From an uncultured Lacinutrix sp. (GTDB lineage: Bacteria > Bacteroidota > Bacteroidia > Flavobacteriales > Flavobacteriaceae): a stretch of 64,000 nt of DNA. The DNA lies in the NCBI GenBank assembly GCA_937129145.1, contig CAKZMU010000009.1, forward strand, positions 80,551 through 144,550, given 5' to 3'. The number at the start of each line of letters is the position of its first letter. Positions within the stretch are counted from its first letter, which is position 1. Position numbers and translations under genes: made by a program. The notes under the pieces are model-generated. The model was not told the DNA's origin and made no database searches. It saw only the letters and a program-made list of their open reading frames with translations. This document shows, one piece after another, positions 1-64,000 of this stretch.

Positions 1-537
1 AGTGAGTATGGTGCTCCAGGAGTGATTATTACCACGCCTAAAGTACTCGAACGTAAACCTAACAATATTCCAGAGCATTTAAAAACCCAAATGCAGGTCG
101 CTACTTTTGGCTATGGTAATGCAAATACCAATTTCGATATATTGGTTATTTCTAAAAAAATGGCATCAACAGAGCCTCCAGGAGGTCATGACCAAGAGCA
201 AACCAAAGAAGACGAAAACAAAATAGACCTTATTCAAGTAGCAGAGGCGCACCTTAAAAACTTTGAGAGTAGAGGCGTAAAAAATATTATCATAAAAAAT
301 GAACAGTTTATAACACCAAATGGTCAAGAAGGTTTAAAAACCTACGGAACTGGCGATTTTGTTACCGAAAACGGAAACGAAGAAAGGGGTAAATATGTCA
401 TTCTTGGCTTTACAACTGAAAATTTATTGCAAGAAGTAATTTTAGTTTGGAAAGAAGACGATGTATATGCCGACCAAATTATGGAGCGTGTTTTAAATTC
501 CATAGAATTAATTAAACTAGAAGAAGACGAAGAATAA
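1..537 (+). CDS. Hypothetical protein immediately upstream of batA; 5' end truncated by the window edge, since frame 1 is open from nt 1 and the track start at 22 is a GTG
   Basis: Open frame from the window start; it sits where Bacteroidota Bat operons carry a conserved hypothetical gene before batA; its stop overlaps the batA start. Confidence 0.5.
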   Translation, partial: SEYGAPGVIITTPKVLERKPNNIPEHLKTQMQVATFGYGNANTNFDILVISKKMASTEPPGGHDQEQTKEDENKIDLIQVAEAHLKNFESRGVKNIIIKNEQFITPNGQEGLKTYGTGDFVTENGNEERGKYVILGFTTENLLQEVILVWKEDDVYADQIMERVLNSIELIKLEEDEE

Positions 538-1544
538 TGCTAGAAGGAATAGACTTTTTAAATAAACAGATGTTTTGGGCATTCTTAACAATACCCTTAG
601 CAATTCTTTGGTATGTTTTTAAGCACAAAAAACAAATAGCAGAGTTTAAAATTTCTAGTATCAAAGGGTTCAAAACAGGAAGCTCATTATTGCCAAAATT
701 AAAACATGCTTTGTTCTTTTTACGATTGCTTGCTTTAGCATTATTAATTACAGCTTTGGCAAGACCACAAACGGTTGATGTATCCACAAAAACAAAAACC
801 ACCCGAGGAATAGATATCGTTATGGCAATAGATGTATCTGCAAGTATGCTCGCCAAAGATTTAAAACCAAACCGACTGGAAGCCTTAAAAAATGTAGCTG
901 CCGAATTTATTAACGGAAGACCCAACGACAGGATTGGACTCGTAGAATACGCTGGAGAAAGCTATACAAAAACACCAATTACAAGCGATAAATCTATTGT
1001 ATTACGCTCTTTAAGAGACATTAAGTACAATACTATTATAGATGGAGGTACTGCCATTGGTATGGGATTAGCAACTGCTGTAAATAGAATTAAAGACAGT
1101 AAAGCAAAAAGTAAAATCATTATTTTATTAACAGATGGTGTCAATAATGCAGGGTTTATAGACCCAAATACTGCAAGCGAATTAGCTCTTGAATATGGCA
1201 TAAAAACTTATACTATTGGCTTGGGAACAAACGGTATGGCATTGTCGCCAATTGCTCAAAGCCAAACAACTGGACAATTTCAATATGGTAGAATTCAAGT
1301 AGAAATTGACGAAGAGCTGCTAAAAGAAATAGCAAATGTTACTGGAGGACAATATTTTAGAGCGACTGATAATAGAAAATTAAAAGAAATCTATAAGGAG
1401 ATTGACAAATTAGAAAAAACAGATGTTGAGGAGTTTAAATTCTATAATTACGAAGAAAAATATAGGCCATTGGTGCTGTTCGCTGGTATATTGTTGCTCA
1501 TAGAATTATTATTACGATTTACAATTTTTAGAAGCTTTGTATAA
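537..1544 (+). CDS. batA: Aerotolerance protein BatA (von Willebrand factor type A domain, N-terminal TM)
   Basis: VWA motif DVSASM…LLTDGVNN, TM helices at both ends, first of two tandem paralogs followed by TPR/BatD/BatE genes. Confidence 0.85.
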   Translation: MLEGIDFLNKQMFWAFLTIPLAILWYVFKHKKQIAEFKISSIKGFKTGSSLLPKLKHALFFLRLLALALLITALARPQTVDVSTKTKTTRGIDIVMAIDVSASMLAKDLKPNRLEALKNVAAEFINGRPNDRIGLVEYAGESYTKTPITSDKSIVLRSLRDIKYNTIIDGGTAIGMGLATAVNRIKDSKAKSKIIILLTDGVNNAGFIDPNTASELALEYGIKTYTIGLGTNGMALSPIAQSQTTGQFQYGRIQVEIDEELLKEIANVTGGQYFRATDNRKLKEIYKEIDKLEKTDVEEFKFYNYEEKYRPLVLFAGILLLIELLLRFTIFRSFV

Positions 1545-2582
1545 ATGTTTCAATTAGAAGAAAAAATATGGTTTTGGCTACTACTTATCATTCCTGTGAT
1601 AGTGGTTCTCTTTTTGGTGCTTCAAATTTGGAAACGACACGTGCAAAAAAAGTTTGCAAACGACCATTTATTAAAGCGATTAAGCCCAAACAAATCAACG
1701 TTTAAATCGGTATTAAAAGTTATTGTTTTATGTTTAGCTTTTGCGTGTTTAACCATTGCGATGGTAAACCCTAAAATAGGCACTAAATTAGAAACCATAA
1801 AACGTGAAGGCGTTGATATTGTGTTCGCAGTCGATGTGTCTAAAAGTATGCTAGCTGAAGATATCGCTCCAAACCGACTAGAAAAATCAAAACAATTAGT
1901 CACTCAAATAATTAACAATCTAGCGAGTGATAGAATAGGAATTATTGCATACGCAGGAAAAGCATTTCCGCAGTTACCAATTACTACCGATTACGCGTCT
2001 GCAAAAATGTTTCTACAAAGCATGAATACCGATATGCTGTCATCACAAGGAACAGCAATAGACGAAGCCATTCAACTTGCAAAAACCTATTACGATGATG
2101 AGGAGCAAACCAATAGGGTGCTTATTATTATTTCTGATGGTGAAGACCATAGCAATATTGCCACTTCAATAGCTCAAGAAGCAAGCGATGAAGGCATTAA
2201 AATATTCACGATTGGTGTAGGCGAAACCAAAGGCGCTCCAATACCTATTAAACGAAACGGCATTGTTCTTAATTATAAGAAAGACAATCAAGGAGAAACC
2301 GTTGTTACCAAGCTCAATGAAGAAACATTAATTGATATTGCGAAAGAGGCAAACGGACAATATATTAACGGAAATAATACTGCCGAAGTGGTTGAAATCA
2401 TCCGGGATATTTTAAACAATATGGATAAAAAGGAGTTTGAAGCGAAGCAATTTGCAGAGTATAAAGACCAATTTCAATGGTTTTTGGGCTTAGGAATTTT
2501 CTTTTTACTCATAGACATATTTTTACTTGAACGTAAAACAGCATGGTTAAACCGTTTAAATTTATTTAACGAAAACTTATGA
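1545..2582 (+). CDS. batB: Aerotolerance protein BatB (VWA domain)
   Basis: Paralog of the preceding ORF (DVSKSM…IISDGEDH MIDAS-like motifs); translationally coupled, with its start adjacent to the batA stop. Confidence 0.85.
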   Translation: MFQLEEKIWFWLLLIIPVIVVLFLVLQIWKRHVQKKFANDHLLKRLSPNKSTFKSVLKVIVLCLAFACLTIAMVNPKIGTKLETIKREGVDIVFAVDVSKSMLAEDIAPNRLEKSKQLVTQIINNLASDRIGIIAYAGKAFPQLPITTDYASAKMFLQSMNTDMLSSQGTAIDEAIQLAKTYYDDEEQTNRVLIIISDGEDHSNIATSIAQEASDEGIKIFTIGVGETKGAPIPIKRNGIVLNYKKDNQGETVVTKLNEETLIDIAKEANGQYINGNNTAEVVEIIRDILNNMDKKEFEAKQFAEYKDQFQWFLGLGIFFLLIDIFLLERKTAWLNRLNLFNENL

Positions 2583-2647
2583 TTTTTTCACATAAAAAAG
2601 TAGTAATATTCGGTATGATTCATCAAACAGGGTCAAATCTATTTAAT

Positions 2648-3463
2648 ATGAAATACGTATTTGCATTTTTACTAACACTATCATTTTCTGTTGTTTTTGC
2701 ACAAGAAAAAGATAAAGCATTGCAAAAGTCCAACGATTTTGTCTATCAAGGTAATAGTTTGATTGAAGACGATTTTATTTCAGCAGAAAAAGAATACAGA
2801 AAAGCCATTTCAAAAAAACCGAGTAACGCTGTAGGTGCTTACAATTTAGGAAACGCCTATTACGAAACCAAAAACTTTGACGAAGCTTTATTGCGCCACA
2901 TAGAAGCTGCTAATGTTGCTAAAACCAAAGAAGAAAAGCACAGAGCATTTCACAATATTGGCAACACCTTAATGGAGCAAAAAAAGTGTAAAGAAGCGGT
3001 TGAGGCTTATAAAAACGCTTTAAGAAATAACCCAAGTGATGAAGAGTCCCGATACAATCTCGTAGTTGCTAAAGAATGTGCTGAACAACAGCAACAAAAC
3101 GAAGACGAGAACAAGGATAAGGACAAAAAAGACGAAGAGAAAGAAGACGAGAAGAAAGAGGATGAAGAAAAGAAGGACGATGGCGAAAAAGAAGATGAAA
3201 ACAAAGACGAAGGCGACCAAGATAAAAAAGATGGTGACCAAAAAGAAGATGAAGAAGGAAAGCCTAAAGACGATGAAAATCAGAAAAAAGATAGCGACCC
3301 TAAAAACCAGAAAGAAAAGCCACAACAGCAACCTGGAAAATTATCGCCTCAGCAAGTTAAAAACTTGTTAGAAGCCATGAATAATGAAGAGAAAAAGGTG
3401 CAACAAAAAATAAATGCTAAAAAAGCCAAAGGAAAGAAAGTAAAAGCCGAAAAAGATTGGTAA
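2648..3463 (+). CDS. batC: BatC: TPR-repeat protein with a signal peptide and a long charged D/E/K low-complexity tail
   Basis: Signal peptide MKYVFAFLLTLSFSVVFAQ, TPR-like AYNLGNAYY repeats, acidic/basic tail; sits at the BatC position of the operon. The track ORF starts at 2579, but the internal Met at 2648 gives the signal peptide. Confidence 0.7.
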   Translation: MKYVFAFLLTLSFSVVFAQEKDKALQKSNDFVYQGNSLIEDDFISAEKEYRKAISKKPSNAVGAYNLGNAYYETKNFDEALLRHIEAANVAKTKEEKHRAFHNIGNTLMEQKKCKEAVEAYKNALRNNPSDEESRYNLVVAKECAEQQQQNEDENKDKDKKDEEKEDEKKEDEEKKDDGEKEDENKDEGDQDKKDGDQKEDEEGKPKDDENQKKDSDPKNQKEKPQQQPGKLSPQQVKNLLEAMNNEEKKVQQKINAKKAKGKKVKAEKDW

Positions 3464-5232
3464 AAATGAAGTCTAAGCTCCTTATAATTACATTCTTAAT
3501 TACCTGTTTTGCTTCAGCACAAGTTACTTTTGAAGCGAAAGTCAGCAAGAAAAAATTAGGCATAAACGAGCGTTTACGCATTGATTTTGTGATGAATAAG
3601 GATGGCGATAACTTCACGCCACCTAGTTTTGAAAATTTTACTATTGTGGGTGGACCAAGTCAAACCATAAGCACACAATGGCTAAACGGCGTTAAAAAAT
3701 CTTCAAAAACGTTTAGCTACTTCTTAGCACCAAAAAAAAGAGGAAAATTCACTATTGGTCAATCTACTATAGAAATTGATGGTGAAATCTACAAAACAGT
3801 CCCTGTTACTATAGAGGTGACTGCTGCTATAGACAAACCAAAAGACCCTAACGACCCTAATTATATTGCTTCCCAAAGCATCCATTTGGTTGCCGAAGTC
3901 TCTAAAACCAATCCTTATTTAAACGAGGCTATTACAGTAGTTTACAAGCTCTATATTTCGCCAAATACAGGCGTTGAAACATGGCGAGAACTGGACAATC
4001 CTAGATATACCGATTTTTGGAGTCAGAATATAAATGTAAAAGAATTAAAGCTAATCCCAAGTAAATATAAAGGTGAAGATTATAGATATGTAGTATTAAG
4101 AAAAACTGTGTTATACCCTCAAAAAACAGGGAAGTTAAATATTGAACCTTTAACTTTAGATGTTAAAGTACAAGTGCCAACCAATAGACGTGATATTTTT
4201 GGAAGTAGGATGGTGAAAATGGTAAGTCGTACGGTTGCAGCAGGCAATAGAACAATTAATGTAAAGCCATTACCTGAAGCTGGGAAGCCATTGGGTTTTT
4301 CAGGAGCTGTTGGGGATTTTGACTTTGAGGTATCTACAAATAAAAGTAAGTTAAAAGCGACCGAGGCATTACAAGCTACAATAAAAGTATCTGGGAAAGG
4401 GAATTTAAAATTGTTTGAGCTTCCTAAATTAACATTGCCAAGTTCATTGGAAGTGTATGAACCAGAACACAGCGAAAAAGTATCCACAAACTTATCGGGA
4501 ATGCAAGGTCAAATAGCCGATAATTATACCATAGTACCTTCCTTTCAAGGAAAATACCCAATACCAAGTGTGTCGTTTTCATATTTTGACTTAAAAACGA
4601 AAAGGTATAAAACAATCACATCAGACGAAATTGTTATAAATGTCAACGAAGGTCCAATTAACAATAGTGCTGAACGCAACGACAATAATTCAAACCTTAC
4701 AAAGCAGCCTATTACGCAATCTGGAGGACAATTTCTATCGTTTAAAACAACAACAAAGTTCATTCCTAAAGAATCTTCGTATTTCTTTAAATCACGATTA
4801 TTTTGGATATTGTTGTTAGTGCCTTTTTTAATGATACCGCTGGCAATTTTCTTAAGACATAAAAAAGAAGAAAGAGACGGTGATGTTGTTGGAAACAAGA
4901 TTAGAGCAGCCAATAAATTAGCACGCAAATACTTGGGTGAGGCTAAAAAATCTTTAGGCAATAAAGAACAGTTTTATAACGCATTGGAACGTGCTTTACA
5001 TAATTATCTAAAAGCCAAACTGAATATTGAAACGAGTGACTTTAGTAAAGATAAAATTGAAGATTTATTAGCGAATAAATCTGTAAATAAAGATTCTATA
5101 GCAGAGTTTATTGATTTATTAAAAAGTTGCGAATTGGCTAGATATACGCCATTTACAAATGTAGAAATGCAACAGGATTATACTAAGGCATCACAAGTAA
5201 TATCTATTATTGACAAACAAATAAGACGATAA
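3457..5232 (+). CDS. batD: BatD (oxygen-tolerance protein; signal peptide, one C-terminal TM)
   Basis: ~590 aa with an N-terminal signal, a TM near aa 455 followed by a cytoplasmic helical tail; position in the operon. Confidence 0.8.
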   Translation: MVKMKSKLLIITFLITCFASAQVTFEAKVSKKKLGINERLRIDFVMNKDGDNFTPPSFENFTIVGGPSQTISTQWLNGVKKSSKTFSYFLAPKKRGKFTIGQSTIEIDGEIYKTVPVTIEVTAAIDKPKDPNDPNYIASQSIHLVAEVSKTNPYLNEAITVVYKLYISPNTGVETWRELDNPRYTDFWSQNINVKELKLIPSKYKGEDYRYVVLRKTVLYPQKTGKLNIEPLTLDVKVQVPTNRRDIFGSRMVKMVSRTVAAGNRTINVKPLPEAGKPLGFSGAVGDFDFEVSTNKSKLKATEALQATIKVSGKGNLKLFELPKLTLPSSLEVYEPEHSEKVSTNLSGMQGQIADNYTIVPSFQGKYPIPSVSFSYFDLKTKRYKTITSDEIVINVNEGPINNSAERNDNNSNLTKQPITQSGGQFLSFKTTTKFIPKESSYFFKSRLFWILLLVPFLMIPLAIFLRHKKEERDGDVVGNKIRAANKLARKYLGEAKKSLGNKEQFYNALERALHNYLKAKLNIETSDFSKDKIEDLLANKSVNKDSIAEFIDLLKSCELARYTPFTNVEMQQDYTKASQVISIIDKQIRR

Positions 5233-5233
5233 T

Positions 5234-5995
5234 ATGAAGAAGATATTATACATACTAACAATTTTATTATGTACTTCTCTAGGTGCTCAAAATAACGTAT
5301 TGTTTGATGCTGGAAACAAAGCCTATAACGAAGGTGACTATCAAGAAGCTATTAATAGTTATGAAAGAATTTTAAACCAAGGCGTACATTCAAGCGAATT
5401 GTATTTTAACCTAGGCAATGCTTACTATAAACTTAATAGAATTGCACCAAGCATTTACTATTATGAAAAAGCCCTACAACTATCACCCAAAAACAAAGAC
5501 GTTAAAGCTAATTTGAGTTTTGCTAAAAACATGACCATAGACGCTATTGAAACTGTGCCAGAAATTGGGTTGTCGAGGATAAGTAAAAGCATTATAAACG
5601 CCTTTAGTTTTGATGCTTGGGCAATGTTTTCGGTAGGATTGGTTATGGTTTTTGCAATTCTGTTTTTAGGCTATTATTTTTCAAGCGCAACCTCTAAAAA
5701 GCGACTGGCTTTTATTGTGAGTTCATCGGCTATTATATTAGCTATTGTTTGTTTGTTTTTTGCCTATCAAAAATATAAATATGTACAAAAAGATAAACCA
5801 GCCATAGTTTTTGCTAAAGAAACCGATATTAAAACAGACCCAAATTTAAGAAGTGAAGTGGCCTTTACACTTCACGAAGGCACCAAAGTTCAGGTTTTGG
5901 AAACCTATGATGAAAATTGGACCAAAATAAAACTGGCAGATGGAAAAACAGGCTGGATTCCAACGGAAGATATTAAGCTGTTGAACAATATTTAA
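5234..5995 (+). CDS. batE: BatE (TPR repeats + TM + C-terminal SH3-like domain)
   Basis: TPR motifs (AYNEGDYQEAINSYERIL…), a central TM, a C-terminal SH3b-like segment (TKVQVLETYDENWTKIKLADGKTGWIP). Confidence 0.75.
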   Translation: MKKILYILTILLCTSLGAQNNVLFDAGNKAYNEGDYQEAINSYERILNQGVHSSELYFNLGNAYYKLNRIAPSIYYYEKALQLSPKNKDVKANLSFAKNMTIDAIETVPEIGLSRISKSIINAFSFDAWAMFSVGLVMVFAILFLGYYFSSATSKKRLAFIVSSSAIILAIVCLFFAYQKYKYVQKDKPAIVFAKETDIKTDPNLRSEVAFTLHEGTKVQVLETYDENWTKIKLADGKTGWIPTEDIKLLNNI

Positions 5996-6055
5996 TATTT
6001 CCTTAACAATTTTAACAAAATCAAAAAGTATATTTGCTTTTCAAAATTTTTTTGG

Positions 6056-6343
6056 ATGAACAAAAGTACTATTGCGCTTCTTTTTTCTATGTTATTTGTG
6101 GCCCTAATATCTGCGCCATCAATAATTAGTGCAGTAGATGATTCTGTTGATATATCCATACTGTACAGTATAACCGAAGAGGAAAATGAAAACATTAAAC
6201 TCACACTACCAGACAGTAAGCTCAAAGAAACAGATAATTTGTTTACAAATTCAAGTGACAAGCATTTAGTATATCGCAATAAAAAATATACTAAACCTCA
6301 CCTTAATTTAACCTTACCACCTCCAGAACAAAGTATTTTATAA
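6056..6343 (+). CDS. Small secreted hypothetical protein
   Basis: 95-aa ORF with an N-terminal signal-peptide-like segment; no recognisable domain. Confidence 0.3.
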   Translation: MNKSTIALLFSMLFVALISAPSIISAVDDSVDISILYSITEEENENIKLTLPDSKLKETDNLFTNSSDKHLVYRNKKYTKPHLNLTLPPPEQSIL

Positions 6344-6469
6344 GCGGCTACACAAGGCTTCTAAGCCTGTGGCAGTTTGTCTAATAGAGAATCTATTAGT
6401 TGAAAAATAAATTATAGCTGTGTATTTTAGATATAACAGCCATAAAATTTTTAAATAAAATACTAAGTT

Positions 6470-7150
6470 TTGAAAAAAACAAGAACACATTTAAAATCAA
6501 AAATTACATTGTTGGTCTTTGCACTAACATTGCCTTTCATTGGGTTTAGTCAGGATAGTAATTTTGGAAATTGGTTAATTTACATTGGGAATAAAAAACT
6601 AAACTCCAAATGGAATATCCATAACGAAGTTCAGTACAGAAACTATAATGCTGTAGGAGATTTAGAGCAATTATTACTTCGTACAGGATTAGGTTACAAT
6701 ATTTCTAGCAAAGACAATATCTTGTTAGGATATGGTTATATCCTATCTGAAAACTATATAGGAAATACGGATGATAAAGCATCAGTTAACGAACATCGTA
6801 TATTTCAACAATTTACAACCAAACAAAATATTGGTAAGGTAAAGTTGAGTCATCGTTACCGTTTTGAACAACGTTTTGTTGAAGACGATTTTAAATTGCG
6901 ATTCCGTTATTTTTTAAGCCTTAATGTTCCCTTAAAAACAAATGATTCAGGAACAAGTCCGTTTTACCTTTCAGCTTACAATGAAATTTTCCTAAACTCC
7001 AAAAGCAGTATTTTTGACAGAAATCGTGTCTATGGAGGATTAGGATATAATGTCAATAAAAATGTAAGGGTTGAATTAGGCTATATGAACCAATTTTTTG
7101 AAACAACTAGTAGAGACCAATTAAATTTAATAACGTTTGTTACTTTTTAA
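6470..7150 (+). CDS. DUF2490-like outer-membrane beta-barrel protein
   Basis: Signal peptide, ~225 aa, alternating aromatic/hydrophilic beta-strand pattern, C-terminal F; resembles the DUF2490 family. Confidence 0.5.
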   Translation: MKKTRTHLKSKITLLVFALTLPFIGFSQDSNFGNWLIYIGNKKLNSKWNIHNEVQYRNYNAVGDLEQLLLRTGLGYNISSKDNILLGYGYILSENYIGNTDDKASVNEHRIFQQFTTKQNIGKVKLSHRYRFEQRFVEDDFKLRFRYFLSLNVPLKTNDSGTSPFYLSAYNEIFLNSKSSIFDRNRVYGGLGYNVNKNVRVELGYMNQFFETTSRDQLNLITFVTF

Positions 7151-7183
7151 AAAATGTTTAAGTAACAATAAAAACCACTAACC

Positions 7184-9046
7184 ATGAAAAATCTATTTTC
7201 GAATTTAAGAGGTGATATTTTTGGAGGTGTTACAGCAGGGATTGTAGCATTACCTTTAGCATTAGCCTTTGGTGTATCCTCAGGATTAGGTCCAAGCGCT
7301 GGATTATATGGCGCAATTTTTATTAGCTTTTTTGCTGCACTTTTTGGAGGAACAAATACTCAAATTTCTGGACCAACTGCACCTATGACAGCCGTAAGTA
7401 TGGTTGTTATTGCAGGTGTTATTGCTGTAAACGATGGCGATGTTGAAAAAGCACTTCCAGCTATATTAACAGTATTTATTTTAGCAGGATTAATGCAAAT
7501 AGGTCTTGGTGCTTTAGGGCTTGGTAAGTATATTAGGTACATCCCTTATCCTGTTGTATCTGGATTTATGACAGCTATTGGAGTCATAATTTTAGTCACT
7601 CAAATTTTACCATCTTTAGGGTATTATCCAAAAGACGATGTGGAGTTTGTTGAGAGCTTCAAACCAGTAGCTGAAGAGTTAATATTGGAAAACATCCTAA
7701 AAGAAGAAGCGGGAGAAGGCATTTTGGTGCTTGAAGATTTTAAAGAAACAATTGACAGAGCTGAAAAAGTAACACCAAACCAAATACTCAAAGAATCTCA
7801 AACTCTAGCAGCTAAGGATGCGTCTGGTGTAATGGGAGCATTTAAAGTATTACCAAGAGCCTTACAAAATATTAATTGGCTTGAACTACTACTGGCTCTC
7901 GGTACTATATTTATCATTTATGGGTTTAAACGAATCACAAAAGCAGTTCCAAGCACATTGGTCGCATTGGTTGTAATGACCTCGATTGCCATTGGATTTA
8001 GTCTTAATTATCAGCCAATCGAAAGAATACCTGAAGGATTACCAACTATTAAAACTGAAATCTTCACCCAATTTAGCTTAGGCTCTATAACACCATATAT
8101 ATTTACAGCATTGACACTAGCACTATTGGGTGCAATCGATTCTCTATTAACTAGCGTTGTTGCCGATAATATGACAAAGACTAAACACAAACCTAATAAA
8201 GAATTAGTAGGTCAAGGAATTGGAAATACCATAGGCGCATTATTTGGAGGAATTCCTGGAGCTGGAGCTACAATTCGTACTGTAGTTAATATTAATTCTG
8301 GGGGGAAAACTAAGTTGTCAGGAATGATAGCTGGAATTATGTTGTTAATAATTCTATTGGCTTTAGCACCATTGGCATCAAAAATTCCTGCAGCAGTTTT
8401 AGCTGGAATTTTAATTACTGTTGGGATAGGTGTGATGGATTATAAAGGGCTAAGGGCTATTCCTGCTTTACCAAAAGATATAAAAGTAGGGCCTCTAAAA
8501 TTAAGCTCAGAAGTAGTCGTAATGCTAATCGTATTATTATTATCTACTTTTTGGAATTTAGTATTTGCTGTTGGAATTGGATTGGTAATTGCGTCATTAA
8601 TGTTTATGAAGAAAATTGGTGATTTAACCGCCGAACGTAGTGATGTGAAACCGCTAAAAGAAGAAGCTTGGAAAGATGAAATAGGATTCCCAGAAAACCT
8701 TAAAGAAGAAGTGTTTATCAAGCACCTTAAAGGGCCTTTGTTTTTTGGTTCCACAAGTGAATTCCAAAATCTTACTTTACAAATCCCAGATACCGCAAGT
8801 ACAGTAATCATGAGATTAGGCCGTATGCAGTATATGGACCAATCTGGATTATATGCCATGGAAGATATGCTTCAGGCACTACAAACTAAAGGTGTGGAAG
8901 TGTTGTTTGTAAATCTATTACAACAACCACGCTATATGATGGAACGAATTGATATTATTCCAGATTTTATTCCAGAAGAGCACATTTTCAATAGCTTTGA
9001 TGACTGTGCAAGCTGGGTTAAAGAAAACGTAAAAGACACGCATTAA
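7184..9046 (+). CDS. SulP-family anion (sulfate/bicarbonate) transporter with a C-terminal STAS domain
   Basis: SulP signature GVTAGIVALPLALAFGVSSGL, multiple TMs, C-terminal STAS (FGSTSEF…); adjacent to a carbonic anhydrase. Confidence 0.85.
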   Translation: MKNLFSNLRGDIFGGVTAGIVALPLALAFGVSSGLGPSAGLYGAIFISFFAALFGGTNTQISGPTAPMTAVSMVVIAGVIAVNDGDVEKALPAILTVFILAGLMQIGLGALGLGKYIRYIPYPVVSGFMTAIGVIILVTQILPSLGYYPKDDVEFVESFKPVAEELILENILKEEAGEGILVLEDFKETIDRAEKVTPNQILKESQTLAAKDASGVMGAFKVLPRALQNINWLELLLALGTIFIIYGFKRITKAVPSTLVALVVMTSIAIGFSLNYQPIERIPEGLPTIKTEIFTQFSLGSITPYIFTALTLALLGAIDSLLTSVVADNMTKTKHKPNKELVGQGIGNTIGALFGGIPGAGATIRTVVNINSGGKTKLSGMIAGIMLLIILLALAPLASKIPAAVLAGILITVGIGVMDYKGLRAIPALPKDIKVGPLKLSSEVVVMLIVLLLSTFWNLVFAVGIGLVIASLMFMKKIGDLTAERSDVKPLKEEAWKDEIGFPENLKEEVFIKHLKGPLFFGSTSEFQNLTLQIPDTASTVIMRLGRMQYMDQSGLYAMEDMLQALQTKGVEVLFVNLLQQPRYMMERIDIIPDFIPEEHIFNSFDDCASWVKENVKDTH

Positions 9047-9066
9047 AAACTTAAAAAATAAAAATC

Positions 9067-9699
9067 ATGATAAAAAATCAAGCAATTACAAAAGACGTAC
9101 AAGACCAATTAACGCCACAATCAGTATTAGCTGATTTAATGGAAGGAAACCAAAGATTTACTTCAGGAAACACTCAAAATGTAGATAATAAAGCATTGGT
9201 AGAACAAACCGTTGGAGGGCAATTTCCTAAAGCAGTTGTGCTATCTTGTATTGACTCAAGAGTACCAGTTGAAACTGTTCTAGACCAAGCCATTGGTGAT
9301 GTGTTTGTAGCTCGTGTCGCTGGAAATTTTGAAAACGTAGATATTCTAGGAAGTATGGAATATTCATGTAAAGTTGCAGGAAGTAAGTTGGTACTAGTAT
9401 TAGGTCACGAGGCTTGTGGTGCTGTAAAAGCAGCTTGCGATGGTGTTGAGCTAGGAAATATTACACATTTATTAAGTAATATTACTCCTGCTGTAAAGCA
9501 ATCGGCAGTTGAGGTTGAAGGTGAAGCAAACTCATCAAACAATGCCTTTGTTGCTAAAACAGTTGAGAACAACGTAAAACTAACTATGGACAGAATTAGA
9601 GAGAAAAGCCCAATTCTTAAAGAAATGGAGGATAATGGCGAGATTTCTATTGTTGGAGGTGTTTACATGTTATCTTCAGGGAAAGTAGAATTATTATAG
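9067..9699 (+). CDS. Beta-class carbonic anhydrase
   Basis: CIDSRVP and HEACGAV zinc-ligand motifs. Confidence 0.85.
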   Translation: MIKNQAITKDVQDQLTPQSVLADLMEGNQRFTSGNTQNVDNKALVEQTVGGQFPKAVVLSCIDSRVPVETVLDQAIGDVFVARVAGNFENVDILGSMEYSCKVAGSKLVLVLGHEACGAVKAACDGVELGNITHLLSNITPAVKQSAVEVEGEANSSNNAFVAKTVENNVKLTMDRIREKSPILKEMEDNGEISIVGGVYMLSSGKVELL

Positions 9700-9713
9700 T
9701 TATTCTATAAGAC

Positions 9714-9742
9714 TAAAAAAGCCGCTTATAGCGGCTTTTTTT
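9714..9742. terminator. Bidirectional rho-independent terminator between the carbonic anhydrase (+) and SOD (-) genes
   Basis: aaaaaGCCGCTtataAGCGGCttttttt hairpin flanked by A and T runs. Confidence 0.65.
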
Positions 9743-9759
9743 ATTGCTTAAAACTAATG

Positions 9760-10368
9760 TTACTTAGCCTCTGCGTAACGTCTTTCGATCTCATTCCAAT
9801 TAATTACATTAAAAAAAGCTTCAATATAATCTGGTCTGCGGTTTTGGTAATTTAAATAGTATGCGTGCTCCCAAACATCCAACCCTAAAATAGGTGTGCC
9901 TCCACAAGTTACTCCTGGCATTAATGGATTGTCTTGATTTGGTGTTGAGCAAACCTCAACTTTACCTCCTTTGTGTACACACAACCAAGCCCAACCTGAA
10001 CCAAATTGAGTCGCAGCTGCTTTACTAAAAGCTTCAATAAAGGCGTCTTTAGAACCGTAAGCTGCTTCAATCGCATCTTTTAATTCTCCAGATAAATAAC
10101 CTCTGTCTTCAGGGTTCATTACTTCCCAAAATAAAGAGTGGTTATAAAACCCTCCTCCATTATTTCTAACAGCGCCATTATTCATATCAAGATTAGTAAG
10201 AATATCTTCAATAGATTTTCCTTCTAAATCTGTTCCTGCAATCGCAGCATTCAGTTTTGTGGTATATCCATTGTGGTGTTTTGAGTGATGTATTTCCATC
10301 GTGCGTGCATCAATGTGAGGCTCTAAGGCATCATACGCATATTTTAATTTCGGTAATTCGAAAGCCAT
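9760..10368 (-). CDS. Fe/Mn superoxide dismutase
   Basis: HHSKHH and DVWEHAYY metal-ligand motifs; 202 aa. Confidence 0.9.
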
Positions 10369-10482
10369 AATTTTAAGTTTTTATATTAATATTTATTTTC
10401 CTATCAAATTTACAATAATGCTTTAAGTTTTGTGTAATTAAGTTATTAAGTTTCCTTATTTTGGTATAAAAATTATCTTTTC

Positions 10483-13400
10483 TTGAGTACATCTTCATTT
10501 AACATCTATAATGCTTCGGCTGGAAGTGGTAAAACCTACACTCTAGTTAAAGAGTATTTAAAAATACTGTTTAAATCGTCTTACAAAGATGCTTACAAAA
10601 ACATACTCGCTATCACTTTTACCAATAAAGCAGTTGGCGAAATGAAAGAGCGAATTATTGAAATGCTTAAACTATTTTCTGCTGAATCGATTATAGAAAA
10701 CCCAAATAGTATGTTTACTGATATCTGTAAAGAATTAGATATTAGCCCAAAACAACTCTCGATAAAATCAAAAAACATCCTAGAAAACATCATCCATAAT
10801 TATGCTGCTTTTGATGTTTCAACCATAGATAAATTCACGCAAAGAGTTATTAGAACCTTTGCTTACGACTTACACCTTCCTTTAAATTTTGAAGTTGAAC
10901 TGGACACAGACACGCTTTTGGCAAAAGCTGTTGATAATTTAATTGCTCGTGCAGGAACTGATAAAGAACTCACAAAAACACTTATAGATTTTACTATTGA
11001 GAAAGCCGATGACGACAAAAGTTGGGATGTAAGCTATGATTTTAATCCGATTGCAAAATTATTGGTCAACGAAAATCATGTACCCTATATTGAATTGCTA
11101 AAAAATAAAAGCTTAAACGATTTTAAAAACTTAAAAACTCACTTAAAAGAAGCATTAACAAAAACTTCAAAAACAATACAAGAAGAATCGCAAGCGGTTT
11201 TAACTTTAATAAGTGAAGCAGGATTGGAGCATAACGATTTTAGCCGAAGTTCGCTCCCTAAGCACTTTAAAAAACTAGCGAATAAAGATTATAAAGTCTC
11301 TTTCGATTTAAATTGGCAAAAAGACCTAATTGAAGGCAACTCGCTCTACCCTAGTCGAGTTACCCAAGATATTTCAAGTATTATTGATGGTATTCAGCCT
11401 GAACTAATTTCAGCATTTCAAAACACAAAACAATTAGTGGTTGATTACAATTTTCTACAAAATTTCTATAACAACGTCACACCTCTTTCGGTGCTTAACG
11501 AGATAAACAAAGAGGTTGCAAAAATTAAGGAAGACAAAAATATATTGCTTATATCAGAGTTCAATTCAATCATCAGCCAACACATTAAAGAACAACCTGC
11601 GCCTTTTATTTACGAGCGTATTGGCGAAAAATTTAAGCACTATTTTATTGATGAGTTTCAAGACACCTCAACCATGCAATGGCATAATTTAGTGCCACTT
11701 GTTGAAAATTCCTTGGCTGCCGAAAACGGAAGCGTCATGCTGGTAGGTGATGCAAAACAAGCTATTTATAGATGGCGTGGTGGAAAAGCGGAACAGTTTA
11801 TAAATTTATATAATGGCAACAACCCTTTTCATCTAGAATCAAACATTGAGCGGTTGCCAGTAAACTACAGAAGCTACAAAGAGATAATAACATTTAATAA
11901 TGGGTTTTTCAAGCACTTATCATCTTTCGTTTTTAGTGATGCTGCTTATGCAAAACTATACCAAGATAGCCATCAAGGTGAATTTAAAACCCATCAAGGC
12001 TATGTAAACATTGACTTTTTAGAGCTTAGTAGAGAAGATGACAGGGACACGGAATACCCAAAACAAGTGTTAAAAACCATAGATAACTGTCTAGAAAATG
12101 GGTTTGAGCTAAGAGATATTTGTGTACTTGTAAGAAAGAAAAAAGAAGGTGTCGCTGTAGCCAATTATTTGTCGGAACATGGAATGGACATTATTTCTTC
12201 GGAAACCTTGCTTATTGGTAATTCGCCTGAGGTTAAATTTATAATCAACCTTTTAAAGTTTATTCTTGAACCAAAAAACCTTCAAGTAAAAATTGACGTT
12301 GTTAGTTATTTGGCTGCCCATAAACTTGAAATTGAAGATACGCATGCATTTTACAAAGAGTTTATTGATTTAGATATTAAAGATTTTTTCTTGAAATGTA
12401 ATTCCTTCGGATTTAATTTTAGTTATACCGAAGCACTTCAAACTTCTGTTTACGAAGTTATTGAAGCTATTATTTATGGATTTAAGCTTGTAGAAACATC
12501 TAATGCCTACATTCAATTTTTCTTAGATTATGCATTGGATTACGTAAACAAAAAAAATGCTAACCTTGTAGATTTCATTACTAATTTTGAAACCAAAAAA
12601 GAATCATTAACAATTGTATCTCCCGAGGGTCAAAATGCAGTTCAAATCATGACCATTCATAAATCTAAGGGACTGGAATTTCCTGTGGTTATCTTTCCTT
12701 ATGCCGATTTGGATATTTACAAAGAAAACAACCCTAAAATATGGTTCCCATTACATCCTGAAAAATTTCAAGACTTTAAAGTCGCTTATTTAAACTACAA
12801 TAAAAACATTGAGGCTATAAATGAAGAGGGTGAACAGTTATACAGTCAACACCAATCGGAATTGGAATTAGACAACATCAATCTCCTATACGTTGCCTTG
12901 ACAAGACCTGTAGAACAATTACATATAATAAGTGATAAAAAACTGCTTAAAAACGGTAGTGAAAACCTAAAAACCTTTAGTGGGTTGTTTATTAATTATT
13001 TGAAGAATATTAATGAATGGGACGACACTAAACTATCTTATTCTTTTGGTGAGCAAAAAAGAGCACCAATTTCTAACGAAAAAACCATAGCCACACAAAA
13101 ACAAGAGCAATTTATTTCCATTCCTAAAAAAAATCACGGTATTAATATTATCGCAAACTCAGGATATTTGTGGGATACAGCCCAAAAAGATGCTATAGAA
13201 AAAGGAAATCTTATTCACGATATCATGTCTCAAATAAAAACCAAAGAAGATATTGATATTACCATGCAACATTTTATATCAGCCGCAGTAATTAACTCTT
13301 CGCAAGCAGAAGAAATAAAAACTGTGGTTGAGAATATTGTTAAGCATCCTAAATTATCACACTTATTTAGTCCTGATGCAACAATTTATAACGAAAAAGA

Positions 13401-13617
13401 TATTATCACAAAACAAGGCGATATTTTACGTCCCGACAGAATCGTAGTCAACACCAACAACACCGCTACAATTGTAGATTACAAAACTGGTTTGCCAAAT
13501 AATAAGCACATAAAACAAGTAGAGAATTATAATAATGCTCTAAAAGACATGTCTTTTAAAGTTACCAAAGGAATACTTATTTACACAAACGATTCCATAG
13601 AAATAAAAGAAGTGTAA
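10483..13617 (+). CDS. UvrD/Rep-type helicase with a C-terminal PD-(D/E)XK nuclease motif (AddA-like)
   Basis: Walker [10 protein letters not shown], helicase motifs ([17 protein letters not shown]), C-terminal nuclease motif …IVDYKTG. Confidence 0.8.
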
Positions 13618-13619
13618 CT

Positions 13620-14831
13620 TTGCAAAAAACAAACATCATGTACGGAAACATAAAAGAATATTTACAAAAAGAAATTCAAGATATTAAGGACAATGGTCTT
13701 TATAAAGAAGAGCGCATTATAACCTCAGCTCAAGGTGCCGAAATCACTCTAAATACAGGCGAAACCGTGCTAAATTTTTGCGCCAACAACTATTTAGGGC
13801 TATCATCGCACCCAGAAGTAATTCAAGCAGCAAAAGACACCATGGATACCTATGGTTTTGGCATGTCCTCGGTACGTTTTATTTGCGGAACTCAAGATAT
13901 TCATAAAGAATTGGAACAAAAGATTGCCGATTTTTATGAAACCGAAGACACTATTTTATATGCAGCAGCTTTTGATGCCAATGGTGGCGTTTTTGAACCT
14001 CTTTTAACAAAAGAAGATGCCATTATTTCAGATTCTTTAAACCACGCCTCTATTATTGATGGTGTACGTTTATGTAAAGCAGCAAGATATCGTTATAAAA
14101 ATAATGATATGGCAGACCTTGAAAAACAATTACAGGATGCTAATAACAATGGTGCTCGCTTTAAAATTATTGTAACCGATGGTGTGTTTTCAATGGATGG
14201 TTTAGTAGCACCATTAGATGACATTTGTGATTTAGCTGATAAATATGATGCCTTGGTTATGATAGATGAATGTCATGCAACTGGTTTTATAGGAAAAACA
14301 GGAAGAGGAACATTAGAAGAAAAAGGTGTTATGGGTCGTATAGACATTATAACAGGCACCTTAGGAAAAGCAATGGGTGGCGCAATGGGTGGTTATACCA
14401 CCGGAAAAAAAGAAATAATCGATATGTTGCGTCAACGCTCAAGACCATATTTGTTTTCAAACTCATTAGCACCAGCAATTGTTGGCGCATCAATTAAAGT
14501 ATTTGACCTTTTATCTAACGATACGTCGTTAAGAGATAAGCTAGAATGGAACACAAATTATTTTAAAAAAGGTATTAAAGATGCTGGTTTCGATATTGTA
14601 GATGGCGATTCTGCCATTGTTCCAGTAATGTTATATGATGCAAAATTATCTCAAATAATGGCAAACAAGCTGTTAGAGGAAGGAATTTACGTGATTGGGT
14701 TCTTTTTTCCAGTAGTACCAAGAGAAAAAGCTAGAATTAGAGTGCAATTATCCGCAGCCCACGAAAAAGAGCATTTAGACAAAGCAATTGCAGCCTTTAT
14801 CAAGGTAGGAAAATCACTCGAAATTGTTTAG
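13620..14831 (+). CDS. kbl: Glycine C-acetyltransferase (2-amino-3-ketobutyrate CoA ligase)
   Basis: Collinear and highly similar to E. coli Kbl ([30 protein letters not shown]-lysine region TLGKA). Confidence 0.85.
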
Positions 14832-14957
14832 AACCTTTATAGATACTAGCATTTTAATATAAAAAAGTCAATATTTTCCTATATTTGTCTTTGTTAATAA
14901 ATTTTAACAACTTACTTTTGCTTACAATTAACACTTAAAAATTAAAAATTATAGAAT

Positions 14958-16325
14958 ATGAAAAATCTTAGCAGATTAATGTTCGCTTTGTTGCTAGTAT
15001 TTGGTTTAAGCAGCATAAACGCACAAGACGACAACAATCCTTGGCAATTTGGCATTGGGACTAACGCCGTTGATTTTTATCCAGTTGGAGACAGTTCTCC
15101 TCTTGGTGGTACATTTGAAAAATTCTTTGATACTAGTCACTGGAATATTGGCCCTGTGGTTAATACTTTATCAGTTTCTAGATACCTAGGAGATGATTTC
15201 TCTTTAGGAGCAATCGGATCTTTCAACAGAATTAAAAAGTTTGGAGAAGCTGATGTAGACGGTTTAAGCTACATGGGGTTAGATGGTATTATCAAATACA
15301 GTCTTGGTAATGCTTTAAATTTAGGTAAATTAGAACCTTACTTAGCAGTAGGTGGTGGTTATACTTGGGTTGATAAAATTGGAGCTGGAACAGCTAATGG
15401 ATCATTTGGAATCAACTATTGGTTAACTGAAAATGTTGGACTAAATGTTCAATCTAGCTACAAGCACTCATTCGAAGATTATTTAGCGAAGCATTTCCAA
15501 CATTCATTTGGGGTTTCAGTTAAATTTGGAGGAAAAGATACTGATGGTGATGGCATCTACGACAAAAACGATGCTTGTCCAGAAGTTCCTGGTTTAGAAG
15601 CTTTCAATGGTTGTCCAGATAGCGATGGTGATGGTATTGAAGATTCAAAAGATACATGTCCTAACGAAGCTGGTTTAGCTGAATTTAACGGTTGTCCAGA
15701 TAGTGATGGTGATGGTGTGTCTGACAACAATGATAACTGTCCTAACGTAGCTGGATTAAAATCTTTAGCTGGTTGTCCAGATGCTGATGGCGATGGTGTA
15801 ACTGATGCTAGTGATAAATGTCCTAATGAAGCTGGTCCTTCTGCAAACAACGGTTGCCCTTGGCCAGATACTGATGGTGATGGTGTGTTAGATAAAGACG
15901 ACCAATGTCCTAACGAAGCTGGTACAGTTGCAAATAATGGTTGCCCAGAAATAGTAGTTCCTACTGTTGAGGTTCAAAACCAATTAACTGAATATGCTAG
16001 AACTATTAACTTTAATACTGGTAAGTCTTCTTTTAAATCTGGTACTGAGCCAACTTTACAGGCAATTACTGCCATTTTAAAAGAATACCCTAAAGCTAAC
16101 TTTACTATTGAAGGTCATACAGACAGTACAGGCGGTAAAGCTTTAAACCAAAGGTTATCTGAAGCTAGAGCAAATGCTGTTATGGATTACTTAGTAAATA
16201 ACGGTATCTCTGCTGCAAGATTAACTGCAAAAGGATATGGTCCAGATATGCCTATCGATAATAACAGAACAAGAGCTGGTAGAGCTGCAAACAGACGTGT
16301 TGAAGTGAAGCTTGTTGATATGTAA
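14958..16325 (+). CDS. OmpA-family outer-membrane protein with thrombospondin type-3 (DxDxDG) repeats
   Basis: Signal peptide; six DTDGDG/DSDGDG Ca-binding repeats; C-terminal OmpA domain (TDSTGG…NRRVEV). Confidence 0.85.
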
Positions 16326-16352
16326 TAAGAATATAATTTTAAATTATATACC

Positions 16353-16386
16353 AAAAAACGCTCCGAAATTTCGGAGCGTTTTTTAT
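16353..16386 (+). terminator. Rho-independent terminator after the ompA-like gene
   Basis: AACGCTCCGAaattTCGGAGCGTT hairpin followed by tttttatttt. Confidence 0.75.
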
Positions 16387-16395
16387 TTTTACACA

Positions 16396-19155
16396 ATGCC
16401 TAGTTTTATAAATGATGTTCTAAAAGACCTTGAAAACAAAAAGGTTGATGTATCTAAAGTAAGTTTTGTACTTCCCAGTAAACGTGCAGGCGTATTTTTG
16501 AAAAATGAAATCGCTTCAAATGCCTCTGAAACAGTTTTTGCACCATCTATAAATAGTATTGAAGAATTTGTTGAAGAACTTTCTCAGCTTAAAAAAACAC
16601 CTAACACTGAGCTGCTTTTTGAATTTTATAGCACTTACAAAGCTGAAACTCCAAAAGACCTAGTAGAAACCTTCGATAATTTTTCTAAATGGGCTCAAAT
16701 ACTCCTACAAGATTTTAACGAAATAGACCGTTACTTAATCGACCCAAAAGTTATTTTTAATTATTTAAGCGCTATTCAAGATGTAAATCATTGGTCGCTG
16801 GAAAAAAACCAAACATCTTTAATAAAAAACTACTTGGCTTTTTGGAAGCGGTTATTTACCTACTATTCAAACCTTCAAAATGAGCTTATAAAAAAAAATA
16901 AGGGCTATCAAGGTTTAATATATAGAGAGGCTGTTGAGAATTTAGAAAGTTATATTCAGCTTAACCCAAATAAACATCATATATTTTTAGGGTTTAATGC
17001 TTTAAATAATGCCGAGAGCATCATAATTCAAGAATTGCTACAAACAGGTTCAGCAAGTATTTATTGGGATATTGACGACGTGTTTTTAAATAATACAAAT
17101 CACGATGCTGGATATTTTATTAGACAACACAAAAAAGAATGGACGTATTTAAAAAACAACCCATTTAAATGGTCACATAATCATTACACAGCTAAAAAAA
17201 ACATAATTGCAACTGGCATTCCTAAAAATGTTGGGCAAGCAAAATATGTGGGAGAATTACTCAGTAAGTTAAAAGCCGAAAAAGGGCATCTTAATAATAC
17301 CGCAGTTGTTTTAGGAGACGAAACATTGTTGTTGCCTGTTTTAAATTCGCTCCCTGAAAATATTGATGCACTTAACATAACCATGGGCTTTCCGTTAAAA
17401 TCCATTCCTTTAGCATCGTTGTTTGACCAATTGTTTTTATTACACAAAGAGGGCGGTGCTTCATACTATTATAAAGATGTTGTTGCCATTATTTCTCATC
17501 CGTATGTTAGACCACTATTTATAGATAATAATGAAGATTGTGGACTATTTATTATTGATACTATTTATAAAAACAATTTGGTTTTTATTGCTCTTAAAGA
17601 GCTTGTTGAGTTTTCACCTCAACAGGAAATTATTTTAAATCTATTATTTAGACCTTGGTCAAATAACACACAACTTGCACTACAAAACTGTTTAACACTA
17701 ATCCTTAAGATAAAGAAACACCTATCAATACACAAAAACGATAACTTGCTTGCGCTTGAATATCTTTACAGGTTCAACGAAGTGTTTAACGCCTTAGACA
17801 GTCTTAATTACAAGTACAGCTATATTACTTCAATAAATGCTCTATACAGCATATATAATGAATTACTCTCTCTTGAAACTCTTGATTTTAAAGGAGAGCC
17901 TTTAAAAGGGTTACAAATAATGGGAATGTTGGAATCTAGGGTTTTAGATTTTGAAACCGTAATTATCACCTCTGTAAACGAAGGTGTATTGCCATCTGGA
18001 AAAAGCAATAATTCTTTTATTCCTTATGATGTAAAAATTGAGAATAAACTACCCACTTATAAAGAAAAAGATGCCGTCTATACCTATCATTTTTATAAGC
18101 TTATTCAACGCGCAAAAAATGTTCATATACTATATAATACTGAACCTGATGTTATTAATGGCGACGAGAAAAGCAGGTTCATAGCACAATTGGAAATTGA
18201 AGGCATTCACAACATACAACACAACATCGTTACACCAGTAACGCCAAAAATAACCACTGACTTAAAGGTAATCTCAAAAACGGATGAAGTTATTTCTGTT
18301 ATAAAATCAATTTCAGAAAAAGGGTTTTCTCCATCATCTTTAACCAGTTATATTAGAAATCCTTTAGACTTTTATTATAGAAAAATTCTGGGAATACAAG
18401 ATTTTAATGATGTTGAGGAAACTGTGGCATCTAACACACTTGGTACTGTCGTTCATAATACGCTAGAAGATTTTTACAAACCTTTAATTGGCAAACTTTT
18501 AACGGTTGAAATTCTTAAAGGATTAAAATCTAAAATTGAAAAAACAGTAACCTTTCATTTTAAGGATATTTACAAAGAAGGTGATATAAAAAGTGGTAAA
18601 AACCTCATCATTTTTGAAATAGCGAAACGGTATGTTTTAAATTTTATAAATCTTGAAATTACACAAGTAAAAGAAGGAAACACAATAAAAATACTGGAAA
18701 TAGAAGCAGATGACAATAGGGTGAAATTAGACATTCCAGAATTGGATTTTCCTGTGTACTTAACTGGAAAAGTGGATAGGGTTGATGAATATAATGGTGT
18801 GACGCGAATTATAGATTATAAAACTGGAAAAGTAGAGCAAGGTAAAGTGACTATTGTGGATTGGGAAGATTTAAACACCGATTACGACAAGTATAGCAAA
18901 CCGCATCAAATTTTAGCTTATGCTTATATGATGAATGCTAAAACACCTTTTACAAATCCTGTTGAAGCTGGAATAATATCGTTTAAAAATTTAAACAACG
19001 GATTTTTAAAGTTTGGCGTAAAAGAATCTTCTCATAGTAGGTCTAAAAACGAGTTGATAACCCAAGAAACACTCGACAACTATTTTCTAGAACTCAAAAA
19101 GTTGATTTTAGAAATTTGTAATCCCCAAGTGGACTTTGTAGAAAAAGAGGTATAA
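16396..19155 (+). CDS. PD-(D/E)XK nuclease family protein (AddB-like partner of the helicase-nuclease)
   Basis: ~920 aa; C-terminal nuclease motif GKVDRVD…IIDYKTGK. The start is placed at the ATG at 16396 (MPSFINDV), downstream of the terminator; the track start at 16312 would overlap ompA and the terminator. Confidence 0.75.
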   Translation: MPSFINDVLKDLENKKVDVSKVSFVLPSKRAGVFLKNEIASNASETVFAPSINSIEEFVEELSQLKKTPNTELLFEFYSTYKAETPKDLVETFDNFSKWAQILLQDFNEIDRYLIDPKVIFNYLSAIQDVNHWSLEKNQTSLIKNYLAFWKRLFTYYSNLQNELIKKNKGYQGLIYREAVENLESYIQLNPNKHHIFLGFNALNNAESIIIQELLQTGSASIYWDIDDVFLNNTNHDAGYFIRQHKKEWTYLKNNPFKWSHNHYTAKKNIIATGIPKNVGQAKYVGELLSKLKAEKGHLNNTAVVLGDETLLLPVLNSLPENIDALNITMGFPLKSIPLASLFDQLFLLHKEGGASYYYKDVVAIISHPYVRPLFIDNNEDCGLFIIDTIYKNNLVFIALKELVEFSPQQEIILNLLFRPWSNNTQLALQNCLTLILKIKKHLSIHKNDNLLALEYLYRFNEVFNALDSLNYKYSYITSINALYSIYNELLSLETLDFKGEPLKGLQIMGMLESRVLDFETVIITSVNEGVLPSGKSNNSFIPYDVKIENKLPTYKEKDAVYTYHFYKLIQRAKNVHILYNTEPDVINGDEKSRFIAQLEIEGIHNIQHNIVTPVTPKITTDLKVISKTDEVISVIKSISEKGFSPSSLTSYIRNPLDFYYRKILGIQDFNDVEETVASNTLGTVVHNTLEDFYKPLIGKLLTVEILKGLKSKIEKTVTFHFKDIYKEGDIKSGKNLIIFEIAKRYVLNFINLEITQVKEGNTIKILEIEADDNRVKLDIPELDFPVYLTGKVDRVDEYNGVTRIIDYKTGKVEQGKVTIVDWEDLNTDYDKYSKPHQILAYAYMMNAKTPFTNPVEAGIISFKNLNNGFLKFGVKESSHSRSKNELITQETLDNYFLELKKLILEICNPQVDFVEKEV

Positions 19156-19157
19156 AA

Positions 19158-19994
19158 ATGACTGTCAAAAAAAACATATTAATTCTAGGAAAACACGACA
19201 AACCCATTCTAACCGATTTATATTATTTAGAAGATGGTAAACCCAAACCCATCATAATATTTTGTCATGGGTATAAAGGTTTTAAAGATTGGGGAGCGTG
19301 GAATGTAATGGCAAAAGAATTTGCAACACAAGGATACTGTGTTATAAAATTCAATTTTGCTTATAATGGAGGAACTGTTGAGCAACCTATAGATTTTCCT
19401 AATTTAAATGCCTTTGGAAACAACAATTACACAAAAGAATTAGACGATTTAGACTCGGTACTTAATTGGGTTGAAGCTAATTTAAGTTCAAATAATAACA
19501 TAAACACTAACAATATTACACTTTTAGGTCACAGTCGAGGTGGCGGAATAGTGACCATTAAAGCTGAAGAAGATTCACGAATTTCTAACATAATTTCTCT
19601 AGCTGGAATATGCGATTTTGGTAAGCGAACTGCCACAATTGGAAACTTGGAAGAATGGAAAAAAGAGGGCGTTAAATATGTTTTAAATGGTCGTACTAAA
19701 CAGCAAATGCCACATTTTTATCAATTCTATGAAGATTTTGAGCAAAACAAAGAGCGTCTTACTATAAAAAGAGCTGCTTCAAATTTAAAAATCCCTCATT
19801 TAATCATACATGGAGACGCAGATACGTCCATAGCAATTGAAGAGGCAAAAAACCTCCATCAATGGAACCCTAAAAGTGAATTAAAAATTATTGAAGGTGC
19901 CAATCACGTGTTTAACACCAAACATCCTTGGGAAAGCAGCAAACTGTCTCCTGAACTAGAGACTGTTGTTAAATATATTTTGGATTTTTGTTAG
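19158..19994 (+). CDS. Alpha/beta hydrolase (dienelactone-hydrolase/esterase-like)
   Basis: GHSRGG nucleophile-elbow motif; C-terminal catalytic His region (HGDADTS…ANHVF). Confidence 0.7.
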   Translation: MTVKKNILILGKHDKPILTDLYYLEDGKPKPIIIFCHGYKGFKDWGAWNVMAKEFATQGYCVIKFNFAYNGGTVEQPIDFPNLNAFGNNNYTKELDDLDSVLNWVEANLSSNNNINTNNITLLGHSRGGGIVTIKAEEDSRISNIISLAGICDFGKRTATIGNLEEWKKEGVKYVLNGRTKQQMPHFYQFYEDFEQNKERLTIKRAASNLKIPHLIIHGDADTSIAIEEAKNLHQWNPKSELKIIEGANHVFNTKHPWESSKLSPELETVVKYILDFC

Positions 19995-19995
19995 T

Positions 19996-20069
19996 GGAGA
20001 AGATGGGATTCGAACCCACGACCTCTTGACTGCCAGTCAAGCGCTCTAGCCAACTGAGCTACATCCCCT
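19996..20069 (-). tRNA. tRNA-Ala(GGC)
   Basis: The reverse complement GGGGATGTAGCTCAGTTGGCTAGAGCGCTTGACTGGCAGTCAAGAGGTCGTGGGTTCGAATCCCATCTTCTCCA folds as a cloverleaf with a G3:U70 pair, anticodon loop cuGGCag and a TTCGAAT T-loop; the acceptor stem has one T:T mismatch; no encoded CCA. Confidence 0.8.
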
Positions 20070-20072
20070 TTT

Positions 20073-20873
20073 TTATTTCAATCCACTCAACACTAAAACA
20101 GGTCTTGGGCTATGAAAATCTTTCTTTAAAATGGTGTTTTTCTCCCATTTCTTGGTAAAAAACCCTCGCTTACGTCTTACAACACACAACATATCTGGGT
20201 CGTTAGATTTAAAATGCTCTAAAACACCTTGAAATGTTGTAGCATTTTCTGTGGTTGTCGTGTTATTGACCATGTTACTTAATTCTTCATTCACATCAAA
20301 ATCGCCTTCATTGTAATATGGTGTTTTAACCAATAATAAACTGGCTATGGCATCAAATTTACTTTGAATCGCTTTTAATGGCTCTAAAACACCTTCCTTT
20401 TTTATAATAGCCGATTTAACAGCAAATAATATTCTTGCAATAGGTCTAAAAACATACCCTTCAGGAACAATAAGTACTGGTATTTGTGTTTGCTTTACGA
20501 TTTTTCCAGAGGTTTTTCCTAAAAAGACCTCCTCTTTAATCGAGTTGGTTCTTGGCTCAACAATAATAAGATCAATCTCACCTTTTTTACAAGCTAATTC
20601 AACAGTGTCTATTAGTTTTCCTTTAAGGGTTCTAGTTTGTACATCTACATCTTTAGTATCTATTTGAGACACCAAACTGTTTAAAAACTCTTGGCTTTCT
20701 CGTTCTAAAATATGGTCTATTTTAATCATAGTCCCAGCCTTTGTATATACGTTGTACACTTGCACTATATACAATCTTGCATCAAATGCTTTAGCAAAAT
20801 CAACAGCGTATTGCAAATGGCTTTTTGCATTTTTTGAGGAACCAACAGGAACTAAAATATTCTTCATAATCAA
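20073..20873 (-). CDS. Universal stress protein (tandem UspA domains)
   Basis: N-terminal Usp motif ILVPVGSS…; two-domain length of 266 aa. Confidence 0.75.
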   Translation of the reverse strand: MIMKNILVPVGSSKNAKSHLQYAVDFAKAFDARLYIVQVYNVYTKAGTMIKIDHILERESQEFLNSLVSQIDTKDVDVQTRTLKGKLIDTVELACKKGEIDLIIVEPRTNSIKEEVFLGKTSGKIVKQTQIPVLIVPEGYVFRPIARILFAVKSAIIKKEGVLEPLKAIQSKFDAIASLLLVKTPYYNEGDFDVNEELSNMVNNTTTTENATTFQGVLEHFKSNDPDMLCVVRRKRGFFTKKWEKNTILKKDFHSPRPVLVLSGLK

Positions 20874-20948
20874 AATTTTAAAGACTAAATTTACTGAAAA
20901 TTATACTGCAAAAATAAGCATTAATAATAATTAGTTTTAAAAAAGCTT

Positions 20949-22283
20949 TTGAATACAAATATATCTTTAAAACAAATAAATAAATTGGCGATTCCTGCAT
21001 TAATTTCGGGAGTGTCTGAGCCTATTTTATCTCTTACTGATGCTGCTATTGTTGGGAATATTGAGGTAAATGCCACAGAATCTTTAGCAGCTGTTGGTAT
21101 TGTGACCACATTTTTATCGATGCTTATTTGGGTTCTTGGGCAAACGCGTAGTGCTATTTCGTCATTAGTATCTCAATACTTGGGCGCTAATAACCTTGAG
21201 GCTATCAAGTCGCTTCCAGCGCAAGCTATATTTCTTATTACATCTTTAAGTATATTGATAATAATTACCACATACCCTTTTGCCGAACCTATTTTTAAAC
21301 TTTATAATGCTTCAAATTTAATATTGGATTACAGTGTAGATTACTATAAAATTCGTGTGTTTGGCTTTCCTTTCACTTTATTTACCATTGCCGTTTTTGG
21401 AACCTTTCGCGGATTGCAAAATACCTACTATCCTATGCTTATTGCTATTGTTGGTACCATAGCAAACATTATTTTAGATGTCGTTTTGGTATATGGTGTC
21501 GAAGGTTTTATTCCTGCTATGAACATAAAGGGAGCTGCCTATGCAAGTGTGTTGGCACAACTCCTTATGGCAGCTTTATCTGTGTTTTATTTATTAAGAA
21601 AAACCGAAATTTCACTCATTCCACGGCTCCCGTTTAATAAAGAAATGCGAACGTTTATACTTATGATTCTTAATTTATTTGTGAGAACTTTAGCATTGAA
21701 TGTTACCTTATATTTTGCAAGTGCTTTTTCAACAAGTTATGGTGCAGCGTACATTGCCGCTTATACTATTGCTATAAACTTATGGTTTTTAGGTGCTTTT
21801 ATTGTCGATGGTTATTCAAGTGCTGGAAACATTTTATCAGGAAAATTATATGGTCAAAAAAACTATAAAAGTTTAGTGGTTTTAAGTAATAAGCTCATTA
21901 AATATGGTATTATTCTAGGAATTGCTATTGCCATTATTGGAGGCTTTTTATATTATCCTATCGGAAATATTTTTACTAACGACCCAGAAGTACTCAATCA
22001 GTTTTATAATATTTTTTGGATTGTATTGGCAATGCAGCCTATTTGTGCGTTGGCATTTATTTTTGATGGTGTCTTTAAAGGACTTGGTAAAATGAAGTAC
22101 TTAAGAAATGTGTTGCTGTTTTCAACATTTATCGTTTTTGTACCAATTCTTTTTTGGTTAGATTCCCTAGACTACAAACTGTATGCTATTTTTATAGCTA
22201 TAACTTTCTGGATGATTGCACGAGGCGTTCCTTTAATTATAAAATTTAGACGACAATTTTTGCGGCTTTCACAAAAGACGTAA
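20949..22283 (+). CDS. MATE-family efflux transporter
   Basis: 12-TM, 444 aa; N-terminal LAIPALISGVSEPILSLTDAAIVG typical of MATE. Confidence 0.85.
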   Translation: MNTNISLKQINKLAIPALISGVSEPILSLTDAAIVGNIEVNATESLAAVGIVTTFLSMLIWVLGQTRSAISSLVSQYLGANNLEAIKSLPAQAIFLITSLSILIIITTYPFAEPIFKLYNASNLILDYSVDYYKIRVFGFPFTLFTIAVFGTFRGLQNTYYPMLIAIVGTIANIILDVVLVYGVEGFIPAMNIKGAAYASVLAQLLMAALSVFYLLRKTEISLIPRLPFNKEMRTFILMILNLFVRTLALNVTLYFASAFSTSYGAAYIAAYTIAINLWFLGAFIVDGYSSAGNILSGKLYGQKNYKSLVVLSNKLIKYGIILGIAIAIIGGFLYYPIGNIFTNDPEVLNQFYNIFWIVLAMQPICALAFIFDGVFKGLGKMKYLRNVLLFSTFIVFVPILFWLDSLDYKLYAIFIAITFWMIARGVPLIIKFRRQFLRLSQKT

Positions 22284-22305
22284 CTTTGGCTTAATAATAT
22301 GGTTT

Positions 22306-22479
22306 ATGATGTTAGCAACAATACTTCAAGAGGTAAACATTGAAGAAAAAATAAAGAATGCTCCCGATAGTGGATATGAAATTGGTGTATTTATTGGCTC
22401 AATGCTACCTTTTGTGATTCTAGCTATCATCGCATATACTATATATTACTACAATAAAAAACGTATAAATAAAGAATAA
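22306..22479 (+). CDS. Possible 57-aa single-TM protein (below the ORF-track cutoff)
   Basis: ATG…TAA ORF translating to MMLATILQEVNIEEKIKNAPDSGYEIGVFIGSMLPFVILAIIAYTIYYYNKKRINKE, with one hydrophobic helix followed by a basic tail. Confidence 0.25.
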   Translation: MMLATILQEVNIEEKIKNAPDSGYEIGVFIGSMLPFVILAIIAYTIYYYNKKRINKE

Positions 22480-22560
22480 GATGGTAGGAAATATGCTTTT
22501 TTTGACTTTAGCAATAATATTAATTGTTGTTTATTTTATTAACCGAAACAAGCGACGTTA

Positions 22561-23013
22561 ATGAGTAATATTCGAATTACAAAACAGTTTTCATTTGAAA
22601 CAGGTCATGCGCTTTATGGTTATGACGGAAAGTGCAAAAATGTTCATGGTCACAGCTATAGACTATTTGTGACGGTTATTGGTAAACCTATTTCAGATAG
22701 CTCAAATGTGAAATTTGGAATGGTTATCGACTTTGGTGACCTTAAAAAAATAGTAAAAGAAGACATTGTTGATGTGTTTGACCACGCCACAGTTTTTAAT
22801 GAAAATACACCTCATGTAGAATTAGCAAAAGAACTTGAAGATAGAGGTCATAATGTATTATTGGTGGATTACCAACCTACAAGCGAAATGATGGTGATAG
22901 ATTTTGCATCTAAAATAAAAAAGCGTTTGCCTCATAATATTGAATTATTCTCATTAAAACTCCAAGAAACAGCAACCAGTTTTGCCGAATGGTTTGCAAG
23001 CGATAATGAATAA
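22561..23013 (+). CDS. queD: 6-carboxy-5,6,7,8-tetrahydropterin synthase (QueD / PTPS family)
   Basis: FSFETGHALYGY…CKNVHGHSY zinc-binding motif; 150 aa. Confidence 0.8.
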   Translation: MSNIRITKQFSFETGHALYGYDGKCKNVHGHSYRLFVTVIGKPISDSSNVKFGMVIDFGDLKKIVKEDIVDVFDHATVFNENTPHVELAKELEDRGHNVLLVDYQPTSEMMVIDFASKIKKRLPHNIELFSLKLQETATSFAEWFASDNE

Positions 23014-23776
23014 AGCTACGCACATAACAATTCCTCAAGGAAAGAAAATTTATTTTTCGTCCGACAATCATTTAGGTGCACCAACACAAGAATCTTCATT
23101 GCCTCGTGAGAAAAAATTTGTGGCTTGGTTAGACGAGATTAAAGAAGATGCGGCTGCTATTTTTTTGTTAGGCGATTTGTTCGATTTTTGGTTTGAATAC
23201 AAAAAAGTAGTGCCAAAAGGCTTTACAAGAACCTTAGGGAAACTTGCCGAAATATCAGATTCTGGTATTCCTATTTACTATTTTGTTGGCAATCATGATT
23301 TATGGATGAATGGCTATTTTGAAGAAGAGTTAGGTATTCCTGTCTTTCATAAACCACAAGAGTTTTTCTTTAATCAAACCTCTTTTTTAATTGGTCATGG
23401 CGATGGTTTAGGGCCTGGAGACAAAGGCTATAAGCGCATGAAAAAAGTATTTACCAATTCATTTAGTAAATGGCTGTTTCGTTGGCTACATCCAGACTTG
23501 GGTGTGCGATTAGCACAATATATGTCTGTGAAGAACAAATTGATTTCAGGTGATGAAGACGCTAAGTTTTTAGGAGAAGACAACGAGTGGTTAGTGCAAT
23601 ATTGCAAACGAAAGCTTGAAGAAAGTCATCGTGATTATTTTGTGTTTGGTCATCGACATTTGCCTTTGGAAATTGATTTAAAGCCCAATTCAAAATACAT
23701 CAATCTTGGTGATTGGATACGATATTATACGTATGGAGAATTTGATGGTGAAAAAATGAGTTTAAAGAAGTATTAA
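23006..23776 (+). CDS. LpxH-family metallophosphoesterase (UDP-2,3-diacylglucosamine diphosphatase-like)
   Basis: Calcineurin-like motifs (SDNHLG, GDLFDFW, GNHD, GHGD, GHRH), collinear with LpxH. Start chosen at the internal Met (MNKATHI), which overlaps the queD end by 8 nt. Confidence 0.6.
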   Translation: MNKATHITIPQGKKIYFSSDNHLGAPTQESSLPREKKFVAWLDEIKEDAAAIFLLGDLFDFWFEYKKVVPKGFTRTLGKLAEISDSGIPIYYFVGNHDLWMNGYFEEELGIPVFHKPQEFFFNQTSFLIGHGDGLGPGDKGYKRMKKVFTNSFSKWLFRWLHPDLGVRLAQYMSVKNKLISGDEDAKFLGEDNEWLVQYCKRKLEESHRDYFVFGHRHLPLEIDLKPNSKYINLGDWIRYYTYGEFDGEKMSLKKY

Positions 23777-24162
23777 TAACTGTTTTTTAAGCGGTATTTT
23801 AAAACCCAAACAACATAACTTCCTAAAACTAGTTCGCCAATAACTCCTATAATATAAGGTGATGTTGGTGTTCCGTCAAAAAACAGACTTAATAATCTTC
23901 CAATACCTAAACCCAACATGAAAACGATGTTAGATACAATTGCTATACGAAGATATTTAGATTTTATAATGCCTAAAATCCAAAGTAAAGAAAAGCCCAA
24001 ATATAAACCCATGAAAGCTTTAAAAGCATTTTTCTCATCGATTGTATCTAAATAGATATCAAATTCTAAATCAGGTTGAAAACCATAAATAATTGCTACT
24101 GGAATTACAATTATTAAAGAGATAATTAAATGAATCTTATTTATTATATCAGATTTTTTCAT
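23773..24162 (-). CDS. Small integral membrane protein (4 TM), hypothetical
   Basis: 129-aa hydrophobic ORF abutting the MFS gene. Confidence 0.5.
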   Translation of the reverse strand: MKKSDIINKIHLIISLIIVIPVAIIYGFQPDLEFDIYLDTIDEKNAFKAFMGLYLGFSLLWILGIIKSKYLRIAIVSNIVFMLGLGIGRLLSLFFDGTPTSPYIIGVIGELVLGSYVVWVLKYRLKNSY

Positions 24163-24164
24163 AA

Positions 24165-25433
24165 CTAATCCTCTTCTTCGTGTGCTTCTATATCCTTAGT
24201 CAAGTCTAGTTTTCTAAACGATGGCATAGCAATTCCTGTGGTAACAACCGTTAAAAGTGTCATTGTGCCGCCAAAAACCACAGCATTCACTGTTCCCATG
24301 AGTTTTGCTGTCAACCCACTTTCAAAAGCACCCAATTCATTTGAAGAGCCAACAAACATAGAATTAACCGACGACACACGACCACGCATATTGTCTGGTG
24401 TTTTTAATTGTAAAATTGTTTGCCTTATTACCATAGATACGCCATCAGTTACACCGCTAAAAAATAATGCTGCCACCGAAAGCCAAAATGAGGTGGACAA
24501 TCCAAATACAATGATGCTAATACCAAACCCAAAAATAGCGACAAGCAGTTTCATCCCTGCGTTTTTGCTTATTGGAATATAAGCTGTTACCAACATGGTT
24601 AAAAATGCACCAACGGATGGAGCTGCAACCAAAATACCAAAACCTTTGGGGCCTACTTTTAAAATATCTTCAGCAAATACCGCTAATAACGCAACTGCTC
24701 CTCCAAATAGCACCGAAACCATATCTAACGTAAGAGCGCCCAAAATGGCTTTCGTTTTAAAGACGAAGGACACGCCTTCCTTTAGACTTTTCATAATAGG
24801 TTCGCCTATTTTTGGGTTAAGAATAGGTTTCTTTTTTATTCTAAACACCACGAGAAAAGCAAAAACCACCAAGGCAAAAACAATACATAACGACCAGTGT
24901 ACACCAATCCAACTAATAGAAAACCCCGCAAAAGCGACACCTAAAACACGAGATATTTGCCAAGTAGAGCTGCTCCACGTTGCTGCATTTGGATATAATT
25001 TTTTTGGAACAATTAAAGCTACTAATGAAAAAACCGTAGGGCTAAAAAAAGCTCTTAAAATTCCACCAAAAAAAACTAGAGCATATATAGAGTACAAAAT
25101 AACCTGTTTAGACCAGGTTGCTTCAATTTTAGATGTAGTTAACCAAAACAATCCAAAACTTATTAATGAAAATGCAGCAATACACCTTGCTAATAAATTT
25201 CGCTTTTCTTGCTGATCTACAATATGTCCTGCAAAAGGAGCCATTAAAAACGCAGGTATAAATTCACAAGCCCCAATTATACCCAAAGACAAGGGATCTT
25301 TTGTAAGTGCATAAACTTGCCATTCAATAACTACAAATTGCATTGACCATCCAAAAATTAATGCAAACCTAATTACAAGAAAAATATTAAATTCTTTAAA
25401 TCGAAGTGACGCATAAGGGTCTTTTTTTGCCAT
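24165..25433 (-). CDS. MFS transporter
   Basis: 422 aa, ~12 TMs, MFS-like loop motifs. Confidence 0.8.
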   Translation of the reverse strand: MAKKDPYASLRFKEFNIFLVIRFALIFGWSMQFVVIEWQVYALTKDPLSLGIIGACEFIPAFLMAPFAGHIVDQQEKRNLLARCIAAFSLISFGLFWLTTSKIEATWSKQVILYSIYALVFFGGILRAFFSPTVFSLVALIVPKKLYPNAATWSSSTWQISRVLGVAFAGFSISWIGVHWSLCIVFALVVFAFLVVFRIKKKPILNPKIGEPIMKSLKEGVSFVFKTKAILGALTLDMVSVLFGGAVALLAVFAEDILKVGPKGFGILVAAPSVGAFLTMLVTAYIPISKNAGMKLLVAIFGFGISIIVFGLSTSFWLSVAALFFSGVTDGVSMVIRQTILQLKTPDNMRGRVSSVNSMFVGSSNELGAFESGLTAKLMGTVNAVVFGGTMTLLTVVTTGIAMPSFRKLDLTKDIEAHEEED

Positions 25434-25434
25434 A

Positions 25435-27126
25435 TTAAGATTTAATATCTCTCAATTTTAATTGTAACGATACTTTGCCGTTCCAATGGTTTTCATCAAC
25501 AGAATATACCGCTTTAAACAGTTTTCTGTTTTTTATCAAGCTCAGCTTGTCGCCTAACCCAAATCCTATACAGACTATTTTTTCTTTTCCTGATTGCGTA
25601 ACAGTAATTCGTAAATGTTTATCGTCTTCGCCAACACATTTGCCATAACCTGTATCTTTTAAATTATCTGTCATAAAAATCGGTGTCATATTTCCTGGAC
25701 CGAAAGGTGCAAATTGGTGCATAATGCGCATTAATTTATTATCAACTTGATGAAGATTAATTTTTAAGTCTATTTTAATCTCTGGAGTTAATAATGATTT
25801 GTTAATGGTTTTGGACACCTCATCTTCAAACGCTTGTTTAAAAGCATCGTAGTTTTCTTCCTTAAGTGTTAATCCAGCGGCATATTTATGTCCTCCAAAT
25901 TGTTCGATATGTTCACTACAAGCATCCAAAGCGTTATACACATCAAACCCTGACACCGAACGTGCCGAAGCTGCTAGCTTATCGCCGCTTTTGGTAAATA
26001 CCAAGGTTGGCCTATAATAAGTTTCGGTTAGCCTTGAAGCCACAATACCAATTACGCCTTTATGCCAAGTGTCTTGATAGACAACTGTTGTAAAGCGGTC
26101 TTGTTCATTGTTGTCTTCAATTTGTTGAAGAGCTTCAACAGTAATTTCTCTGTCTGCTTCTCGTCTATCTGTGTTGAATTCTTCTATTTCGGCAGCATAT
26201 TCTTCAGCTAATTTATAATCCATTTCAGTTAATAACGTCACCGCATAATTCCCATGTTTCATACGTCCAGCAGCGTTTATTCTTGGAGCGACAATAAACA
26301 CGACATCAGTAATCGTAAGTTCTTCCTTTTTAACCTGGTTGATAATAGCTTTAATGCCTGGTCTTGGATTGGAGTTAATCACTTGTATACCAAAATAGGC
26401 CAAAGCTCTGTTTTCACCAGTAATAGGAACAATATCGGCTCCAATTGCTGTGGCAACCAAATCTAAGTATTCAGCTAAATCTTCAACTTCTTTTCCTTCA
26501 TTTGAAGCCAAAGCTTGAATCAGCTTAAATCCAACACCACAACCACACAATTCTTTATATGGATACTCACAATCCTCACGTTTTGGGTCTAAAACTGCAA
26601 TTGCTACAGGCAATTTATTTCCTGGTCTGTGGTGGTCGCAAATAATAAAATCAATTCCTTTTTCTTTAGCATAAGCCACCTTATCTATGGCTTTTACGCC
26701 ACAGTCTAAGGCAATAATAAGTGTAAAATCGTTATCGTGAGCAAAATCAATACCTTTGAAGGAAACGCCATAACCTTCGTCATACCTATCAGGAATATAG
26801 GTGGCAATATTTTCTGACCGCGTTTTTAAGTAGGAGGACATTAAGGCTACAGACGACGTTCCATCCACATCATAATCGCCATATACTAAAATATTTTCGC
26901 CTTGAAGAAGTGCTACTTCAATTCTAGAAACAGCCAAATCCATATCCTTCATCAAAAAGGGATTGTGTAAATCGCTGAAGCTTGGTCTAAAAAACGTTTT
27001 GGCATCCTCGTAAGTTTCAATGCCTCGTTGTAGCAATAAAGTTGCCACCACATCATCTACTTGAAGTGCCTCTTTTAATGCTGCTACTTTGGCAGCTTCA
27101 GGTTTTGGTTTGAGCGTCCAGCGCAT
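25435..27126 (-). CDS. recJ: Single-stranded-DNA-specific exonuclease RecJ
   Basis: DHH motifs (YGDYDVDG, DHH at IICDHHRPG), DHHA1 region (GGH…AAG); 563 aa. Confidence 0.9.
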   Translation of the reverse strand: MRWTLKPKPEAAKVAALKEALQVDDVVATLLLQRGIETYEDAKTFFRPSFSDLHNPFLMKDMDLAVSRIEVALLQGENILVYGDYDVDGTSSVALMSSYLKTRSENIATYIPDRYDEGYGVSFKGIDFAHDNDFTLIIALDCGVKAIDKVAYAKEKGIDFIICDHHRPGNKLPVAIAVLDPKREDCEYPYKELCGCGVGFKLIQALASNEGKEVEDLAEYLDLVATAIGADIVPITGENRALAYFGIQVINSNPRPGIKAIINQVKKEELTITDVVFIVAPRINAAGRMKHGNYAVTLLTEMDYKLAEEYAAEIEEFNTDRREADREITVEALQQIEDNNEQDRFTTVVYQDTWHKGVIGIVASRLTETYYRPTLVFTKSGDKLAASARSVSGFDVYNALDACSEHIEQFGGHKYAAGLTLKEENYDAFKQAFEDEVSKTINKSLLTPEIKIDLKINLHQVDNKLMRIMHQFAPFGPGNMTPIFMTDNLKDTGYGKCVGEDDKHLRITVTQSGKEKIVCIGFGLGDKLSLIKNRKLFKAVYSVDENHWNGKVSLQLKLRDIKS

Positions 27127-27147
27127 GAATTGATTTTGAGTAAATTC

Positions 27148-27570
27148 CTATTTATCGTGGTAATGTATTTCTATGTCTAATTTTGAAAACTGACGAAACA
27201 TTTCCATCACGCCACAGTATTTTTCAACCGAAAGATCAACGGCTTTTTTTATTTTCTTCTCGTTTAAATCCTTTCCGTAAAAGTGATAATCTAGTTTCAC
27301 TTTGTGAAAATATTTAGGGTGTTCTTGCGTTAATTCGCCTTCTACATCCATTTTAAACTCATAGTCAGTAACTTTCATTTTTTCTAAAACCGAGACCACA
27401 TCCAATCCTGAACATCCTGCAAGCGCAGACAACATCATGGATTTGGGAGATACTCCAAATCGTTCGTCTGAACCTTCAACTTCCGTATCCATTATAACTG
27501 AATTTCCTCCTGGATCATCAGATTCAAAAGTCATTCCTCCATTCCATTCAGCAGTGATTTTTCTAAACAT
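27148..27570 (-). CDS. OsmC/Ohr-family peroxiredoxin-like protein
   Basis: 140 aa; conserved Cys pair (ALAGCSG…YCGV) typical of OsmC. Confidence 0.75.
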   Translation of the reverse strand: MFRKITAEWNGGMTFESDDPGGNSVIMDTEVEGSDERFGVSPKSMMLSALAGCSGLDVVSVLEKMKVTDYEFKMDVEGELTQEHPKYFHKVKLDYHFYGKDLNEKKIKKAVDLSVEKYCGVMEMFRQFSKLDIEIHYHDK

Positions 27571-27637
27571 ATCTAAATAATTTTTCGTTTATTGTTAGTT
27601 CAAAAATACTACTTAAAAACTAAAATAAATTAAGAAT

Positions 27638-28240
27638 ATGGCATTAGTAACACCACTTAACCCTAATCATGATGAGGAAACCAAAAAACTTTCAGATTTC
27701 TACAATGAAACGCTTGGGTTTTGTCCAAATTCGGTACTCACAATGCAACGTCGTCCAGCCATTTCAAAAGCATTTATTAATTTGAATAAAGCGGTAATGG
27801 CAAATGAAGGTCGTGTGACTTCTGCCTTAAAACGCATGATTGCTTGGGTGAGTAGTAACTCAACTGGTTGCAGATATTGTCAAGCGCATGCCATAAGAGC
27901 TGCAGAACGTTATGGCGCTGAACAAGAACAATTAGATAATATTTGGGAATACCGAACACATCCTGCTTTTAACGAAGCTGAACGTGCTGCGCTCGATTTT
28001 AGTTTAGCAGCTTCTATGGTGCCTAATGCTGTTAATGAAGATATTAAAGCGAGATTACATGAACATTGGGATGATGGTGAAATTGTAGAAATGCTCGGTG
28101 TTATAGCGCTCTTTGGTTATCTCAATCGTTGGAATGATAGTATGGGAACCAATATTGAAGAAGGTGCTGTTGAAAGTGGCGAACAGTACTTAGGCAAACA
28201 CGGTTGGAATGAAGGCAAGCATGATGGGTCACAATATTAA
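27638..28240 (+). CDS. Carboxymuconolactone decarboxylase-family (AhpD-like) protein
   Basis: CxxH-type motif GCRYCQAHA in a CMD-fold context. Confidence 0.7.
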   Translation: MALVTPLNPNHDEETKKLSDFYNETLGFCPNSVLTMQRRPAISKAFINLNKAVMANEGRVTSALKRMIAWVSSNSTGCRYCQAHAIRAAERYGAEQEQLDNIWEYRTHPAFNEAERAALDFSLAASMVPNAVNEDIKARLHEHWDDGEIVEMLGVIALFGYLNRWNDSMGTNIEEGAVESGEQYLGKHGWNEGKHDGSQY

Positions 28241-28836
28241 ATTTGCATCGTATAGTATAAAAATCACATATTTGCACCTAGAAATGAAAAACACAATAGT
28301 ACATAACGCACCTAAATCACTGTTTTGCCAGTGGGATTATCGAGGAATAAGAGAATTATTCCTTCGGTCAAGGACGTTTTGTAGTTGTTTTAACTGATTT
28401 TTTATATACGATATAACTAAGAAAATCTATAATTATAACAAGCGTCCAAGAAATTGGGCGCTTTTTTTATTAAAAAAATCGAAGAATTTGAAAATAAATT
28501 TTAAAAACTAAAATATTAAGCATTGAAGAGTAAGCAATTGGGAGACAAACACTTGCACATAAACTCAAGTATCTGTTAAAAAACGGACAGGAATATCTTT
28601 GCTTAAACCCAACACAACTATTTGATTATCAATAAATTAAATTGAAGTTTTGCTTGTTTTTTAAAACATAGATTCTCATCTTTGCATCGCAGTTTTAAAT
28701 AACTACTGCAATACATATTAATAATTAAAAACAAGAAGCCATGCTAAAGTATATGATAGCATTACAACCCTTAGGTTATGATCTTGAGTCATTTACAAGG
28801 CTTCGGTATTTTCTGTAGATAATTTCCTAGAGAAGA

Positions 28837-28869
28837 ATCCGAAGCAAACAAACTGTTTCGGATTTTTTT
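28837..28869 (+). terminator. Orphan rho-independent terminator inside a ~700-bp noncoding gap
   Basis: ATCCGAAgcaaacaaactgtTTCGGATttttttt; no protein gene ends here. Confidence 0.45.
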
Positions 28870-28951
28870 ATTCCAAAATTTTAAGAGTACATCAATCTGG
28901 CAGTTTTAAGAGCATCATAAAAAATGGTGCATTTAAGACAATAATAAACTA

Positions 28952-29497
28952 TTGAATAAAACAAACATGGAAAATAATTTACACAACAACTATGTCTTTA
29001 AAGCTATGGACGCATATCCATACGAGCTTGAAGAAACATTGGAAGCATTAAACTATGCTTTATCATATAACAATAAAGATGCGCAAGCATTATGCTTAAT
29101 GGGACGTGTTTATGCTGAACAATTAAAAGATTACGAAACAGCTAAACAATATTTTGCTGAAGCTATTGCGCAACACATGGAAATGCCAAAAACATATCCA
29201 TTTTATATCCAAACTTTATTATGGAATGGTGATTATGAAGAAGCAGATAAATTAATAACATTTGGACTAACTGTAAAGGGTACTGACAAAGCTTTATTAC
29301 AATTATTACAAGGTATTCTTTTTGAAAAACAGGGGGATTTTAAGGCTGCTATCAAGGCATATAAAAAAGCTAATAAAACAGCAACAAACAACTGCTTTAT
29401 TGAATATGTGAATAATGAAATATCTAGGGTTAAAAAGAAAATGGACCCCAGAAAGAAGAAGAAAAAGAAGTCTAACAAAAAAAGAAAGGGGAAATAA
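28952..29497 (+). CDS. TPR-like hypothetical protein with a poly-lysine C-terminus
   Basis: 181-aa ORF; TPR-like helices; KKKKKKSNKKRKGK tail. Confidence 0.5.
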   Translation: MNKTNMENNLHNNYVFKAMDAYPYELEETLEALNYALSYNNKDAQALCLMGRVYAEQLKDYETAKQYFAEAIAQHMEMPKTYPFYIQTLLWNGDYEEADKLITFGLTVKGTDKALLQLLQGILFEKQGDFKAAIKAYKKANKTATNNCFIEYVNNEISRVKKKMDPRKKKKKKSNKKRKGK

Positions 29498-29501
29498 AAA
29501 A

Positions 29502-29526
29502 ATCGGCAATCTTGTCTTGCCGATTT
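29502..29526 (+). terminator. Hairpin (weak terminator) between the TPR gene and the tRNA array
   Basis: ATCGGCAAtcttgtcTTGCCGAT followed by tt. Confidence 0.4.
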
Positions 29527-29529
29527 AAT

Positions 29530-29613
29530 GGGAACTCGTCAACGTTGGAGAGTTGGTGCAGATTGTAAACCTGTTGCTTAAATGCTAAGAAAGTTCGAAT
29601 CTTTCAGTTCCCA
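29530..29613 (+). tRNA. tRNA-Tyr(GTA), class II (long variable arm)
   Basis: Acceptor GGGAACT/AGTTCCC, anticodon loop ttGTAaa, variable stem-loop cttaAATGCtaag, T-arm GAAAGttcgaatCTTTC; one A·C mismatch in the anticodon stem. Confidence 0.7.
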
Positions 29614-29627
29614 CAAATAAATAGATT

Positions 29628-29700
29628 GACAAGGTGGCTGAACGGTTAAGGCAACAGACTGCAAATCTGTTTTTTGTGAGTTCAAATCTCACCCTTGTCT
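29628..29700 (+). tRNA. tRNA-Cys(GCA)
   Basis: Acceptor GACAAGG/CCTTGTC, anticodon arm ACAGActGCAaaTCTGT, T-arm GTGAGttcaaatCTCAC. Confidence 0.85.
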
Positions 29701-29706
29701 CAAAAT

Positions 29707-29779
29707 AGTATCGTAGCTCAATGGCTAGAGCGCTCGGTTGTCTCCCGAGAAGTTGCGGGTTCGAATCTCGTCGGTACTG
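29707..29779 (+). tRNA. tRNA-Asp(GTC), noncanonical (A1:U72, U37)
   Basis: Acceptor AGTATCG/CGGTACT, D arm GCTCaatggctaGAGC, anticodon arm CTCGGttGTCtcCCGAG, T-arm GCGGGttcgaatCTCGT. Confidence 0.65.
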
Positions 29780-29780
29780 C

Positions 29781-29844
29781 GAAGCAGTTTAAGAGATGAG
29801 AAGTTTACCCTGAGCGTAGTCGAAGGGAATCTTGTCGGTACTGC
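29781..29844 (+). repeat. 46-nt conserved spacer module (…AAGAGATGAGAAGTTTAccCTGAGCGtAGTCGAAGg) followed by an 18-nt direct repeat (17/18 identical) of the tRNA-Asp T-loop-to-3'-end segment
   Basis: gaatctCgtcggtactgc at 29763–29780 recurs as gaatctTgtcggtactgc at 29827–29844; the intervening module is ~85–90% identical to the one at 30183–30226. Confidence 0.8.
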
Positions 29845-29848
29845 AAAT

Positions 29849-29931
29849 CTGGGAGGATAATCCCGAAGGTTCGGGAGTGGTTTACTCGCTTTGGAAGCGA
29901 GAGGTTGTAGGTTCAAATCCTACCTCTCAGA
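29849..29931 (+). tRNA. tRNA-Pro(TGG)-like gene with an aberrant 29-nt D region; possibly a pseudogene
   Basis: Acceptor CTGGGAG/CTCTCAG (one G·U pair), perfect anticodon arm CTCGCttTGGaaGCGAG, perfect T arm GTAGGttcaaatCCTAC. The D region is ~10 nt too long and contains the hairpin TCCCGAaggtTCGGGA. Confidence 0.45.
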
Positions 29932-29937
29932 CAAAAT

Positions 29938-30009
29938 ACTCCGTTAGTCAAATGGCTAAGACGCCTGACTTTCTATCAGGAATTAAGGGTTCAATTCCCT
30001 TACGGAGTA
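29938..30009 (+). tRNA. tRNA-Glu(TTC), noncanonical (A1:U72, U37)
   Basis: Acceptor ACTCCGT/ACGGAGT, anticodon arm CCTGActTTCtaTCAGG, T arm AAGGGttcaattCCCTT. Confidence 0.65.
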
Positions 30010-30014
30010 CACAT

Positions 30015-30100
30015 TGAGATATAGCTTAATTGGTAGAGCGTCGCTCTCATAAGGCGAATGGTTTAGGTTCTCCCGATAGTTATCGGGACTAATATCTCAA
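30015..30100 (+). tRNA. tRNA-Met/Ile2(CAT)-like gene with an 18-nt hairpin insertion in the T loop; possibly a pseudogene
   Basis: Acceptor TGAGATA/TATCTCA, D arm GCTTaattggtaGAGC, anticodon arm TCGCTctCATaaGGCGA. The T region is TTAG-gttc-[TCCCGATAgtTATCGGGA]-CTAA. Confidence 0.45.
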
Positions 30101-30106
30101 CAACAC

Positions 30107-30179
30107 GCAGGAATGGCGAAACGGCAAACGCACTCGACTTAGAATCGAGAAACTGGGAGTTCGAATCTCTCTTCCTGTA
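30107..30179 (+). tRNA. Class-I (short variable arm) tRNA with Leu anticodon TAG
   Basis: Acceptor GCAGGAA/TTCCTGT, D arm GCGaaacggcaaaCGC, anticodon arm CTCGActTAGaaTCGAG, variable region aaact, T arm GGGAGttcgaatCTCTC, A73. Confidence 0.55.
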
Positions 30180-30182
30180 CGA

Positions 30183-30246
30183 AGTAAGGAAAGAGATGAG
30201 AAGTTTATGCTGAGCGAAGTCGAAGTGAATCTCTCTTCCTGTACGA
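30183..30246 (+). repeat. 44-nt conserved spacer module followed by a perfect 20-nt direct repeat of the upstream tRNA's T-loop-to-3'-end segment
   Basis: gaatctctcttcctgtacga at 30163–30182 and again at 30227–30246; the module agtaaggaAAGAGATGAGAAGTTTAtgCTGAGCGaAGTCGAAGt is homologous to 29781–29826. Confidence 0.85.
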
Positions 30247-30247
30247 T

Positions 30248-30321
30248 GCTCCACTAGCCCAAATGGAAGAGGCAACAGTTTTAAGCGCTGTTAAGTCCAA
30301 GTTCGAATCTTGGGTGGAGTA
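30248..30321 (+). tRNA. Class-I tRNA with Leu anticodon TAA
   Basis: Acceptor GCTCCAC/GTGGAGT (G1·U72), anticodon arm ACAGTttTAAgcGCTGT, variable region taagt, T arm CCAAGttcgaatCTTGG, A73. Confidence 0.5.
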
Positions 30322-30327
30322 CAAAAT

Positions 30328-30451
30328 AAGCTTATGGTGTAATGGAAAGCACACAAGGTTTAGCTCATGCATATCTATTTCAAGAAATAGGTATTCGTGA
30401 ATGCAAAGCATTTCGAACCTTGGAGTATGGGTTCAAGTCCTATTAAGCTTA
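30328..30451 (+). tRNA. 124-nt tRNA-like gene carrying a ~52-nt structured insertion in the anticodon loop
   Basis: Acceptor AAGCTTA/TAAGCTT, D arm GTGTaatggaaaGCAC, anticodon stem CAAGG…CCTTG separated by 59 nt, T arm ATGGGttcaagtCCTAT. Mature anticodon TAG if spliced at 37/38, TCG if at 33/34. Confidence 0.45.
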
Positions 30452-30456
30452 CAAAA

Positions 30457-30527
30457 TAACCTGTGGTGTAACGGTAACACTCAAGATTTTGATTCTTGTA
30501 TTATAGGTTCGAATCCTATCAGGTTAT
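30457..30527 (+). tRNA. tRNA-Gln(TTG)
   Basis: U1:A72 acceptor TAACCTG/CAGGTTA, D arm GTGTaacggtaACAC, anticodon arm CAAGAttTTGatTCTTG, T arm ATAGGttcgaatCCTAT. Confidence 0.8.
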
Positions 30528-30535
30528 CAAAAAAT

Positions 30536-30608
30536 GGAACAGTAGCAAAGTTGGTCAATGCGTCGGACTGAAAATCTGAAAATACAGGTTCAATTCCTGT
30601 CTGTTCCA
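30536..30608 (+). tRNA. tRNA-Phe(GAA)
   Basis: Acceptor GGAACAG/CTGTTCC, anticodon arm TCGGActGAAaaTCTGA, T arm ACAGGttcaattCCTGT. Confidence 0.85.
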
Positions 30609-30621
30609 CTAAAATTAAAGA

Positions 30622-30639
30622 TTCCTGCCTATGCAGGAA
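30622..30639 (+). other. Perfect 7-bp hairpin TTCCTGCctatGCAGGAA inside the array; the agattcctgc motif recurs at 31045–31056
   Basis: Inverted repeat read directly; no T-tract follows, so it is not a canonical terminator. Confidence 0.4.
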
Positions 30640-30767
30640 ATAATATCAAGCTGGTCTTGTTGAGTGTTTCGGTATAGCACTATTGTATAAATCGTTGCAG
30701 AAATGCATCATGAGTTTATGTTCAACTAGACTTGAAGGTTTTGACTGTTAACCAAAAAATGGTCTCC

Positions 30768-30843
30768 CCCTATAGGTCGTGGGTTCGACTCCCACTTATC
30801 CCAATTGGGATAGTAGTTCAGTGGTTAGAACAATAGGATGTAG
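30768..30843 (+). tRNA. Apparently circularly permuted tRNA gene: 3' half (nt 38–73), 3-nt linker, then 5' half (nt 1–37); the mature anticodon would be GTA
   Basis: 3' half: c-CCTAT-aggtc-GTGGGttcgactCCCAC-TTATCCC-a. Linker att. 5' half: GGGATAG-ta-GTTCagtggttaGAAC-a-ATAGG-atGTAg. The acceptor pairs over 7 bp and the anticodon stem ATAGG/CCTAT pairs over 5 bp. Confidence 0.45.
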
Positions 30844-30888
30844 GTGTTGCTGGTTCGATTCCAGTCGTTTGCTTGGAGAAATTCCTTG

Positions 30889-30948
30889 GCAATAGTAGCT
30901 CAATTGGTAGAGCACTGCACTTTTAATGCAGGTTTGGACTCAAAATCC
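30889..30948 (+). pseudogene. Truncated tRNA-Lys(TTT)-like 5' portion with a degenerate T arm and no 3' acceptor strand
   Basis: GCAATAG-ta-GCTCaattggtaGAGC-a-CTGCActTTTaaTGCAG-gttt, then only a 3-bp GGA/TCC stem; no complementary 3' acceptor strand nearby. Confidence 0.4.
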
Positions 30949-30988
30949 ACAATCAAAAGCCCATCATCTTTTAAAACTGATGACCAAC

Positions 30989-31005
30989 GCAGATTGTCAT
31001 TCTGC
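30989..31005 (+). other. Isolated anticodon-arm-like hairpin GCAGAttGTCatTCTGC, a tRNA fragment
   Basis: A 5-bp stem with a 7-nt loop reading as an Asp GTC anticodon. The nearby ggtcgtggga at 31081 resembles the T-arm of the permuted gene. Confidence 0.35.
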
Positions 31006-31450
31006 TCAACAAAAATGACAAAAATAGTAGATTGCAAGTCGGCTTTAGATTCCTGCATTACTGACGCATCGGTCAACACTGGTCGTGGGAATGACAAAAC
31101 TAGAGCAGTCTTGAAAGTGCCTTGAAATACTGATTTTTAATAGTAGAAGTGGTTACTGTTTTGTAATAAGAAATTATATAAATCTGATTATCGATTCATA
31201 TAGTTGTCACAATACTCAGCACTAATTACAGGCACTATTAATATGAGTATTTCCGCACCAGAAAAATGATTTGCTTTCTGCTATTTTTAACAATGAAGAG
31301 ATATAAAAATATACTTCAATTAATGATGAACTCGTCATTGTTTTTTGAAGTTGGTAAGCCTTCCGTTACAAGAATTGCCGCCACGCTCAAAAATGGGCAA
31401 CAATAAATGTTTAATCTTCCTGAAATAAATTCAGGATAAAAAAATTAGAA

Positions 31451-32551
31451 ATGATGAAACGAGTAAGAATTAATGTTGGAGAAGTAGGATTGGTTTTCAA
31501 AAGAGGTGATTACAAAAGAGTAATTACTCAAGGAAAAAACTGGTTAGGGTTTGGCGAGCGTGTTTTAACCTATAACTTAGCTCATGCTTTCGTTGCTCCA
31601 AAAACACTAGAACTCTTGCTAAAAGACGAGGTGTTGGAGGCAATGTTAGACATTATTGAAGTAAAGGATGGTGAACTTGTATTGGTTTACGAAAAAGGGA
31701 GCTTTAAAACTGTTTTAACTGCTGGTCGTTATGTGTACTGGAAGGGTTTGATTAATCGTGAATATACACGCGTTGATTTAAGCAAAATTTATATTACTGA
31801 AAACATTGACAAAGCATTGTTTAGTAACTATGAATTAAGCAAATACATTCGAGTTTTTGAAGTAGCTGCTTACGAAAAAGCTATCCTTTTGGTAGATGAT
31901 GTATATACAAAGACGCTTGACGGCGGTACATACCGATTCTGGAGAAATGATACCACAATTAAAATTGCTAAGGCTGATTTACGTCAGTTACAACTAGAAA
32001 TTGCTGGACAAGAATTGTTAACTAAAGATAAAGCAGCTATTCGTATCAACTTTTACACACAGTATAAAGTAACAGATATTGAAAAGGCTTTACTAGGAAA
32101 CAAAGATTATGAAAAGCAATTATACATTGCTATGCAATTGGTATTGCGCGCTTACATTGGTACTTACACACTAGATGAATTGCTAGAGCGTAAAGAAAAC
32201 ATTGCAGAAGCTGTATTTGAAGATGTTAAAGCAAGTGCATCAAAATTAGGTGTAAGCGTTTTAAGCTGCGGTATTAGAGATGTGATTTTAACCGGAGATA
32301 TGAAAGAGATTATGAACCAGGTTTTAGTTGCACAAAAGAAAGCGCAAGCAAATACAATTACAAGACGTGAAGAAACAGCTTCTACTCGTAGCTTGCTAAA
32401 TACGGCAAAGTTGATGGAAGAGAATAACATGCTGTACAAGCTAAAAGAAATGGAGTATGTTGAAAAAATCGCTGAGAAAATTGGTGAAATCACAGTCTCA
32501 GGTAATGGTGGAATGGTAACACAATTGAAAGAGATTTTCTCTGGAAAATAA
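31451..32551 (+). CDS. SPFH/band-7 (slipin-like) domain protein
   Basis: 366 aa; C-terminal SPFH-like region with a coiled coil (VLVAQKKAQANTITRREETA…). Confidence 0.65.
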   Translation: MMKRVRINVGEVGLVFKRGDYKRVITQGKNWLGFGERVLTYNLAHAFVAPKTLELLLKDEVLEAMLDIIEVKDGELVLVYEKGSFKTVLTAGRYVYWKGLINREYTRVDLSKIYITENIDKALFSNYELSKYIRVFEVAAYEKAILLVDDVYTKTLDGGTYRFWRNDTTIKIAKADLRQLQLEIAGQELLTKDKAAIRINFYTQYKVTDIEKALLGNKDYEKQLYIAMQLVLRAYIGTYTLDELLERKENIAEAVFEDVKASASKLGVSVLSCGIRDVILTGDMKEIMNQVLVAQKKAQANTITRREETASTRSLLNTAKLMEENNMLYKLKEMEYVEKIAEKIGEITVSGNGGMVTQLKEIFSGK

Positions 32552-32560
32552 GTGGGTGTA

Positions 32561-32592
32561 AATGCGCTAGTTTTTAACTAGCGCATTTTTTA
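32561..32592. terminator. Bidirectional terminator between the SPFH gene (+) and the M28 peptidase gene (-)
   Basis: AATGCGCTAGTTtttaAACTAGCGCATT followed by ttttt. Confidence 0.7.
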
Positions 32593-34311
32593 TTTTGCTC
32601 CTAAAATATTTTTAACTTCCAAAGCCTTATCGCTAATAGCCTTTTGAGTCGCTTCAATATCAGCTTTAATTAAACTCGCATCATTTACCATATCGTTAGT
32701 AGTATTGACGGCTTTTAAATACCAATCTTCCCAAGTGCTGATAATTTCGATTTGTTCTTCAAGTGTATCTCCATTTTCCATGGCTAGCTTACTTTGTTTT
32801 TGCTCTTCTTCTAAACGGCTAATAGCTGCTTTCTCAATGCTTTTTAACACGCGTTTTGCAGTGTTTTCACCTGAGTTTACTAATTCAATAGCAGACACTA
32901 ATGCGCCTGTAGCTACATTCTTTAAAGTGCTTTTCGATACTTTGTCTATTCTATCATTATCTGTGTGGTAAAACTGGTCGGTAAAATGCCAAAACAACAC
33001 ACTTGGAATATCACCTCTTAAAAAAGGCACGTGGTCACTTCCGCCTTCATAAGGATTGGTGTTTACTTCCCAATTGGCACGTTTCCCTTGTTCTTTAAAC
33101 TTTTCGATGACGAAATCGTTTAGATAATGAGGTGTCATGTCTTCAATTTTTAGGGGTCTTCCTCCCCATTCGGTATGCTTATCGTTCCCTCTGGTCCAAA
33201 TCGCACTAGGGTCTGGCATTTTTTCTATTAGAAAAGAGCCTCCTGTTTTTTCGGTATCTTCTCCAACCATATCCAAAGATATTCCCCATTTAATATCCTT
33301 AGCTCTTATGCTATCTTCTTGAACATAGCGTCTGGTGGATACAATCTCGTCTCCCCAAAGAAAGGTAAGAGTTCTTTTTGGTAGAAATCTTCCGTCTTTG
33401 AACAATTTAGCAGCCACCGATGCCATTTCTAAAGTGGCTCCAACTCCTGAAGCATTATCGTTTGCTCCTGGTTCTTGAATATGAGCGCTAAAAGCCAATC
33501 GCTCTTTAGGTAATTCATTTCCTTTAATATCGGCAACAATGGTTAATTCTTCTGAAGGATAAATATTGGTTTTAACCTTTACGTTTAAAGTCGTTTTTCC
33601 TTTTGATAAGCTATTTTTTAGTCGCTCTTTAGCTTCAAAAGACATAGCAATTCCAAAAGATTTACTCACAGAATCCAATGGAACAGAACGAAATTGAATG
33701 GAGGTTATGTTTTTCTCTGGTTGCAAATAATCTGGATTATTATAAGTAATGATTCCGAATGCTCCACCTTCAGTTACAGCAGTTTTAAAAATTCGTCCTG
33801 GATGTGTTTCGGCAAAAACAATTTTATCTTTTACATCTGTTTCAGCTAATTTTTTAATGTCTTCTATGTAAATTACCTCAGCAGTCACGCCTTCTTCAGC
33901 TGTGCTGTAAGAGTTTATTGCAATCATGTTTCTATTGGTAGCATGACTAAGTAACGGCGTTTCTTCGCCATTAATAGTGACGGTTGCATCAACCGATTCC
34001 CATGTTGGTCTTTTTAACGGTCTTGTTTCAATGCGATACGTTAAAAAGTCTTCTCCTGTAGCATTTTCTTCTAAAACATAACCATCTTTTTCAAGCTGTT
34101 CAGCAATTTTGTAAACACTTTTGTTGAATCCTGTGTTCCCAACAACACGCCAATATTTTTCAACAAATGCTGTGGTTTCGTAAGCTAAATCTCCTGTAAG
34201 TTCTTGATTAACAACATCAAAATATTCTTCGGTAGTTATTTCATTGGTTTGCTTACATGAAACAAAAGTGATTACAAGTATTGTAAAAAAGTAAAAGATT
34301 TTTTTTGACAT
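32590..34311 (-). CDS. M28-family Zn-aminopeptidase with a PA domain (secreted)
   Basis: Signal peptide; M28 metal-ligand blocks (HIQEPGANDNASG, DMVGED, GGSDH). Confidence 0.75.
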   Translation of the reverse strand: MSKKIFYFFTILVITFVSCKQTNEITTEEYFDVVNQELTGDLAYETTAFVEKYWRVVGNTGFNKSVYKIAEQLEKDGYVLEENATGEDFLTYRIETRPLKRPTWESVDATVTINGEETPLLSHATNRNMIAINSYSTAEEGVTAEVIYIEDIKKLAETDVKDKIVFAETHPGRIFKTAVTEGGAFGIITYNNPDYLQPEKNITSIQFRSVPLDSVSKSFGIAMSFEAKERLKNSLSKGKTTLNVKVKTNIYPSEELTIVADIKGNELPKERLAFSAHIQEPGANDNASGVGATLEMASVAAKLFKDGRFLPKRTLTFLWGDEIVSTRRYVQEDSIRAKDIKWGISLDMVGEDTEKTGGSFLIEKMPDPSAIWTRGNDKHTEWGGRPLKIEDMTPHYLNDFVIEKFKEQGKRANWEVNTNPYEGGSDHVPFLRGDIPSVLFWHFTDQFYHTDNDRIDKVSKSTLKNVATGALVSAIELVNSGENTAKRVLKSIEKAAISRLEEEQKQSKLAMENGDTLEEQIEIISTWEDWYLKAVNTTNDMVNDASLIKADIEATQKAISDKALEVKNILGAK

Positions 34312-34344
34312 AACGTGGTGTGTTTAGACTATAATATTACAACT

Positions 34345-34917
34345 TTATGAGATAATTTCAGCAACTTTATTTTTAAGCATCGGAATAACCTCTGCTTCAA
34401 ACCATGAATTTTTAGTTAACCAAAATCTATTTCGAGGTGAAGGATGTGGCAACACAAAATATTTTGGCAAATACTCTGTATAATTGGCAACCGTTTCTGT
34501 GAGTGTTTTTTTAGCTTCTTTTTTTAAATAATACTTCTGCGCATACATACCAATAAGAATAATCAGTTCTAAATTTGGCATAAAATCAAACAACGGTTGG
34601 TGCCATTGCGGTGCACATTCTGGTCGTGGAGGTAAATCGCCACTTTTACCTTTTCCAGGGTAGCAAAACCCCATTGGCACAATGGCAAATTTAGTTTCGT
34701 CATAAAAATCTTCATTAGACACATTTAGCCATTTACGTAATTGTTTACCGCTAGCATCATCCCAAGGGATTCCGGAATTATGAACTTTTGTTCCTGGCGC
34801 TTGACCAATAATGACAATTTTTGACTCTGGATGCCCAGAAACTACAGGTCGTGGACCAAATTGTAAATGTTTAGAACAAATGGTGCATTGGCCTATTTCG
34901 TGAAGTAACTCTTGCAT
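34345..34917 (-). CDS. Uracil-DNA glycosylase superfamily protein (family 4/5-like)
   Basis: GQAPG motif (IIGQAPGTKVHNSGIPW); C-terminal HPSPRN motif. Confidence 0.7.
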   Translation of the reverse strand: MQELLHEIGQCTICSKHLQFGPRPVVSGHPESKIVIIGQAPGTKVHNSGIPWDDASGKQLRKWLNVSNEDFYDETKFAIVPMGFCYPGKGKSGDLPPRPECAPQWHQPLFDFMPNLELIILIGMYAQKYYLKKEAKKTLTETVANYTEYLPKYFVLPHPSPRNRFWLTKNSWFEAEVIPMLKNKVAEIIS

Positions 34918-34950
34918 TAGTTAGATGTTTCAACTGCGCTTAACATGACA

Positions 34951-35622
34951 TTATTTTTTCCCAGACACAACAATTACAATTTCACCCTTAGGAGGTTTAT
35001 TGGTGTAATACTCCAATACTTCTTTGGCAGTACCTCGAATGGTTTCTTCATAAAGCTTCGTCAATTCTCTTGATACTGAAACTTGTCTGTCTTCGCCAAA
35101 ATAGTCGCAGAAATGCCCTAAAGTTTTCAATAATTTATGAGGGCTTTCATAAAAAATCATGGTTCTGGTTTCTTCAGCAAGTAGTTTTAGTCTTGTTTGA
35201 CGCCCTTTTTTTACAGGAAGAAATCCTTCAAATACAAATCTATCGTTTGGTAGTCCAGAATTCACCAATGCTGGCACAAATGCTGTTGCTCCTGGTAAAC
35301 ATTCTACATCTATATTATTTTCCAAGCAAGCTCTAGTAAGCAAAAAACCAGGGTCTGAAATTGCTGGTGTTCCAGCATCGCTAATTAAAGCAATGGTCAT
35401 TCCTGAATTGATTTTTTGAACAATGGCATTCACGGTTTTATGCTCATTGTGCATATGGTGAGACTGTGAGGGCGTATTAATCTCGAAATGTTTTAAAAGC
35501 TTTCCTGAAGTTCGCGTGTCTTCGGCTAAAATTAAGTCAGATTCTTTTAAAACCTCAATAGCTCTTAAAGTAATATCCTTTAAATTTCCTATTGGTGTTG
35601 GAACAATATAAAGTTTGCTCAT
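34951..35622 (-). CDS. rsmI: 16S rRNA (cytidine1402-2'-O)-methyltransferase RsmI
   Basis: Tetrapyrrole-methylase-fold start MSKLYIVPTPIGNLKDIT…, ~223 aa. Confidence 0.8.
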   Translation of the reverse strand: MSKLYIVPTPIGNLKDITLRAIEVLKESDLILAEDTRTSGKLLKHFEINTPSQSHHMHNEHKTVNAIVQKINSGMTIALISDAGTPAISDPGFLLTRACLENNIDVECLPGATAFVPALVNSGLPNDRFVFEGFLPVKKGRQTRLKLLAEETRTMIFYESPHKLLKTLGHFCDYFGEDRQVSVSRELTKLYEETIRGTAKEVLEYYTNKPPKGEIVIVVSGKK

Positions 35623-36363
35623 TTACTCAAACTTACTTTGAATAATTCCCATAAAACGCTCTTCAAACTCTTCCTTTCCTTCCCAATGGTTGTAATCTGG
35701 TTTTACGATGTTTTGAATTAAAGTGTTTACTTCCTCAAAAGATTGAGATGTATTAATTTGTGACACCACGCGCTCAAAATCTTCATTATTGCCATCAAAC
35801 AAATGCTTTATAAAAGCGATTTTATCGTTTAATCCAAACGTGAGTGCCTTCCCCTTTAAGGCATCGTTTAGCGTTTTTTTGGTGTCTTCTTTTGGTTTTG
35901 TTTCGGTAACAGCTTCAAAAACTGGCATATCTTTAAAACCAGCTGTCAGCTCTTCAAAATCATTTTCTGAATTATCTTCAGGAGGAATAACAGATTTTAG
36001 AAAATCGTCAACACCATGTGTTTCTTGAGGCATTTGAGCAACCATATCTTTAATTTTCTCAATCGCTGGTTCCATAATACCATCATCTTCTATCTCATCT
36101 AGATTTACATAAATTCTATCGCCAACCTCAACATTATCACTTACTTTATTGTTGAAAGCTTGGTCTAACATGCCAAAGAAAGACGAATCGCTGCCAATTG
36201 TTGGTATATCGTCTTCAAAATTTTCGTGAGCGAATTTCAAAACGGTTAACTTTTCATACAACGCTTCTACTTCTGCATGCATTTTTAAAACATCTTCTTT
36301 ACCTTTTAATTTTAGAATTCTATGTGCTATACTAATTAAATCTGATTCTAGCTTCTTCTTCAT
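35623..36363 (-). CDS. Acidic hypothetical protein
   Basis: 246-aa ORF translationally coupled to rsmI; no recognisable domain. Confidence 0.45.
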   Translation of the reverse strand: MKKKLESDLISIAHRILKLKGKEDVLKMHAEVEALYEKLTVLKFAHENFEDDIPTIGSDSSFFGMLDQAFNNKVSDNVEVGDRIYVNLDEIEDDGIMEPAIEKIKDMVAQMPQETHGVDDFLKSVIPPEDNSENDFEELTAGFKDMPVFEAVTETKPKEDTKKTLNDALKGKALTFGLNDKIAFIKHLFDGNNEDFERVVSQINTSQSFEEVNTLIQNIVKPDYNHWEGKEEFEERFMGIIQSKFE

Positions 36364-36464
36364 AACTTTTAAATTTAATGCGCTTTTGGTTTTTGATTTT
36401 TAATAAATTTACGCCACCTTTATGCAAACGAATATTTGCATTATTTTAGTGTTAAAATTACAAA

Positions 36465-37112
36465 ATGTTTCTTGAAAATACAGTAAATCATAAAGAACAA
36501 TTTGGTTGGATTGAGGTTATTTGTGGCTCCATGTTCTCTGGAAAAACAGAAGAATTGATTCGCAGGCTCAAACGTGCGCAATTTGCAAGGCAAAAAGTAG
36601 AAATTTTTAAGCCAGCTGTTGATGTGCGTTATGATGACGAAATGGTAGTATCTCACGACTCCAACGAAATCCGTTCAACTCCTGTTCCTGCAGCTGCAAA
36701 CATCCCTATTTTAGCGGATGGATGTGACGTTGTTGGTATTGACGAGGCGCAATTTTTTGATGATGAAATTGTAAGGGTTTGCAATGATTTAGCCAATAAA
36801 GGTATTCGTGTAATTGTTGCTGGATTGGATATGGATTTTAAAGGAAACCCCTTTGGGCCAATGCCAAATTTAATGGCAACTGCCGAATATGTAACTAAAG
36901 TGCATGCGGTTTGCACCAGAACAGGAAACTTAGCACAATACAGTTACAGAAAAGCCAAAAGTGATGATTTAGTACTTTTAGGTGAAGTTGACGAATACGA
37001 ACCTTTAAGTAGAGCTGCATATTACAAAGCCATGTTAAGAGACAAGGTGCGTAACATGAAGGTTAATGAAGCTGAAGAAATTTCTCCAAAATTAAAAACA
37101 GGAAATGGCTAA
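36465..37112 (+). CDS. tdk: Thymidine kinase
   Basis: P-loop [18 protein letters not shown]-terminal zinc-ribbon region. Confidence 0.9.
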
Positions 37113-38211
37113 AGCTCAAGAAACGGTTCTTGAAATAGACCTTAATGCGCTTACGCATAATTTTGAATACCTCAAGTCGAAACTTAAAGAAAACACCAAG
37201 TTTTTAGCGGTTGTAAAAGCATTTGCTTATGGTAGCGATGCCGAAAAAATTGCACTCCATCTTCAAAATTTAGATGTAGATTATTTTGCAGTTGCTTATA
37301 CTTCAGAAGGTGTTGCGTTGCGAGATGCTGGCATAACAAAGCCTATTTTGGTATTGCATCCACAGCCAGTAAACTTTAAAACCATTATTGACCGCTGTTT
37401 GGAACCTAGTTTATATAATGCTAGAGTTTTGAGGAGTTTTATTTCTTGTGCAGAAAAAGAAAAACAGTCAAACTATCCTGTACACATAAAATTCAATACG
37501 GGCTTAAACAGACTTGGTTTTTGGGAAAATGATGTGGATTATATTTCATCACAATTAAAAAGCAACCACTCCATTAAAGCTGCATCTATTTTTTCTCACC
37601 TTGCTGCTAGTGAAGACTTAAATGAAAAAGAATTTACTCAAACTCAAATATCAAGTTTTAAAAATTCTGCAAAAGAGTTAATTGACGCCTTGGGTTACAG
37701 TGCCATGCTTCATCTTTGTAATACTTCAGGAATATTAAACTATCCCGAAGCACATTTTGATATGGTTAGAAGCGGCATAGCGTTATATGGTTTCGGAAAT
37801 TCTGCCAAAGAAAACAAAAATTTAAAACCCATAGCCTCTTTAAAGTCGGTTGTTTCACAAATACACTTAATAGAAAAAGGTGAAACGGTAGGCTATAATA
37901 GAGCTTATAAAAGTGAAGGTTTCAAAAAAATAGCAACTATTCCAATTGGTCATGCTGATGGGATTGGCAGACATTTTGGAAATGGTAAAGGATTTGTATT
38001 CATTAATAAAGAAAAAGCCAACATTATTGGAAATGTTTGTATGGACATGATTATGGTTGATATTACCCATATAGAATGTCATGAAGGTGACGAAGTAATT
38101 ATCTTTGATAATCAATTTACAGCCGAAAATTTAGCGGAATCTGCCAATACTATTTCTTACGAGTTAATTACTTCTATTTCTAGACGTGTAAAGCGAAAAA
38201 TTATAAAATAG
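37105..38211 (+). CDS. alr: Alanine racemase
   Basis: PLP-lysine motif AVVKAFAYG; 368 aa; C-terminal beta domain. Confidence 0.85.
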
Positions 38212-38280
38212 TTTTAAGATTATTTTAACATTTGATTTTTTTGTATTTTGGGCATTAATTAACTAAAACATTAAACTATT

Positions 38281-38685
38281 ATGCTTAAAGAATTTAAGAA
38301 TTTTATTATGACTGGCAATGTAATTGATTTTGCAGTTGCAGTTATTATGGCAGGCGCTCTAGGTGCTGTAATTAATGGCTTTGTATCTAATATTGCAATG
38401 CCTTTTGTTGGTTACTTTGCAGGCGGAATGAATTTTGAAGACCTTCATTATGCAATGGACGGAAATGAATATGCATCATTAGCCGCAGCAAAAGAAGCAG
38501 GGGCTGCAGTTATTGCTTATGGAGCATGGATAAACACAATAATTAACTTATTAATTGTTGGATTAGTAATGTTTATGATAGTAAAAGCATACAATAAAAC
38601 TAAAAAACCAGCTGAAGAGGCTGCTCCAGCAGGACCTTCAGATAACGACTTACTTACAGAAATTCGTGATTTGTTAAAGAAATAA
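38281..38685 (+). CDS. mscL: Large-conductance mechanosensitive channel MscL
   Basis: MLKEFKNFIMTGNVIDFAVAVIMAGA N-terminus; two TMs; 134 aa. Confidence 0.9.
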   Translation: MLKEFKNFIMTGNVIDFAVAVIMAGALGAVINGFVSNIAMPFVGYFAGGMNFEDLHYAMDGNEYASLAAAKEAGAAVIAYGAWINTIINLLIVGLVMFMIVKAYNKTKKPAEEAAPAGPSDNDLLTEIRDLLKK

Positions 38686-38705
38686 CATTTAAAAATAAAC
38701 TTGTT

Positions 38706-38742
38706 AAAAAGAGGCGATTCTTAAGAATCGCCTCTTTTTTTG
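38706..38742 (+). terminator. Rho-independent terminator after mscL
   Basis: AGAGGCGATTCttaaGAATCGCCTCT followed by ttttttt. Confidence 0.8.
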
Positions 38743-38801
38743 TTGGTCAATATTAACATCAAAATAAATTATTGCCTACTTTTGTTTCCTAAATTTTACT
38801 T

Positions 38802-39791
38802 ATGAAAGTAGCTGTTGTTGGTGCCACTGGAATGGTTGGCAATGTCATATTAAAAGTTCTTGAAGAACGTAATTTTCCTGTGTCTGAGCTAATTCCTGTA
38901 GCTTCTGAAAGAAGTGTAGGAAAAACAATTGAGTTTAGAGGAAAACCTTATAAAATAGTTGGACTTACTGATGCTGTAAATATGAAACCTGATGTGGCGT
39001 TATTTTCAGCTGGAGGGAATACCTCATTAGAATGGGCTACTAAATTTGCAAAAATTGGTACAACAGTCATCGATAATTCTTCGGCTTTTAGAATGGATCA
39101 GGACAAAAAATTAGTAGTCCCAGAAATTAACGCAAAAGCACTCACTAAAGAAGATAAAATTATTGCAAACCCAAATTGCTCAACCATTCAATTGGTTTTG
39201 ACTTTAGCGCCTTTACACAAAGCATACAAGATGAGGCGTGTGGTTGTGTCAACATATCAGTCTGTTTCAGGAACTGGTGTAAAAGCAGTTGAGCAACTTG
39301 AAAATGAAATTAATGGTATTGAGGGCGATATGGCATATCCTTATCCAATTGGACGAAACGCTTTACCGCATTGCGATGTATTTCTTGAAAATGGGTACAC
39401 TAAAGAGGAAATGAAATTAGCTAGAGAGCCTCAAAAAATATTGGATGATAGAACTTTTTCGGTGACTGCAACTGCCGTGAGAATTCCAACAGCTGGAGGG
39501 CATTCTGAGTCTGTAAACGTTCAGTTTGAAAATGATTTCAACCTACAAGAAGTGCGTGAATTATTAGCAAAAACCGAAGGCATTATTGTACAAGATAATC
39601 CAAATACAAACACCTATCCTATGCCGATTTTAGCACATGGAAAAGATGAGGTTTTTGTTGGTAGAATTAGACGCGACGAAACCCAACCAAACACTCTAAA
39701 TATGTGGATTGTTGCCGATAATTTACGAAAAGGTGCTGCTACCAATGCCGTACAAATAGCCGAATACTTAGTAACCAACCAATTATTATAG
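38802..39791 (+). CDS. asd: Aspartate-semialdehyde dehydrogenase
   Basis: MKVAVVGATGMVG Rossmann start; active-site region NPNCSTIQ. Confidence 0.9.
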   Translation: MKVAVVGATGMVGNVILKVLEERNFPVSELIPVASERSVGKTIEFRGKPYKIVGLTDAVNMKPDVALFSAGGNTSLEWATKFAKIGTTVIDNSSAFRMDQDKKLVVPEINAKALTKEDKIIANPNCSTIQLVLTLAPLHKAYKMRRVVVSTYQSVSGTGVKAVEQLENEINGIEGDMAYPYPIGRNALPHCDVFLENGYTKEEMKLAREPQKILDDRTFSVTATAVRIPTAGGHSESVNVQFENDFNLQEVRELLAKTEGIIVQDNPNTNTYPMPILAHGKDEVFVGRIRRDETQPNTLNMWIVADNLRKGAATNAVQIAEYLVTNQLL

Positions 39792-39918
39792 TGTAAGCCT
39801 TGTCGTTTATAGGGAAAATCTGCCTTTTAACATATCGTATGGAAATTTTGGTATTATAACTAATTAATTACTAGCAACTTTACCTTTTAGTTAAATTAGC
39901 TATCCAAATTTTCTATAA

Positions 39919-41004
39919 ATGACAAAAAATTACTCCTGTTTAATAGGGCTTTTGCTATTTGTATTTGCTTGTACATCGTGTTCGGAAGATGATAACTATG
40001 TACAGGTTCAACCTACGCCAACTTCTCCTGTGTCTTTAAACCTAGAGAATGTTCCTTATTCTAATCTTTCAGAATATAATTTTTTTGAAGGTAATATGGC
40101 AGATTTAACACCTGTTTACGGTGTTTTACCATACAAAATTACTAGCGGACTATTTATAGATTATGCCAAAGCACAAACATTTGTTTGGATGCCTAAAGGC
40201 TCTAAAGCCAATTATGTTAATGACCACAGTATATTAGATTTTCCTGATGGCGCCGTATTAATTACCACGCACTATTTTGAAAATGTCTTGCCTGAAAAGA
40301 ATAGAAAAATGATTGAAACACGCCTTATCATAAAAAAAGAAGGCGAGTGGGTATTGGTAAATTATAAGTGGAACAATGAACAAACAGAAGCAGTCTATAC
40401 TACCGAAGGTAGTTTTGTTAACGTAAAGATTGAAGACAATAACGAAGCTAAAGCTGTTAATTATAAAATCCCATCATATAACGAGTGCTTTACTTGTCAC
40501 AATAAATACGATGAGATTTTGCCAATAGGTCTAAAGCCACAAAATATTAATGCCGATTTTACTTTTAAAGACGGTGTAAAAAACCAATTAAAGAAATGGG
40601 CAGAATTTGGGTACTTAGAAACCTCCAATATTCCTGCTGAAATTGTTTCGGTAGTGGACTGGGCAGATGTTTCACAACCATTAGACTTAAGAGTTAGGTC
40701 GTATCTAGATATAAATTGTGCGCATTGCCATTCAGATAAAGGATACTGTGAGTATGCACCAATGAGATTTTCTTTTAAAGATACCGAAGACTTTGCAAAC
40801 ATGGGTGTTGATGTTGAGCATAATTTTGAACTTGAAGGAGACTTATCACACATTATAGCTCCAGGAAAACCAGAAGAATCAGCTTTGCTGTTTAGGCTTA
40901 AATCAACCTTAGACGAATATAAAATGCCAATTATGGGAAGAAACCTTCAGCATAAAGAAGGTGTACAACTTATAGAACAATGGATTAACTCATTAGAAAA
41001 ATAA
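39919..41004 (+). CDS. Lipoprotein with two CxxCH heme-binding motifs (putative di-heme c-type cytochrome)
   Basis: Lipoprotein signal with Cys (…VFACTSC); CFTCH and CAHCH motifs. Confidence 0.55.
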   Translation: MTKNYSCLIGLLLFVFACTSCSEDDNYVQVQPTPTSPVSLNLENVPYSNLSEYNFFEGNMADLTPVYGVLPYKITSGLFIDYAKAQTFVWMPKGSKANYVNDHSILDFPDGAVLITTHYFENVLPEKNRKMIETRLIIKKEGEWVLVNYKWNNEQTEAVYTTEGSFVNVKIEDNNEAKAVNYKIPSYNECFTCHNKYDEILPIGLKPQNINADFTFKDGVKNQLKKWAEFGYLETSNIPAEIVSVVDWADVSQPLDLRVRSYLDINCAHCHSDKGYCEYAPMRFSFKDTEDFANMGVDVEHNFELEGDLSHIIAPGKPEESALLFRLKSTLDEYKMPIMGRNLQHKEGVQLIEQWINSLEK

Positions 41005-41037
41005 AATTGAATAAAATATTATAATATCCCAATCAAT

Positions 41038-43098
41038 ATGAAAACAAAATTACTCTTTTTAATTATTTGCTTAATGCCTTTTGCTATTAAGGCGCAAAGC
41101 AGTTCAAACACTTGTTCAGCAGCAGATGCTGCAACACATATAACAAGCGGTGGAACATACTCAATAACCTCGTTTGATGGAACAGCACCAGCTCCTGGTT
41201 GCTCTCCTGGAAGTATCGCAAGCAATGGAGAATGGTTTGCATATACACCAGCTAACGATTATCAAGTTACTATTTCGTCTGATATTGCTGGAAACGATGG
41301 AAAAGACACTAAACTTCAGGTTTATAATGGGACTTGCGCTGCTTTAAACTGTTTCGCAAATAGTGATGATGATGGTGTAGATGTTTACAGTCGTCTATCC
41401 GTCGTACAATTTGTAGCTCAAGCAAATACAACCTATTATATTGCTTGGGATAATAGATATGATTCATCTGCCTTCGATTTTGAATTAACCGAAACCACAC
41501 TACAACCAATTAGCTTTACTGAGCAATCAAGGTCTGGTGGCGGAACTTTAAGGGGTGCCGTAGATATGAATAATGATGGGTTAGACGATATTGTCTCTAT
41601 TGTTCCAAAAAACGTAAACGATAGTAATGTTTACGATATAAATATTCAAGAGCAAGAGCCTAATGGCAGTTTTACTGGTCACGATTACCCAGTTTCTGCG
41701 CCTTACAGTGCATCGTGGAGTTTAGCTGCTGGTGACTATAATGGTGATGGATACAATGACCTTGTTTGGGGAAATGGTTCTGGTGTAAACATTATTAAAG
41801 CAACTAACAGCGGAACTGATTATGCCATTGCTGAAACGCAAAGTGGCATATTTACTCAGCGTACAAATTTTGTGGATATCAACGAAGATGGTCGTTTAGA
41901 CGTTTTTATTTGCCACGATATTGCACCAAACATATACTATATGAATGAACCAAGTGGGTTAGAATATTATCAAGGAGCCGATCCAAATGGTGTTCCCGAA
42001 GGATTAGGTATTTACCCTTCTGGAGGTAATTATGGTTCTGTTTGGGTAGATTACGATAATGATGGTGACATCGATATGTTTATGGCAAAATGTGGTGGTG
42101 GTACAGCTAGACGTACAAATCAGTTATTTAGAAACAATGGAAATGGGTCTTTTACCGAAGTTGCTGCGGCAGCAAATTTAGCCGACCCAATTCAAACATG
42201 GTCTGGAGCATGGGGAGATTATGATAATGATGGAGATATGGATGTTTTTATTGGTGGTTACAATGGTACGTCTCACAAAATGATGCGTAACAATGGGGAT
42301 GGTACTTTTACCGATATTACGGCAACTACAAATTTAGGATTCTTTACTTATACAGGTATTGATAATGTAACTGCAGATTTTAATAATGATGGGTTTATAG
42401 ACATTCTTTCTAATGGTAATATTTTAGTTAACGACGGTAATCCAGCAAATATGTCGTTTACAGCTTACACTACAGATGTGCCTCCTCAAGGTGCTATTGG
42501 AGATTTAGATAATGATGGCTTTTTAGATGTTGCCAGCGGTTCTAAAATATATTATAATAACGGAAGCCCTAACAATTATTTTAAAATAAAATTAAACGGA
42601 AGTGGTCTTAATAAGGCTGGAATTGGAGCTCGTATAGAAATTACTACTAGTTCTGGAACTCAAATACGTGATGTTAGAAGTGGTGAAGGATTTAGATACA
42701 TGAATAGTTTAACAACGCACTTTGGTCTAGGTGTTGACACAAATATTACATCTGTTAAAGTGTATTGGCCTTCTAATACAGTAGATATCATGAACAATGT
42801 TGGTGTAAATCAAACCATTACTTTGTCTGAAGGTTCTACATTAAGCACACAAACTGAAGTATTTGCCGAGGATTTAACATTGTTCCCTAATCCAGCAAAA
42901 AGCACCTTATATGTTCGTACAAAATACAACCTGAGCGATGCCATTTATACCGTTTTTGATATTTCTGGTAAGCGTGTGTTAAACAGTAAATTTGGAAGAG
43001 AAAATACTGTTAATGTATCATCGTTAAGTACTGGAACTTACTTTTTAAGAGTGATGCAAGATGGTTTATCTCACACACAAAAATTTATTAAAGAGTAA
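41038..43098 (+). CDS. FG-GAP/VCBS-repeat (ASPIC/UnbV-like) secreted protein with a T9SS C-terminal sorting domain
   Basis: Repeated DxDNDGxxD(I/V) motifs; C-terminal LFPNPAKSTLYV…GTYFLRV Por-secretion tail. Confidence 0.75.
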   Translation: MKTKLLFLIICLMPFAIKAQSSSNTCSAADAATHITSGGTYSITSFDGTAPAPGCSPGSIASNGEWFAYTPANDYQVTISSDIAGNDGKDTKLQVYNGTCAALNCFANSDDDGVDVYSRLSVVQFVAQANTTYYIAWDNRYDSSAFDFELTETTLQPISFTEQSRSGGGTLRGAVDMNNDGLDDIVSIVPKNVNDSNVYDINIQEQEPNGSFTGHDYPVSAPYSASWSLAAGDYNGDGYNDLVWGNGSGVNIIKATNSGTDYAIAETQSGIFTQRTNFVDINEDGRLDVFICHDIAPNIYYMNEPSGLEYYQGADPNGVPEGLGIYPSGGNYGSVWVDYDNDGDIDMFMAKCGGGTARRTNQLFRNNGNGSFTEVAAAANLADPIQTWSGAWGDYDNDGDMDVFIGGYNGTSHKMMRNNGDGTFTDITATTNLGFFTYTGIDNVTADFNNDGFIDILSNGNILVNDGNPANMSFTAYTTDVPPQGAIGDLDNDGFLDVASGSKIYYNNGSPNNYFKIKLNGSGLNKAGIGARIEITTSSGTQIRDVRSGEGFRYMNSLTTHFGLGVDTNITSVKVYWPSNTVDIMNNVGVNQTITLSEGSTLSTQTEVFAEDLTLFPNPAKSTLYVRTKYNLSDAIYTVFDISGKRVLNSKFGRENTVNVSSLSTGTYFLRVMQDGLSHTQKFIKE

Positions 43099-43121
43099 AA
43101 AACTAACTAATATATAATACT

Positions 43122-43148
43122 AAGCCATCTCAATTGAGATGGCTTTTT
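43122..43148 (+). terminator. Rho-independent terminator after the FG-GAP gene
   Basis: AAGCCATCTCaattGAGATGGCTT followed by ttt. Confidence 0.75.
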
Positions 43149-43178
43149 ATGTTATTTTTGCAGTTAACTATTTATATG

Positions 43179-44093
43179 CTTAAGGTTAAAAATATTTCTT
43201 TTGGTTATAAAAAAAGCAAGGTTTTAAAAACTGTTGACTTTTCGGTATTGCCTAGTGAAAATGTTTCAATTATTGGTGAAAGTGGCTCAGGAAAAAGCAC
43301 TTTGTTGAAGTTAATATATGGTGAATATGATTTAGATGAAGGTTCTATAAGTTGGAAAAATCAATCCATATTAGGTCCAAGTCACAACTTGGTAGTTGGT
43401 TATGATTTTATGAAATATGTAGCTCAAGAATTTAACTTAATGCCTTATATAACCGTTGAGGAAAATATTGGCAAATTCTTGTCGAATTTCTTTCCTGAAG
43501 AAAAACAAACACGCATCAATGAACTTATTGAAATTGTTGAGTTAATTGAGTTTGCAAACGTAAAAGTGAAATATTTAAGTGGAGGTCAAAAACAGCGAGT
43601 GGCTTTGGCTAGAGCCATAGCGTTACAGCCAGAAATTATTTTGTTGGACGAACCTTTTAGCCATATTGACAATTTTAAAAAACAATCACTACGTCGAAAC
43701 CTATTTGGCTATTTAAAAAAACACAATATTGCCTGCATTGTTGCAACGCACGATAAAAATGATGTACTCCCTTTTTCTGATAAAATAATTGTACTTCATA
43801 AAGGAGTAATTCTAGCAAATGACGCACCACAAGTATTATACAAAAACCCTAAATCACCTTTAGTTGCTTCGTTTTTTGGTGAGTTTAGTGTTCTAGAACC
43901 TTACGGAATTTTATACGCACATCAGCTTAAATTAGTTGAACATTCTAGCCTAAAAGCAACTGTGTTAGAAAGCTATTACAACGGCAATCATTACTTAGTT
44001 AAAGCAACGGTAGATGATGCCATTGTTTTTTTTGAATCTAAATCTGCCATTAAAACTAACGACGTGGTGTGTTTAGAAGTTTCTAAAAGCTAA
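43179..44093 (+). CDS. ABC transporter ATP-binding protein
   Basis: Walker A GESGSGKST, signature LSGGQKQR, Walker B ILLDEP. Start placed at MLKVKN, downstream of the terminator. Confidence 0.8.
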   Translation, partial: LKVKNISFGYKKSKVLKTVDFSVLPSENVSIIGESGSGKSTLLKLIYGEYDLDEGSISWKNQSILGPSHNLVVGYDFMKYVAQEFNLMPYITVEENIGKFLSNFFPEEKQTRINELIEIVELIEFANVKVKYLSGGQKQRVALARAIALQPEIILLDEPFSHIDNFKKQSLRRNLFGYLKKHNIACIVATHDKNDVLPFSDKIIVLHKGVILANDAPQVLYKNPKSPLVASFFGEFSVLEPYGILYAHQLKLVEHSSLKATVLESYYNGNHYLVKATVDDAIVFFESKSAIKTNDVVCLEVSKS

Positions 44094-44543
44094 TTATTCA
44101 ATTTTTTGAATCAATATATTTTTCCCATTAAAAACAACCATATCATTAATACTTTTGCCCAGTAATAGTTTTCCAATGGGTGAAATAGATGAAATGGCAT
44201 AAAACGATTGACCGTTCACTTCTAATTTTCCTGCGCTTACAGCAATAAAATAGTTTAACTGGTTGGTGTAAACCAACGACCCAAGCGCCACCACGGTAGC
44301 GCTTTTATCAACTTGAACCCTATTTAAAACAGCCCGCATTTTATTGATTTCAGCTAATTGATTTCCTGTTTTTTCGCGTTCAAGTTGTAGCATTGCTCTA
44401 CCTGTTTCATGTTTATCTCCTGCGCTGCTTTTGGTTTCGGACAATAAGGATTCTTGAATTTCTAAAATAGTATTTTGAATAATTAACAAACGATTATCTA
44501 TAAACTCAATACACTTGTTGTATAATTTTTCCTTAATAGACAT
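44094..44543 (-). CDS. GreA/GreB-family transcription elongation factor homolog
   Basis: 149 aa; C-terminal FKBP-like Gre domain pattern. Confidence 0.6.
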   Translation of the reverse strand: MSIKEKLYNKCIEFIDNRLLIIQNTILEIQESLLSETKSSAGDKHETGRAMLQLEREKTGNQLAEINKMRAVLNRVQVDKSATVVALGSLVYTNQLNYFIAVSAGKLEVNGQSFYAISSISPIGKLLLGKSINDMVVFNGKNILIQKIE

Positions 44544-45652
44544 TACACTAAATCAGCTAATTCCTTACCAACCAAACTTCCTATGGCAACTCCCATTCCG
44601 CCAAGTCGGACGCCGCAAAAAACATGATTGGACACTTGTTTTACAATTGCTTTTTTCTGGCTTCCAACTCCCATAATTCCACTCCATCTATGGTCAATTT
44701 CAAAAGGTGTTTCTGGTAAAATTGTAGTTTTAAGTAGTTGTTCTAATTTGTTTTGGATGGTTTTTGTTTGTCCAAAATCCGTGGTTTCTTCAGTTTTATA
44801 GTCAAGGTTTCGACCTCCTCCAAACAATATTCTATTATCAATATTTCTGAAATAATAGTACCCTCTTTCTAAGTGAAAAGTACCCTTTATTTGTAAATTT
44901 TTTATTGGCTTAGTAATTAATACTTGTGCTCTTGCTGGCTTTACGCCTTCTATATTTAGTTGAGAAGAAAACCCATTGGTGGCTATTAGTAATTTTGAGG
45001 ATGAAAATTCAAAATGATTTGTGTCTATTTTAACCGAATTATTGTCTTCAAAAAAACCTGTTACAGTTGTATTGTTTAAAATTTTAATTCCTTTTGATAA
45101 CACTTTCTTAAGTAAGGTTTCCATCATTTTGCCTGTGTCCAATTGCCCTTCAAACTTATTGAAAATATACTTCTGTTTTATATTTATAAATTGAAAAACA
45201 TTGTCGCTAACACTATACACATTATCATTAAAAATTGGTTTAAGCAACCTATTTATAGCTTCCTTTTTCTCTAAACATTCTTCTAATAAGTTGTCTTGAT
45301 TGGAAAACAACTCAAACCCTCCCAATGCTTTATAGTTAATAGCCTTATCGCTTAGGGTTTTTCTTAGTAATTGCAAACCATCAATACGTTTTTTTACGAG
45401 CTCTAAGACTTCTTCTTTTGTGTGTGATTTTAAGTCGTCCAAAATTTCACTTAAACTACCAAAACATGCAAAGCCAGCATTTTTTGTGCTAGCTCCTTGT
45501 GGCAATATGCCTTTTTCGAGTATTAAAATTTTAGCTTCTGGAAAACGTCCTTTTAAATGCAATGCACAGTTAAGTCCAACTATTCCACTACCAATTATAG
45601 TATAATCAACATCTGTTAACCACGATTTTATTTCCCAATACGACAATTTCAT
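44543..45652 (-). CDS. FAD-dependent oxidoreductase (DAO family)
   Basis: N-terminal GSGIVG dinucleotide-binding motif. Confidence 0.7.
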   Translation of the reverse strand: MKLSYWEIKSWLTDVDYTIIGSGIVGLNCALHLKGRFPEAKILILEKGILPQGASTKNAGFACFGSLSEILDDLKSHTKEEVLELVKKRIDGLQLLRKTLSDKAINYKALGGFELFSNQDNLLEECLEKKEAINRLLKPIFNDNVYSVSDNVFQFINIKQKYIFNKFEGQLDTGKMMETLLKKVLSKGIKILNNTTVTGFFEDNNSVKIDTNHFEFSSSKLLIATNGFSSQLNIEGVKPARAQVLITKPIKNLQIKGTFHLERGYYYFRNIDNRILFGGGRNLDYKTEETTDFGQTKTIQNKLEQLLKTTILPETPFEIDHRWSGIMGVGSQKKAIVKQVSNHVFCGVRLGGMGVAIGSLVGKELADLV

Positions 45653-45692
45653 AGAGTAAAAATAGTGGTTTTGATTGATTATGTGTTAAAAA

Positions 45693-45720
45693 CAAAAAAA
45701 CCTGAATTTTCATTCAGGTT
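45693..45720 (-). terminator. Rho-independent terminator of the accB-accC operon (minus strand)
   Basis: CCTGAATtttcATTCAGG with an A-run on the plus side, which is a U-run on the minus strand. Confidence 0.7.
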
Positions 45721-45727
45721 TCTTTAA

Positions 45728-47083
45728 TTAATCTTTATACTGTTCATCCATTTCAAAATCTTCCATGAATTTAGTAGTATAATTACCTGCTAAATAATCT
45801 GGATGGTCCATTAATTGTCTGTGAAACGGAATGGTTGTTTTTATCCCTTCAATAATAAATTCATCTAAGGCACGCTTCATTTTATTGATGGCCTCTTCAC
45901 GAGTTTGCGCAGTTGTAATTAACTTGGCAATCATTGAATCGTAATTTGGCGGAATAGAATACCCTGCATATACATGCGTATCTAAACGCACGCCATGACC
46001 TCCAGGAGCGTGTAATGTTGTAATTTTTCCTGGTGATGGTCTAAAGTCGTTAAATGGGTCTTCGGCGTTAATTCTACACTCAATTGAATGTAAATTTGGA
46101 GAATAATGCTTTCCAGAAATTGGCACACCAGCAGCTACTAATATTTGCTCACGAATCAAATCGAAATCTATTACTTGTTCCGTAATAGGGTGCTCTACTT
46201 GAATACGTGTGTTCATTTCCATGAAATAGAAATTTCTATGCTTATCAACCAAGAATTCTACCGTCCCAGCGCCTTCATACTTAATATATTCGGCAGCTTT
46301 TACAGCAGCTTCACCCATTTTTTTACGTAAGGCTTTGGTCATAAATGGAGAAGGAACTTCTTCCGTTAGCTTTTGATGGCGTCGTTGCACCGAACAATCT
46401 CTTTCAGATAAATGGCAAGCAACACCTCGAGAATCTCCAACAATTTGAATTTCAATATGTCTAGGTTCTTCAATGAGTTTTTCCATGTACATATCGTCAT
46501 TTCCAAAGGCTGCTTTCGATTCTTGTCTTGCAGAATCCCAAGCTTCTTTTAAATCTTCAGGTTTCCAAACGGCACGCATCCCTTTTCCACCACCTCCTGC
46601 AGAGGCTTTAAGCATTACAGGATAGCCTGTTTCTACAGCAAGCTTTTCACATTCTTCAAAATCTTCTATCACACCTTCACTTCCTGGAACACATGGCACT
46701 CCTGCTGCTTTCATCGTAGCTTTTGCGTTGGCCTTGTCTCCCATTCTATCAATCATTTCAGAAGATGCTCCAATAAATTTAATGTCGTGTTCCCCACATA
46801 TTTTTGAGAATTTGGCATTTTCAGATAAGAATCCATATCCAGGATGTATCGCATCGGCGTTAGTAATTTCTGCCGCTGCAATAATGTTAGACATTTTTAA
46901 ATACGATTCGTTACTAGGTGCTGGACCTATACAAACCGCTTCGTCAGCAAATTTTACGTGAAGACTTTCGGCATCAGCTGTAGAATATACTGCAACTGTT
47001 TTAATTCCCATTTCTTTACAGGTTCTAATAACACGTAATGCTATTTCCCCTCGATTGGCTACTAATATTTTTTTAAACATAAC
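45728..47083 (-). CDS. accC: Acetyl-CoA carboxylase biotin carboxylase subunit
   Basis: [14 protein letters not shown] start, ATP-grasp motifs; ~451 aa from the internal Met; the track ORF extends further upstream. Confidence 0.9.
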
Positions 47084-47179
47084 TCTTGTTTTAAAAATTT
47101 CAAATTCCTTACTCCAAATTCCAAATATTGGATTTTGAGTCCCGATAATCATCGAGATGTGTTTTGGAATTTTTAATTG

Positions 47180-47656
47180 TTATGATGGGTCCACCAAAAA
47201 TAATGGTTGGTCAAATTCTACTGGAGAAGAGTCGTCAACTAGTATTTTAACTATTTTACCAGAAACTTCAGATTCTATCTCATTAAAAAGTTTCATTGCC
47301 TCAATAATACAAAGTACATCCCCTTCTGAAATATTTTGTCCTACCTCAACAAATAATGGTTTATCTGGTGATGGTTTTCTGTAGAAGGTTCCTATAATAG
47401 GTGATTTTATTGTAATATATTTTGAGTCGTCCTCAGCTGGAGCTGCTGGTGTAGCTGTTGGTGCAGGCGCGGAAGCAACTGGTTGAGCAGCGGCTTGTGG
47501 CATTTGCGCTTGTACTGGAACTTGCTGTACTATTGTGGTTTCAGAATCTGATCCTGTTTTAATGGTGATTTTTACATCATCCATCTCCAATTTAACCTCG
47601 TTAGCACCAGACTTGGCAACAAACTTGATTAAGTTTTGAATCTCTTTTAAATCCAT
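47180..47656 (-). CDS. accB: Acetyl-CoA carboxylase biotin carboxyl carrier protein
   Basis: Biotinyl-lysine motif [10 protein letters not shown]; Ala/Pro-rich linker. Confidence 0.9.
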
Positions 47657-47685
47657 AATTTGCTATTTTTAATTTAGTTAGTTTG

Positions 47686-48681
47686 TTAAGAATTATAGGC
47701 CCATTTTAAATAAATGGAACCCCAAGTAAATCCGCCTCCAAAAGCGGCAAAAATTATATTATCTCCTTTTTTAAGGTGTGATTCGTAATCGTGTAATAAT
47801 AACGGAAGCGTTGCCGACGTAGTATTACCATATTTTTCAATATTCATCATTACCTTGTCTTTGTCGAGCTCTATCCTGTTGGCGGTTGCATCAATAATTC
47901 GTTTATTGGCTTGATGAGCAGCTAACCAAGCAACATCATCTTTTGTTAAATTATTGCGCTCTAATATTTTTACTGCTACATCTGCCATATTAAATACAGC
48001 ATTTTTAAATACTGTTTTTCCGTCTTGAAAAACATAATGCTTACCATCGTTAAAAGCCTCTTGAGTCATAGGGTAAGATGAGCCACCATAAGTTGCTTGT
48101 AAAAACTCCCTTCCAGAGCCATCGCTTCTAAGGTATTCGTCTTGAAGTCCTAAACCCTCTTCATTAGGTTCAAATAAAACAGCTCCTGCGCCATCTCCAA
48201 AAATGATACACGTTGCTCTATCTTCATAATTAATAAATGATGAATTTTTATCAGCGCCTATTAATAACACATTTTTATATCTTCCTGATTCAATATATTT
48301 TGCAGCTGTAGACATTCCAAACAAAAAGCTTGAACAGGCTGCCTCCAAGTCAAAAGAAAATGCGTTTGTAGCACCAATTTGTGTTGCTGTATAAGCAGCT
48401 GTTGACGCTGCCTTCATATCTGGAGTTGCGGTTGCAACTATAACGAGTTCTATATTTTTTGGGTCAATTCCTTTTTTCTTTATTAAATCTTCTGCCGCTT
48501 TAATAGCCAAAAAAGAGGTTCCTTTCCCTTCATCTTTAAGGATTCTACGTTCCTTAATTCCTGTTCTAGTTGTAATCCATTCATCATTAGTATCAACCAT
48601 GGTTTCCAATATTTGGTTGGTTAATACATATTCTGGCACATATGCGCCAACAGCTGTAATCGCTGCTGTGATTTTACTCAT
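47686..48681 (-). CDS. fabH: 3-oxoacyl-ACP synthase III
   Basis: Catalytic Cys (AACSSF), His and Asn regions (AHQAN, GNTTSAT); 331 aa. Confidence 0.9.
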   Translation of the reverse strand: MSKITAAITAVGAYVPEYVLTNQILETMVDTNDEWITTRTGIKERRILKDEGKGTSFLAIKAAEDLIKKKGIDPKNIELVIVATATPDMKAASTAAYTATQIGATNAFSFDLEAACSSFLFGMSTAAKYIESGRYKNVLLIGADKNSSFINYEDRATCIIFGDGAGAVLFEPNEEGLGLQDEYLRSDGSGREFLQATYGGSSYPMTQEAFNDGKHYVFQDGKTVFKNAVFNMADVAVKILERNNLTKDDVAWLAAHQANKRIIDATANRIELDKDKVMMNIEKYGNTTSATLPLLLHDYESHLKKGDNIIFAAFGGGFTWGSIYLKWAYNS

Positions 48682-48811
48682 AGTTATAGTTTAGTTTTGA
48701 ACAAAAAGTCGCAAAATTGACGTAAAACGCCAAAAAAGTGATGAAAAATACCACTTTTTACACAAATATGGTGCAAAATAGGTGTTTTTGGCTTCAAAAA
48801 AAATTTATCAT

Positions 48812-48836
48812 AAAAAAAACGCTCACAAGTGAGCGC
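48812..48836 (-). terminator. Rho-independent terminator after rpmF (minus strand)
   Basis: CGCTCACaaGTGAGCG with an A-run on the plus side. Confidence 0.65.
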
Positions 48837-48860
48837 TTAATTATATTGTTAGCAATGTGC

Positions 48861-49061
48861 TTATGCTATATTTTCTTCTTGAGAATTATCTACCAACACT
48901 TGACCTCTGTAGTAAAGTTTTCCTTCGTGCCAATGAGCTCTGTGGTATAAGTGTGCTTCTCCTGTAGTAGGACACGTAGCAATTTGTGGTACTGTTGCCT
49001 TGTAATGTGTTCTTCTCTTATCTCTTCTTGTTTTCGAGATTTTTCTTTTAGGATGTGCCAT
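48861..49061 (-). CDS. rpmF: 50S ribosomal protein L32
   Basis: [22 protein letters not shown]. Confidence 0.9.
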
Positions 49062-49069
49062 TTTCTATA

Positions 49070-49615
49070 TTATTTATCCGTTAATAATTTTTTTAATGTA
49101 TTCCAACGAGGGTCAATATCCTCATTTTCTGTTTTTTCTTCTAAGCTTTTTGGGCTTAATTCTTCTAATTTATTGAGTATTTCTGAGCTTAAAGACCCGT
49201 CTATTACGCCTGGGTGCACTCTTTTATGCGGAACTGATAACACAATTAATTCGTAAATATATTGCGAAATATCCACTTCATATTCTGAATGAGGTATGAT
49301 TAAAATTTCCTCATTTTCATCATTATACTCATTTCCGAACTTTACAACCAAATTAAAATCGTTTTCGATAGCTTGGTCAAAAGGTTCGTTTGTTAAATCA
49401 CAGTTTACATTAACTGCTCCAGACACTATAAAATGCCATTCTAATAACGTTGTTTTTTTATTTAAAACAACTTTTACATCTAGATTAGCATCGTTAAATT
49501 CGTCGTACTCAAAATGGTTAAAGAACTTATTGTCAATTTTATACTCGAAATGATGTTCTCCTTGTTTTAATCCTATAAATTGAATTACAAACTCTTTCAT
49601 TTTCTTCATCTCCAC
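49070..49615 (-). CDS. YceD/DUF177 family protein
   Basis: Conserved gene directly upstream of rpmF; 181 aa, acidic. Confidence 0.75.
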   Translation of the reverse strand: MEMKKMKEFVIQFIGLKQGEHHFEYKIDNKFFNHFEYDEFNDANLDVKVVLNKKTTLLEWHFIVSGAVNVNCDLTNEPFDQAIENDFNLVVKFGNEYNDENEEILIIPHSEYEVDISQYIYELIVLSVPHKRVHPGVIDGSLSSEILNKLEELSPKSLEEKTENEDIDPRWNTLKKLLTDK

Positions 49616-49682
49616 ATTTATTTCGAGCGTGCAAATATATAAAATAATATTTACCTATTTGTGGTTATAAACATTTTTTTGT

Positions 49683-50729
49683 TTATATCTTTTTTCTTTG
49701 TTTTTTTAAGGGATTGCTACTTATTTTTTGAAATTCTTCTCGGTTTTTAAAAATTTGAATTCCTGTAAACAGTGCTTCTTTAAACGAACTGTTATCGGCT
49801 TGTCCTTTTCCTGCTATTTCATAAGCTGTTCCGTGGTCTGGAGAGGTTCTCACACCACTAAGTCCAGCAGTGAAATTTACACCTTGACCAAAAGATAGTG
49901 TTTTAAATGGGATGAGTCCTTGGTCGTGATATGCAGCAATAATAGCGTCGAAATTGTTATAATTGTTGGAGCCAAAAAAACTATCGGCCGAATAAGGTCC
50001 AAAAACCAATTTCCCAGTGTCACGTATCTCTACCAATGTTGGTTTTAAAATGTCATCATCTTCGGTTCCAATAACACCATTGTCTCCTGTATGAGGGTTA
50101 ATGCCTAAAACAGCTATTTTTGGCTTTCTAATACCAAAATCTATTTTTAATGTTTTATTAATGGTTTCTATTTTTGATGTAATCAATTCTTTGGTGATTT
50201 TTGATGACACTTCACTCACAGGAACATGGTCCGTTAAAAGTCCCACCTTTAAACTATTGGTAATCATAAACATGAGGCCTTCGCCTTCTAGTTCTTGAGA
50301 TAAATAGTCGGTGTGCCCTGGAAAATTAAAAGAACTTGACTGAATGTTGTGTTTGTTAATTGGTGCTGTTACTAAAACATCAATTTTATTGTTTTTTAAA
50401 TCATTTGTTGCTGTCTTAAAAGATTTTATGGCATACTCACCTATTTTCATATCCTCGTTGCCAAAATTAATGGCCACGTTTTCTTTCCAAACGTTCAGTA
50501 CATTAACTTTACCATGTATAGCCTGTTCTGGTTTATGAATTCCGTTAAAACTTATATCACTTTTAAAATGTGTTTTAAAAAACGCAAATGCTTTATTTGA
50601 CGCGTAAATAATTGGTGTGCAAAAATCAAGAATTCTATTATCCTCAAAAGTTTTAAGAATTATTTCGCCACCAATGCCATTTAAATCCCCAACAGAGATA
50701 CCCACTAAAACTTTTTCCTCTTTTCTCAT
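49683..50729 (-). CDS. pdxA: 4-hydroxythreonine-4-phosphate dehydrogenase
   Basis: ~348 aa; PdxA-like metal-binding His regions (GHTDY, AYHDQG). Confidence 0.8.
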   Translation of the reverse strand: MRKEEKVLVGISVGDLNGIGGEIILKTFEDNRILDFCTPIIYASNKAFAFFKTHFKSDISFNGIHKPEQAIHGKVNVLNVWKENVAINFGNEDMKIGEYAIKSFKTATNDLKNNKIDVLVTAPINKHNIQSSSFNFPGHTDYLSQELEGEGLMFMITNSLKVGLLTDHVPVSEVSSKITKELITSKIETINKTLKIDFGIRKPKIAVLGINPHTGDNGVIGTEDDDILKPTLVEIRDTGKLVFGPYSADSFFGSNNYNNFDAIIAAYHDQGLIPFKTLSFGQGVNFTAGLSGVRTSPDHGTAYEIAGKGQADNSSFKEALFTGIQIFKNREEFQKISSNPLKKQRKKI

Positions 50730-50791
50730 TAATAATGATGACTTTTGTTTGTAATTTTGATGTTACAAATTTAACTAAATAAAACCGTTAT

Positions 50792-51382
50792 ATGTTTACT
50801 GGTATTATAGAAGATATTGGAATAGTTACAAATTTAAAGAAAGAAGGAGATAATATTAGTATAACTATTGAAAGTAGTATAACCAACGAATTAAAAATTG
50901 ACCAAAGTGTTGCCCATAACGGTGTTTGTTTAACTGTTGTAAACATAAAAGATAAAGAATATACAGTAACTGCCATTAAGGAAACCATTGATAAATCTAA
51001 CATAGGTGGTCTAATGGTTGGTGGTTTGGTAAACCTAGAAAGAGCCATGAAGCTTGGTGATAGACTCGACGGACATATAGTTCAAGGGCATGTAGACCAA
51101 GTTGCAACTTGTATAGACGCAAAAGAGCTTGATGGAAGTTGGGAATACACTTTTAGGTATGACGCTTCACTAGAAAACATTACCATCGAAAAAGGTTCTA
51201 TCACTGTTAATGGCGTAAGCCTAACTGTGGTTAATTCTAAAAAAGACACTTTTAGCGTCGCTATTATACCTTATACTCACGAGCACACAAATTTTAATAC
51301 TCTAGCAAATGGAACTATTGTTAATTTGGAATTTGATGTAATAGGGAAATACGTGAGCAAGCTTCAGAAAAAGACAGCTTAA
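50792..51382 (+). CDS. ribE: Riboflavin synthase alpha subunit
   Basis: MFTGIIEDIG start; duplicated lumazine-binding halves (VAHNGVCLTV / ITVNGVSLTV). Confidence 0.9.
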   Translation: MFTGIIEDIGIVTNLKKEGDNISITIESSITNELKIDQSVAHNGVCLTVVNIKDKEYTVTAIKETIDKSNIGGLMVGGLVNLERAMKLGDRLDGHIVQGHVDQVATCIDAKELDGSWEYTFRYDASLENITIEKGSITVNGVSLTVVNSKKDTFSVAIIPYTHEHTNFNTLANGTIVNLEFDVIGKYVSKLQKKTA

Positions 51383-51576
51383 CGTTTAGATTTTGATTTA
51401 ATAAAACCTAAATGTTTTATCGCTCCGTAAACAAGTGCTAAGACAAACACAAAAACTACAGCACCGTCAATAGGCAGTCCAACTGGTGGTGGTCCCGAAG
51501 GCGGCGGCGGTACAGGTCCTCCCTGATAGGCGTAAGCCATATTAGAAAAAACAAATAAGATTTGGGTTATTTTCAT
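51379..51576 (-). CDS. 65-aa protein made of a signal peptide, a Pro-rich linker and a C-terminal LPIDG + TM + KSKSKR sorting-signal-like tail
   Basis: MKITQILFVFSNMAYA… GGPVPPPPSGPPPVGLPIDGAVVFVFVLALVYGAIKHLGFIKSKSKR. Confidence 0.4.
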   Translation of the reverse strand: MKITQILFVFSNMAYAYQGGPVPPPPSGPPPVGLPIDGAVVFVFVLALVYGAIKHLGFIKSKSKR

Positions 51577-51935
51577 ATTGTTTTATGAATCATTTTGCTG
51601 TAAAAGTATGAAAAAAAGCGAGTTATCAAAATTTTTACTACAAAAAACACCTATGAAATGCTCAAAAACATCGATTAAGTGCATTCTAGGTTACAATTGA
51701 CACTAACTAATTGACTAAATATTAAAAGAATTAACTGTGTTTATAATCCCTTTGTTATCCCTTAATATGGCAAAAATAAATATTTTGTATGTATTTTCTG
51801 AAATATTTTTGGGTTTATTGATATCGTTTCAAAAAACGATAGGTTAAAATTTGACACTTACTTGTTTGTTAAGTCACTCCTATTTCTGTGAAAACAAAAA
51901 GGTTTTAGTAAAAAAACTAAAACCTTGCTTTTGTT

Positions 51936-51949
51936 GTGGTCCCACTTGG
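51936..51949. repeat. 14-nt direct repeat of the 3' end of the tRNA-Met gene at 61700–61773; putative distal att-like boundary of a ~9.8-kb islet
   Basis: gtggtcccacttgg is identical at 51936–51949 and 61699–61712. Confidence 0.6.
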
Positions 51950-52254
51950 AATACTACTAATTACAATTATAGAGAGTGTTGTGGAGTAATACGGAGTTTC
52001 GAATAGATTTATTGTTTACTGAAAGAGTAATAAAGAATACTATAGATGTATAAAGGTTTGAGCATCGATTGATTTTTTTATCCTTTTTGTCAAAATTAGA
52101 AAGGCCATTCCTACAAAAGAATAGCCTTTTCATTTTTATATTATATCTATGTCTTTCATAATTTCTAAAGAAACAGGTGCTACTGGGTTAGAAATCATTT
52201 TAAATACTTGATAGAATTTTGCTAATTGCCCCATAGCTATATATAATTTCACTT

Positions 52255-53379
52255 TTAATTGCTTACTAAAAATCCAGAGTTAAATGCATACTGATTCCAT
52301 TTTGGCAATGGATGAAATTCACTCGCCTGCACATCTCTAAACAAACGTTCTAATTCATTTTTACTGTAATAACTTCCACCTCCAATAAGCTCCATGGCAT
52401 ATTTAACTGTGTCAATACAAGCCTCGCTTACATTTGTTTTTAAGCTTAGAATTTCTGATGATAGTTGTTTGGAAGGTGAGAATTCGAGTTCATCTGTACG
52501 TTCATACATGGCTTTCCATTGTACTTTGGCGCTTAAAAATGCATTGTCCAATTTACCTAATACATAAGGCATATGACCTTGATTTGATGTGTTGTTCTTA
52601 GCAAAATTGATGGCAATTTCTCTAGCACGTTCAGCAATACCAATATAAGCAGACATTATTAATGGCATAGCCACTGTGATTACAATATTCCAAACATTAT
52701 GAAACTCATCTTGTGGTCTTTCTAAAGCAATCGCGCTATCTGGAACAAACACGTCTTTTAAAACTACGGTTTGAGAACCTGTTGCTCTCATTCCCATAAC
52801 ATGCCAATCGTCTAATAGACTTAATCCTTCTGTTTTAAAAGGCACTCCAAAATGCAATACTTTGCGCTCACCTCTTTCATTTTCATAAGGTGCTGAAGTC
52901 ACTAATATGTTTCCTGTAGCTGACTGACTCGCAAATGCCTTTTTTGCATTTACCAAATAACCACCCTCTACTTTAGTCATTTCTCCATTAGAACCCAACC
53001 AATCTCTTGCACCTGTACTTACAAGTACTAATTGATTATCTGCAACATTAGCCAATAATGGTTTGCCTGTGTTTTTATGTTTGTATTTCCAAACTGTAGC
53101 AGCCACAAGGTGTTGATGCATTGAAAACGCTAAAGCTGTTGAACCACAATTATTTCCAAATAGTCTAATAATATTACATACTTCAGAGTAAGGCAAACCT
53201 GCTCCTCCTAATTCTTCTGGAACCATTAAAGAGAAAAACTCATTCGCTTTTAACTTCTCGTAATTTTCATAAATGAATTCACCTGTTTTATCTTTTTCTG
53301 ATGCATATTCTGCAAAAGATTGTGCTAAATCATTAGCTATTTTATTCCAATCTGTATTATTTGATGTTACTGTATTCAT
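52255..53379 (-). CDS. Acyl-CoA dehydrogenase-family flavoprotein
   Basis: 374 aa; ACAD-like middle and C-terminal domains. Confidence 0.6.
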   Translation of the reverse strand: MNTVTSNNTDWNKIANDLAQSFAEYASEKDKTGEFIYENYEKLKANEFFSLMVPEELGGAGLPYSEVCNIIRLFGNNCGSTALAFSMHQHLVAATVWKYKHKNTGKPLLANVADNQLVLVSTGARDWLGSNGEMTKVEGGYLVNAKKAFASQSATGNILVTSAPYENERGERKVLHFGVPFKTEGLSLLDDWHVMGMRATGSQTVVLKDVFVPDSAIALERPQDEFHNVWNIVITVAMPLIMSAYIGIAERAREIAINFAKNNTSNQGHMPYVLGKLDNAFLSAKVQWKAMYERTDELEFSPSKQLSSEILSLKTNVSEACIDTVKYAMELIGGGSYYSKNELERLFRDVQASEFHPLPKWNQYAFNSGFLVSN

Positions 53380-53414
53380 TATTTCTTGTTTTTTATGATT
53401 AATCCTTTTGATGT

Positions 53415-54923
53415 TTATTGGTTTTGTAATTGTAATACGCTGTCGGTTAGCATCTGTTGATGCACTTTATTACCTTCTTCTTCAACAATATCAATGATCT
53501 CTTCAATGTCTTTTTTAGACGTTCTAAAATTGACGATGCAGCTTCTTAAGCAATAATTTTCGTTGATAATAGCATTAGAAATAAACACTTCTCCGCTTTT
53601 TTGTAATCGCGTTGTTAGTTTTTCGTTTAACTCATTTAAGTACACTTGTTTATTTTCTAAATGTTGAGGTATTTCTGAAGGTATATACCTAAACGTCGCG
53701 ATACTTAAACTTTGGGTTACTGCATCAAGGTTTGGGTGTTGATCTGCTAATTCAAATAATAATTTAGACAACTTTATATCTTCAGATATCATTTCTTGAT
53801 AACCTTGTCTTCCTACTTGCTGAAGCATTAACCATACTTTTAATGCTCTAAATCCTCTAGAATTTTGAAGTCCGTATTCATAATAATTTTGTTCAGCATC
53901 TTCTGTATCAAAATTGAAATACTCTGGATGTGAACTATATGCATCAGTTAAATGTTTTGGGTTTTTAACCAAAGTACAACCAGCTTCTAACGGACTATAC
54001 AACCATTTGTGTGGGTCGATCGCAATAGAGTCTGCTTCTTTTATACCTTTAAAAGTTGCTTCTAATTCTGGAATAATATTGGCTGGTGCACCATAAGCTC
54101 CATCAACGTGAAACCACATATGATACAATTTACAAATGGCCGAAATACCTTCTAAATTATCGACTGTTCCTGTGCTTACATCACCAGCAGTACCAACTAC
54201 AAAAAAGGGTTCATTGCCTTCAATAATATCTGTTGTGATTGCGTTTTCTAATGCTTCTAAATTCATTTTATTATCCGCATCAGTTTCTATCCATCTAATT
54301 GCATTTGTTCCGTGTCCAAATAAAATGGCAGCTTTATCTATCCATGTATGTGTTGACTTTGAACAATACATGATTAGTTTTTTCTTCAAAGAACCAAGGC
54401 CTTCTTCTTTAATATTGGCTGGTGCTTTAGCTGTTCGTGCCGCAAGAAATGCTGTGAAATTTGCCATGTTCCCACCACTAACTAACACACCTCCATAATT
54501 AGATTCTACTCCAATAAATTGTGCTAGCCATTGTATGGTTTGCTTTTCAATTTCTGTTGCCATTGGTGATAATGCAAATGCGCCAACGTTAGGGTTTACC
54601 GAAGCTGCTAACAAATCTCCTAATGCTCCAATTGGTGCTGCTGAACCTGTGATATAACCCATAAATTTTGGGTGGCCATTAAATAATGAATGGTTATACA
54701 ATAAATCTGTAGCTTTCTCTAATAAAACTGATGCAGAGGTTCCGTTTTCTGGAAATGATTGATTACCTAATAGCGACTGTAACTGCTTTGGTGTTTCGCC
54801 AGTCGTAACTGGTCGCTCCGAAATAGTTTCGTTAAAACCAGAGATACTATCTATTAAGTTATGTCCTAAAGATTTAAATTCTTTAGCTGTTAATTCTAAT
54901 GGTGCTTTTCTATTATTCTCCAT
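53415..54923 (-). CDS. PLP-dependent amino-acid decarboxylase (group II: aromatic-L-amino-acid / glutamate / tyrosine decarboxylase family)
   Basis: 502 aa; fold-type I decarboxylase blocks (IDPHKW…, SGGNMANF). Confidence 0.75.
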   Translation of the reverse strand: MENNRKAPLELTAKEFKSLGHNLIDSISGFNETISERPVTTGETPKQLQSLLGNQSFPENGTSASVLLEKATDLLYNHSLFNGHPKFMGYITGSAAPIGALGDLLAASVNPNVGAFALSPMATEIEKQTIQWLAQFIGVESNYGGVLVSGGNMANFTAFLAARTAKAPANIKEEGLGSLKKKLIMYCSKSTHTWIDKAAILFGHGTNAIRWIETDADNKMNLEALENAITTDIIEGNEPFFVVGTAGDVSTGTVDNLEGISAICKLYHMWFHVDGAYGAPANIIPELEATFKGIKEADSIAIDPHKWLYSPLEAGCTLVKNPKHLTDAYSSHPEYFNFDTEDAEQNYYEYGLQNSRGFRALKVWLMLQQVGRQGYQEMISEDIKLSKLLFELADQHPNLDAVTQSLSIATFRYIPSEIPQHLENKQVYLNELNEKLTTRLQKSGEVFISNAIINENYCLRSCIVNFRTSKKDIEEIIDIVEEEGNKVHQQMLTDSVLQLQNQ

Positions 54924-54950
54924 GATGTTTTGTTTTAAAACGTTTAATTA

Positions 54951-55295
54951 TTAAGCCGCTGTTATTAAAATGCGTTCTATACCAGCAAAGCAATTATTCA
55001 TTATAATCCTGTGTTCTTTTTTTGCTCTTACTAGAAGATTTTTTACTTCAAAAAGAAATGCTTGTAATTGATTTTTTGAGTAGTTTTTATCTTCTATTGC
55101 TTTGCATATTTTCTGAATGCCTTGATAATCATTATCAGCATTAAACTCGGTTTGCATTTTATTAATTTCAGTTTCACTAATATGAATAGAGGTGAAATCG
55201 ATATGATTCTTTTTTGTGAAATTTGAATGCATTAAAAATAAAAGCAGATACACTTTTAGTTCTTCTGTTGTCCATGTTGGTTTATGATTTTTCAT
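54951..55295 (-). CDS. Hypothetical protein
   Basis: 114-aa ORF; no recognisable motif. Confidence 0.35.
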   Translation of the reverse strand: MKNHKPTWTTEELKVYLLLFLMHSNFTKKNHIDFTSIHISETEINKMQTEFNADNDYQGIQKICKAIEDKNYSKNQLQAFLFEVKNLLVRAKKEHRIIMNNCFAGIERILITAA

Positions 55296-55315
55296 GACTT
55301 TGGTACTTTTAAATT

Positions 55316-56170
55316 TTAATTACAGTTTTCGCCAAAAGCTGAGAAACCATCAATACCTGATGACCAGTTTGCATTACTATAAATAGCATCATCTACTTCA
55401 ATACAATAAAGGTTAGAATTAGACCTTGCTTCAAAATCGGTTAAGCTTCCATTGTTTCCATTCTTTACACTTAGGTTTGTTAGTTGATTATTAGAGACGT
55501 CTAAGTCTTCTAATAAACTGTTTTGGCTTAAATCTAATTCTGTAAGTTGATTATGAGCTACTTTAAACCAATACAAATTCGCACTATTCGTAACATCTAT
55601 ACTGGTTAAAAGGTTATTAGAAGTACCTAATCTTACAAGATTTATATTATTTGCTACATCTAAATCTGTTAATTGGTTATTATCGCAGATTAATACCTCT
55701 AAATTTATGTTGCTTCTAACGTCAATACTCGTTAGACTATTTATATAAGCACTAACAGTTTTCAATTCTAAATTGTTACTTAAATCTAAACTTGTAAGCT
55801 GATTGTCTTCTGTATTTAAATTACTTAACTTTAGATTATCGCTTACATCTAAATTGGTTAAACTATTACCATAACATTCTAACACTTCAAGGTTTGTAAA
55901 TGCATCTATACCTTGTAAACTACTAATGTTTTTCTCTGAAACATCTAACTGAATTACAGCTTCGGCATCTGTGATTAAAATGGTTCCGTTTAAGCCATTG
56001 GTATCTATCCCTAAATCGATTAGGGCTTGTTCAAAATTTGAGTCTGGAATGTTGACTTCCGTTCTTTCTGTTTTTTCTACATCATCATCGTTTTTACTGC
56101 ATGATGAGAACATTGTTAGAGCCATTAATAGGCTTAAAATTGTACGATTTGTTGTATTAAGTGATTTCAT
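55316..56170 (-). CDS. Leucine-rich-repeat lipoprotein; a single module of the type repeated four times in the downstream gene
   Basis: Lipoprotein signal (…LTMFSSCSK); ~22-aa LxxLxLxxNxLTxLD(V/L)SxN repeats; C-terminal CIEVDDAIYSNANW…ENCN cap. Confidence 0.7.
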   Translation of the reverse strand: MKSLNTTNRTILSLLMALTMFSSCSKNDDDVEKTERTEVNIPDSNFEQALIDLGIDTNGLNGTILITDAEAVIQLDVSEKNISSLQGIDAFTNLEVLECYGNSLTNLDVSDNLKLSNLNTEDNQLTSLDLSNNLELKTVSAYINSLTSIDVRSNINLEVLICDNNQLTDLDVANNINLVRLGTSNNLLTSIDVTNSANLYWFKVAHNQLTELDLSQNSLLEDLDVSNNQLTNLSVKNGNNGSLTDFEARSNSNLYCIEVDDAIYSNANWSSGIDGFSAFGENCN

Positions 56171-56255
56171 TATTTATTGTTTTAAATTTGATTTTTGAGT
56201 ATAGGAAGCCACCAAACCTATGACGGCTTCCAAAATTTTTAATATGTGATTTGAA

Positions 56256-59200
56256 TTAGTTTACGACCAGTTTCTTTACTGTTTCGCCTAAATTATTTTT
56301 GATATTTACTAAATATATTCCCGAAGGGATTTGACTAACATTAACAGATTGATTGTTGTTAATTGTTGTTGCCAAAATGCTCCTTCCGTTGAAATCATAG
56401 ATTTTTATTTGCGAATCTTCTTGAAGCCCTTTTACATAAAATACCTCTGATGATGGGTTTGGATATAGACTTACAGTATCAAATATGGATTCTTCATTTA
56501 CTCCTAATGATTCACAATTTTCATCAAAACTTGTTTGCGCATCTATATAACTACTCCAAAGTGCGGTACTGTAAGGTGCGTTATCTACTTGAATACAATA
56601 CAGATTGGGATTATTATCTGCTTCAAAATCAGTAATGATAGTGTTATTGCCATTTTTAACATTAAAACTTGTTAGTTGGTTATTGGCAGCATATATTTCA
56701 ATTAGCACTGTATGATTATTTAAATCCATACTTGTTATTTGATTACTTGCAAAACTTAATTCCTCTAAATCAAGATTGTTACTAATATCTAATGTTGTTA
56801 GTTGATTTTCATACAACTCCAGATATGTTAAATCTGGATTATTACTTACATTTATATTTGTAAGTTGACATGTAGAACATGTTAATGATTCTAATAAAAT
56901 GTTGTTAGATACATCTAAACTACCAATTGCATTTCCGCCTGCGTGCAATTCTTTTAATGCTATATTATTTGATATATTTAAACTTGTTAAATCATTATTA
57001 TTACATATTAATATTTCCAAATCTTCAAGACTATTAATGCCTTCCAGATCTTCAATATCATTATTTCCAATTCGTAATTCTATTAAATTTATAAAGCCTT
57101 CTATTCCTGTTGCATTTGAAATATTTTCATTACCTACATCTAGACTTATTACTGCTTCTGCTTCCGACTGAAGAATATTTCCTGTTAAACCATTATTATC
57201 ATATCCTAAATCGATTAAGGCTTGTTCAAAATTTACATCTGGAATAGCAATAGTTGGAAACGGAACGCTACAGTCTTCGCTAAAATTTGTTTGTGGGTCT
57301 ATAAAGGCACTCCAATTTGCATTACTATAGGCAACATCATCTACTTCAATACAGTATAGACTTGGGTTGTTTGTTGCATAGACTCCATCTATATTAACAT
57401 TATTTCCATTTTTTACATTAAGGTTGGTAAGTTGATTATTAGTTATTGATAATTCAAACAATTGAAGATTATTACTAGCATCCATATTTGTAATTTGGTT
57501 ATAACCAATAAGTATTGAAGATAATGCTGTATTGTTTTCAATATTTAAAACTGTTAGTTGATTATTATCTGCTAGCAACTCGTACATGACCATATTGTTC
57601 CCAAGCAATAGTGTTGTTAATTGATTATGACTGCAATCCAATTGTGCAAGCGCTAAATTATTACTTACATCTAAGCTCGTAAGATTATTGTTTTCACATT
57701 GTAGGGCGCTTAAATTTGTAAAGCCTTCAATTCCTAAAAGACTAGAAATATTTTTATTGTTAACATTAAGATTTGTTACCGCTTCGGCTTCACTTTGTAA
57801 AATATCACCTGTAAATCCATTAGTGTCTATACCTAAATCTATGAGTGCTGTTTCAAAATTATCATCTGGAATAGCAATGGTTGGCGCAGATGCATTACAA
57901 TCTTCACTAAAACTAGTTTGTGCATCAATATTCGTCCAATTCGTATTACTATACGCAACATTATCTACATCAATACAAGTTAAATTAGAATTATTTGTTG
58001 TGCTTATACTCGTAAGCATCGTGTTGTTTCCATTTTTTAAGTTTAAACTTGTTAAATTATTATTAGCACAACTAAAAACTGCTAATGCAGGATTATTACT
58101 CAAATCTAAACTTGCTAATTGGTTTCCCCAAACCCTAAAATCTTCTAACAATATGTTATTGCTAACATCTATACTTAAAATTTCTCCATCAGAACAACGT
58201 AATTCTTTTAAATTAATATTCGTATTTACGTTTAAACTGGTGAATAAATTGCTATAACATTGAAGGTATTCTAATGCAGTTGCATTGCTAACATTCAAAT
58301 TAGTAATATCGTTACTATAGCAATACAATGTTTGTAATAAAGAAAGGTTACTTACATCTAAACTTGTGAGTTCATTAGAATGTACATACATAGTTTCTAA
58401 TACAGTATTGTTGCTTACATTTAGATTAGTTAACTGATTAAAAGGCACACTCAAATAAGTTAATAGTGTATTACTACTTATATCTAAACTCGTTAATTGA
58501 CTATTTATGGCTATTAAATATGTTAAGGATGTATTATTGCTAATATCTATACTTGACAGGTTATTGTTACTACAATCTAACGTTTGCAAAGCAGTATTAC
58601 TGCTTAAATTTAAACTCGTCAAATTGTTGTTACTACAAACAATACTAGTAACATTAACAAAACCTTCTATACCTTGTAGAGAATTGATGCCTTTATTATT
58701 TAGTGCTAACGTGTTTACAGCCTCGGCATCAGATTGTAAAATAAGACCATTTATTGTTCCATCACTGTCTTGACCAGCGTCTATAAGTGCTTGTTCAAAA
58801 TTAGAATCTGGAATAGCGACTGTTTGTGCAGTTGTTGCTGCTATAGAAAACATAGTAAATAACATCCAAAACATAGTTTTGCTTTTCAACTTATTCACAC
58901 GTTTTAAATACTCTTTTTTTGTATTGCTTTTTTTAGGAAATGGAACATACATAGGTGTATTTTCTACATAATGCTTATAAAGGTTTCCAAATTCTTTTCG
59001 TAAATCTTTTTCTTCAAAAAAGGTTCCTATAATGAAATATGCCGATAAGAAAATGGCAAAAACAAGATGAGTTCCTGTCATAACTGGTGTAGCCCAAAGT
59101 CCCAACATGCCTCCAAAATAAATTGGATGTCTCATGTACTTATAAAACCCAACCACTTCAAAATTTAATGGTTTATAAGGTTTTTTCATGATCTCGAAAT

Positions 59201-59657
59201 ACACTTGTCTCAAACCAAAGAAATCTAAGTGGTTAATTAAAAATGTACTGATAAATAGAATAGACCATCCAATAAAAAAAAGAGCATACATAAAGTAATT
59301 TAGAGTAATATTAGAAGACACGTCCCATAATAAACCGCCTAATGGTTGCCATTGTATAACCAAAAAGAATAGCAATAAACCAGAGACTAAAATAAAAGTG
59401 CTGCGTTCTATAGCTCTTGGAAAATAGCTAGAGAAAAAATCTTTGAACCATGGTCTTGCCATGATGCTGTGCTGCACTCCAAAAAGAGCAACTAAAACTA
59501 AGTTGTTAAGTAGTGCTAATAAGAATGGCACTCTTGGTTCTTGGTCGATAGATATTTCAGGTATTAAATGACTTACTGATAATATCCAGTATACGATAGA
59601 GGCAAAGCCAACTAAATAGGCCGCGATTGAATAGATTAACATTGTAAAACTTTTCAT
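56256..59657 (-). CDS. 1133-aa fusion ORF: N-terminal ICMT/PEMT-like membrane methyltransferase domain, four tandem ~220-aa LRR modules and a T9SS C-terminal sorting domain
   Basis: N-terminal RHPIYFGGMLGLW motif with multiple TMs; an internal signal-peptide-like Met (MFWMLFTMFSIAATTAQ, ~58877) in the same frame with no intervening stop; four AIPDSNFEQALID…C(I/T)(D/E)VD(D/N)VAYSN modules; C-terminal YPNPSSEVFYV…GIYLVNI tail. Confidence 0.65.
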   Translation of the reverse strand: MKSFTMLIYSIAAYLVGFASIVYWILSVSHLIPEISIDQEPRVPFLLALLNNLVLVALFGVQHSIMARPWFKDFFSSYFPRAIERSTFILVSGLLLFFLVIQWQPLGGLLWDVSSNITLNYFMYALFFIGWSILFISTFLINHLDFFGLRQVYFEIMKKPYKPLNFEVVGFYKYMRHPIYFGGMLGLWATPVMTGTHLVFAIFLSAYFIIGTFFEEKDLRKEFGNLYKHYVENTPMYVPFPKKSNTKKEYLKRVNKLKSKTMFWMLFTMFSIAATTAQTVAIPDSNFEQALIDAGQDSDGTINGLILQSDAEAVNTLALNNKGINSLQGIEGFVNVTSIVCSNNNLTSLNLSSNTALQTLDCSNNNLSSIDISNNTSLTYLIAINSQLTSLDISSNTLLTYLSVPFNQLTNLNVSNNTVLETMYVHSNELTSLDVSNLSLLQTLYCYSNDITNLNVSNATALEYLQCYSNLFTSLNVNTNINLKELRCSDGEILSIDVSNNILLEDFRVWGNQLASLDLSNNPALAVFSCANNNLTSLNLKNGNNTMLTSISTTNNSNLTCIDVDNVAYSNTNWTNIDAQTSFSEDCNASAPTIAIPDDNFETALIDLGIDTNGFTGDILQSEAEAVTNLNVNNKNISSLLGIEGFTNLSALQCENNNLTSLDVSNNLALAQLDCSHNQLTTLLLGNNMVMYELLADNNQLTVLNIENNTALSSILIGYNQITNMDASNNLQLFELSITNNQLTNLNVKNGNNVNIDGVYATNNPSLYCIEVDDVAYSNANWSAFIDPQTNFSEDCSVPFPTIAIPDVNFEQALIDLGYDNNGLTGNILQSEAEAVISLDVGNENISNATGIEGFINLIELRIGNNDIEDLEGINSLEDLEILICNNNDLTSLNISNNIALKELHAGGNAIGSLDVSNNILLESLTCSTCQLTNINVSNNPDLTYLELYENQLTTLDISNNLDLEELSFASNQITSMDLNNHTVLIEIYAANNQLTSFNVKNGNNTIITDFEADNNPNLYCIQVDNAPYSTALWSSYIDAQTSFDENCESLGVNEESIFDTVSLYPNPSSEVFYVKGLQEDSQIKIYDFNGRSILATTINNNQSVNVSQIPSGIYLVNIKNNLGETVKKLVVN

Positions 59658-59826
59658 GATTATTTATTTTTAAGTTCGAGACAAACATATTCACGAAAAG
59701 AGTGGATAGCACAAAATTTAATGGATACAAATGGGTGACAAGCGCCTAATTTACGGATGACAAATGGGTGACGAAAAGAAAAATAAATTTATTAACTAAT
59801 TAGTAATCAGTATTTTAATAAATTAA

Positions 59827-61596
59827 TTAAAATGTTTTTAAAAAAGCGTCTAAATCTTCTTCAGGTGACAGATTAAGTTTTTTTCTGAGCCTGTTTCGGC
59901 TCTTTTTTACGGAAGAAGGGTTGATATTTTGAAGTGCTGCTATCTGTTTTGTATCTAAATCTAGTTTGATTAATGAACATAATCTTATTTCCGTTTTGGT
60001 TAAACCTTCAAATTGAGTGGTTAACTTATCATAGAACGAACTGCTTAACGCATCTATTTTGGTATAAAAGTCATCTGCACTTTTATCAACCCAAATTTTG
60101 TTTTTTATTTCGGTATCTAATTCCTCTAACTCTTTGGCGCGTTTTCTGCCTGTTGAGGTTTTTAGATTCTCCATACGTTCTGCTAAAGACAAAGCCCATT
60201 CTTGGTTATTAGATATATTAACAGCAAAATTGGTAAGGTCTTTTTTCTTATATTCTATTTCTGAGTTTAATAATTTATTCTGTAAGTCTTTATATTTCAC
60301 ACGTTGTTTATATCGATAGTATAGTAAACTCATTAAGAAAATAGCAGCTAGACTTCCAAAAATTATCCATTGGCTTTTTGCTCTGTTTTTTGTGTTAAGT
60401 AATGAAATCTCTGATTCTTGAGTTTTAAGTTTTTCCTCTGCAATACGCGCTTCTTTAGCTTTAACAATACTGTCTAATCGCATGGTTTTAGCAAATTCCA
60501 TTTGCTGCAACTGCTTACCAACTTCATCTTTTTTTAAGCTATCATTTAAAGTGGCCATTTCTTCATGATATTCTAAAGCTTTAACTTTATTACCTAAAGC
60601 TTTGTATCCACGATATAGACAATCACAAGCGTTTTTCTTTTGTATTAGACTATTTAATTCGAATGCAATTTTGTAACTTCTTGTACAAGTTTCAATACTT
60701 TTTGAATATGCTTTTTGCTCGAGATAAAGTTCACCTAAGTCGATAACAGTTTCGGATATTAATGGTAGACTCCCTATTTTTTCACGAAGCGCTAAGCTTC
60801 TATTGTAATAATTTAATGCCTCCTTAAGACTTCCTTTTTTTTGATAAACATCACCAATATAACCTAGTGATATTGCTTTATTTCTTGCCAATTTAAGTTC
60901 GCTTGTTCGCTTTAAACTTCTATTAAAATAGTCAAGAGCCAAATTATAATCTGCTTGTTTTAAGTAGGACTTCCCTATATTATTGAGAGTTAATGAATTA
61001 TTCTTATCAATTTCCAAACAACGTTGAAAATAGGTTATTGCTTTCTCACTATTACCTTGATCATAATATAAATCACCAATGGTATTTAAAGTAAAAAATG
61101 TTCTGTTGTTATCTCCTAGTTCTTCACGGATTTTCAGGCTTTTTTGTAAGTAATTTAAAGCTTTTATACCATTGCCTATATCACTATAAACGATTCCAAA
61201 TTTATTGTAAGTTGCTGCTATACCTTCTTTATCTCCTAGTTCTTTTTCAATAACAAGTTCTTTTTCAAAATGTCTAAGCGATTCTATATAATTTCCCTTA
61301 ACCCAATTTGCTGTCCCTAAAGCTTTGTGTGCATGAGCAATGTGCTTTTTAGACTTGATATTTGTCGCATAATCGTATTCTATTTTTCCATAGTATATTG
61401 TACTGTCTGGTTCGGTAAATACTATATTCCAAGAGTACTCTCCTAAGGCATTTAACCTTAAACTATCTTGCTTAGTTATATCGTTCCAAACGGATAAAAG
61501 AGAATCCATCTCTATGTCAAAATCAGTTTTATTTTCTTGACCAAAAGAAGAATAGCTAATCAAAAGAAGAAAAAAAAGTATGGCTCGTTTAAACAT
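59827..61596 (-). CDS. TPR-repeat, single-TM regulator with a C-terminal LuxR-type HTH
   Basis: Signal/TM, ~8 TPR units, a TM (WIIFGSLAAIFLMSLLYY), C-terminal LuxR HTH (…TKQIAALQNINPSSVKKSRNRLRKKL). Confidence 0.7.
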   Translation of the reverse strand: MFKRAILFFLLLISYSSFGQENKTDFDIEMDSLLSVWNDITKQDSLRLNALGEYSWNIVFTEPDSTIYYGKIEYDYATNIKSKKHIAHAHKALGTANWVKGNYIESLRHFEKELVIEKELGDKEGIAATYNKFGIVYSDIGNGIKALNYLQKSLKIREELGDNNRTFFTLNTIGDLYYDQGNSEKAITYFQRCLEIDKNNSLTLNNIGKSYLKQADYNLALDYFNRSLKRTSELKLARNKAISLGYIGDVYQKKGSLKEALNYYNRSLALREKIGSLPLISETVIDLGELYLEQKAYSKSIETCTRSYKIAFELNSLIQKKNACDCLYRGYKALGNKVKALEYHEEMATLNDSLKKDEVGKQLQQMEFAKTMRLDSIVKAKEARIAEEKLKTQESEISLLNTKNRAKSQWIIFGSLAAIFLMSLLYYRYKQRVKYKDLQNKLLNSEIEYKKKDLTNFAVNISNNQEWALSLAERMENLKTSTGRKRAKELEELDTEIKNKIWVDKSADDFYTKIDALSSSFYDKLTTQFEGLTKTEIRLCSLIKLDLDTKQIAALQNINPSSVKKSRNRLRKKLNLSPEEDLDAFLKTF

Positions 61597-61699
61597 TATG
61601 AATTTTAGTTGGTTGTGATTGAAAAATACTTGCTCTAAGGTAAAGAAAAATATAACGAAGAAAAAAGCCTCTCATTTCTGAAAGGCTTGTGTTTAAAAG

Positions 61700-61773
61700 T
61701 GGTCCCACTTGGGCTCGAACCAAGGACCCTCTGATTATGAGTCAGATGCTCTAACCAACTGAGCTATGGGACC
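61700..61773 (-). tRNA. tRNA-Met(CAT) (elongator Met or Ile2-lysidine type; not distinguishable by eye)
   Basis: The reverse complement GGTCCCATAGCTCAGTTGGTTAGAGCATCTGACTCATAATCAGAGGGTCCTTGGTTCGAGCCCAAGTGGGACCA is a canonical cloverleaf with anticodon loop ctCATaa. Confidence 0.85.
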
Positions 61774-61820
61774 AATTAAGGCTGCAATATTACTACTTAT
61801 TTTATTTCTTAGCAAGGAAA

Positions 61821-62234
61821 TTATTCTTTATTAGTACGCTCTTGGCACAGCTCAATTAACACACCGTTTGTCGATTTTGGATGTAAAAAAGCGACCAACT
61901 TATTATCGGCTCCTTTTTTAGGTTTATTGTTTAAAATAGTAAAGCCTTCTTCTTTTAATCGTTTTATTTCTTTTTCAATATCATCTACATCAAACGCTAT
62001 GTGGTGTATGCCTTCGCCCTTTTTCTCAATAAATTTTGCAATTGGGCTGTCTTCGTTAGTCGCTTCTAAAAGCTCAATTTTATTCTCTCCTACCTTAAAA
62101 AATGATGTTTTAACGCCTTCGCTTTCTACCGATTCTGTTTTATAATGTGGTTCACCAAAAAGTTTTTCAAACAACTCATTGGACGTTTCAATGTTTTTTA
62201 CCGCAATTCCTATATGTTCAATTTTATTCATCAT
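61821..62234 (-). CDS. Methylmalonyl-CoA epimerase (VOC/glyoxalase superfamily)
   Basis: 137 aa; VOC metal-ligand pattern (HIGIAV…, EL). Confidence 0.7.
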   Translation of the reverse strand: MMNKIEHIGIAVKNIETSNELFEKLFGEPHYKTESVESEGVKTSFFKVGENKIELLEATNEDSPIAKFIEKKGEGIHHIAFDVDDIEKEIKRLKEEGFTILNNKPKKGADNKLVAFLHPKSTNGVLIELCQERTNKE

Positions 62235-62302
62235 GCTACAAATTTAATTTAAAACACTAACGTTTTAAAGCATTAACTAACGAAATGTATTATTTTTGTG
62301 GC

Positions 62303-62695
62303 ATGGAAAGTAATAGACAGAAAAAAATAGCATCGGTTTTACAACGAGATTTAGTAGATGTGCTGCAAAATGCAGCAACGCAAGGTGGTATGAAAGGTGT
62401 AATTATTTCGGTAACAAAAGTAAATGTAACTGTTGACCTTTCCATTGCGAAAGTGTATTTAAGTATTTTTCCTGTTGAAAAAGGCGCAGAATTATTAGAG
62501 GGCATCACATCCAACGCTGCACTTATAAAACATGAATTGGCGCAACGCACCAAACACCAGCTAAGACGCATGCCTCAGCTGTCTTTTTATATTGATGATT
62601 CGTTGGAATATATTGATAAAATTGACCGTTCTTTAAAAGGGTTGGACAACCCATTGAATGACCCTGATTTATTAGAAAAAAGAAAGAAAAAATAG
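62303..62695 (+). CDS. rbfA: Ribosome-binding factor A
   Basis: Start placed at the internal Met (MESNRQKKIASVLQRDL…); KH-like RbfA fold motifs; 130 aa. Confidence 0.8.
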   Translation: MESNRQKKIASVLQRDLVDVLQNAATQGGMKGVIISVTKVNVTVDLSIAKVYLSIFPVEKGAELLEGITSNAALIKHELAQRTKHQLRRMPQLSFYIDDSLEYIDKIDRSLKGLDNPLNDPDLLEKRKKK

Positions 62696-63898
62696 TTGAG
62701 TTTTCCTTTTTATATAGCTAAACGTTATCTGTTTTCTAAAAGCAGTAATAATGCCATTAATTTTATTACGATAATTGCTGCTATCGGAATTATTATTGGT
62801 AGTGCTTCGCTGTTTATTGTGTTGTCTGGTTTTGCTGGTTTAAAGGATTTTAGCCTTCAGTTTACATCTTTTGTGGACCCCGACCTTAAGGCAATTCCAA
62901 CTCAAGGAAAATCATTTACACTTTCTGAAGATATTGTAAATAAGATTAATAACGTTGAAGGCATCGCTTCTTACACTAAAATTATTGAAGAACGCGCAGT
63001 ACTCAATTTTAAGGATAAACAGCTTATCGTAACCCTAAAAGGTGTTGACCAAAATTACCCGCAAACTACCATTGATTCTCTTGATGTTATTGGCCAATGG
63101 TTTGAGCATGGAACAGACCAAATAGTTGCTGGCTCTGGTGTTTCAAATTATTTGTCCTTTGGAATTTTTGATTATGGAGAAAGTATTAAGGTTTCGGTGC
63201 CTAAGCCTGGAAAAGGGCAGCCAACATCTGTAAATTCAATCTTTAAATCGGTTAATGCGGTAAATTCAGGGATTTTTGTGGTTAACGAAGACCTTGATAA
63301 CTCACTTATATATGCCAATTTAGAAACCGCACAATACTTGCTCAATTATAATGAAAACCAAGTAAGTGGCATTGAATTTGTACTCGAAGACATCGAAAAT
63401 ATTGAAACTGTACAAGAAGAACTAAAGTTAGCACTAGAAAATTCTTTTGCCTTAAAAACCAGAGAACAACTAAACGATGCGCTTTATAAAATGTTAAATA
63501 CCGAAAATCTTGCCGTATATTTAATATTTACGTTAGTGTTAATTATTGCACTTTTTAATGTTATTGGTTCAATAATTATGATGATTCTAGACAAGAAGAA
63601 AAACCTAAACACCCTGTTTAATATTGGTGCTACCGTAAAAGATATTAGAAAAATCTTTTTTCTTCAAGGAAGTTTAATGAGTGTGTTGGGCGGAAGTGTT
63701 GGATTGTTTTTGGGTTATCTTATTGTTGTGCTACAAAAACAATTTTCGCTTGTTATGATAACTGCCAGCTTCCCATATCCTGTAGCGATAGACCTGAAAA
63801 ATATTTTTATAGTATTTGTTACTATAACCATTTTAGGAATCTTAGCTTCTAAATTAGCATCGTCAAGAATCACAAAGCGATTAATCGTTGAGGCTTAA
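62696..63898 (+). CDS. FtsX-like ABC transporter permease (LolC/LolE lipoprotein-release type)
   Basis: 400 aa; N-terminal TM, a large periplasmic domain, three C-terminal TMs. Confidence 0.75.
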   Translation: MSFPFYIAKRYLFSKSSNNAINFITIIAAIGIIIGSASLFIVLSGFAGLKDFSLQFTSFVDPDLKAIPTQGKSFTLSEDIVNKINNVEGIASYTKIIEERAVLNFKDKQLIVTLKGVDQNYPQTTIDSLDVIGQWFEHGTDQIVAGSGVSNYLSFGIFDYGESIKVSVPKPGKGQPTSVNSIFKSVNAVNSGIFVVNEDLDNSLIYANLETAQYLLNYNENQVSGIEFVLEDIENIETVQEELKLALENSFALKTREQLNDALYKMLNTENLAVYLIFTLVLIIALFNVIGSIIMMILDKKKNLNTLFNIGATVKDIRKIFFLQGSLMSVLGGSVGLFLGYLIVVLQKQFSLVMITASFPYPVAIDLKNIFIVFVTITILGILASKLASSRITKRLIVEA

Positions 63899-64000
63899 GC
63901 AAATTGAAAATCTGAAAACTTATCTTCCACCTCATCAAAAGCTGCAAACACATCTTTCGCGTCGTCGCTGGTAACCATTTTCATTCGGTAGTCTTTAAAA

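Follow-up and report, generated by a model that had tools for sequence, protein, structure and literature searches.

What is a dense and irregular array of tRNA genes doing among core genes, with no integrase in view, and what are the misshapen pieces that it contains? The question is raised by the window, that is, the whole 64-kb stretch of Lacinutrix DNA analysed here, of which a preliminary description correctly gave this neighbourhood and proposed either a decaying, horizontally acquired array or a cluster of disrupted or split tRNA genes of a kind not described in bacteria. The reading that we hold to be probable combines a partly decayed backup array of phage-like tRNAs, three invading hairpin repeats (M, E2 and E3) and a conserved tRNA-mimicking non-coding RNA (ncRNA) of an RNA-repair context.

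The array is real and several of its members are irregular, as first described, but it comprises 11 tandem tRNA-type genes (29530-30609; the features located here are on the plus strand) and not some 13, and its oddities have four separate sources. With default settings ARAGORN (29628-30609) calls Cys(GCA) (29628-29701; 65.5 bits with the Rfam tRNA model), Asp(GTC) (29707-29780; 58.3 bits), Glu(TTC) (29938-30010; 65 bits), Leu(TAG) (30107-30180; 66.6 bits), Leu(TAA) (30248-30322; 49.9 bits), Gln(TTG) (30457-30528; 64.4 bits) and Phe(GAA) (30536-30609; 72.6 bits), so that these seven regular genes score 49.9-72.6 bits. Relaxed threshold and intron settings add the Arg(TCG) gene (30328-30452), a Pro(TGG)-like gene ending at 29932, and the eighth intact member, a class II Tyr(GTA) (29530-29614), which is called at the relaxed threshold only, scores 15.6 bits, carries an A·C mismatch in its anticodon stem and is 61-66% identical to the housekeeping Tyr of the family. 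Asp and Glu, earlier listed as noncanonical, fold as ordinary cloverleaves (58 and 65 bits), both with U at position 37 (the Asp anticodon loop reads TTGTCTC), and the oddity near Asp is the M module behind it. Nor are the two class I Leu genes, with their short variable arms, irregular or products of decay: they are well formed (66.6 and 49.9 bits) and constitute a conserved pair that also occurs in a T5-like Vibrio phage.

Three members, Pro-like, Met-like and Arg(TCG), are disrupted. In the Pro(TGG)-like gene (29849-29932) the D arm is replaced or extended by an E3 palindrome, of the form TCCCGA...TCGGGA (TCCCGAAGGTTCGGGA, 29861-29876), which adds about 10 nt in the alignment with the intact Pro genes of four related loci (L113, L053, L070, L099). 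A second E3 palindrome (TCCCGATAGTTATCGGGA, 30071-30088) takes the place of the T loop and 3′ T stem in a Met(CAT)-like pseudogene (30015-30101), whose orthologue is intact in L070 and holds E2 in its T loop in L107 and L069; the window's copy retains a CTAA end derived from E2. The tRNA-like gene described with a 52-nt insertion in its anticodon loop was confirmed, ARAGORN's intron mode giving Arg(TCG) with 52 nt inserted at position 33, i(33,52); the insert is E2 (30362-30411), with TT on either side, and the orthologue in L069 is without it. Low covariance-model scores of the irregular members had been named beforehand as evidence against the proposal of novel genes, and with the Rfam tRNA model the irregular pieces do score low: 36.3 bits for the Pro-like gene (29871-29931, the D arm being skipped), 30.6 bits for a partial match to the Met-like pseudogene (30020-30078), and 30.5 and 26.2 bits for two pieces downstream (30889-30955 and 30807-30873). 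Since the Pro-like, Met-like and Arg(TCG) genes are disrupted where related arrays have intact orthologues, the word decaying is fair for these three, and the form that the array has in the window is shortened and partly decayed, with eight genes intact and three knocked out by small hairpin repeats; the array is not, however, an isolated remnant.

Compared with tRNAs of T5-like and Vibrio phages, those of the array show 76-83% identity; Leu(TAG) is 83% identical to a tRNA of the T5-like Vibrio phage VspSw_1, which carries an adjacent class I Leu(TAG)-Leu(TAA) pair. Array Tyr and Gly genes share 54-69% identity with the housekeeping genes of the family, compared with 89-97% among the housekeeping orthologues themselves. 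The array is a supernumerary, divergent tRNA set resembling those of T5 phages, of the same kind as the long L-arrays of other bacteria, which have been reported in Bacteroidetes, are horizontally spread and induced by translation stress, and in Anabaena are co-regulated with rtcB (PMC8421152). As such, the array itself is an already known kind of feature.

Its setting is another matter. The region is the variable middle of a Flavobacteriales-wide cassette, in which a gene for a TPR-repeat protein is followed by the tRNA array, a tRNA-like ncRNA and a gene for an SPFH/Band_7 protein. The TPR gene (28952-29497; Pfam TPR families) is the conserved upstream flank, with homologues of 35-56% identity upstream of the array in L069, L070, L081, L096, L107 and L113 and also at L120-L155; the SPFH gene (31451-32551; Pfam PF01145), downstream partner of the ncRNA, led to 80 related metagenome loci. 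In the observed synteny this cassette holds together while the surrounding genes differ, and the slot between the TPR and SPFH genes is kept across Flavobacteriales with 0-22 tRNA genes in it: among 41 loci, 13 have none, six have 1-2, 18 have 3-9 and four have at least 10. Nine loci (L070, L069, L099, L053, L106, L113, L081, L096, L107) have homologous arrays, of 8-22 genes whose order is conserved, between the same TPR and SPFH flanks. A promoter of the array was not identified, and on the array strand the hairpin that follows the TPR gene is a weak terminator at best. At the other end, the non-coding stretch up to the SPFH gene (30956-31379) has no Rfam match and is conserved among the closest relatives only; from 30617/30642 to 31379 the identity to L107, L120, L122 and L123 is about 72%.

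Between the array and this stretch lies a structured ncRNA (30646-30865), which we term the SPFH-upstream tRNA-like RNA, found upstream of the SPFH gene in 63 related loci, whether or not an array is present. It consists of a 5′ domain (30646-30735), a hairpin (30743-30764), a permuted tRNA-like domain (30769-30837) and a second T arm (30849-30865); within the tRNA-like domain a closing stem is followed by a T arm (30779-30795), an 'acceptor' hairpin of 5 bp that is closed (30796-30813) and a D arm (30816-30831), and the anticodon arm is absent. RNAalifold, applied to an alignment of 48 sequences (A1), gives 59 pairs, 40 of them with compensatory changes; 96.9% of the cells are paired, and the covariation score of 0.472, as against at most 0.119 with slid partners, was reached in none of 500 shuffles. 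Besides the window, which scores 226.9 bits, the covariance model finds 62 further loci. The tRNA-like part of the YrlA model matches 30771-30835 at 32.9 bits, below the Rfam threshold of 69, and neither a Ro60 gene, nor a Ro-binding stem, nor a GNCGAA motif in the ncRNA was found. To judge from its sequence conservation and pairing, it is a separate, apparently selectively maintained RNA, with the architecture of YrlA, a bacterial Y RNA, in its tRNA-mimic domain. What had been taken for a circularly permuted tRNA gene of the array is a domain of this RNA, and the supposed truncated Lys member is a fragment just downstream of its core (30889-30955), with a D arm, a TTT anticodon arm and a degenerate T arm, the acceptor stem missing. 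It stands before the SPFH gene, scores 30.5 bits with the acceptor mismatched, and over 35 nt shares 83% identity with the Lys(TTT) gene in the L070 array. In many loci the second T arm is followed by a D-arm-like GTAGCTCAGTTGGTAGAGC, and a complete tRNA-type call was obtained in the downstream tail in only 6 of 51 loci, once on the opposite strand. The fragment is lineage-restricted and derived from tRNA-Lys, and its position just 3′ of the conserved core does not in itself demonstrate membership of the ncRNA.

E2 is a mobile hairpin element of about 50 nt. Fifteen distinct copies were found outside the window, with a common ...TTCGTGAATGCnnnGCAT abutting TT; four have the orientation of the tRNA that they interrupt, all in the anticodon loop, and 11 are reversed, nine of these clearly within the T loop. 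Orthologous sites, one filled and one empty, were observed in five pairs, with about two duplicated bases, a number that is ambiguous in T runs. Because E2 lies reversed in T loops and has orthologous empty sites, it is an element that moves at the level of DNA rather than an RNA intron; its target would be the TT of TTCGAA-like tRNA loops, entered in either orientation. As a group I intron it is too small, and no Rfam intron model matches.

The third family, M, occurs in the window as exactly two copies of a 44-nt module (29795-29825 and 30195-30225; none expected from 100 shuffles), each followed by an 18-20-nt copy of the 3′ end of the preceding tRNA. Unit 1 (29781-29844) has a spacer S (29781-29796) partly complementary to the tRNA 3′ end, a core (29797-29829, TGAGAAGTTTACCCTGAGCGTAGTCGAAGGGAA) and a terminal copy B′ (29827-29844) of Asp positions 57-74 with one mismatch; in unit 2 (30181-30246), S (30181-30196, GAAGTAAGGAAAGAGA) complements the 3′ end of the tRNA, and the core (30197-30229) is followed by a B′ (30227-30246) that is an exact 20-nt copy of the 3′ end of Leu(TAG). 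The first site is filled in L081, L096, L107, L113, L099, L120 and L123 and empty in L122; the second is filled in L069, L070, L053, L099, L107 and L123 and empty in L120, L122, L128, L129, L131 and L132, and at the empty and filled sites of close relatives the native spacer resumes after B′. The searches for the module found it widespread in more than 118 genomes of several phyla, behind same-strand tRNA genes of 21 species, but absent from phage and also plasmid collections. Among 133 copies examined, 94 have a same-strand tRNA ending at most 300 nt upstream and none an opposite-strand tRNA nearby, and in 72 an exact 12-nt duplicate of the tRNA tail comes after M. In general, M is a conserved 33-nt hairpin core with a T-stem-like foot, always oriented as the tRNA, and most copies are followed by a duplicate of that tRNA's 3′ end starting at T-loop position 57; the duplicated 3′-end fragments first noted in the array belong to this element. 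Units have accreted in tandem in L050, L047 and L113, many single-gene loci have the tRNA's own terminator before M, and free-standing copies without any tRNA occur in Flavobacterium, Cyanobacteria and Alphaproteobacteria. Across phyla, M has no co-occurring transposase or integrase, and no known description of M, E2 or the ncRNA was found. The M hairpin covaries (91.2% paired; score 0.384, at most 0.126 with slid partners, 0 of 500 shuffles). M would be a non-autonomous element that acts at the DNA level and has specialised on the universal T-loop sequence, persisting because it leaves the tRNA intact. Against this reading, positions 7, 8 and 10 vary together (TTTA versus CCTG), a pattern that none of the models considered accounts for.

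Would M act instead as an RNA, with S, M and B′ forming an acceptor/T-arm minihelix with a conserved 33-nt loop? Such a minihelix could serve as a tRNA-specific decoy, a protein-binding module like a Y RNA, or a small ribozyme whose cleavage could free a 5′-OH tRNA 3′ fragment usable by RtcB. In its favour, M is strand-specific and rich in G·U pairs (position 11:30 is U·G in 42 of 91 copies); its orientation always matches the tRNA; in arrays and in CPR bacteria S and B′ are complementary, and the tRNA is followed by a GAA or AAA turn; and B′, identical to B within each genus, tracks it in every genus while S and X remain complementary to B′, which could equally be read as selection on an RNA minihelix. 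A UGA/GAA tandem G·A arrangement, read from the alignment, stands beside a G-C pair, and M contains GUCGAAG, in agreement with the GNCGAAN0-1G motif that has been proposed to be where Ro60 binds bacterial Y RNAs (PMC4201824), although only six fixed bases are matched. Nevertheless, we regard this explanation as rather improbable: at most single-gene Flavobacteriaceae loci M and B′ stand behind the tRNA's own terminator and S is unconserved, copies exist without a tRNA, close relatives differ in having M, and no known ribozyme family matches.

It is similarly unlikely that the array is functionless debris, horizontally acquired from phages and simply decaying, its odd pieces random wreckage, even if three of 11 genes are disrupted, Tyr was detected only at a relaxed threshold, the tRNAs are phage-like, and a size of 0-22 genes among related loci is typical of dispensable DNA. 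Eight cloverleaves are full (the seven class I at 50-73 bits, the class II Tyr, from relaxed ARAGORN, at only 15.6), the array keeps its slot in a cassette that persists across genomic contexts, the 'wreckage' resolves into three sequence families that recur and one ncRNA that covaries, and from genus to genus the foot of the M hairpin and B′ keep their match to the respective tRNA. We give very little credence to split, intron-containing or permuted tRNA genes, cut by an endonuclease or ribozyme and ligated by RtcB, with E2 as an RNA intron and the permuted piece yielding a tRNA. RtcB, the tRNA-exon ligase of archaea and eukaryotes, is often linked to related loci, and the window's E2 sits so cleanly in the anticodon loop that its removal restores a perfect TTTCGAA loop; but the window has no RtcB, E2 is also found reverse-complemented in T loops, where a transcript would carry the complement, orthologues are intact without it, no Rfam intron or ribozyme family matches, and the permuted domain, which has a closed hairpin and lacks an anticodon arm, forms part of a longer conserved RNA that is present at loci without an array.

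To return to the backup array with its invading repeats and ncRNA, we infer that the array, if expressed, would supply replacement tRNAs upon damage to housekeeping tRNAs or translation stress, and that the ncRNA would work with the SPFH and TPR proteins in RNA repair, as the observed gene associations suggest. Of the 80 SPFH loci, 15 have RtcB, 12 RlaP and 12 a WYL regulator; RtcB also adjoins the arrays of L069, L113, L081 and L096, and in L183 the ncRNA is directly 5′ of a cluster in the order SPFH, RtcB, RlaP, RlaP, RNA ligase, HD/kinase and RtcB. The RNA-repair link rests on about one-fifth of related loci, and genes for RtcB, RlaP and a WYL regulator are absent from the 64-kb window.

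Among known systems, archaeal split or permuted tRNA genes, BHB introns and bacterial group I introns in tRNA anticodon loops likewise present interrupted anticodon loops, tRNA parts in permuted order and a link to RtcB-type ligation; the differences are that E2 is also reverse-complemented, and that the permuted ncRNA domain has no anticodon arm and a closed acceptor hairpin. MITEs, REPs and IS200/IS605-derived PATEs are miniature non-autonomous mobile elements or repeated extragenic palindromes, and E2, E3 and M are, like them, short, hairpin-forming, multi-copy, non-coding and variably present between relatives, E2 also in its two orientations and its approximately two duplicated bases. In contrast, E2, E3 and M target tRNA loops, no transposase was found for them, and M has its orientation locked to that of the tRNAs and shows across phyla no difference at 21 positions fixed by the search design and almost none at the positions beside them, with a target copy of 18-20 nt or longer that far exceeds usual target-site duplications. 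Integrative elements are reported to target tRNA genes at a sublocation in the T loop, restoring the 3′ end of the gene (Williams, 2002), and the order tRNA, element, displaced copy of the 3′ end from the T loop, as well as tandem accretion, is shared by M, which, unlike them, measures 45-130 bp, is without an integrase and has the same core at 21 tRNA species.

The tRNA clusters of T5-like phages (Demerecviridae) resemble the array in single tRNAs and in the Leu pair of VspSw_1, whereas the present locus is chromosomal, with 64 kb free of phage genes, and the phage collection has no copy of the M core. With L-arrays it shares dense same-strand supernumerary genes, spacers of a few nucleotides, pseudogene members, a composition differing among relatives, phage-like tRNAs and an rtcB association (in Anabaena there, in related loci here); it differs in being short (11 genes, at most 22 in relatives), in its fixed slot between the TPR gene and the ncRNA with the SPFH gene, and in its colonisation by three hairpin-repeat families. 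The ncRNA, finally, differs from YrlA (Rfam RF02553; PMC4201824) in its sub-threshold match, in the absence of a nearby Ro60/Rsr gene, a Ro-binding stem and the GNCGAA motif, in its additional conserved 5′ domain (about 120 nt) and second T arm, and in its SPFH and TPR partner genes, but has the same permuted order of closing stem, T arm, closed 'acceptor' hairpin and D arm; and, as in the rsr-yrlBA-rtcBA RNA repair operon (PMC7790460), it adjoins RtcB-type RNA-repair genes in related loci.

The array of tRNA-like genes on a single strand that the preliminary description had noticed is real, with 11 tRNA-type genes within 1.08 kb recognized by ARAGORN and by the Rfam tRNA model. Seven + strand genes (Cys, Asp, Glu, Leu-TAG, Leu-TAA, Gln and Phe; 29628-30609) are called by ARAGORN at default, and its relaxed settings with the intron option, which had been recommended for this interval, add three: Tyr(GTA), 29530-29614; a Pro(TGG)-like gene whose end is at 29932; and Arg(TCG), 30328-30452, which has an insertion of 52 nt at position 33. 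The seven regular genes score 49.9-72.6 bits with the Rfam model, against 26-36 bits for the irregular pieces at 29871-29931, 30020-30078, 30807-30873 and 30889-30955. The density reaches the value of about 2 or more same-strand tRNA genes per kb that defines a bacterial tRNA array (L-array), although the strict “array unit” needs at least 20 tRNA genes, so that the window, with 11, lies below it and two related loci collected for comparison, L070 (22) and L069 (20), do not. As first described, the genes that surround the array in this low-GC flavobacterium are ordinary chromosomal ones (recJ, OsmC, CMD-family, TPR, SPFH, M28 peptidase, UDG, tdk, alr and others). A “tRNA-Thr” called by relaxed ARAGORN at 51755-51848 was discarded as spurious, in AT-rich sequence. 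The hairpin at 29500-29526, 3′ of the TPR gene, has a T run on the opposite strand only, so read-through from this gene into the array may occur; 5′ of tRNA-Tyr no promoter of sigma-70 or Bacteroidetes type is evident.

A pattern scan together with a protein-anchored one gathered about 200 related loci; among the matches listed, homologous arrays with a common gene order are present in nine genome loci, from Winogradskyella, Leeuwenhoekiella, Tenacibaculum, Dokdonia, Crocinitomicaceae, and uncultured Flavobacteriaceae. The most complete of them, L070, has the order Lys-Ser-Pro-Ser-Ala-Asn-Cys-Tyr-Gly-Trp-Arg-Asp-Glu-Val-Met-Leu(TAG)-Leu(TAA)-Arg-Gln-Ile-His-Phe, and the window array is a shortened derivative of an array of this kind. 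The flanks are constant, with the same TPR protein upstream (28952-29497 in the window) and the same SPFH protein downstream (31451-32551), and since in other genera TPR-array-SPFH is kept as a unit while recJ, UDG, tdk and other neighbours are exchanged, this is a cassette, beyond mere synteny. The locus is conserved across Flavobacteriales, and its content is highly variable, from 0 to 22 tRNA genes (41 non-redundant loci: none in 13, 1-2 in 6, 3-9 in 18, and at least 10 in 4).

Judged by their identity with the housekeeping genes of the family, the array genes are supernumerary and distinct from the housekeeping set: array Tyr and Gly share 54-69% with the same-family housekeeping genes, whose orthologues share 89-97% with one another. 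Identities of 76-83% connect the array tRNAs with those of T5-like and Vibrio phages, and the adjacent short-armed Leu(TAG)-Leu(TAA) pair is also found in Vibrio phage VspSw_1; therefore these class-I Leu genes, at first counted as irregular, are a conserved type and not products of decay. In its genes the family agrees with the published L-arrays, which are reported to occur in Bacteroidetes too and to be horizontally spread, and of which that of Anabaena is stress-induced and co-regulated with rtcB (PMC8421152).

Some of the related arrays hold further material. In L099, read in reverse-complement orientation, two GC-richer, structured-looking inserts of 465 and 545 nt separate Lys(TTT) from Leu(TAA) on one side and from Arg(ACG) on the other; neither reaches the gathering threshold of any Rfam family, and they could be large ncRNAs or degenerate introns. 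The array of L113 (Tenacibaculum) contains, between Phe and Arg(ACG), an ORF for a 161-aa RNaseH_like protein (PF04308), and that of L107 (Winogradskyella algicola; 5075-5390) a 103-aa ORF of no protein family. Position 37 of tRNA is usually a purine; the array tRNA-Asp has U there, both in the window (loop TTGTCTC, 29741-29747) and in 9 of 10 related arrays, including L069 and L070 (loop CTGTCTC), as has the array tRNA-Glu (loop CTTTCTA, 29971-29977), read in the window only. By analogy with the tRNAs of phage T5, for which evasion of an anticodon nuclease has reportedly been proposed, U37 of the array Asp and Glu may be related to such evasion.

The irregular members had been taken either for decaying genes or for split tRNA genes of a new kind. 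Alignment with intact orthologues of related arrays bears out the decay of three of them. The D region of the Pro-like gene, with about 10 extra nt, has become the palindrome TCCCGAAGGTTCGGGA; the Met gene, intact in L070, carries a 50-nt T-loop insert in L107 and L069, and in the window has TCCCGATAGTTATCGGGA in place of this insert and lacks the 3′ T stem; and Arg(TCG) is uninterrupted in L069 and interrupted in the window. The palindrome of these genes, TCCCGA...TCGGGA (E3), recurs at other loci in T loops of Pro-like and Leu(TAG) genes, and has free repeat copies as well.

The “introns” that ARAGORN reports in different array tRNAs belong to a single sequence family, E2, with the consensus (TT)AGCTCAC, a variable hairpin and TTCGTGAATGCnnnGCAT, then TT; Glu genes have a second subfamily. 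Counting that of the window, the distinct copies number 16, in both orientations. Inside T loops E2 is reverse-complemented, its ...GCAT abutting TTCGAA on its own strand (Met of L107 and L069, Leu(TAG) of L081, and also L106, L129, L131, L145 and L154). Five filled and empty orthologue pairs are available (Trp, Gln, Arg(TCG), Leu(TAG) and Met), with two bases (TT/AA) duplicated in three of four clear cases. The target is TT within TTCGAA-like loop sequences, which explains the presence of E2 both in T loops (GTTCGAA) and in the Arg(TCG) anticodon loop (TTTCGAA). Because it lies in both orientations and its presence differs between sister arrays, E2 moves as DNA and is not an RNA intron; it can be called MITE-like by its copy number, orientations, empty sites and target duplication, with no terminal inverted repeats or transposase found. 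A group I intron was rejected, since the insert has 50-52 nt as against a core of about 200 nt or more, with no Intron_gpI match at E up to 10; so was an archaeal-type split or permuted tRNA or BHB intron, the permuted domain having no anticodon arm and a closed 5-bp acceptor hairpin, and E2 being bi-oriented. The proposal of split genes thus falls: E2 moves as DNA, the permuted piece is a domain of a conserved ncRNA, and the Lys piece is a fragment in the spacer that follows it.

The 44-nt module M and the duplicated 3′ ends were correctly recognized: the 31-nt core of M occurs twice in the window, at 29795 and 30195, where none is expected by chance, and each copy is followed by an 18-20-nt copy (B′) of the 3′ end (B) of the preceding tRNA. 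The housekeeping tRNA-Ala and tRNA-Met of the window have neither M nor a duplicated 3′ end. A scan with TGAGAAG-N(4-8)-CTGAGCGNAGTCGAA locates M at 118 genome loci at least; among the matches listed, its hosts are Flavobacteriaceae, other Bacteroidota, Patescibacteria/CPR, Chlorobiota, Cyanobacteria, a DPANN archaeon and others, as well as MAGs labelled Gammaproteobacteria. These matches include 133 copies. In 94 of them a tRNA gene on the same strand ends no more than 300 nt upstream, in none is there a nearby tRNA on the opposite strand, and in 72 the sequence after M has an exact duplicate of 12 nt upstream. At least 21 tRNA species are associated with it.

Counting the T of TGAGAAG as position 0, the foot of M is formed by the preceding 4-6 nt, paired with the 3′ strand of the T stem that follows M; among the matches listed, the pair -1:33 is A-U in 49, G-C in 40 and G-U in 8 of 106 unique copies. 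The inner hairpin closes the loop UGAGCGNAGUCGAA; its pair 12:29 (C-G 74, G-U 12, A-U 10, G-C 4, among the matches listed) varies, and pair 14:27 is backed by natural variants, U-A becoming C-G in locus L106 and in Flavobacterium repeats; adjoining the latter, a tandem G.A element and a GNA triloop are suggested by the sequences. Over the whole hairpin 91.2% of cells are paired, and covariation is 0.384 as against 0.126 at most with slid partners, a value that none of 500 shuffles reaches. In arrays and CPR bacteria the spacer S between tRNA and M is complementary to the duplicated 3′ end, and S-M-B′ is predicted to fold there as an acceptor/T-arm minihelix. At single-gene loci of Flavobacteriaceae, M-B′ lies beyond the tRNA's own terminator, after an unconserved S of about 35 nt, and M units are often tandem (3 in L050; 2 in L027, L080, L072, L075, L089 and L014). 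Close relatives differ in its presence: L123, L081 and the window have M at two sites where L122 has none, and at filled sites the native spacer comes after B′. Copies free of tRNA also occur, such as CC-TGAGAAG...GTCGAA-GYA-MAGTCGAA-GG in Flavobacterium, and in inverted-repeat form in Cyanobacteria and a viral contig.

Several observations touch on the build of M. All copies contain a 5-codon frame, RTG AGA AGY YTR NNC TGA (29797-29814 and 30197-30214 in the window), in which the coupled TTTA/CCTG variation of positions 7, 8 and 10 is synonymous; among the matches listed, A or G stands immediately 5′ of TGAGAAG in 101 of 106 copies, and because this base also pairs with position 33, the frame could be coincidence. 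At ten loci from CPR and “Gammaproteobacteria” MAGs (L002, L026, L030, L034, L036, L038, L079, L097, L101 and L105) an extra conserved hairpin, ACTTCGACAAGCTCAG...CTGAG..CGAAGT, lies between tRNA and M, its 5′ half approximating the reverse complement of the inner hairpin of M, and at loci of these MAGs whole M units of about 99 nt are repeated in tandem. T-arm-mimic modules with the loop AAAGCGAAGCAAT or AAAGACGAAGTCAAT (a GAA-triloop mini-hairpin), placed after a conserved hairpin-containing spacer, likewise duplicate tRNA 3′ ends, after Cys (L069:6116-6210, L053:2430-2527, L106:2430-2530) and after Pro (L070:3161-3247, L099, L053), and appear to be a second and a third family of the same build as M. 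The IMG/VR contig L001 carries at 790-870 the inverted repeat CTTCGACTTCGCTCAG ... CTGAGCGAAGTCGAAG with TGAGAAG in the loop, a non-tRNA form of the M hairpin in the tail-gene region of a high-GC phage or GTA-like element, and L005, L071 and L086 have inverted-repeat forms resembling it.

As to what M is, no Rfam family matches it, its core has only insignificant partial matches in phage and plasmid collections, L001 is its only match in the viral_contigs collection, and no description of it was found in the literature, sequence strings in full text retrieving unrelated primers only and keywords for tRNA-linked ribozymes or MITEs in Flavobacteria nothing relevant. None of GOLLD, ROOL, tmRNA, ribozymes or introns explains M, E2 or the ncRNA at permissive Rfam thresholds, and the known self-cleaving ribozymes (hammerhead, hairpin, twister, twister-sister, pistol, hatchet, HDV-like) have no Rfam match in 29400-31300 at E up to 10; by eye, only the UGA/GAA tandem G.A element of a hammerhead fits, CUGA being absent, and for a hairpin ribozyme AGAA and AGUC cannot face each other, so that both fits were discarded.

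Two origins fit equally well: the insertion of B-S-M at T-loop position 56/57, or that of S-M after the tRNA with an 18-20-bp target duplication. The displaced tRNA 3′ end, which for M begins at G57, is shared with integrative elements that target the T loop; these, however, encode an integrase, whereas the M “element” measures 45-130 bp with no integrase nearby, and the only proteins accompanying it across phyla form local synteny clusters, with no common protein. On the sequence evidence, the reading that we prefer is a non-autonomous element adapted to the universal T-loop sequence, for four reasons: the GTCGAA at its own 3′ end resembles GTTCGAA, it often lies beyond a terminator, close relatives are polymorphic for it, and copies free of tRNA occur. 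It may nevertheless be that M has a role at the RNA level, as B is always tracked by B′, covariation links the hairpin foot to each tRNA, the G.U pairs make it strand-specific, and its GUCGAAG fits GNCGAAN0-1G, the proposed Ro60 site of bacterial Y RNAs (PMC4201824). The non-autonomous element would be a compact duplicator of tRNA 3′ ends across phyla, of a kind that can cause misannotation, and ARAGORN does make spurious “intron”, “permuted” and “Stop” tRNA calls in these loci; M could also represent either tRNA-targeted mobile DNA of a new type or a new RNA motif.

In 54 metagenome loci the SPFH gene is preceded by a conserved sequence that corresponds to 30639 to about 31000 of the window. 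It is there with or without a tRNA array, and begins 545-1017 nt before the SPFH start codon, 50 of the 54 lying within 590-850 nt. In the consensus fold from a 48-sequence alignment, compensatory changes are present in 40 of the 59 pairs; the proportion of paired cells is 96.9%, and covariation is 0.472 as against 0.119 at most with slid partners, 0 of 500 shuffles reaching it. The RNA consists of a 5′ domain (30646-30735), a hairpin (30743-30764), a permuted tRNA-like domain (30769-30837; closing stem, T arm, closed 5-bp “acceptor” hairpin and D arm), whose four helices (6-9) all covary in the 48 sequences, and a second T arm (30849-30865). Positions 23-85 of the 114 of the YrlA model (RF02553) align to 30771-30835 with the same architecture, the order of T arm, acceptor-like hairpin, D arm and enclosing stem being shared, at 32.9 bits, below the gathering threshold of 69. 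YrlA lies within about 4 kb of a same-strand Ro60/Rsr (TROVE) gene, whereas the neighbours of this ncRNA are TPR and SPFH genes; no TROVE domain is found among 10 scanned ORFs of the related locus L183, and GNCGAAN0-1G, the putative Ro60 site near the YrlA 5′ end, is absent from the 5′-domain consensus. A covariance model built from the 48 sequences finds 63 loci, before the SPFH gene, including non-training loci at 89-94 bits (L183, L192, L195, L156) and about 55 bits (L161, L163), and also matches L107 and L070, while tandem tRNAs obtain 19-47 bits only. The Lys-like piece at 30889-30955 is a tRNA-Lys-derived fragment in the spacer after the ncRNA, where D-arm-like sequence is common across loci and a complete tRNA-type call is present in 6 of 51.

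L183 has, one after another, a divergent WYL-WCX regulator, tRNA-Tyr, ncRNA, SPFH, RtcB, RlaP, RlaP, RNA ligase (PF09414), HD-plus-kinase and RtcB; here (5403-16514), as in L192, L195 and L156, a full RNA-repair cluster follows SPFH on the same strand, the HD protein being HD+AAA_33 kinase/phosphatase-like and the divergent upstream regulator WYL-WCX(-PhyH). In 80 SPFH loci RtcB occurs in 15, RlaP in 12 and a WYL regulator in 12, and an RNase T-like exonuclease in 11 of the 39 that span at least 12 kb; RtcB adjoins the arrays of L069, L113, L081 and L096. The 64-kb window contains no RtcB, RlaP or WYL gene. PADLOC assigns the SPFH and TPR proteins to no defence system, and we know of no previous work that ties SPFH proteins to RtcB operons.

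In summary, these features are a known kind of supernumerary tRNA array, three families of hairpin repeats that home to tRNA loops, and an adjacent conserved tRNA-mimic RNA; the main interest lies in M, E2 and the SPFH-linked YrlA-like RNA, which as far as our searches tell are undescribed. The function of bacterial tRNA arrays is debated between a backup under translation stress and a counter-defence against tRNA-cleaving toxins. An array and a tRNA mimic in one fixed cassette, with a repair operon in relatives, offer a testable physical link between spare tRNAs, mimics and RtcB repair in a new phylum, and the ncRNA would mean YrlA-like tRNA mimicry without Ro60. A rather doubtful extension is that TPR-ncRNA-SPFH could be an undescribed, Ro60-independent Y-RNA-like RNP module of RNA repair and tRNA surveillance, in which a YrlA-type mimic and the SPFH and TPR proteins would act together at the head of RtcB/RlaP operons and backup arrays would accrete alongside. 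In its boldest version, M units would belong to the same biology as minihelix decoys, or M would be a ribozyme releasing 5′-OH tRNA 3′ fragments, which RtcB could then join to tRNAs cleaved in the T loop.

The cassette would, we infer, serve the response to tRNA or RNA damage, and the partnership of the tRNA mimic with the SPFH and TPR proteins would closely resemble that of YrlA with Ro60. These roles are suggested by the linkage with RtcB, RlaP and WYL genes together with two parallels in known systems: the Salmonella rsr-yrlBA-rtcBA operon, which parallels the ncRNA and RtcB-type genes of related loci, and the Anabaena array, whose co-regulation with rtcB parallels the position of RtcB beside related arrays.

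Follow-up and report, generated by a model that had tools for sequence, protein, structure and literature searches.

Two tRNA genes followed by probable minimal copies of a widespread tRNA-3'-end insertion cassette

Several kinds of element are known from the ends of tRNA genes. Integrative islands and CIMEs that target tRNA insert at the 3' part of the gene, are bounded by a direct repeat from the T loop and leave an intact tRNA in place. The element that we describe here does likewise but differs from them in that it carries no integrase, sits at at least 27 tRNA types, has a folded insert of 50-120 nt and keeps one fixed junction, at tRNA position 58. T4 SegB, found in a tRNA gene cluster, and I-TevI are GIY-YIG homing endonucleases. 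As with the genes of such enzymes, whether free-standing or intron-borne, the family considered here includes a small nuclease gene in or next to a tRNA, ORF-bearing and ORF-less copies, and filled and empty alleles; however, the protein of our cassette comprises ~90-100 aa without a recognisable DNA-binding domain, and its gene sits in a hairpin loop that is followed by a conserved module and a duplicate of the tRNA end. This protein, too, may act in homing.

Group I introns, which may carry an endonuclease ORF in a peripheral loop, are likewise structured RNAs at conserved RNA-gene sites that tolerate an ORF in a hairpin loop, and a P1-like helix with target sequence in the cassette recalls their internal guide sequence. 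The cassette is nevertheless far smaller (~45-110 nt, with 64 nt at the present sites), gives no Intron_gpI match and lacks the P1-P9 core of ~200 nt or more; because an intact tRNA copy precedes the element, splicing is not required. MITEs such as Correia and RPE are likewise short, non-coding and multicopy, in some cases with hairpin arms, and derive from longer ORF-bearing elements, whereas the present family combines cross-phylum conservation, RNA-type covariation, strict orientation with the tRNA strand and a long repeat taken from the target, of which one junction is fixed. Theta and HDV-like ribozymes adjoin tRNA 3' ends in gut phages (PMC10879173) and are compact conserved RNAs directly downstream of tRNA, as our element is, with a role at the tRNA 3' end conceivable; our element differs from theta ribozymes in that it lacks an HDV-like double pseudoknot and matches no Rfam ribozyme, in the near absence of its family from viral contigs, and in the tRNA-end duplicate behind its module, a feature that theta ribozymes do without. 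Literature searches on the core sequence, on GIY-YIG with tRNA, on UPF0213/YhbQ and on Patescibacteria yielded no description of the element, and the widespread insertion cassette is apparently undescribed.

Two sites behind tRNA-Asp and tRNA-Leu(UAG)

Within the 64-kb window, that is, the whole stretch of DNA analysed, the ~35-nt module AAGAGATGAGAAGTTTAnnCTGAGCGnAGTCGAAG occurs at 29791-29825 and 30191-30225 (two pattern matches against none expected from 100 shuffles); it lies 14 nt after both tRNA-Asp and tRNA-Leu(UAG), and the insert measures 64 nt in each case. Both module sites are covered by a 53-nt repeat of 83% identity at a spacing of exactly 400 nt, as found by repeat search, and a covariance model trained on 115 members of the family recovered just these two sites in the window, at 71.5 and 68.8 bits, with the next best match at 11.7 bits. 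The start-to-start spacing of the tRNA end repeats is 64 nt at Asp and at Leu. The earlier note had read each site as a module followed by a copy of the host tRNA from the T loop to the 3' end, and as a discrete mini-element at two different tRNA genes, flanked by repeats of each gene's own 3' end. The sequence is as claimed on both points, and the start in the T loop is borne out as well, both copies beginning at position 58.

The first host gene, tRNA-Asp(GTC), lies on the forward strand, as do all features of the two sites, at 29707..29780 (end 29779/80; ARAGORN, with an Rfam tRNA score of 58.3 bits). Its positions 58-74, AATCTCGTCGGTACTGC, constitute copy a of the repeat (29764-29780, from repeat comparison), and over the longer span 29763-29783 versus 29827-29847 the end repeat is identical at 19 of 21 positions, or 16 of 17 counted from A58. 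The linker GAAGCAGTTTAAGA (29781..29794), delimited by sequence inspection, P1 covariation over 115 members and the minimum-free-energy fold, reverse-complements the tRNA 3' end imperfectly, and here GCAGT is matched with ACTGC and TAAGA with TCTTG; its 3' part is the 5' strand of helix P1, and the minimum-free-energy fold contains both P1 and the GCAGU/ACUGC pairing. The conserved module itself, placed by pattern and covariance-model matches at 29795..29827, consists of a GA that closes P1, J1/2 UGAGAAGUUUA (29797-29807), the P2 5' strand CCCU (29808-29811), the P2 loop GAGCGUAGUCGA (29812-29823) and the P2 3' strand AGGG (29824-29827). Copy b of positions 58-74, AATCTTGTCGGTACTGC, follows at 29828..29844, as determined by repeat comparison and against loci L059, L075 and L089; in it A58 and A59 are unpaired and 29830-29836 forms the P1 3' strand. 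A C63-to-T change in this copy improves the pairing with the linker and recurs in L075, while the mismatch is kept in L059. We count this change, matched as it is to the linker, as a probable sign of selection on P1.

The second host is a 74-nt tRNA-Leu(TAG)-type gene without a long variable arm (30107..30180, end 30179/80; ARAGORN and Rfam tRNA), whose positions 58-74 correspond to 30164-30180. Its linker GAAGTAAGGAAAGA (30181..30194; sequence, covariance model and minimum-free-energy fold) pairs GTA with TAC and AGGAA-AGAGA with TCTCT-C-TTCCT, and its module (30195..30227; pattern and covariance model, 71.5 bits) has UGCU/AGUG as P2, so that both strands differ from the Asp-site copy while pairing is preserved. 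Copy b, AATCTCTCTTCCTGTAC, lies at 30228..30244 (repeat comparison), and its identity runs on for 4 nt up to 30248; the end repeat (30164-30184 versus 30228-30248) is thus identical at 17 of 17 positions from A58 and covers 21 nt altogether. The tiny GAA-loop hairpin noticed earlier at the tRNA ends is real, but it is the tip of the longer imperfect complementarity between the 14-nt linker and all of the tRNA 3' end, which is equally the downstream copy. By contrast, the gagaagtt shared with the tRNA-Asp variable region proved coincidental, since GAGAAGUU belongs to the module behind every tRNA type.

In window-type copies the linker additionally pairs with the acceptor strand, which gives a minihelix-like rod starting 3-4 nt past the tRNA, and the minimum-free-energy fold of tRNA plus element takes its acceptor stem from the second copy. 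The thermodynamic z-scores of the window copies alone are weak (-1.1 to -1.3); we base the case for a structure on covariation and not on folding energy.

A family joined to tRNA 3' ends at position 58

A 22-nt core pattern matches 113 genome stretches and at least 120 metagenome stretches, mostly from Bacteroidota and Patescibacteria. The hosts comprise at least 27 tRNA anticodon types, and in every case the module lies on the tRNA strand and meets position 58 of a duplicate of the upstream tRNA's 3' end; it is not, as had been considered, a generic spacer repeat unconnected with tRNA ends. The other end of the repeat varies, the left end of the duplication falling behind position 74, a few nucleotides beyond CCA, or behind the terminator. 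The flanking repeat, typically 17 bp, ranges from 17 to 74 nt and has only one precise junction. The 17-nt tail is repeated upstream in 91 of 116 genome instances and, among the matches listed in the combined set, in 136 of 178 non-redundant instances, 124 of these 136 lying behind a TTCR T-loop. Many Flavobacteriia have a terminator between tRNA and module, and in Flavobacteriia copy b comes without CCA.

Tandem units occur, as do several copies per genome at unrelated tRNAs. Among the carriers are the cultivable strains Dokdonia pacifica DSM 25597 (L112), Winogradskyella poriferorum JCM 12885 (L059) and Maribacter spongiicola DSM 25233 (L113). Alignment of L034 with L079, L112 and L108 reveals a clean 65-66 nt indel at tRNA-Asp, and empty Leu(UAG) sites in L098 and L065 complete a comparison in which filled and empty alleles both exist. 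The insertion part of the earlier att-like interpretation therefore stands, related genomes with the same tRNA types lacking the element. Orthologous copies are present at tRNA-Asp and tRNA-Leu(UAG) in several flavobacterial genera; these sit at the same tRNAs as the window copies, and we regard the two window copies as probably old, retained and non-autonomous and not as recent duplicates of each other. An origin in a mobile vector was rejected, as neither the plasmid nor the phage collections gave BLAST matches to the element, the strict pattern was found in 0 viral contigs, and only 2 of 48 loose-pattern matches in viral contigs were real.

The idea that the duplication extends further, unnoticed, on the upstream side of the module was also rejected, in that identity there is limited to what P1 pairing needs; the identity of the linker to the tRNA is random upstream of ~position 48/49, and the copy never reaches 5' of the T-stem. 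The second full tRNA downstream that would have pointed to a partial deletion of tandem genes is not there: the copy begins at position 58 in every parsed case, and more than 170 copies among the matches listed contain no full second tRNA.

Module structure and a nuclease gene in longer forms

As covariation shows, the module forms an RNA-type rod, P1-P2-(P3), with the linker clamped onto the duplicate's T-stem 3' strand in P1 and with the order P1 – UGAGAAGUUUA – P2 – GAGCG[N or hairpin]AGUCGA. Across the 115 members P2 is 99.8% paired, with CG, UG, UA, GC, GU and AU as compensatory pair types; P1, the helix between linker and duplicate, is 65-100% paired across its 7 bp, and none of 500 shuffles reached the observed covariation score. 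P2 contains 45 G·U and 0 A·C, and the abundance of the former together with the absence of the latter indicates a single-stranded structure of the sense strand and not a protein site on duplex DNA. One fixed point of the module accommodates a variable hairpin, and the acceptor-strand pairing of the window copies is missing in most members, where columns 11-13 are near random. The junction geometry is constant in more than 170 copies among the matches listed, with P2, two unpaired nucleotides (A58, N59) and a following 7-bp helix, the 5' strand of which differs from one target tRNA to another. L062, L063 and L071 belong to a single P3 lineage; their host tRNAs differ, and the guide strand fits the host in each case. 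Conservation of the core is partly imposed by the search pattern; AGUCGAA, the part free of that constraint, is 97-100% conserved (its U at 78%).

Part of this arrangement is probably contained in a described RNA. The Rfam sX4 model (RF02223) consists of tRNA-Ser, ~60 nt and 'GGGGGGUGAGA', i.e. the P1 5' strand and the first module bases; it scores 40.7 bits at L021, and its window matches reach 15.5 bits against a gathering threshold of 70. Both dRNA-seq and northern blot have revealed sX4 as an sRNA of Xanthomonas (PMC3300014). Its model, which stops before the module, probably represents the 5' portion of a single member of the family; sX4 was not interpreted as a tRNA-end cassette. A BTnc231 match was discarded as due to the terminator alone.

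Longer forms of the element hold a gene for a ~95-aa (90-100 aa) GIY-YIG nuclease in a hairpin between tRNA and module. Such an ORF lies between tRNA and module in five loci (L110, L029, L092, L003 and L254), and the proteins match PF01541 with E values of 1e-16 to 1e-18. When the comparison was started from the protein, all four independent GIY-YIG homologues examined had a covariance-model match, to a module variant, at the stop codon, and in the same four a tRNA or tRNA 3' end was followed by the conserved left arm. A further GIY-YIG example comes from Flavobacterium. The full cassette reads tRNA | left arm CTTCGRCARGCTCAG – GIY-YIG gene – right arm CUGAG..YCGAAG – linker – module | copy of positions 58-74 or more. 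Its left arm and the arms of the module core are reverse complements; the Leu copy of L079 carries CTGAGCTTGCCGAAG, which reverse-complements the left arm exactly. The left and right arms co-vary (CTCAG/CTGAG becoming CTCAC/GTGAG).

The GIY-YIG protein is a catalytic domain without a recognisable DNA-binding domain, and it is the sole protein recurrently embedded in longer versions. Other conserved neighbours (integrases, a serine recombinase, a Xer-like gene, RtcB, TPR and Band7) were set aside as lineage-specific synteny or separate islands, and the family flanks contain neither an associated reverse transcriptase nor a recurrent transposase. Among the matches listed, only ~3% of canonical modules have the gene between tRNA and module; no GIY-YIG gene was found in the 64-kb window, and the window copies are also without the hairpin. 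Given these frequencies, the nuclease may have invaded an already existing RNA element secondarily instead of being its engine. Its sequence is 35-70% conserved across phyla, as against ~95% for the core.

Origin of the cassette

We consider it reasonably probable that both window sites are minimal copies of a widespread tRNA-3'-end insertion cassette that have lost gene and hairpin. Most family copies would have lost the gene and left the hairpin, and the window copies would have lost the hairpin too, keeping 'C GAAG', linker and module. The cassette may spread by nuclease-promoted, homology-dependent repair, in a homing-like manner, at the T-loop and 3' end of tRNA genes, the duplication preserving an intact tRNA as in tRNA-targeting islands. 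If the cassette is co-transcribed with the tRNA, P1 could sequester the displaced 3' fragment and so keep it from competing for the tRNA 5' half, and the invariant core (UGAGAAGUUUA, GAGCG..AGUCGA) could be a cis-acting RNA site for propagation or processing. Cleavage, transcription and mobility of the cassette are all predictions from sequence. Several points weigh against this account. Plain homing alone does not account for the colonisation of new tRNA types, where the duplicate is perfect and the P1 strand fits; the nuclease gene accompanies few canonical modules and is missing from the window; and a core more conserved than the nuclease implies a universal partner, which we do not name, or an intrinsic RNA activity. 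A strand re-matched for each tRNA, a fixed junction at position 58 and a core conserved beyond the protein would all be accounted for if the module were the scaffold of a new RNA-directed system for tRNA genes, either a small T-loop-attacking ribozyme acting at 57|58 with the variable P1 5' strand as internal guide or a guide RNA for the GIY-YIG protein, in which case it would give a ~95-aa catalytic domain specificity for the T-stem and 3' end of a chosen tRNA gene; we regard such a scaffold as decidedly unlikely.

If the insertion cassette is real, hundreds of genomes of Bacteroidota and Patescibacteria carry behind their tRNA genes a compact, highly conserved RNA-type element that annotation has missed. 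It would explain many 'partial tRNA' fragments and odd tRNA trailers, give context to the abundant mini GIY-YIG proteins beside tRNAs that have no assigned function, and offer a tractable system for how selfish cassettes colonise essential RNA genes without harm, while indel-level strain typing of tRNA arrays would gain a practical marker. Either source of the cross-phylum conservation of the core, a universal partner or an intrinsic activity, would be new biology.

The element might instead be a domesticated ncRNA of tRNA operons that is useful to the host, with the GIY-YIG gene an occasional parasite of its hairpin; module and duplicated 3' end would then form a mimic of the tRNA top half or a conformational switch, active in precursor processing (for example as a surrogate RNase P or RNase Z site just behind the tRNA) or in quality control. 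A core that is near-identical across phyla and kept without any ORF fits this proposal, as do the orthologues at tRNA-Asp and tRNA-Leu(UAG) in several flavobacterial genera, the compensatory change in copy b, the window-type pairing of linker and acceptor with a fold that uses the second copy for the acceptor stem, and the expression of sX4. We nonetheless judge it unlikely, given that presence and absence differ among close relatives, that tandem arrays and multiple copies per genome occur at unrelated tRNAs, that most members lack the acceptor-strand pairing and that a terminator separates tRNA and module in many Flavobacteriia. The constant junction geometry in the more than 170 copies among the matches listed, the invariant core (a feature of small ribozymes), the one P3 lineage at different tRNAs with a guide strand matched each time, the left repeat end that is often a plausible transcript 3' end (position 74/CCA or the terminator end) and an sX4 3' end that falls inside J1/2 would also suit a new small ribozyme, self-cleaving/ligating or reverse-splicing-like, with its reactive phosphate at module|A58 and with P1, made of guide strand and T-stem 3' strand, as substrate helix, the duplicated tRNA end being the trace of an attack on the T loop at the level of RNA. 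However, Rfam 15 returned only tRNA, partial sX4 and noise, and no ribozyme, for the window region (E <=10) and for eight family loci (E <=1); the topology is by eye unlike the HDV-like, hammerhead, twister, pistol, hatchet and hairpin folds, the nested P1>P2>P3 rod lacking on inspection the pseudoknots or three-way junctions of known small self-cleaving ribozymes, twister-sister among them; no reverse transcriptase, which an RNA-level event requires to become fixed in DNA, is associated; and a copy b without CCA in Flavobacteriia was not copied from mature tRNA. A ribozyme of this kind is in our view improbable.

We also accord little probability to a MITE-like DNA transposon with subterminal inverted repeats (CTTCGRC..GCTCAG in the left arm and CTGAGC..GYCGAAG in the module core), a long target duplication of tRNA 58-74, a transposase acting in trans and GIY-YIG as cargo or nicking subunit. 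The inverse complementarity of the left arm to the core arms, exact in the L079 Leu copy, the co-varying arms and the typical 17-bp flanking repeat speak for it, but window-type copies lack the left arm and yet occur at several tRNAs with matched linkers, the repeat varies between 17 and 74 nt with a single precise junction, P2 covariation indicates a single-stranded structure of the sense strand, and the flanks show no recurrent transposase. The insertion cassette also accounts for the sites better than the tyrosine-integrase att pair, CIME or excision scar of ~45 nt that the earlier note had in mind; this attL/attR remnant, together with a partial deletion of tandem tRNA genes, is very improbable. 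Its repeats do start in the T loop, the classical crossover region of integrases, and tyrosine integrases are found near the module in five flavobacterial tRNA-Leu loci. Those integrases, however, flank a different, longer partial tRNA-Leu repeat (anticodon loop to 3' end), upstream and on the opposite strand, and no integrase is present in the window or adjacent to the module. That one module follows at least 27 anticodon types, with a separate duplicate for each, is beyond the reach of an att core. The spacer is a folded, covarying structure and not leftover arm DNA, and the copy never extends 5' of the T-stem.

Hand threading onto the hammerhead, HDV-like, hairpin-ribozyme and K-turn/T-box Stem I folds failed for all of them on strand topology. 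At the level of words there are likenesses, between GAUGAGAAG and the T-box K-turn strand and between AGAAGU..ACC and the hairpin ribozyme.

Two copies of a folded module behind tRNA-Asp and tRNA-Leu(TAG)

The window is low in GC (about 33-37%) and comes from a chromosome of flavobacterial type, on which its tRNA array is flanked by RecJ, OsmC, TPR, Band7, UDG and TK genes. Within this array, a conserved module of about 35 nt (AAGAGATGAGAAGTTTAnnCTGAGCGnAGTCGAAG) starts 14 nt past each of two genes, tRNA-Asp(GTC) at 29707-29780, which hosts the first copy, and the 74-nt tRNA-Leu(TAG) at 30107-30180, which hosts the second; its pattern gives two matches in the window versus 0 expected. The pair forms a direct repeat of 53 nt with 83% identity and a spacing of exactly 400 nt. 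Behind each module lies a duplicate (copy b) of the host tRNA's own positions 58-74 (copy a): the Asp 3'-end repeat matches 29763-29783 to 29827-29847 (90% identity, spacing 64 nt), and the Leu repeat, also spaced by 64 nt, is identical at 17 of 17 positions counted from A58. These data bear out the earlier note's description of a discrete module repeated after both genes and followed each time by that gene's own T-loop-to-3' end. A covariance model run over the whole 64 kb window found only these two sites (71.5 and 68.8 bits), the third-ranked match scoring 11.7 bits.

An alignment of 115 distinct copies (A1) defines the anatomy of the element. It starts with the 5' strand of helix P1, formed between the 14-nt linker and the T-stem 3' strand (about 5 variable nt plus GA), followed by UGAGAAGUUUA and the 5' strand of helix P2 within the module (NNCU); continues with GAGCG, then either one nucleotide or an A-hairpin-G of 6-45 nt, then AGUCGA; and ends with the P2 3' strand AGNN, at times preceded by one extra nucleotide, and A58 N59. 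The tail contributes the P1 3' strand (U60 C61 plus the T-stem 3' strand) and then the acceptor 3' strand. The search pattern itself makes the first 22 core nucleotides invariant; in the half outside that pattern, AGUCGAA is 97-100% conserved except for its U at 78%, A58 is conserved at 98%, and model matches outside the pattern exhibit limited core variation (e.g. GACGAG, GGCGAG, GAUAAG and CUGAGU).

P2 is paired in 99.8% of cases in A1, with compensatory changes at two of its four pairs (CG/UG/UA/GC and CG/GU/AU/UA/UG), and each of the seven P1 pairs is 65-100% paired through many pair types. In 500 column shuffles the observed covariation score was never reached, and it drops sharply in slid registers. 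The window copies themselves differ on both P2 strands (CCCU/AGGG vs UGCU/AGUG) with pairing kept, and copy b of the window Asp site and of L075, a related stretch, carries a C63-to-T change that pairs with the linker. The presence of 45 G·U versus 0 A·C in P2 indicates that selection acts on the helix in a single-stranded molecule of the sense strand, which would most simply be a tRNA co-transcript. P2 is CCC at Asp copies and begins with U at Leu copies, and the two window copies are each closer to same-tRNA copies in other genera than to one another; the window insertions are old and retained.

A cross-phylum family specific for tRNA 3' ends

The window copies are members of a large family that crosses phyla. 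A search with an exact core pattern of 22 nt, 20 of its bases specified, matched 113 stretches in one-genome-per-species contigs, and more than 120 metagenome stretches are among the matches listed. Bacteroidota hosts in the genome set are mostly Flavobacteriales (Maribacter, Winogradskyella, Dokdonia, Leeuwenhoekiella, Tenacibaculum, Gillisia and Flavobacterium), with further hosts in Saprospiraceae, Rikenellaceae and Crocinitomicaceae; the same set includes one Chlorobiota MAG. Many hosts are Patescibacteria/CPR (Peribacteria, Microgenomates lineages, Saccharibacteria and Absconditabacterales), and others are, by label, Gammaproteobacteria MAGs and one Nanoarchaeia MAG. The family is essentially absent from mobile vectors: against viral contigs, the strict core pattern gave no matches and two of 48 matches to a loose pattern were genuine, and BLAST against phage and plasmid collections returned none. 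Literature searches found no description of the element.

We searched for the 17 nt after each module up to 1.5 kb upstream, allowing at most two mismatches. Among the matches listed, this tail recurs upstream in 136 of 178 non-redundant copies, 124 of the 136 having it directly behind a TTCR T-loop. The module is not a generic spacer repeat. Host tRNAs cover at least 27 anticodon types. The right junction always joins the module to A58, and the repeat's left end is variable and lies past position 74 (the window type), past an encoded CCA plus a few nucleotides, or past the terminator, so that repeats are 17 to 74 nt long. At CPR loci with a CCA-encoding tRNA (e.g. L110, L022, L046 and L055), the full CCA stands after copy b and copy a has N73-C-(A/C)-CTTCG in its place, which puts the left junction inside the encoded CCA, past position 74. 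The element inserts as a cassette specifically at tRNA 3' ends and has an RNA-type folded terminal module and one junction fixed at position 58.

Its alleles are polymorphic. Dokdonia L034, with the same tRNA-Asp type, has its flank directly behind the tRNA and no insert, L079 and L112 carry 65-66 nt between tRNA-Asp and an L034-type flank (alignment A2), and tRNA-Leu(UAG) sites are empty in L098 and L065. At the 'empty' sites of L065 (Tenacibaculum; 61-190 and 689-820), AAGTAAGGA is kept directly behind the tRNA; this matches the first 9 nt of the filled-site linker, folds into a hairpin together with the acceptor strand, and could be either what a deletion left behind or a hairpin that preceded insertion. 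Tandem units are common, and so are genomes that hold several copies at different tRNAs.

The earlier note had proposed an integrase scar, a reading that does not hold: the window contains no integrase, and five flavobacterial tRNA-Leu loci that do have one nearby carry a separate island at the tRNA that the cassette also uses. At these loci (L005, L007, L039, L094 and L095), a tyrosine-integrase gene lies -290 to -1500 upstream of the module on the opposite strand, at a fixed distance from it, and adjoins a partial tRNA-Leu that spans the anticodon loop through the 3' end; the repeat near these integrases is a different, longer partial-tRNA repeat. Nor is the element a decayed tandem tRNA gene: the linker resembles its own tRNA's T-stem 5' strand (identity 0.92, 0.86, 0.62, 0.51, then random) only to the extent that pairing needs, so no longer tRNA duplicate is concealed there. 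Known ribozymes and group I introns were likewise rejected, as a scan of Rfam 15 found no family covering the module.

An optional GIY-YIG gene and a possible route of spread

An all-against-all comparison of flank ORFs yielded one recurrent small protein, at 14 loci, which is a GIY-YIG catalytic domain (PF01541, E 1e-16 to 1e-18). The ORF for this protein, of ~90-100 aa, lies between tRNA and module in L110, L029, L092, L003 and L254, where the layout runs tRNA, (A/C)CTTCGGCAGGCTCAGTGC, ORF, GCACTGAGTTTGTCGAAG, linker, module and tRNA from position 58 onward. The arms flanking the ORF pair and co-vary (CTCAG/CTGAG to CTCAC/GTGAG), placing the gene in a hairpin; it is optional, being present in only about 3% of canonical modules among the matches listed, and none was found in the window. 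The module core is a paralogue of the right arm and an inverted counterpart of the left one, whose exact reverse complement is present in the Leu copy of L079. Spacer lengths among the matches listed cluster at ~14 nt (24 copies, window included), 45-60 nt (71) and 60-80 nt (23). The common 45-60-nt spacers are simply the arm hairpin minus the ORF, and the 'C GAAG' of the window would be the remainder if the hairpin were also removed. A protein-side search returned 188 GIY-YIG homologues; all four independent homologues examined have a same-strand model match overlapping or just past the stop codon and, downstream of a tRNA (Asn, Ser) or tRNA 3' end, the conserved left arm. In a Flavobacterium MAG, the GIY-YIG gene precedes a CCCUGAG-hairpin-UCGAAGGG variant.

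The element is probably a homing-type or miniature mobile cassette. It would spread by nuclease-promoted, homology-dependent repair at the T-loop and 3' end of tRNA genes, the duplicate preserving a whole tRNA upstream of the insert, and breaks in a filled locus could add tandem units or delete the insert via the repeats. The cassette may be co-transcribed with the tRNA, as hinted by its invariably shared orientation with the tRNA, the G·U pattern in P2 and Xanthomonas sX4, an RNA detected by dRNA-seq and northern blot (PMC3300014). The Rfam model of sX4 stops at the first bases of a module. P1 may sequester the displaced 3' fragment; in the fold predicted without P1, the second copy takes the acceptor 5' strand and the linker takes the first copy. 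Simple homing leaves the perfect duplicate of each new tRNA and the matched P1 strand unexplained, and for this reason we retain ribozyme or guide and transposon readings; RNA-directed targeting of tRNA genes, which would be categorically new, has a modest chance. The closest kinds are tRNA-targeting islands, GIY-YIG homing genes, group I introns with loop ORFs, MITEs and the theta ribozymes behind phage tRNAs, with each of which the cassette has some logic in common while missing one defining feature.

The remainder of the tRNA array

The tRNA cluster at 29520-30960 is a decayed version of a ~17-20-tRNA array; the full form, which has the same TPR and Band7/SPFH neighbours and gaps of 4-8 nt between tRNAs, is present in Winogradskyella, Leeuwenhoekiella, Tenacibaculum and Dokdonia. 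ARAGORN calls only 7 members in the window, several others being broken or insert-bearing. A second type of mini-insertion, a palindromic 16-18-nt hairpin (TCCCGA..TCGGGA; two matches versus 0 expected), lies at 29861-29876 within a tRNA-Pro(UGG)-like gene (about 29846-29931), in its D-loop, and at 30071-30088 within a tRNA-Met(CAT)-like gene (about 30015-30100), in its T-loop; both genes are missed by ARAGORN and reach only 30-36 bits with Rfam. A further tRNA-like gene at 30326-30452 (aagcttatggtgtaatgg ... ggttcaagtcctattaagctt), called as tRNA by neither tool, has a ~60 nt insertion in its anticodon-loop region. The distal array end (30734-30835) has tmRNA-like (23 bits) and YrlA-like (33 bits) matches and a tRNA-like 3' end (ggttcgactcccac), all below gathering scores.

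Bacterial tRNA-Leu normally has a long variable arm. The 'tRNA-Leu' genes at 30107-30180 (UAG) and 30248-30322 (UAA) are 74-75 nt long and lack this arm, as do the short UAG and UAA genes of related arrays, so their amino-acid identity is uncertain. Two genes found adjoining the array in relatives, neither of them in the window, encode an RtcB-type RNA ligase (L048, L059, L075 and L098) and a YkuK/DUF458-like protein (these four plus L049 and L065), and such neighbours may be relevant to arrays rich in interrupted tRNAs.

Follow-up and report, generated by a model that had tools for sequence, protein, structure and literature searches.

Short palindromes occupy tRNA loops in a supernumerary tRNA array of an uncultured Lacinutrix sp., and one of them is dispersed in Bacteroidota phage contigs

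Two neighboring genes of a tRNA array in an uncultured Lacinutrix sp., one Pro-like and one Met-like, carry hairpins with the same stem in place of native loop bases, and both have lost recognizability as tRNA genes. They were found in a 64-kb stretch of DNA, referred to as the window. On balance, we consider it probable that a mini-palindrome acting at the level of DNA overwrote the loops of redundant array tRNA genes, settling in hairpin loops that are single-stranded. Since the sister palindrome is also scattered in Bacteroidota phage genomes, the Pro-like gene is most likely a spare copy disabled by a tiny repeat. The occurrence of tiny palindromes and mini-elements in flavobacterial tRNA arrays and in phage hairpin loops appears to be an undescribed pattern; a literature search, carried out also with the sequences themselves, found no precedent for mini-palindromes lodged in loops. 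The features of the window that are relevant to the analysis are the following.

28952 to 29497: TPR gene, flanking the array
29530 to 30960, + strand: supernumerary tRNA array between the TPR gene and the SPFH/Band_7 gene (ARAGORN and Rfam, with Pfam on the flanks)
29849 to 29931, + strand: tRNA-Pro(TGG)-like gene whose D region is expanded to 29 nt; its acceptor, anticodon and T arms and its variable region are intact
29861 to 29876, no strand assigned: H16 palindrome TCCCGAAGGTTCGGGA, 6-bp stem and 4-nt loop, in the D region of the Pro-like gene
30015 to 30100, + strand: tRNA-Met(CAT)-like gene with the sister palindrome in its T loop (Rfam tRNA model, 30.6 bits, partial)
30071 to 30088, no strand assigned: H18-type palindrome TCCCGATAGTTATCGGGA in the T loop of the Met-like gene, 210 nt downstream of the Pro-like hairpin
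30329 to 30452: Arg-like gene with a ~50-nt element in its anticodon loop (about 30361 to 30412), in the opposite orientation
31451 to 32551: SPFH/Band_7 gene, just downstream of the array

Results

The hairpin-bearing genes

Outside its D region, the Pro-like gene has the parts of a tRNA. The acceptor strands CTGGGAG (29849-29855) and CTCTCAG (29924-29930) form 7 bp with one G·U, and together with the discriminator A29931 they provide the C1-G72 pair and A73 of the canonical-type acceptor of bacterial tRNA-Pro(UGG). The anticodon arm, CTCGC-TTTGGAA-GCGAG, is perfect, with a 5-bp stem and a 7-nt loop that includes U33 and UGG; the variable region, AGGTT, is 5 nt long; and the T arm, GTAGG-TTCAAAT-CCTAC, is also perfect, with the canonical 5-bp stem and TTCRANY loop. 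The interval between the acceptor and the anticodon stem (29856-29884) measures 29 nt and consists of GATAA, TCCCGA, AGGT, TCGGGA and GTGGTTTA. A canonical D arm, with 3-4 bp, a loop of 7-11 nt and connectors of 2 nt and 1 nt, is not found there. Instead, the H16 hairpin is preceded by 5 unpaired nucleotides and followed by 8 (13 extra). The original prediction had described this structure (the acceptor, the 29-nt interval, the hairpin of 6 bp and 4 nt and the perfect arms) from the letters alone, and all of its counts were right on re-reading; the related hairpin that it placed in the T loop of the Met-like gene is indeed present at 30071-30088.

The predicted RNA fold of the Pro-like gene keeps the cloverleaf and adds the 6-bp hairpin (-32.2 kcal/mol, z = -3.0), and none of 200 shuffled sequences was equally stable. 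ARAGORN made no call on the native gene, and the Rfam tRNA model matched it with 36.3 bits over 29871-29931 only, in an alignment that used TCGGGAG (from 29871) as a surrogate 5′ acceptor strand and skipped the D arm. A profile of the array Pro genes matched the gene over its full length in an nhmmer search (E = 5e-19). ARAGORN called tRNA-Pro(TGG) after 10 to 16 nt of the hairpin were removed, and the call obtained upon removal of the whole hairpin was a 68-nt D-armless Pro.

In the Met-like gene the T-loop motif is destroyed outright by the sister hairpin, TCCCGATAGTTATCGGGA, which differs at one position from the dispersed 18-nt consensus TCCCGATAGCTATCGGGA. ARAGORN called tRNA-Met only when the hairpin was swapped for GATTC, the sequence of the canonical ortholog, and made no call when the 18 nt were exactly deleted. 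The arrangement TCCCGA-N(2-10)-TCGGGA occurred in the 64-kb window at two places only, the Pro-like and Met-like genes, with 0.00 copies expected from 100 shuffles, and a search of the window for degenerate copies with up to three mismatches found none beyond these two. A separate tRNA-Met(CAT) gene is located elsewhere in the window, at 61699-61773.

Comparison with canonical orthologs

The closest relative found, Gaetbulibacter sp. S0825 (locus L003), has canonical Pro (4621-4693), Met (4777-4850) and Arg(ACG) (5012-5084) genes that occupy the same array positions as the units of the window. The Pro backbone of the window, that is, the gene outside the D region, differs from that of L003 at 4 of 64 positions. 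When the window gene was aligned to 37 array Pro genes, its D loop read TAA-TCCCGAAGGTTCGGGAGTG-GTTTA where the array genes read TAA-CGRTGGTT-GTTTA. The native loop of L003 is TAA-CGATGGTT-GTTTA, and H16 with the following GTG stands in place of CGATGGTT, turning 8 nt into 19 nt. Similarly, the T loop of the Met gene reads GGTTC-GATTC-CTAA in L003 and GGTTC-TCCCGATAGTTATCGGGA-CTAA in the window, a change from 5 to 18 nt. The canonical L003 orthologs therefore indicated that the hairpins replaced loop bases in the Pro and Met genes of the window. Precise removal of the palindromes restores no canonical gene because the loop bases were replaced rather than cleanly inserted into. The native Pro loop CGATGGTT and the center of H16, CGAAGGTT, are identical at 7 of 8 positions, a likeness that may have guided a templated event in this D loop.

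The array and its chromosomal setting

The array comprises, in order, Tyr-like, Cys, Asp, Pro-like, Glu, Met-like, Leu(TAG), Leu(TAA), Arg-like, Gln and Phe units, and ends after Phe with Y-RNA-like and tRNA-like units. ARAGORN called the Cys, Asp, Glu, Leu(TAG), Leu(TAA), Gln and Phe genes, and the gaps between its calls correspond to the Pro-like, Met-like and Arg-like units. All units are on the same strand, separated by spacers of 3-7 nt, with about 13 units in 1.1 kb of a 2-kb intergenic space, and the genes do not encode CCA. The Band_7 protein encoded just downstream is 92% identical to that of Gaetbulibacter sp. S0825 and 84-88% identical to those of Jejuia, Wocania, Winogradskyella, Seonamhaeicola and Hyunsoonleella, which places the organism in the Flavobacteriaceae; a search for a conspecific genome found none, the best Band_7 identities being 91-92%. 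Of 82 genome loci, 54 have an array with the same gene order upstream of their Band_7 ortholog, as do many metagenome loci, and the content of the array among relatives ranges from 0 to about 17 genes. Dense, on one strand, with duplicated isoacceptors and variable among relatives, the array is supernumerary, conserved yet dispensable, and is found at the same syntenic site in many Flavobacteriaceae genera.

The window has the characteristics of a low-GC bacterial chromosome with ordinary housekeeping genes. A phage origin was considered and rejected, the flanking genes being chromosomal (RecJ, UvrD-like, MATE, SPFH) with no close phage match. Gaps of 1 kb that interrupt some arrays were found to hold an unrelated, membrane-transporter-like ORF on the other strand. 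No partner protein for the hairpin is encoded in the array or in the adjoining genes.

The palindrome family in other arrays

In at least 14 genomes, a hairpin with the same stem has taken the place of a D loop, a T loop or an entire T arm, the host genes being Pro, Met, Arg, Leu and Asp. Beyond the window and Hyunsoonleella pacifica (L016), at least 12 arrays have such hairpins in T loops of Pro, Arg, Leu and Asp genes or in place of their complete T arms. The stem of the family is TCCCGR/YCGGGA and the lengths are 16 or 18 nt, H16 being TCCCGAAG(G/T)TTCGGGA and H18 being TCCCGATAG(C/T)TATCGGGA. Both are near-perfect full palindromes, and each recurs unchanged across distant taxa and in different host genes.

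A D-loop allele with the same junctions as that of the window was found in the Pro gene of H. pacifica (L016, 4250), where it reads GAA-TCCCGAAGTTTCGGGAGTA-GCTTA; its hairpin loop, AGTT, has lost one G in comparison with the AGGT of the window. A strict pattern for this allele had 0 matches in metagenomes. Between the two loci the insert differs at 2 of 19 positions and the backbone at 13 of 64, with a stem that is 100% conserved, so that the distribution of the allele does not follow that of the backbone. Recombination or recurrent site-directed events may account for its presence in both loci.

T-loop hairpins are found in the Met-like gene of the window, in Pro genes (L152, L157), in a Leu-TAG gene (L160) and in Arg-ACG genes (L022, L058). 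The junction is always right after GTTC or GTTCG, and the next bases are lost. The exact H16 16-mer is present in T loops of L157 (Pro) and L058 (Arg), and consensus copies of H18 in T loops of L152 (Pro) and L160 (Leu-TAG) and in the T arm of an Asp-like gene (L026). The whole T arm is replaced in five Asp-like genes of Aquimarina (L025, L026, L032, L042 and L077) and in one Pro-like gene (L037). Apart from the exchange of GAATC for the palindrome, only one position separates the Pro genes of L152 and L157 from canonical Pro genes found at other loci (L154, L031), and for this reason the two events look recent. Some hosts are decaying: in L077 the 5′ half of the gene is degenerate and the hairpin is still a perfect 8 bp, and in L016 the anticodon stem has one mismatch.

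Among the perfect 6-bp hairpins of the arrays located outside called tRNAs, TCCCGA was the only frequent stem that varied in loop and context; the remaining frequent stems have loops that are almost the same from copy to copy, as expected of orthologs of a single site. In 1.58 Mb of chromosomal loci H18 was found five times (exact or with one mismatch), four times in tRNA-like genes of the arrays and once beside a tRNA 3′ fragment. A GIY-YIG nuclease gene adjoins one H18 copy (L065), a link that was dropped as a single case. The search for a longer parent element with TCCCGA...TCGGGA ends found none; it returned only a T-loop hairpin of about 45 nt, with arms of a similar kind (CCCGCC/GGCGGG), in three Aquimarina loci. 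No target duplication, transposase or donor copy was identified for the palindromes.

Other small insertions in the array

Palindromes are accompanied in the arrays by a ~50-nt element, GGTTCGA-AATGCnnnGCATTCACGAA...GAGYT-AATCC, which is present in the T loops of many array genes. The copy in the Arg-like gene of the window is inverted and occupies the anticodon loop. Read on the minus strand, the anticodon arm of Arg(ACG) is CAAGG-TTCG..-CCTTG and looks like a T arm, and the reverse-complemented anticodon-loop copies (window, L044, L049 and the Glu gene of L016) align over their full length with the T-loop copies. The orientation of the element thus follows the DNA target, which argues for insertion at the DNA level and against introns acting at the RNA level, and the element supports the picture of small loop-seeking elements that survive in redundant tRNA genes.

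A 47-nt element found after tRNA-Asp and tRNA-Leu duplicates the tRNA 3′ end. Its consensus fold consists only of a stem with the 3′ part of the tRNA and a small inner hairpin; a ribozyme identity was rejected, since the cores of hammerhead and hairpin ribozymes did not fit and Rfam gave no match at E values up to 10. The Y-RNA-like units at the array end combine a T arm and a D arm with a closed hairpin that resembles an acceptor, and in L004, L043, L071 and L129 this closed hairpin is TCCCGA-N4-TCGGGA.

H18 in phage contigs

A scan of IMG/VR viral contigs for H18, as TCCCGATAGCTATCGGGA, gave 55 exact sites distributed over 46 stretches. The size of the collection, about 8e10 bases, predicts ~1 site, and the palindrome is consequently enriched about 50-fold. 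Up to five or more copies are present in one Mu-like phage contig. The contigs rich in H18 are those of Mu-like phages (Mu F, Mu portal, terminase), and by terminase they come closest to phages of Flavobacterium, Winogradskyella and Bacteroides. The scan of the same contigs for the H16 16-mer gave 74 single, mostly unrelated matches, which is the chance level, and dispersal of H16 outside tRNA arrays is not supported. Patterns for the T-loop element, for the T loop plus H18 and for the T loop plus H16 all had 0 matches in viral contigs. The search for the palindrome elsewhere hence revealed a dispersed repeat in the case of H18 (55 viral sites against ~1) and not in that of H16, found at chance level, with two copies of the palindrome in the 64 kb of the window.

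The copies of H18 occupy the loops of terminator-like hairpins (for example, aaaacccg-H18-cgggttttttt) and the centers of other palindromic repeats, are nested in partial copies of H18 itself, or are located ~30 nt upstream of three diverged reverse-transcriptase genes of the diversity-generating retroelement (DGR) type (L170, L193, L212). In L174 it stands in place of the D loop in a tRNA-Met(CAT)-like gene that ARAGORN called only after the palindrome was trimmed. In 18% of 44 distinct contexts the two flanks of H18 could pair over 5 bp or more, compared with 2% of random positions. These results showed H18 to be a repeat scattered over Bacteroidota phage contigs and overrepresented in hairpin loops. 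A small palindromic element able to lodge in tRNA loops, as originally predicted, agrees with the presence of the same stem in at least 14 genomes, with the canonical orthologs and with the H18 copy in the D loop of L174. Specificity for tRNA loops is not supported, given that H18 is also found within terminator-like hairpins, other repeats and copies of itself, and ahead of the DGR-type genes.

Discussion

The mechanism that we favor is a DNA process, templated or resembling transposition, that would place copies of the palindromes in the single-stranded loops of hairpins; the mobility of the palindromes is inferred from their distribution only. A transcript bearing the hairpin would be unable to form the elbow between the D loop and the T loop and, as a consequence, would probably not be a working tRNA. 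As the array copies are redundant, such loop damage would be tolerated and the alleles would persist in the array.

The strongest competitor, which we nevertheless regard as rather unlikely, is that the hairpin is a selected structural module and that array tRNAs with capped D or T loops are functional tRNA-like RNAs; candidate roles are tRNase-resistant decoys or backups, regulators, or carriers of a protein-binding site formed by the UCCCGR/YCGGGA stem. Selection would explain a stem that, in many genomes with variable loops and flanks, either stays constant or changes in a compensatory manner (the sixth pair from A-T to C-G), an insert that differs less than the backbone between the window and L016 (2/19 against 13/64), acceptor, anticodon and T stems that are still paired in most hairpin-bearing genes, the same stem closing the acceptor-like hairpin of the Y-RNA-like units in related arrays, and the fixed place of H18 upstream of the three DGR-type genes. 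However, the same 18-mer is found in terminator loops, in other repeats and nested in itself, which is the behavior of a repeat and not of a dedicated tRNA module. In addition, the closest relatives have canonical genes or no gene at all, some hosts are in decay (the anticodon-stem mismatch of L016 and the degenerate 5′ half of L077), and a partner protein is missing from the array and the genes that adjoin it. A tRNA-Pro(UGG) that still works, its unusually long D arm being tolerated as in tRNA-Sec, is less probable still. The 6-bp stem and 4-nt loop are those of a tRNA-Sec D arm, a parallel already drawn in the original prediction, but the likeness is superficial: the anticodon is TGG and not UCA, the fold is 7/5 and not 8/5, a variable region of 5 nt takes the place of a long variable arm, and unpaired stretches of 5 and 8 nucleotides, instead of 2 and 1, border the hairpin, so that the D arm cannot sit as it does in tRNA-Sec. 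The acceptor with C1-G72 and A73, the canonical anticodon loop and T arm, a hairpin loop (AGGT) that keeps a GG like G18-G19 and a fold more stable than all 200 shuffles are what a working tRNA would have. Against these features stand the AGTT loop of L016, in which one G is gone, the rejection of the native gene by tRNA finders and the ruined T-loop motif of the Met-like gene that carries the sister hairpin.

An intron-like RNA element that is cut out to yield a normal tRNA, the other possibility raised in the original prediction, is very improbable. The ARAGORN call of tRNA-Pro after deletion of 10-16 nt is what such an element would produce, but exact removal leaves a D-armless Pro or, in Met, a 3-nt T loop with no ARAGORN call, because native loop bases are missing; there is no bulge-helix-bulge, 16-18 nt is far below the size of a group I intron, which has a core of more than 200 nt in the anticodon loop, the same module is found in non-RNA contexts, and the companion ~50-nt element is present in both orientations. 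We give as little credence to chance or local mutation, by which two unrelated quasi-palindromes would have arisen independently in decaying pseudogenes. The array is redundant and visibly decaying in places, as that explanation would have it, yet 0.00 copies are expected in the window, identical 16- and 18-mers are found in different genes of distant taxa, and H18 is enriched about 50-fold in viral contigs.

A DNA-level repeat that overwrites loops can be compared with several known systems. Elhai et al. are said to have described, in 2008, small dispersed repeats of 21-27 nt in Nostoc that are apparently mobile. Such repeats are below MITE size, look like insertions and nest in other repeats; we know of no enzyme that mobilizes them and, to our knowledge, no lodging in tRNA loops has been described for them. 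The palindromes belong to a different phylum, differ in sequence and are even shorter. MITEs are a poorer match, since the palindromes generate no target-site duplication, target bases are deleted, and the length is 16-18 nt instead of the usual >50 nt. By analogy, the palindrome would behave most like these very small Nostoc repeats, which PMC3116915 mentions, and like REP-type palindromes. REP/REPIN sequences are short extragenic palindromes moved by RAYT transposases (PMC3116915). Shared with them are a short, GC-rich, hairpin-forming sequence, many dispersed intergenic copies (H18 only), locations near or inside terminator-like hairpins and nested arrangements (PMC3116915). Unlike REP/REPIN (PMC3116915), the palindromes, at 16-18 nt, fall short of the typical REP length and overwrite hairpin loops, including tRNA D and T loops. 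The 64 kb of chromosome contain just two copies, each of them within the tRNA array, and no RAYT gene was seen.

The host array resembles L-arrays, as generally described (PMC8421152), and tRNA array units (PMC4758250) in being a dense same-strand run, with spacers of 3-7 nt, duplicated isoacceptors and no encoded CCA, that is variable and dispensable. With 10-17 units, it falls below the 20-gene definition of a tRNA array unit (PMC4758250). In contrast to the general picture given of L-arrays (PMC8421152), it occupies one syntenic site across genera and is not sprinkled by transfer. Insertions, duplications and deletions are said in a general remark to be frequent in L-arrays (PMC8421152); going by the general description of L-arrays and tRNA array units, being riddled with small loop insertions sets the present array apart. 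The units at its end are like YrlA-type Y RNAs, bacterial tRNA mimics (PMC4201824), in their T arm, closed acceptor-like hairpin and D arm, with scores of 32.9-37.6 bits that are below the 69-bit threshold; the Pro-like gene differs from YrlA by keeping open 5′ and 3′ acceptor strands and an anticodon arm.

Archaea have non-canonical tRNA introns with a bulge-helix-bulge in D and T loops. The palindromes are also extra sequence at D-loop and T-loop positions, but they lack the bulge-helix-bulge, reside in a bacterial host, come with deletion of native bases and occur as a module in non-tRNA DNA. Intron families in Rfam gave no match over the Pro-like gene at E values up to 10.

A wider proposal, possible though doubtful, is that Bacteroidota and their phages harbor an unrecognized guild of ultra-small elements homing to DNA or RNA hairpin loops. 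Its candidate members would be the 16-18 nt palindromes, the ~50-nt T-loop element and the 47-nt element that duplicates the tRNA 3′ end. The universally conserved T-loop sequence GGTTCGA of tRNAs would be a favored target, and the hits would survive in redundant tRNA arrays. This speculative guild would need a mechanism of spread outside the known transposases, or else a hairpin that acts as the recognition module for a putative protein.

Genes such as the Pro-like and Met-like units are best annotated as disrupted array copies, and not as novel tRNA species or intron-bearing tRNAs, and they offer a clean natural experiment on how far a tRNA tolerates a capped elbow. If overwriting of loops by a DNA-level repeat is true, palindromes of 16-18 nt would be among the smallest repeats that behave like mobile DNA, and a target logic based on hairpin loops would make tRNA genes their natural victims. 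It would also explain the gaps of 70-140 nt that tRNA finders leave in flavobacterial tRNA arrays.

Additional units of the tRNA array

The array of supernumerary tRNA units contains members that tRNA finders miss or score weakly, one at its start and one near its end, and its distal part also includes Y-RNA-like (YrlA-like) units. Their locations in the window and among the compared loci (L-numbers) are as follows:

Window 29530-29614: Tyr(GTA)-like unit, array start
Window 30734-30880; L129 3901-4164; L004 5314; L043 5601; L071 5454; L062 5436: Y-RNA-like units, array end
Window 30889-30955: tRNA-like unit truncated in the T arm, after the Y-RNA-like region
L011, L018, L019, L020, L008 and L092 (array position before Phe); L007 and L006; L022: units with A34 anticodons
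L030, L031, L033, L036, L037, L045, L049, L058, L075 and L104: gaps of about 1 kb within the array

The Tyr(GTA)-like unit, which has a 7-bp acceptor (GGGAACT/AGTTCCC) and an Rfam score of 15.6 bits, is identical in L003, the Gaetbulibacter sp. S0825 locus. The truncated unit scores 30.5 bits. Conserved units in other arrays were called by ARAGORN as 'Tyr(ATA)', 'Phe(AAA)' and 'Asp(ATC)', and they recur at a constant place in the array across several genera. Such A34 anticodons are unusual for bacteria. In Aquimarina the array is interrupted by a gene on the opposite strand that encodes a multi-pass membrane protein of 284-288 amino acids, which by eye looks like a bile-acid/sodium symporter.

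The Y-RNA-like units combine a T arm with a closed acceptor-like hairpin and a D arm, arranged in a permuted order. The Rfam YrlA scores of the array-end units, 32.9 and 37.6 bits, are below the threshold of 69. The closed hairpin co-varies from species to species, and in several of them it is TCCCGA-N4-TCGGGA. No Ro/Rsr gene was seen near these units.

A conserved element behind tRNA-Asp and tRNA-Leu(TAG)

A conserved 47-nt element follows tRNA-Asp and tRNA-Leu(TAG) at these locations:

Window 29781-29843 and 30181-30243
L004 4636; L015 3853 and 4341; L024 3874; L034 3765-3958 (three copies)
L038 (two copies); L076 (two copies); L090; L093; L087; L088

The element has three parts. The first is the complement of the T-stem and acceptor 3′ strand of its own tRNA, and it co-varies between the Asp and Leu copies. 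The middle part reads GATGAGAAGTTTAyCCTGAGCnnrGTCGAAGG, and the third repeats 17-20 nt of the 3′ part of the tRNA in direct orientation, from the T loop on (GAATC...). Some genomes carry the element in tandem, and it is missing from both the Asp and the Leu sites in L003. Rfam gave no match; hammerhead and hairpin ribozymes were considered as candidates and rejected, as in our reading their cores do not fit. In L088, an IMG genome, a related form stands behind a tRNA-Lys that looks like a housekeeping one, and Pro and Cys genes are likewise trailed by analogous elements.

Elements inserted in tRNA loops and their relatives

Palindromic and longer elements were located at the following positions:

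L170 10849; L193 7749; L212 3554 (viral contigs): exact 18-nt palindrome TCCCGATAGCTATCGGGA
L025 3720; L032 1318; L037 1935: third T-loop insert, about 45 nt (GGTTC|CCTGCCCGMCACAG...GGCAGGCGGGRA)
Window 30329-30452: Arg-like gene, insert at about 30361-30412
L028 4040; L005 3981; L027 4180; L079 5005; L037 3024; L040 4244; L038 3448; L044 5103; L049 2553; L016 (Hyunsoonleella pacifica) ~4360-4440: element of about 50 nt

In the three viral contigs, which carry diverged elements, the start codon of a reverse-transcriptase gene follows the palindrome at a distance of about 30 nt. This gene was assigned from a Pfam RVT_1 match in L170, and in L193 and L212 solely from the N-terminal sequence and the start codon next to the palindrome. 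By eye, all three N-termini look DGR-type. TR/VR-like repeats are present at L170 10940-11200, and in L193 a GGCTCTTT/AAAGAGCC hairpin holds the palindrome in its loop.

The insert of about 45 nt folds as a long hairpin, with arms similar to the TCCCGCC/GGCGGGA hairpins of the same genomes, and may be related to the small palindromes as a longer version.

The Arg-like gene of the window is the ortholog of a canonical Arg(ACG) gene in L003 and carries a 52-nt insert in its anticodon loop; after removal of these 52 nt, ARAGORN calls tRNA-Arg(TCG). Reverse-complemented, the insert corresponds to the element of about 50 nt found elsewhere in T loops (GGTTCGA|AATGCnnnGCATTCACGAA...GAGYT|AATCC). Since the orientation of the element is set by a T-arm-like target, which may lie on either strand, these copies are insertions that occurred at the DNA level.
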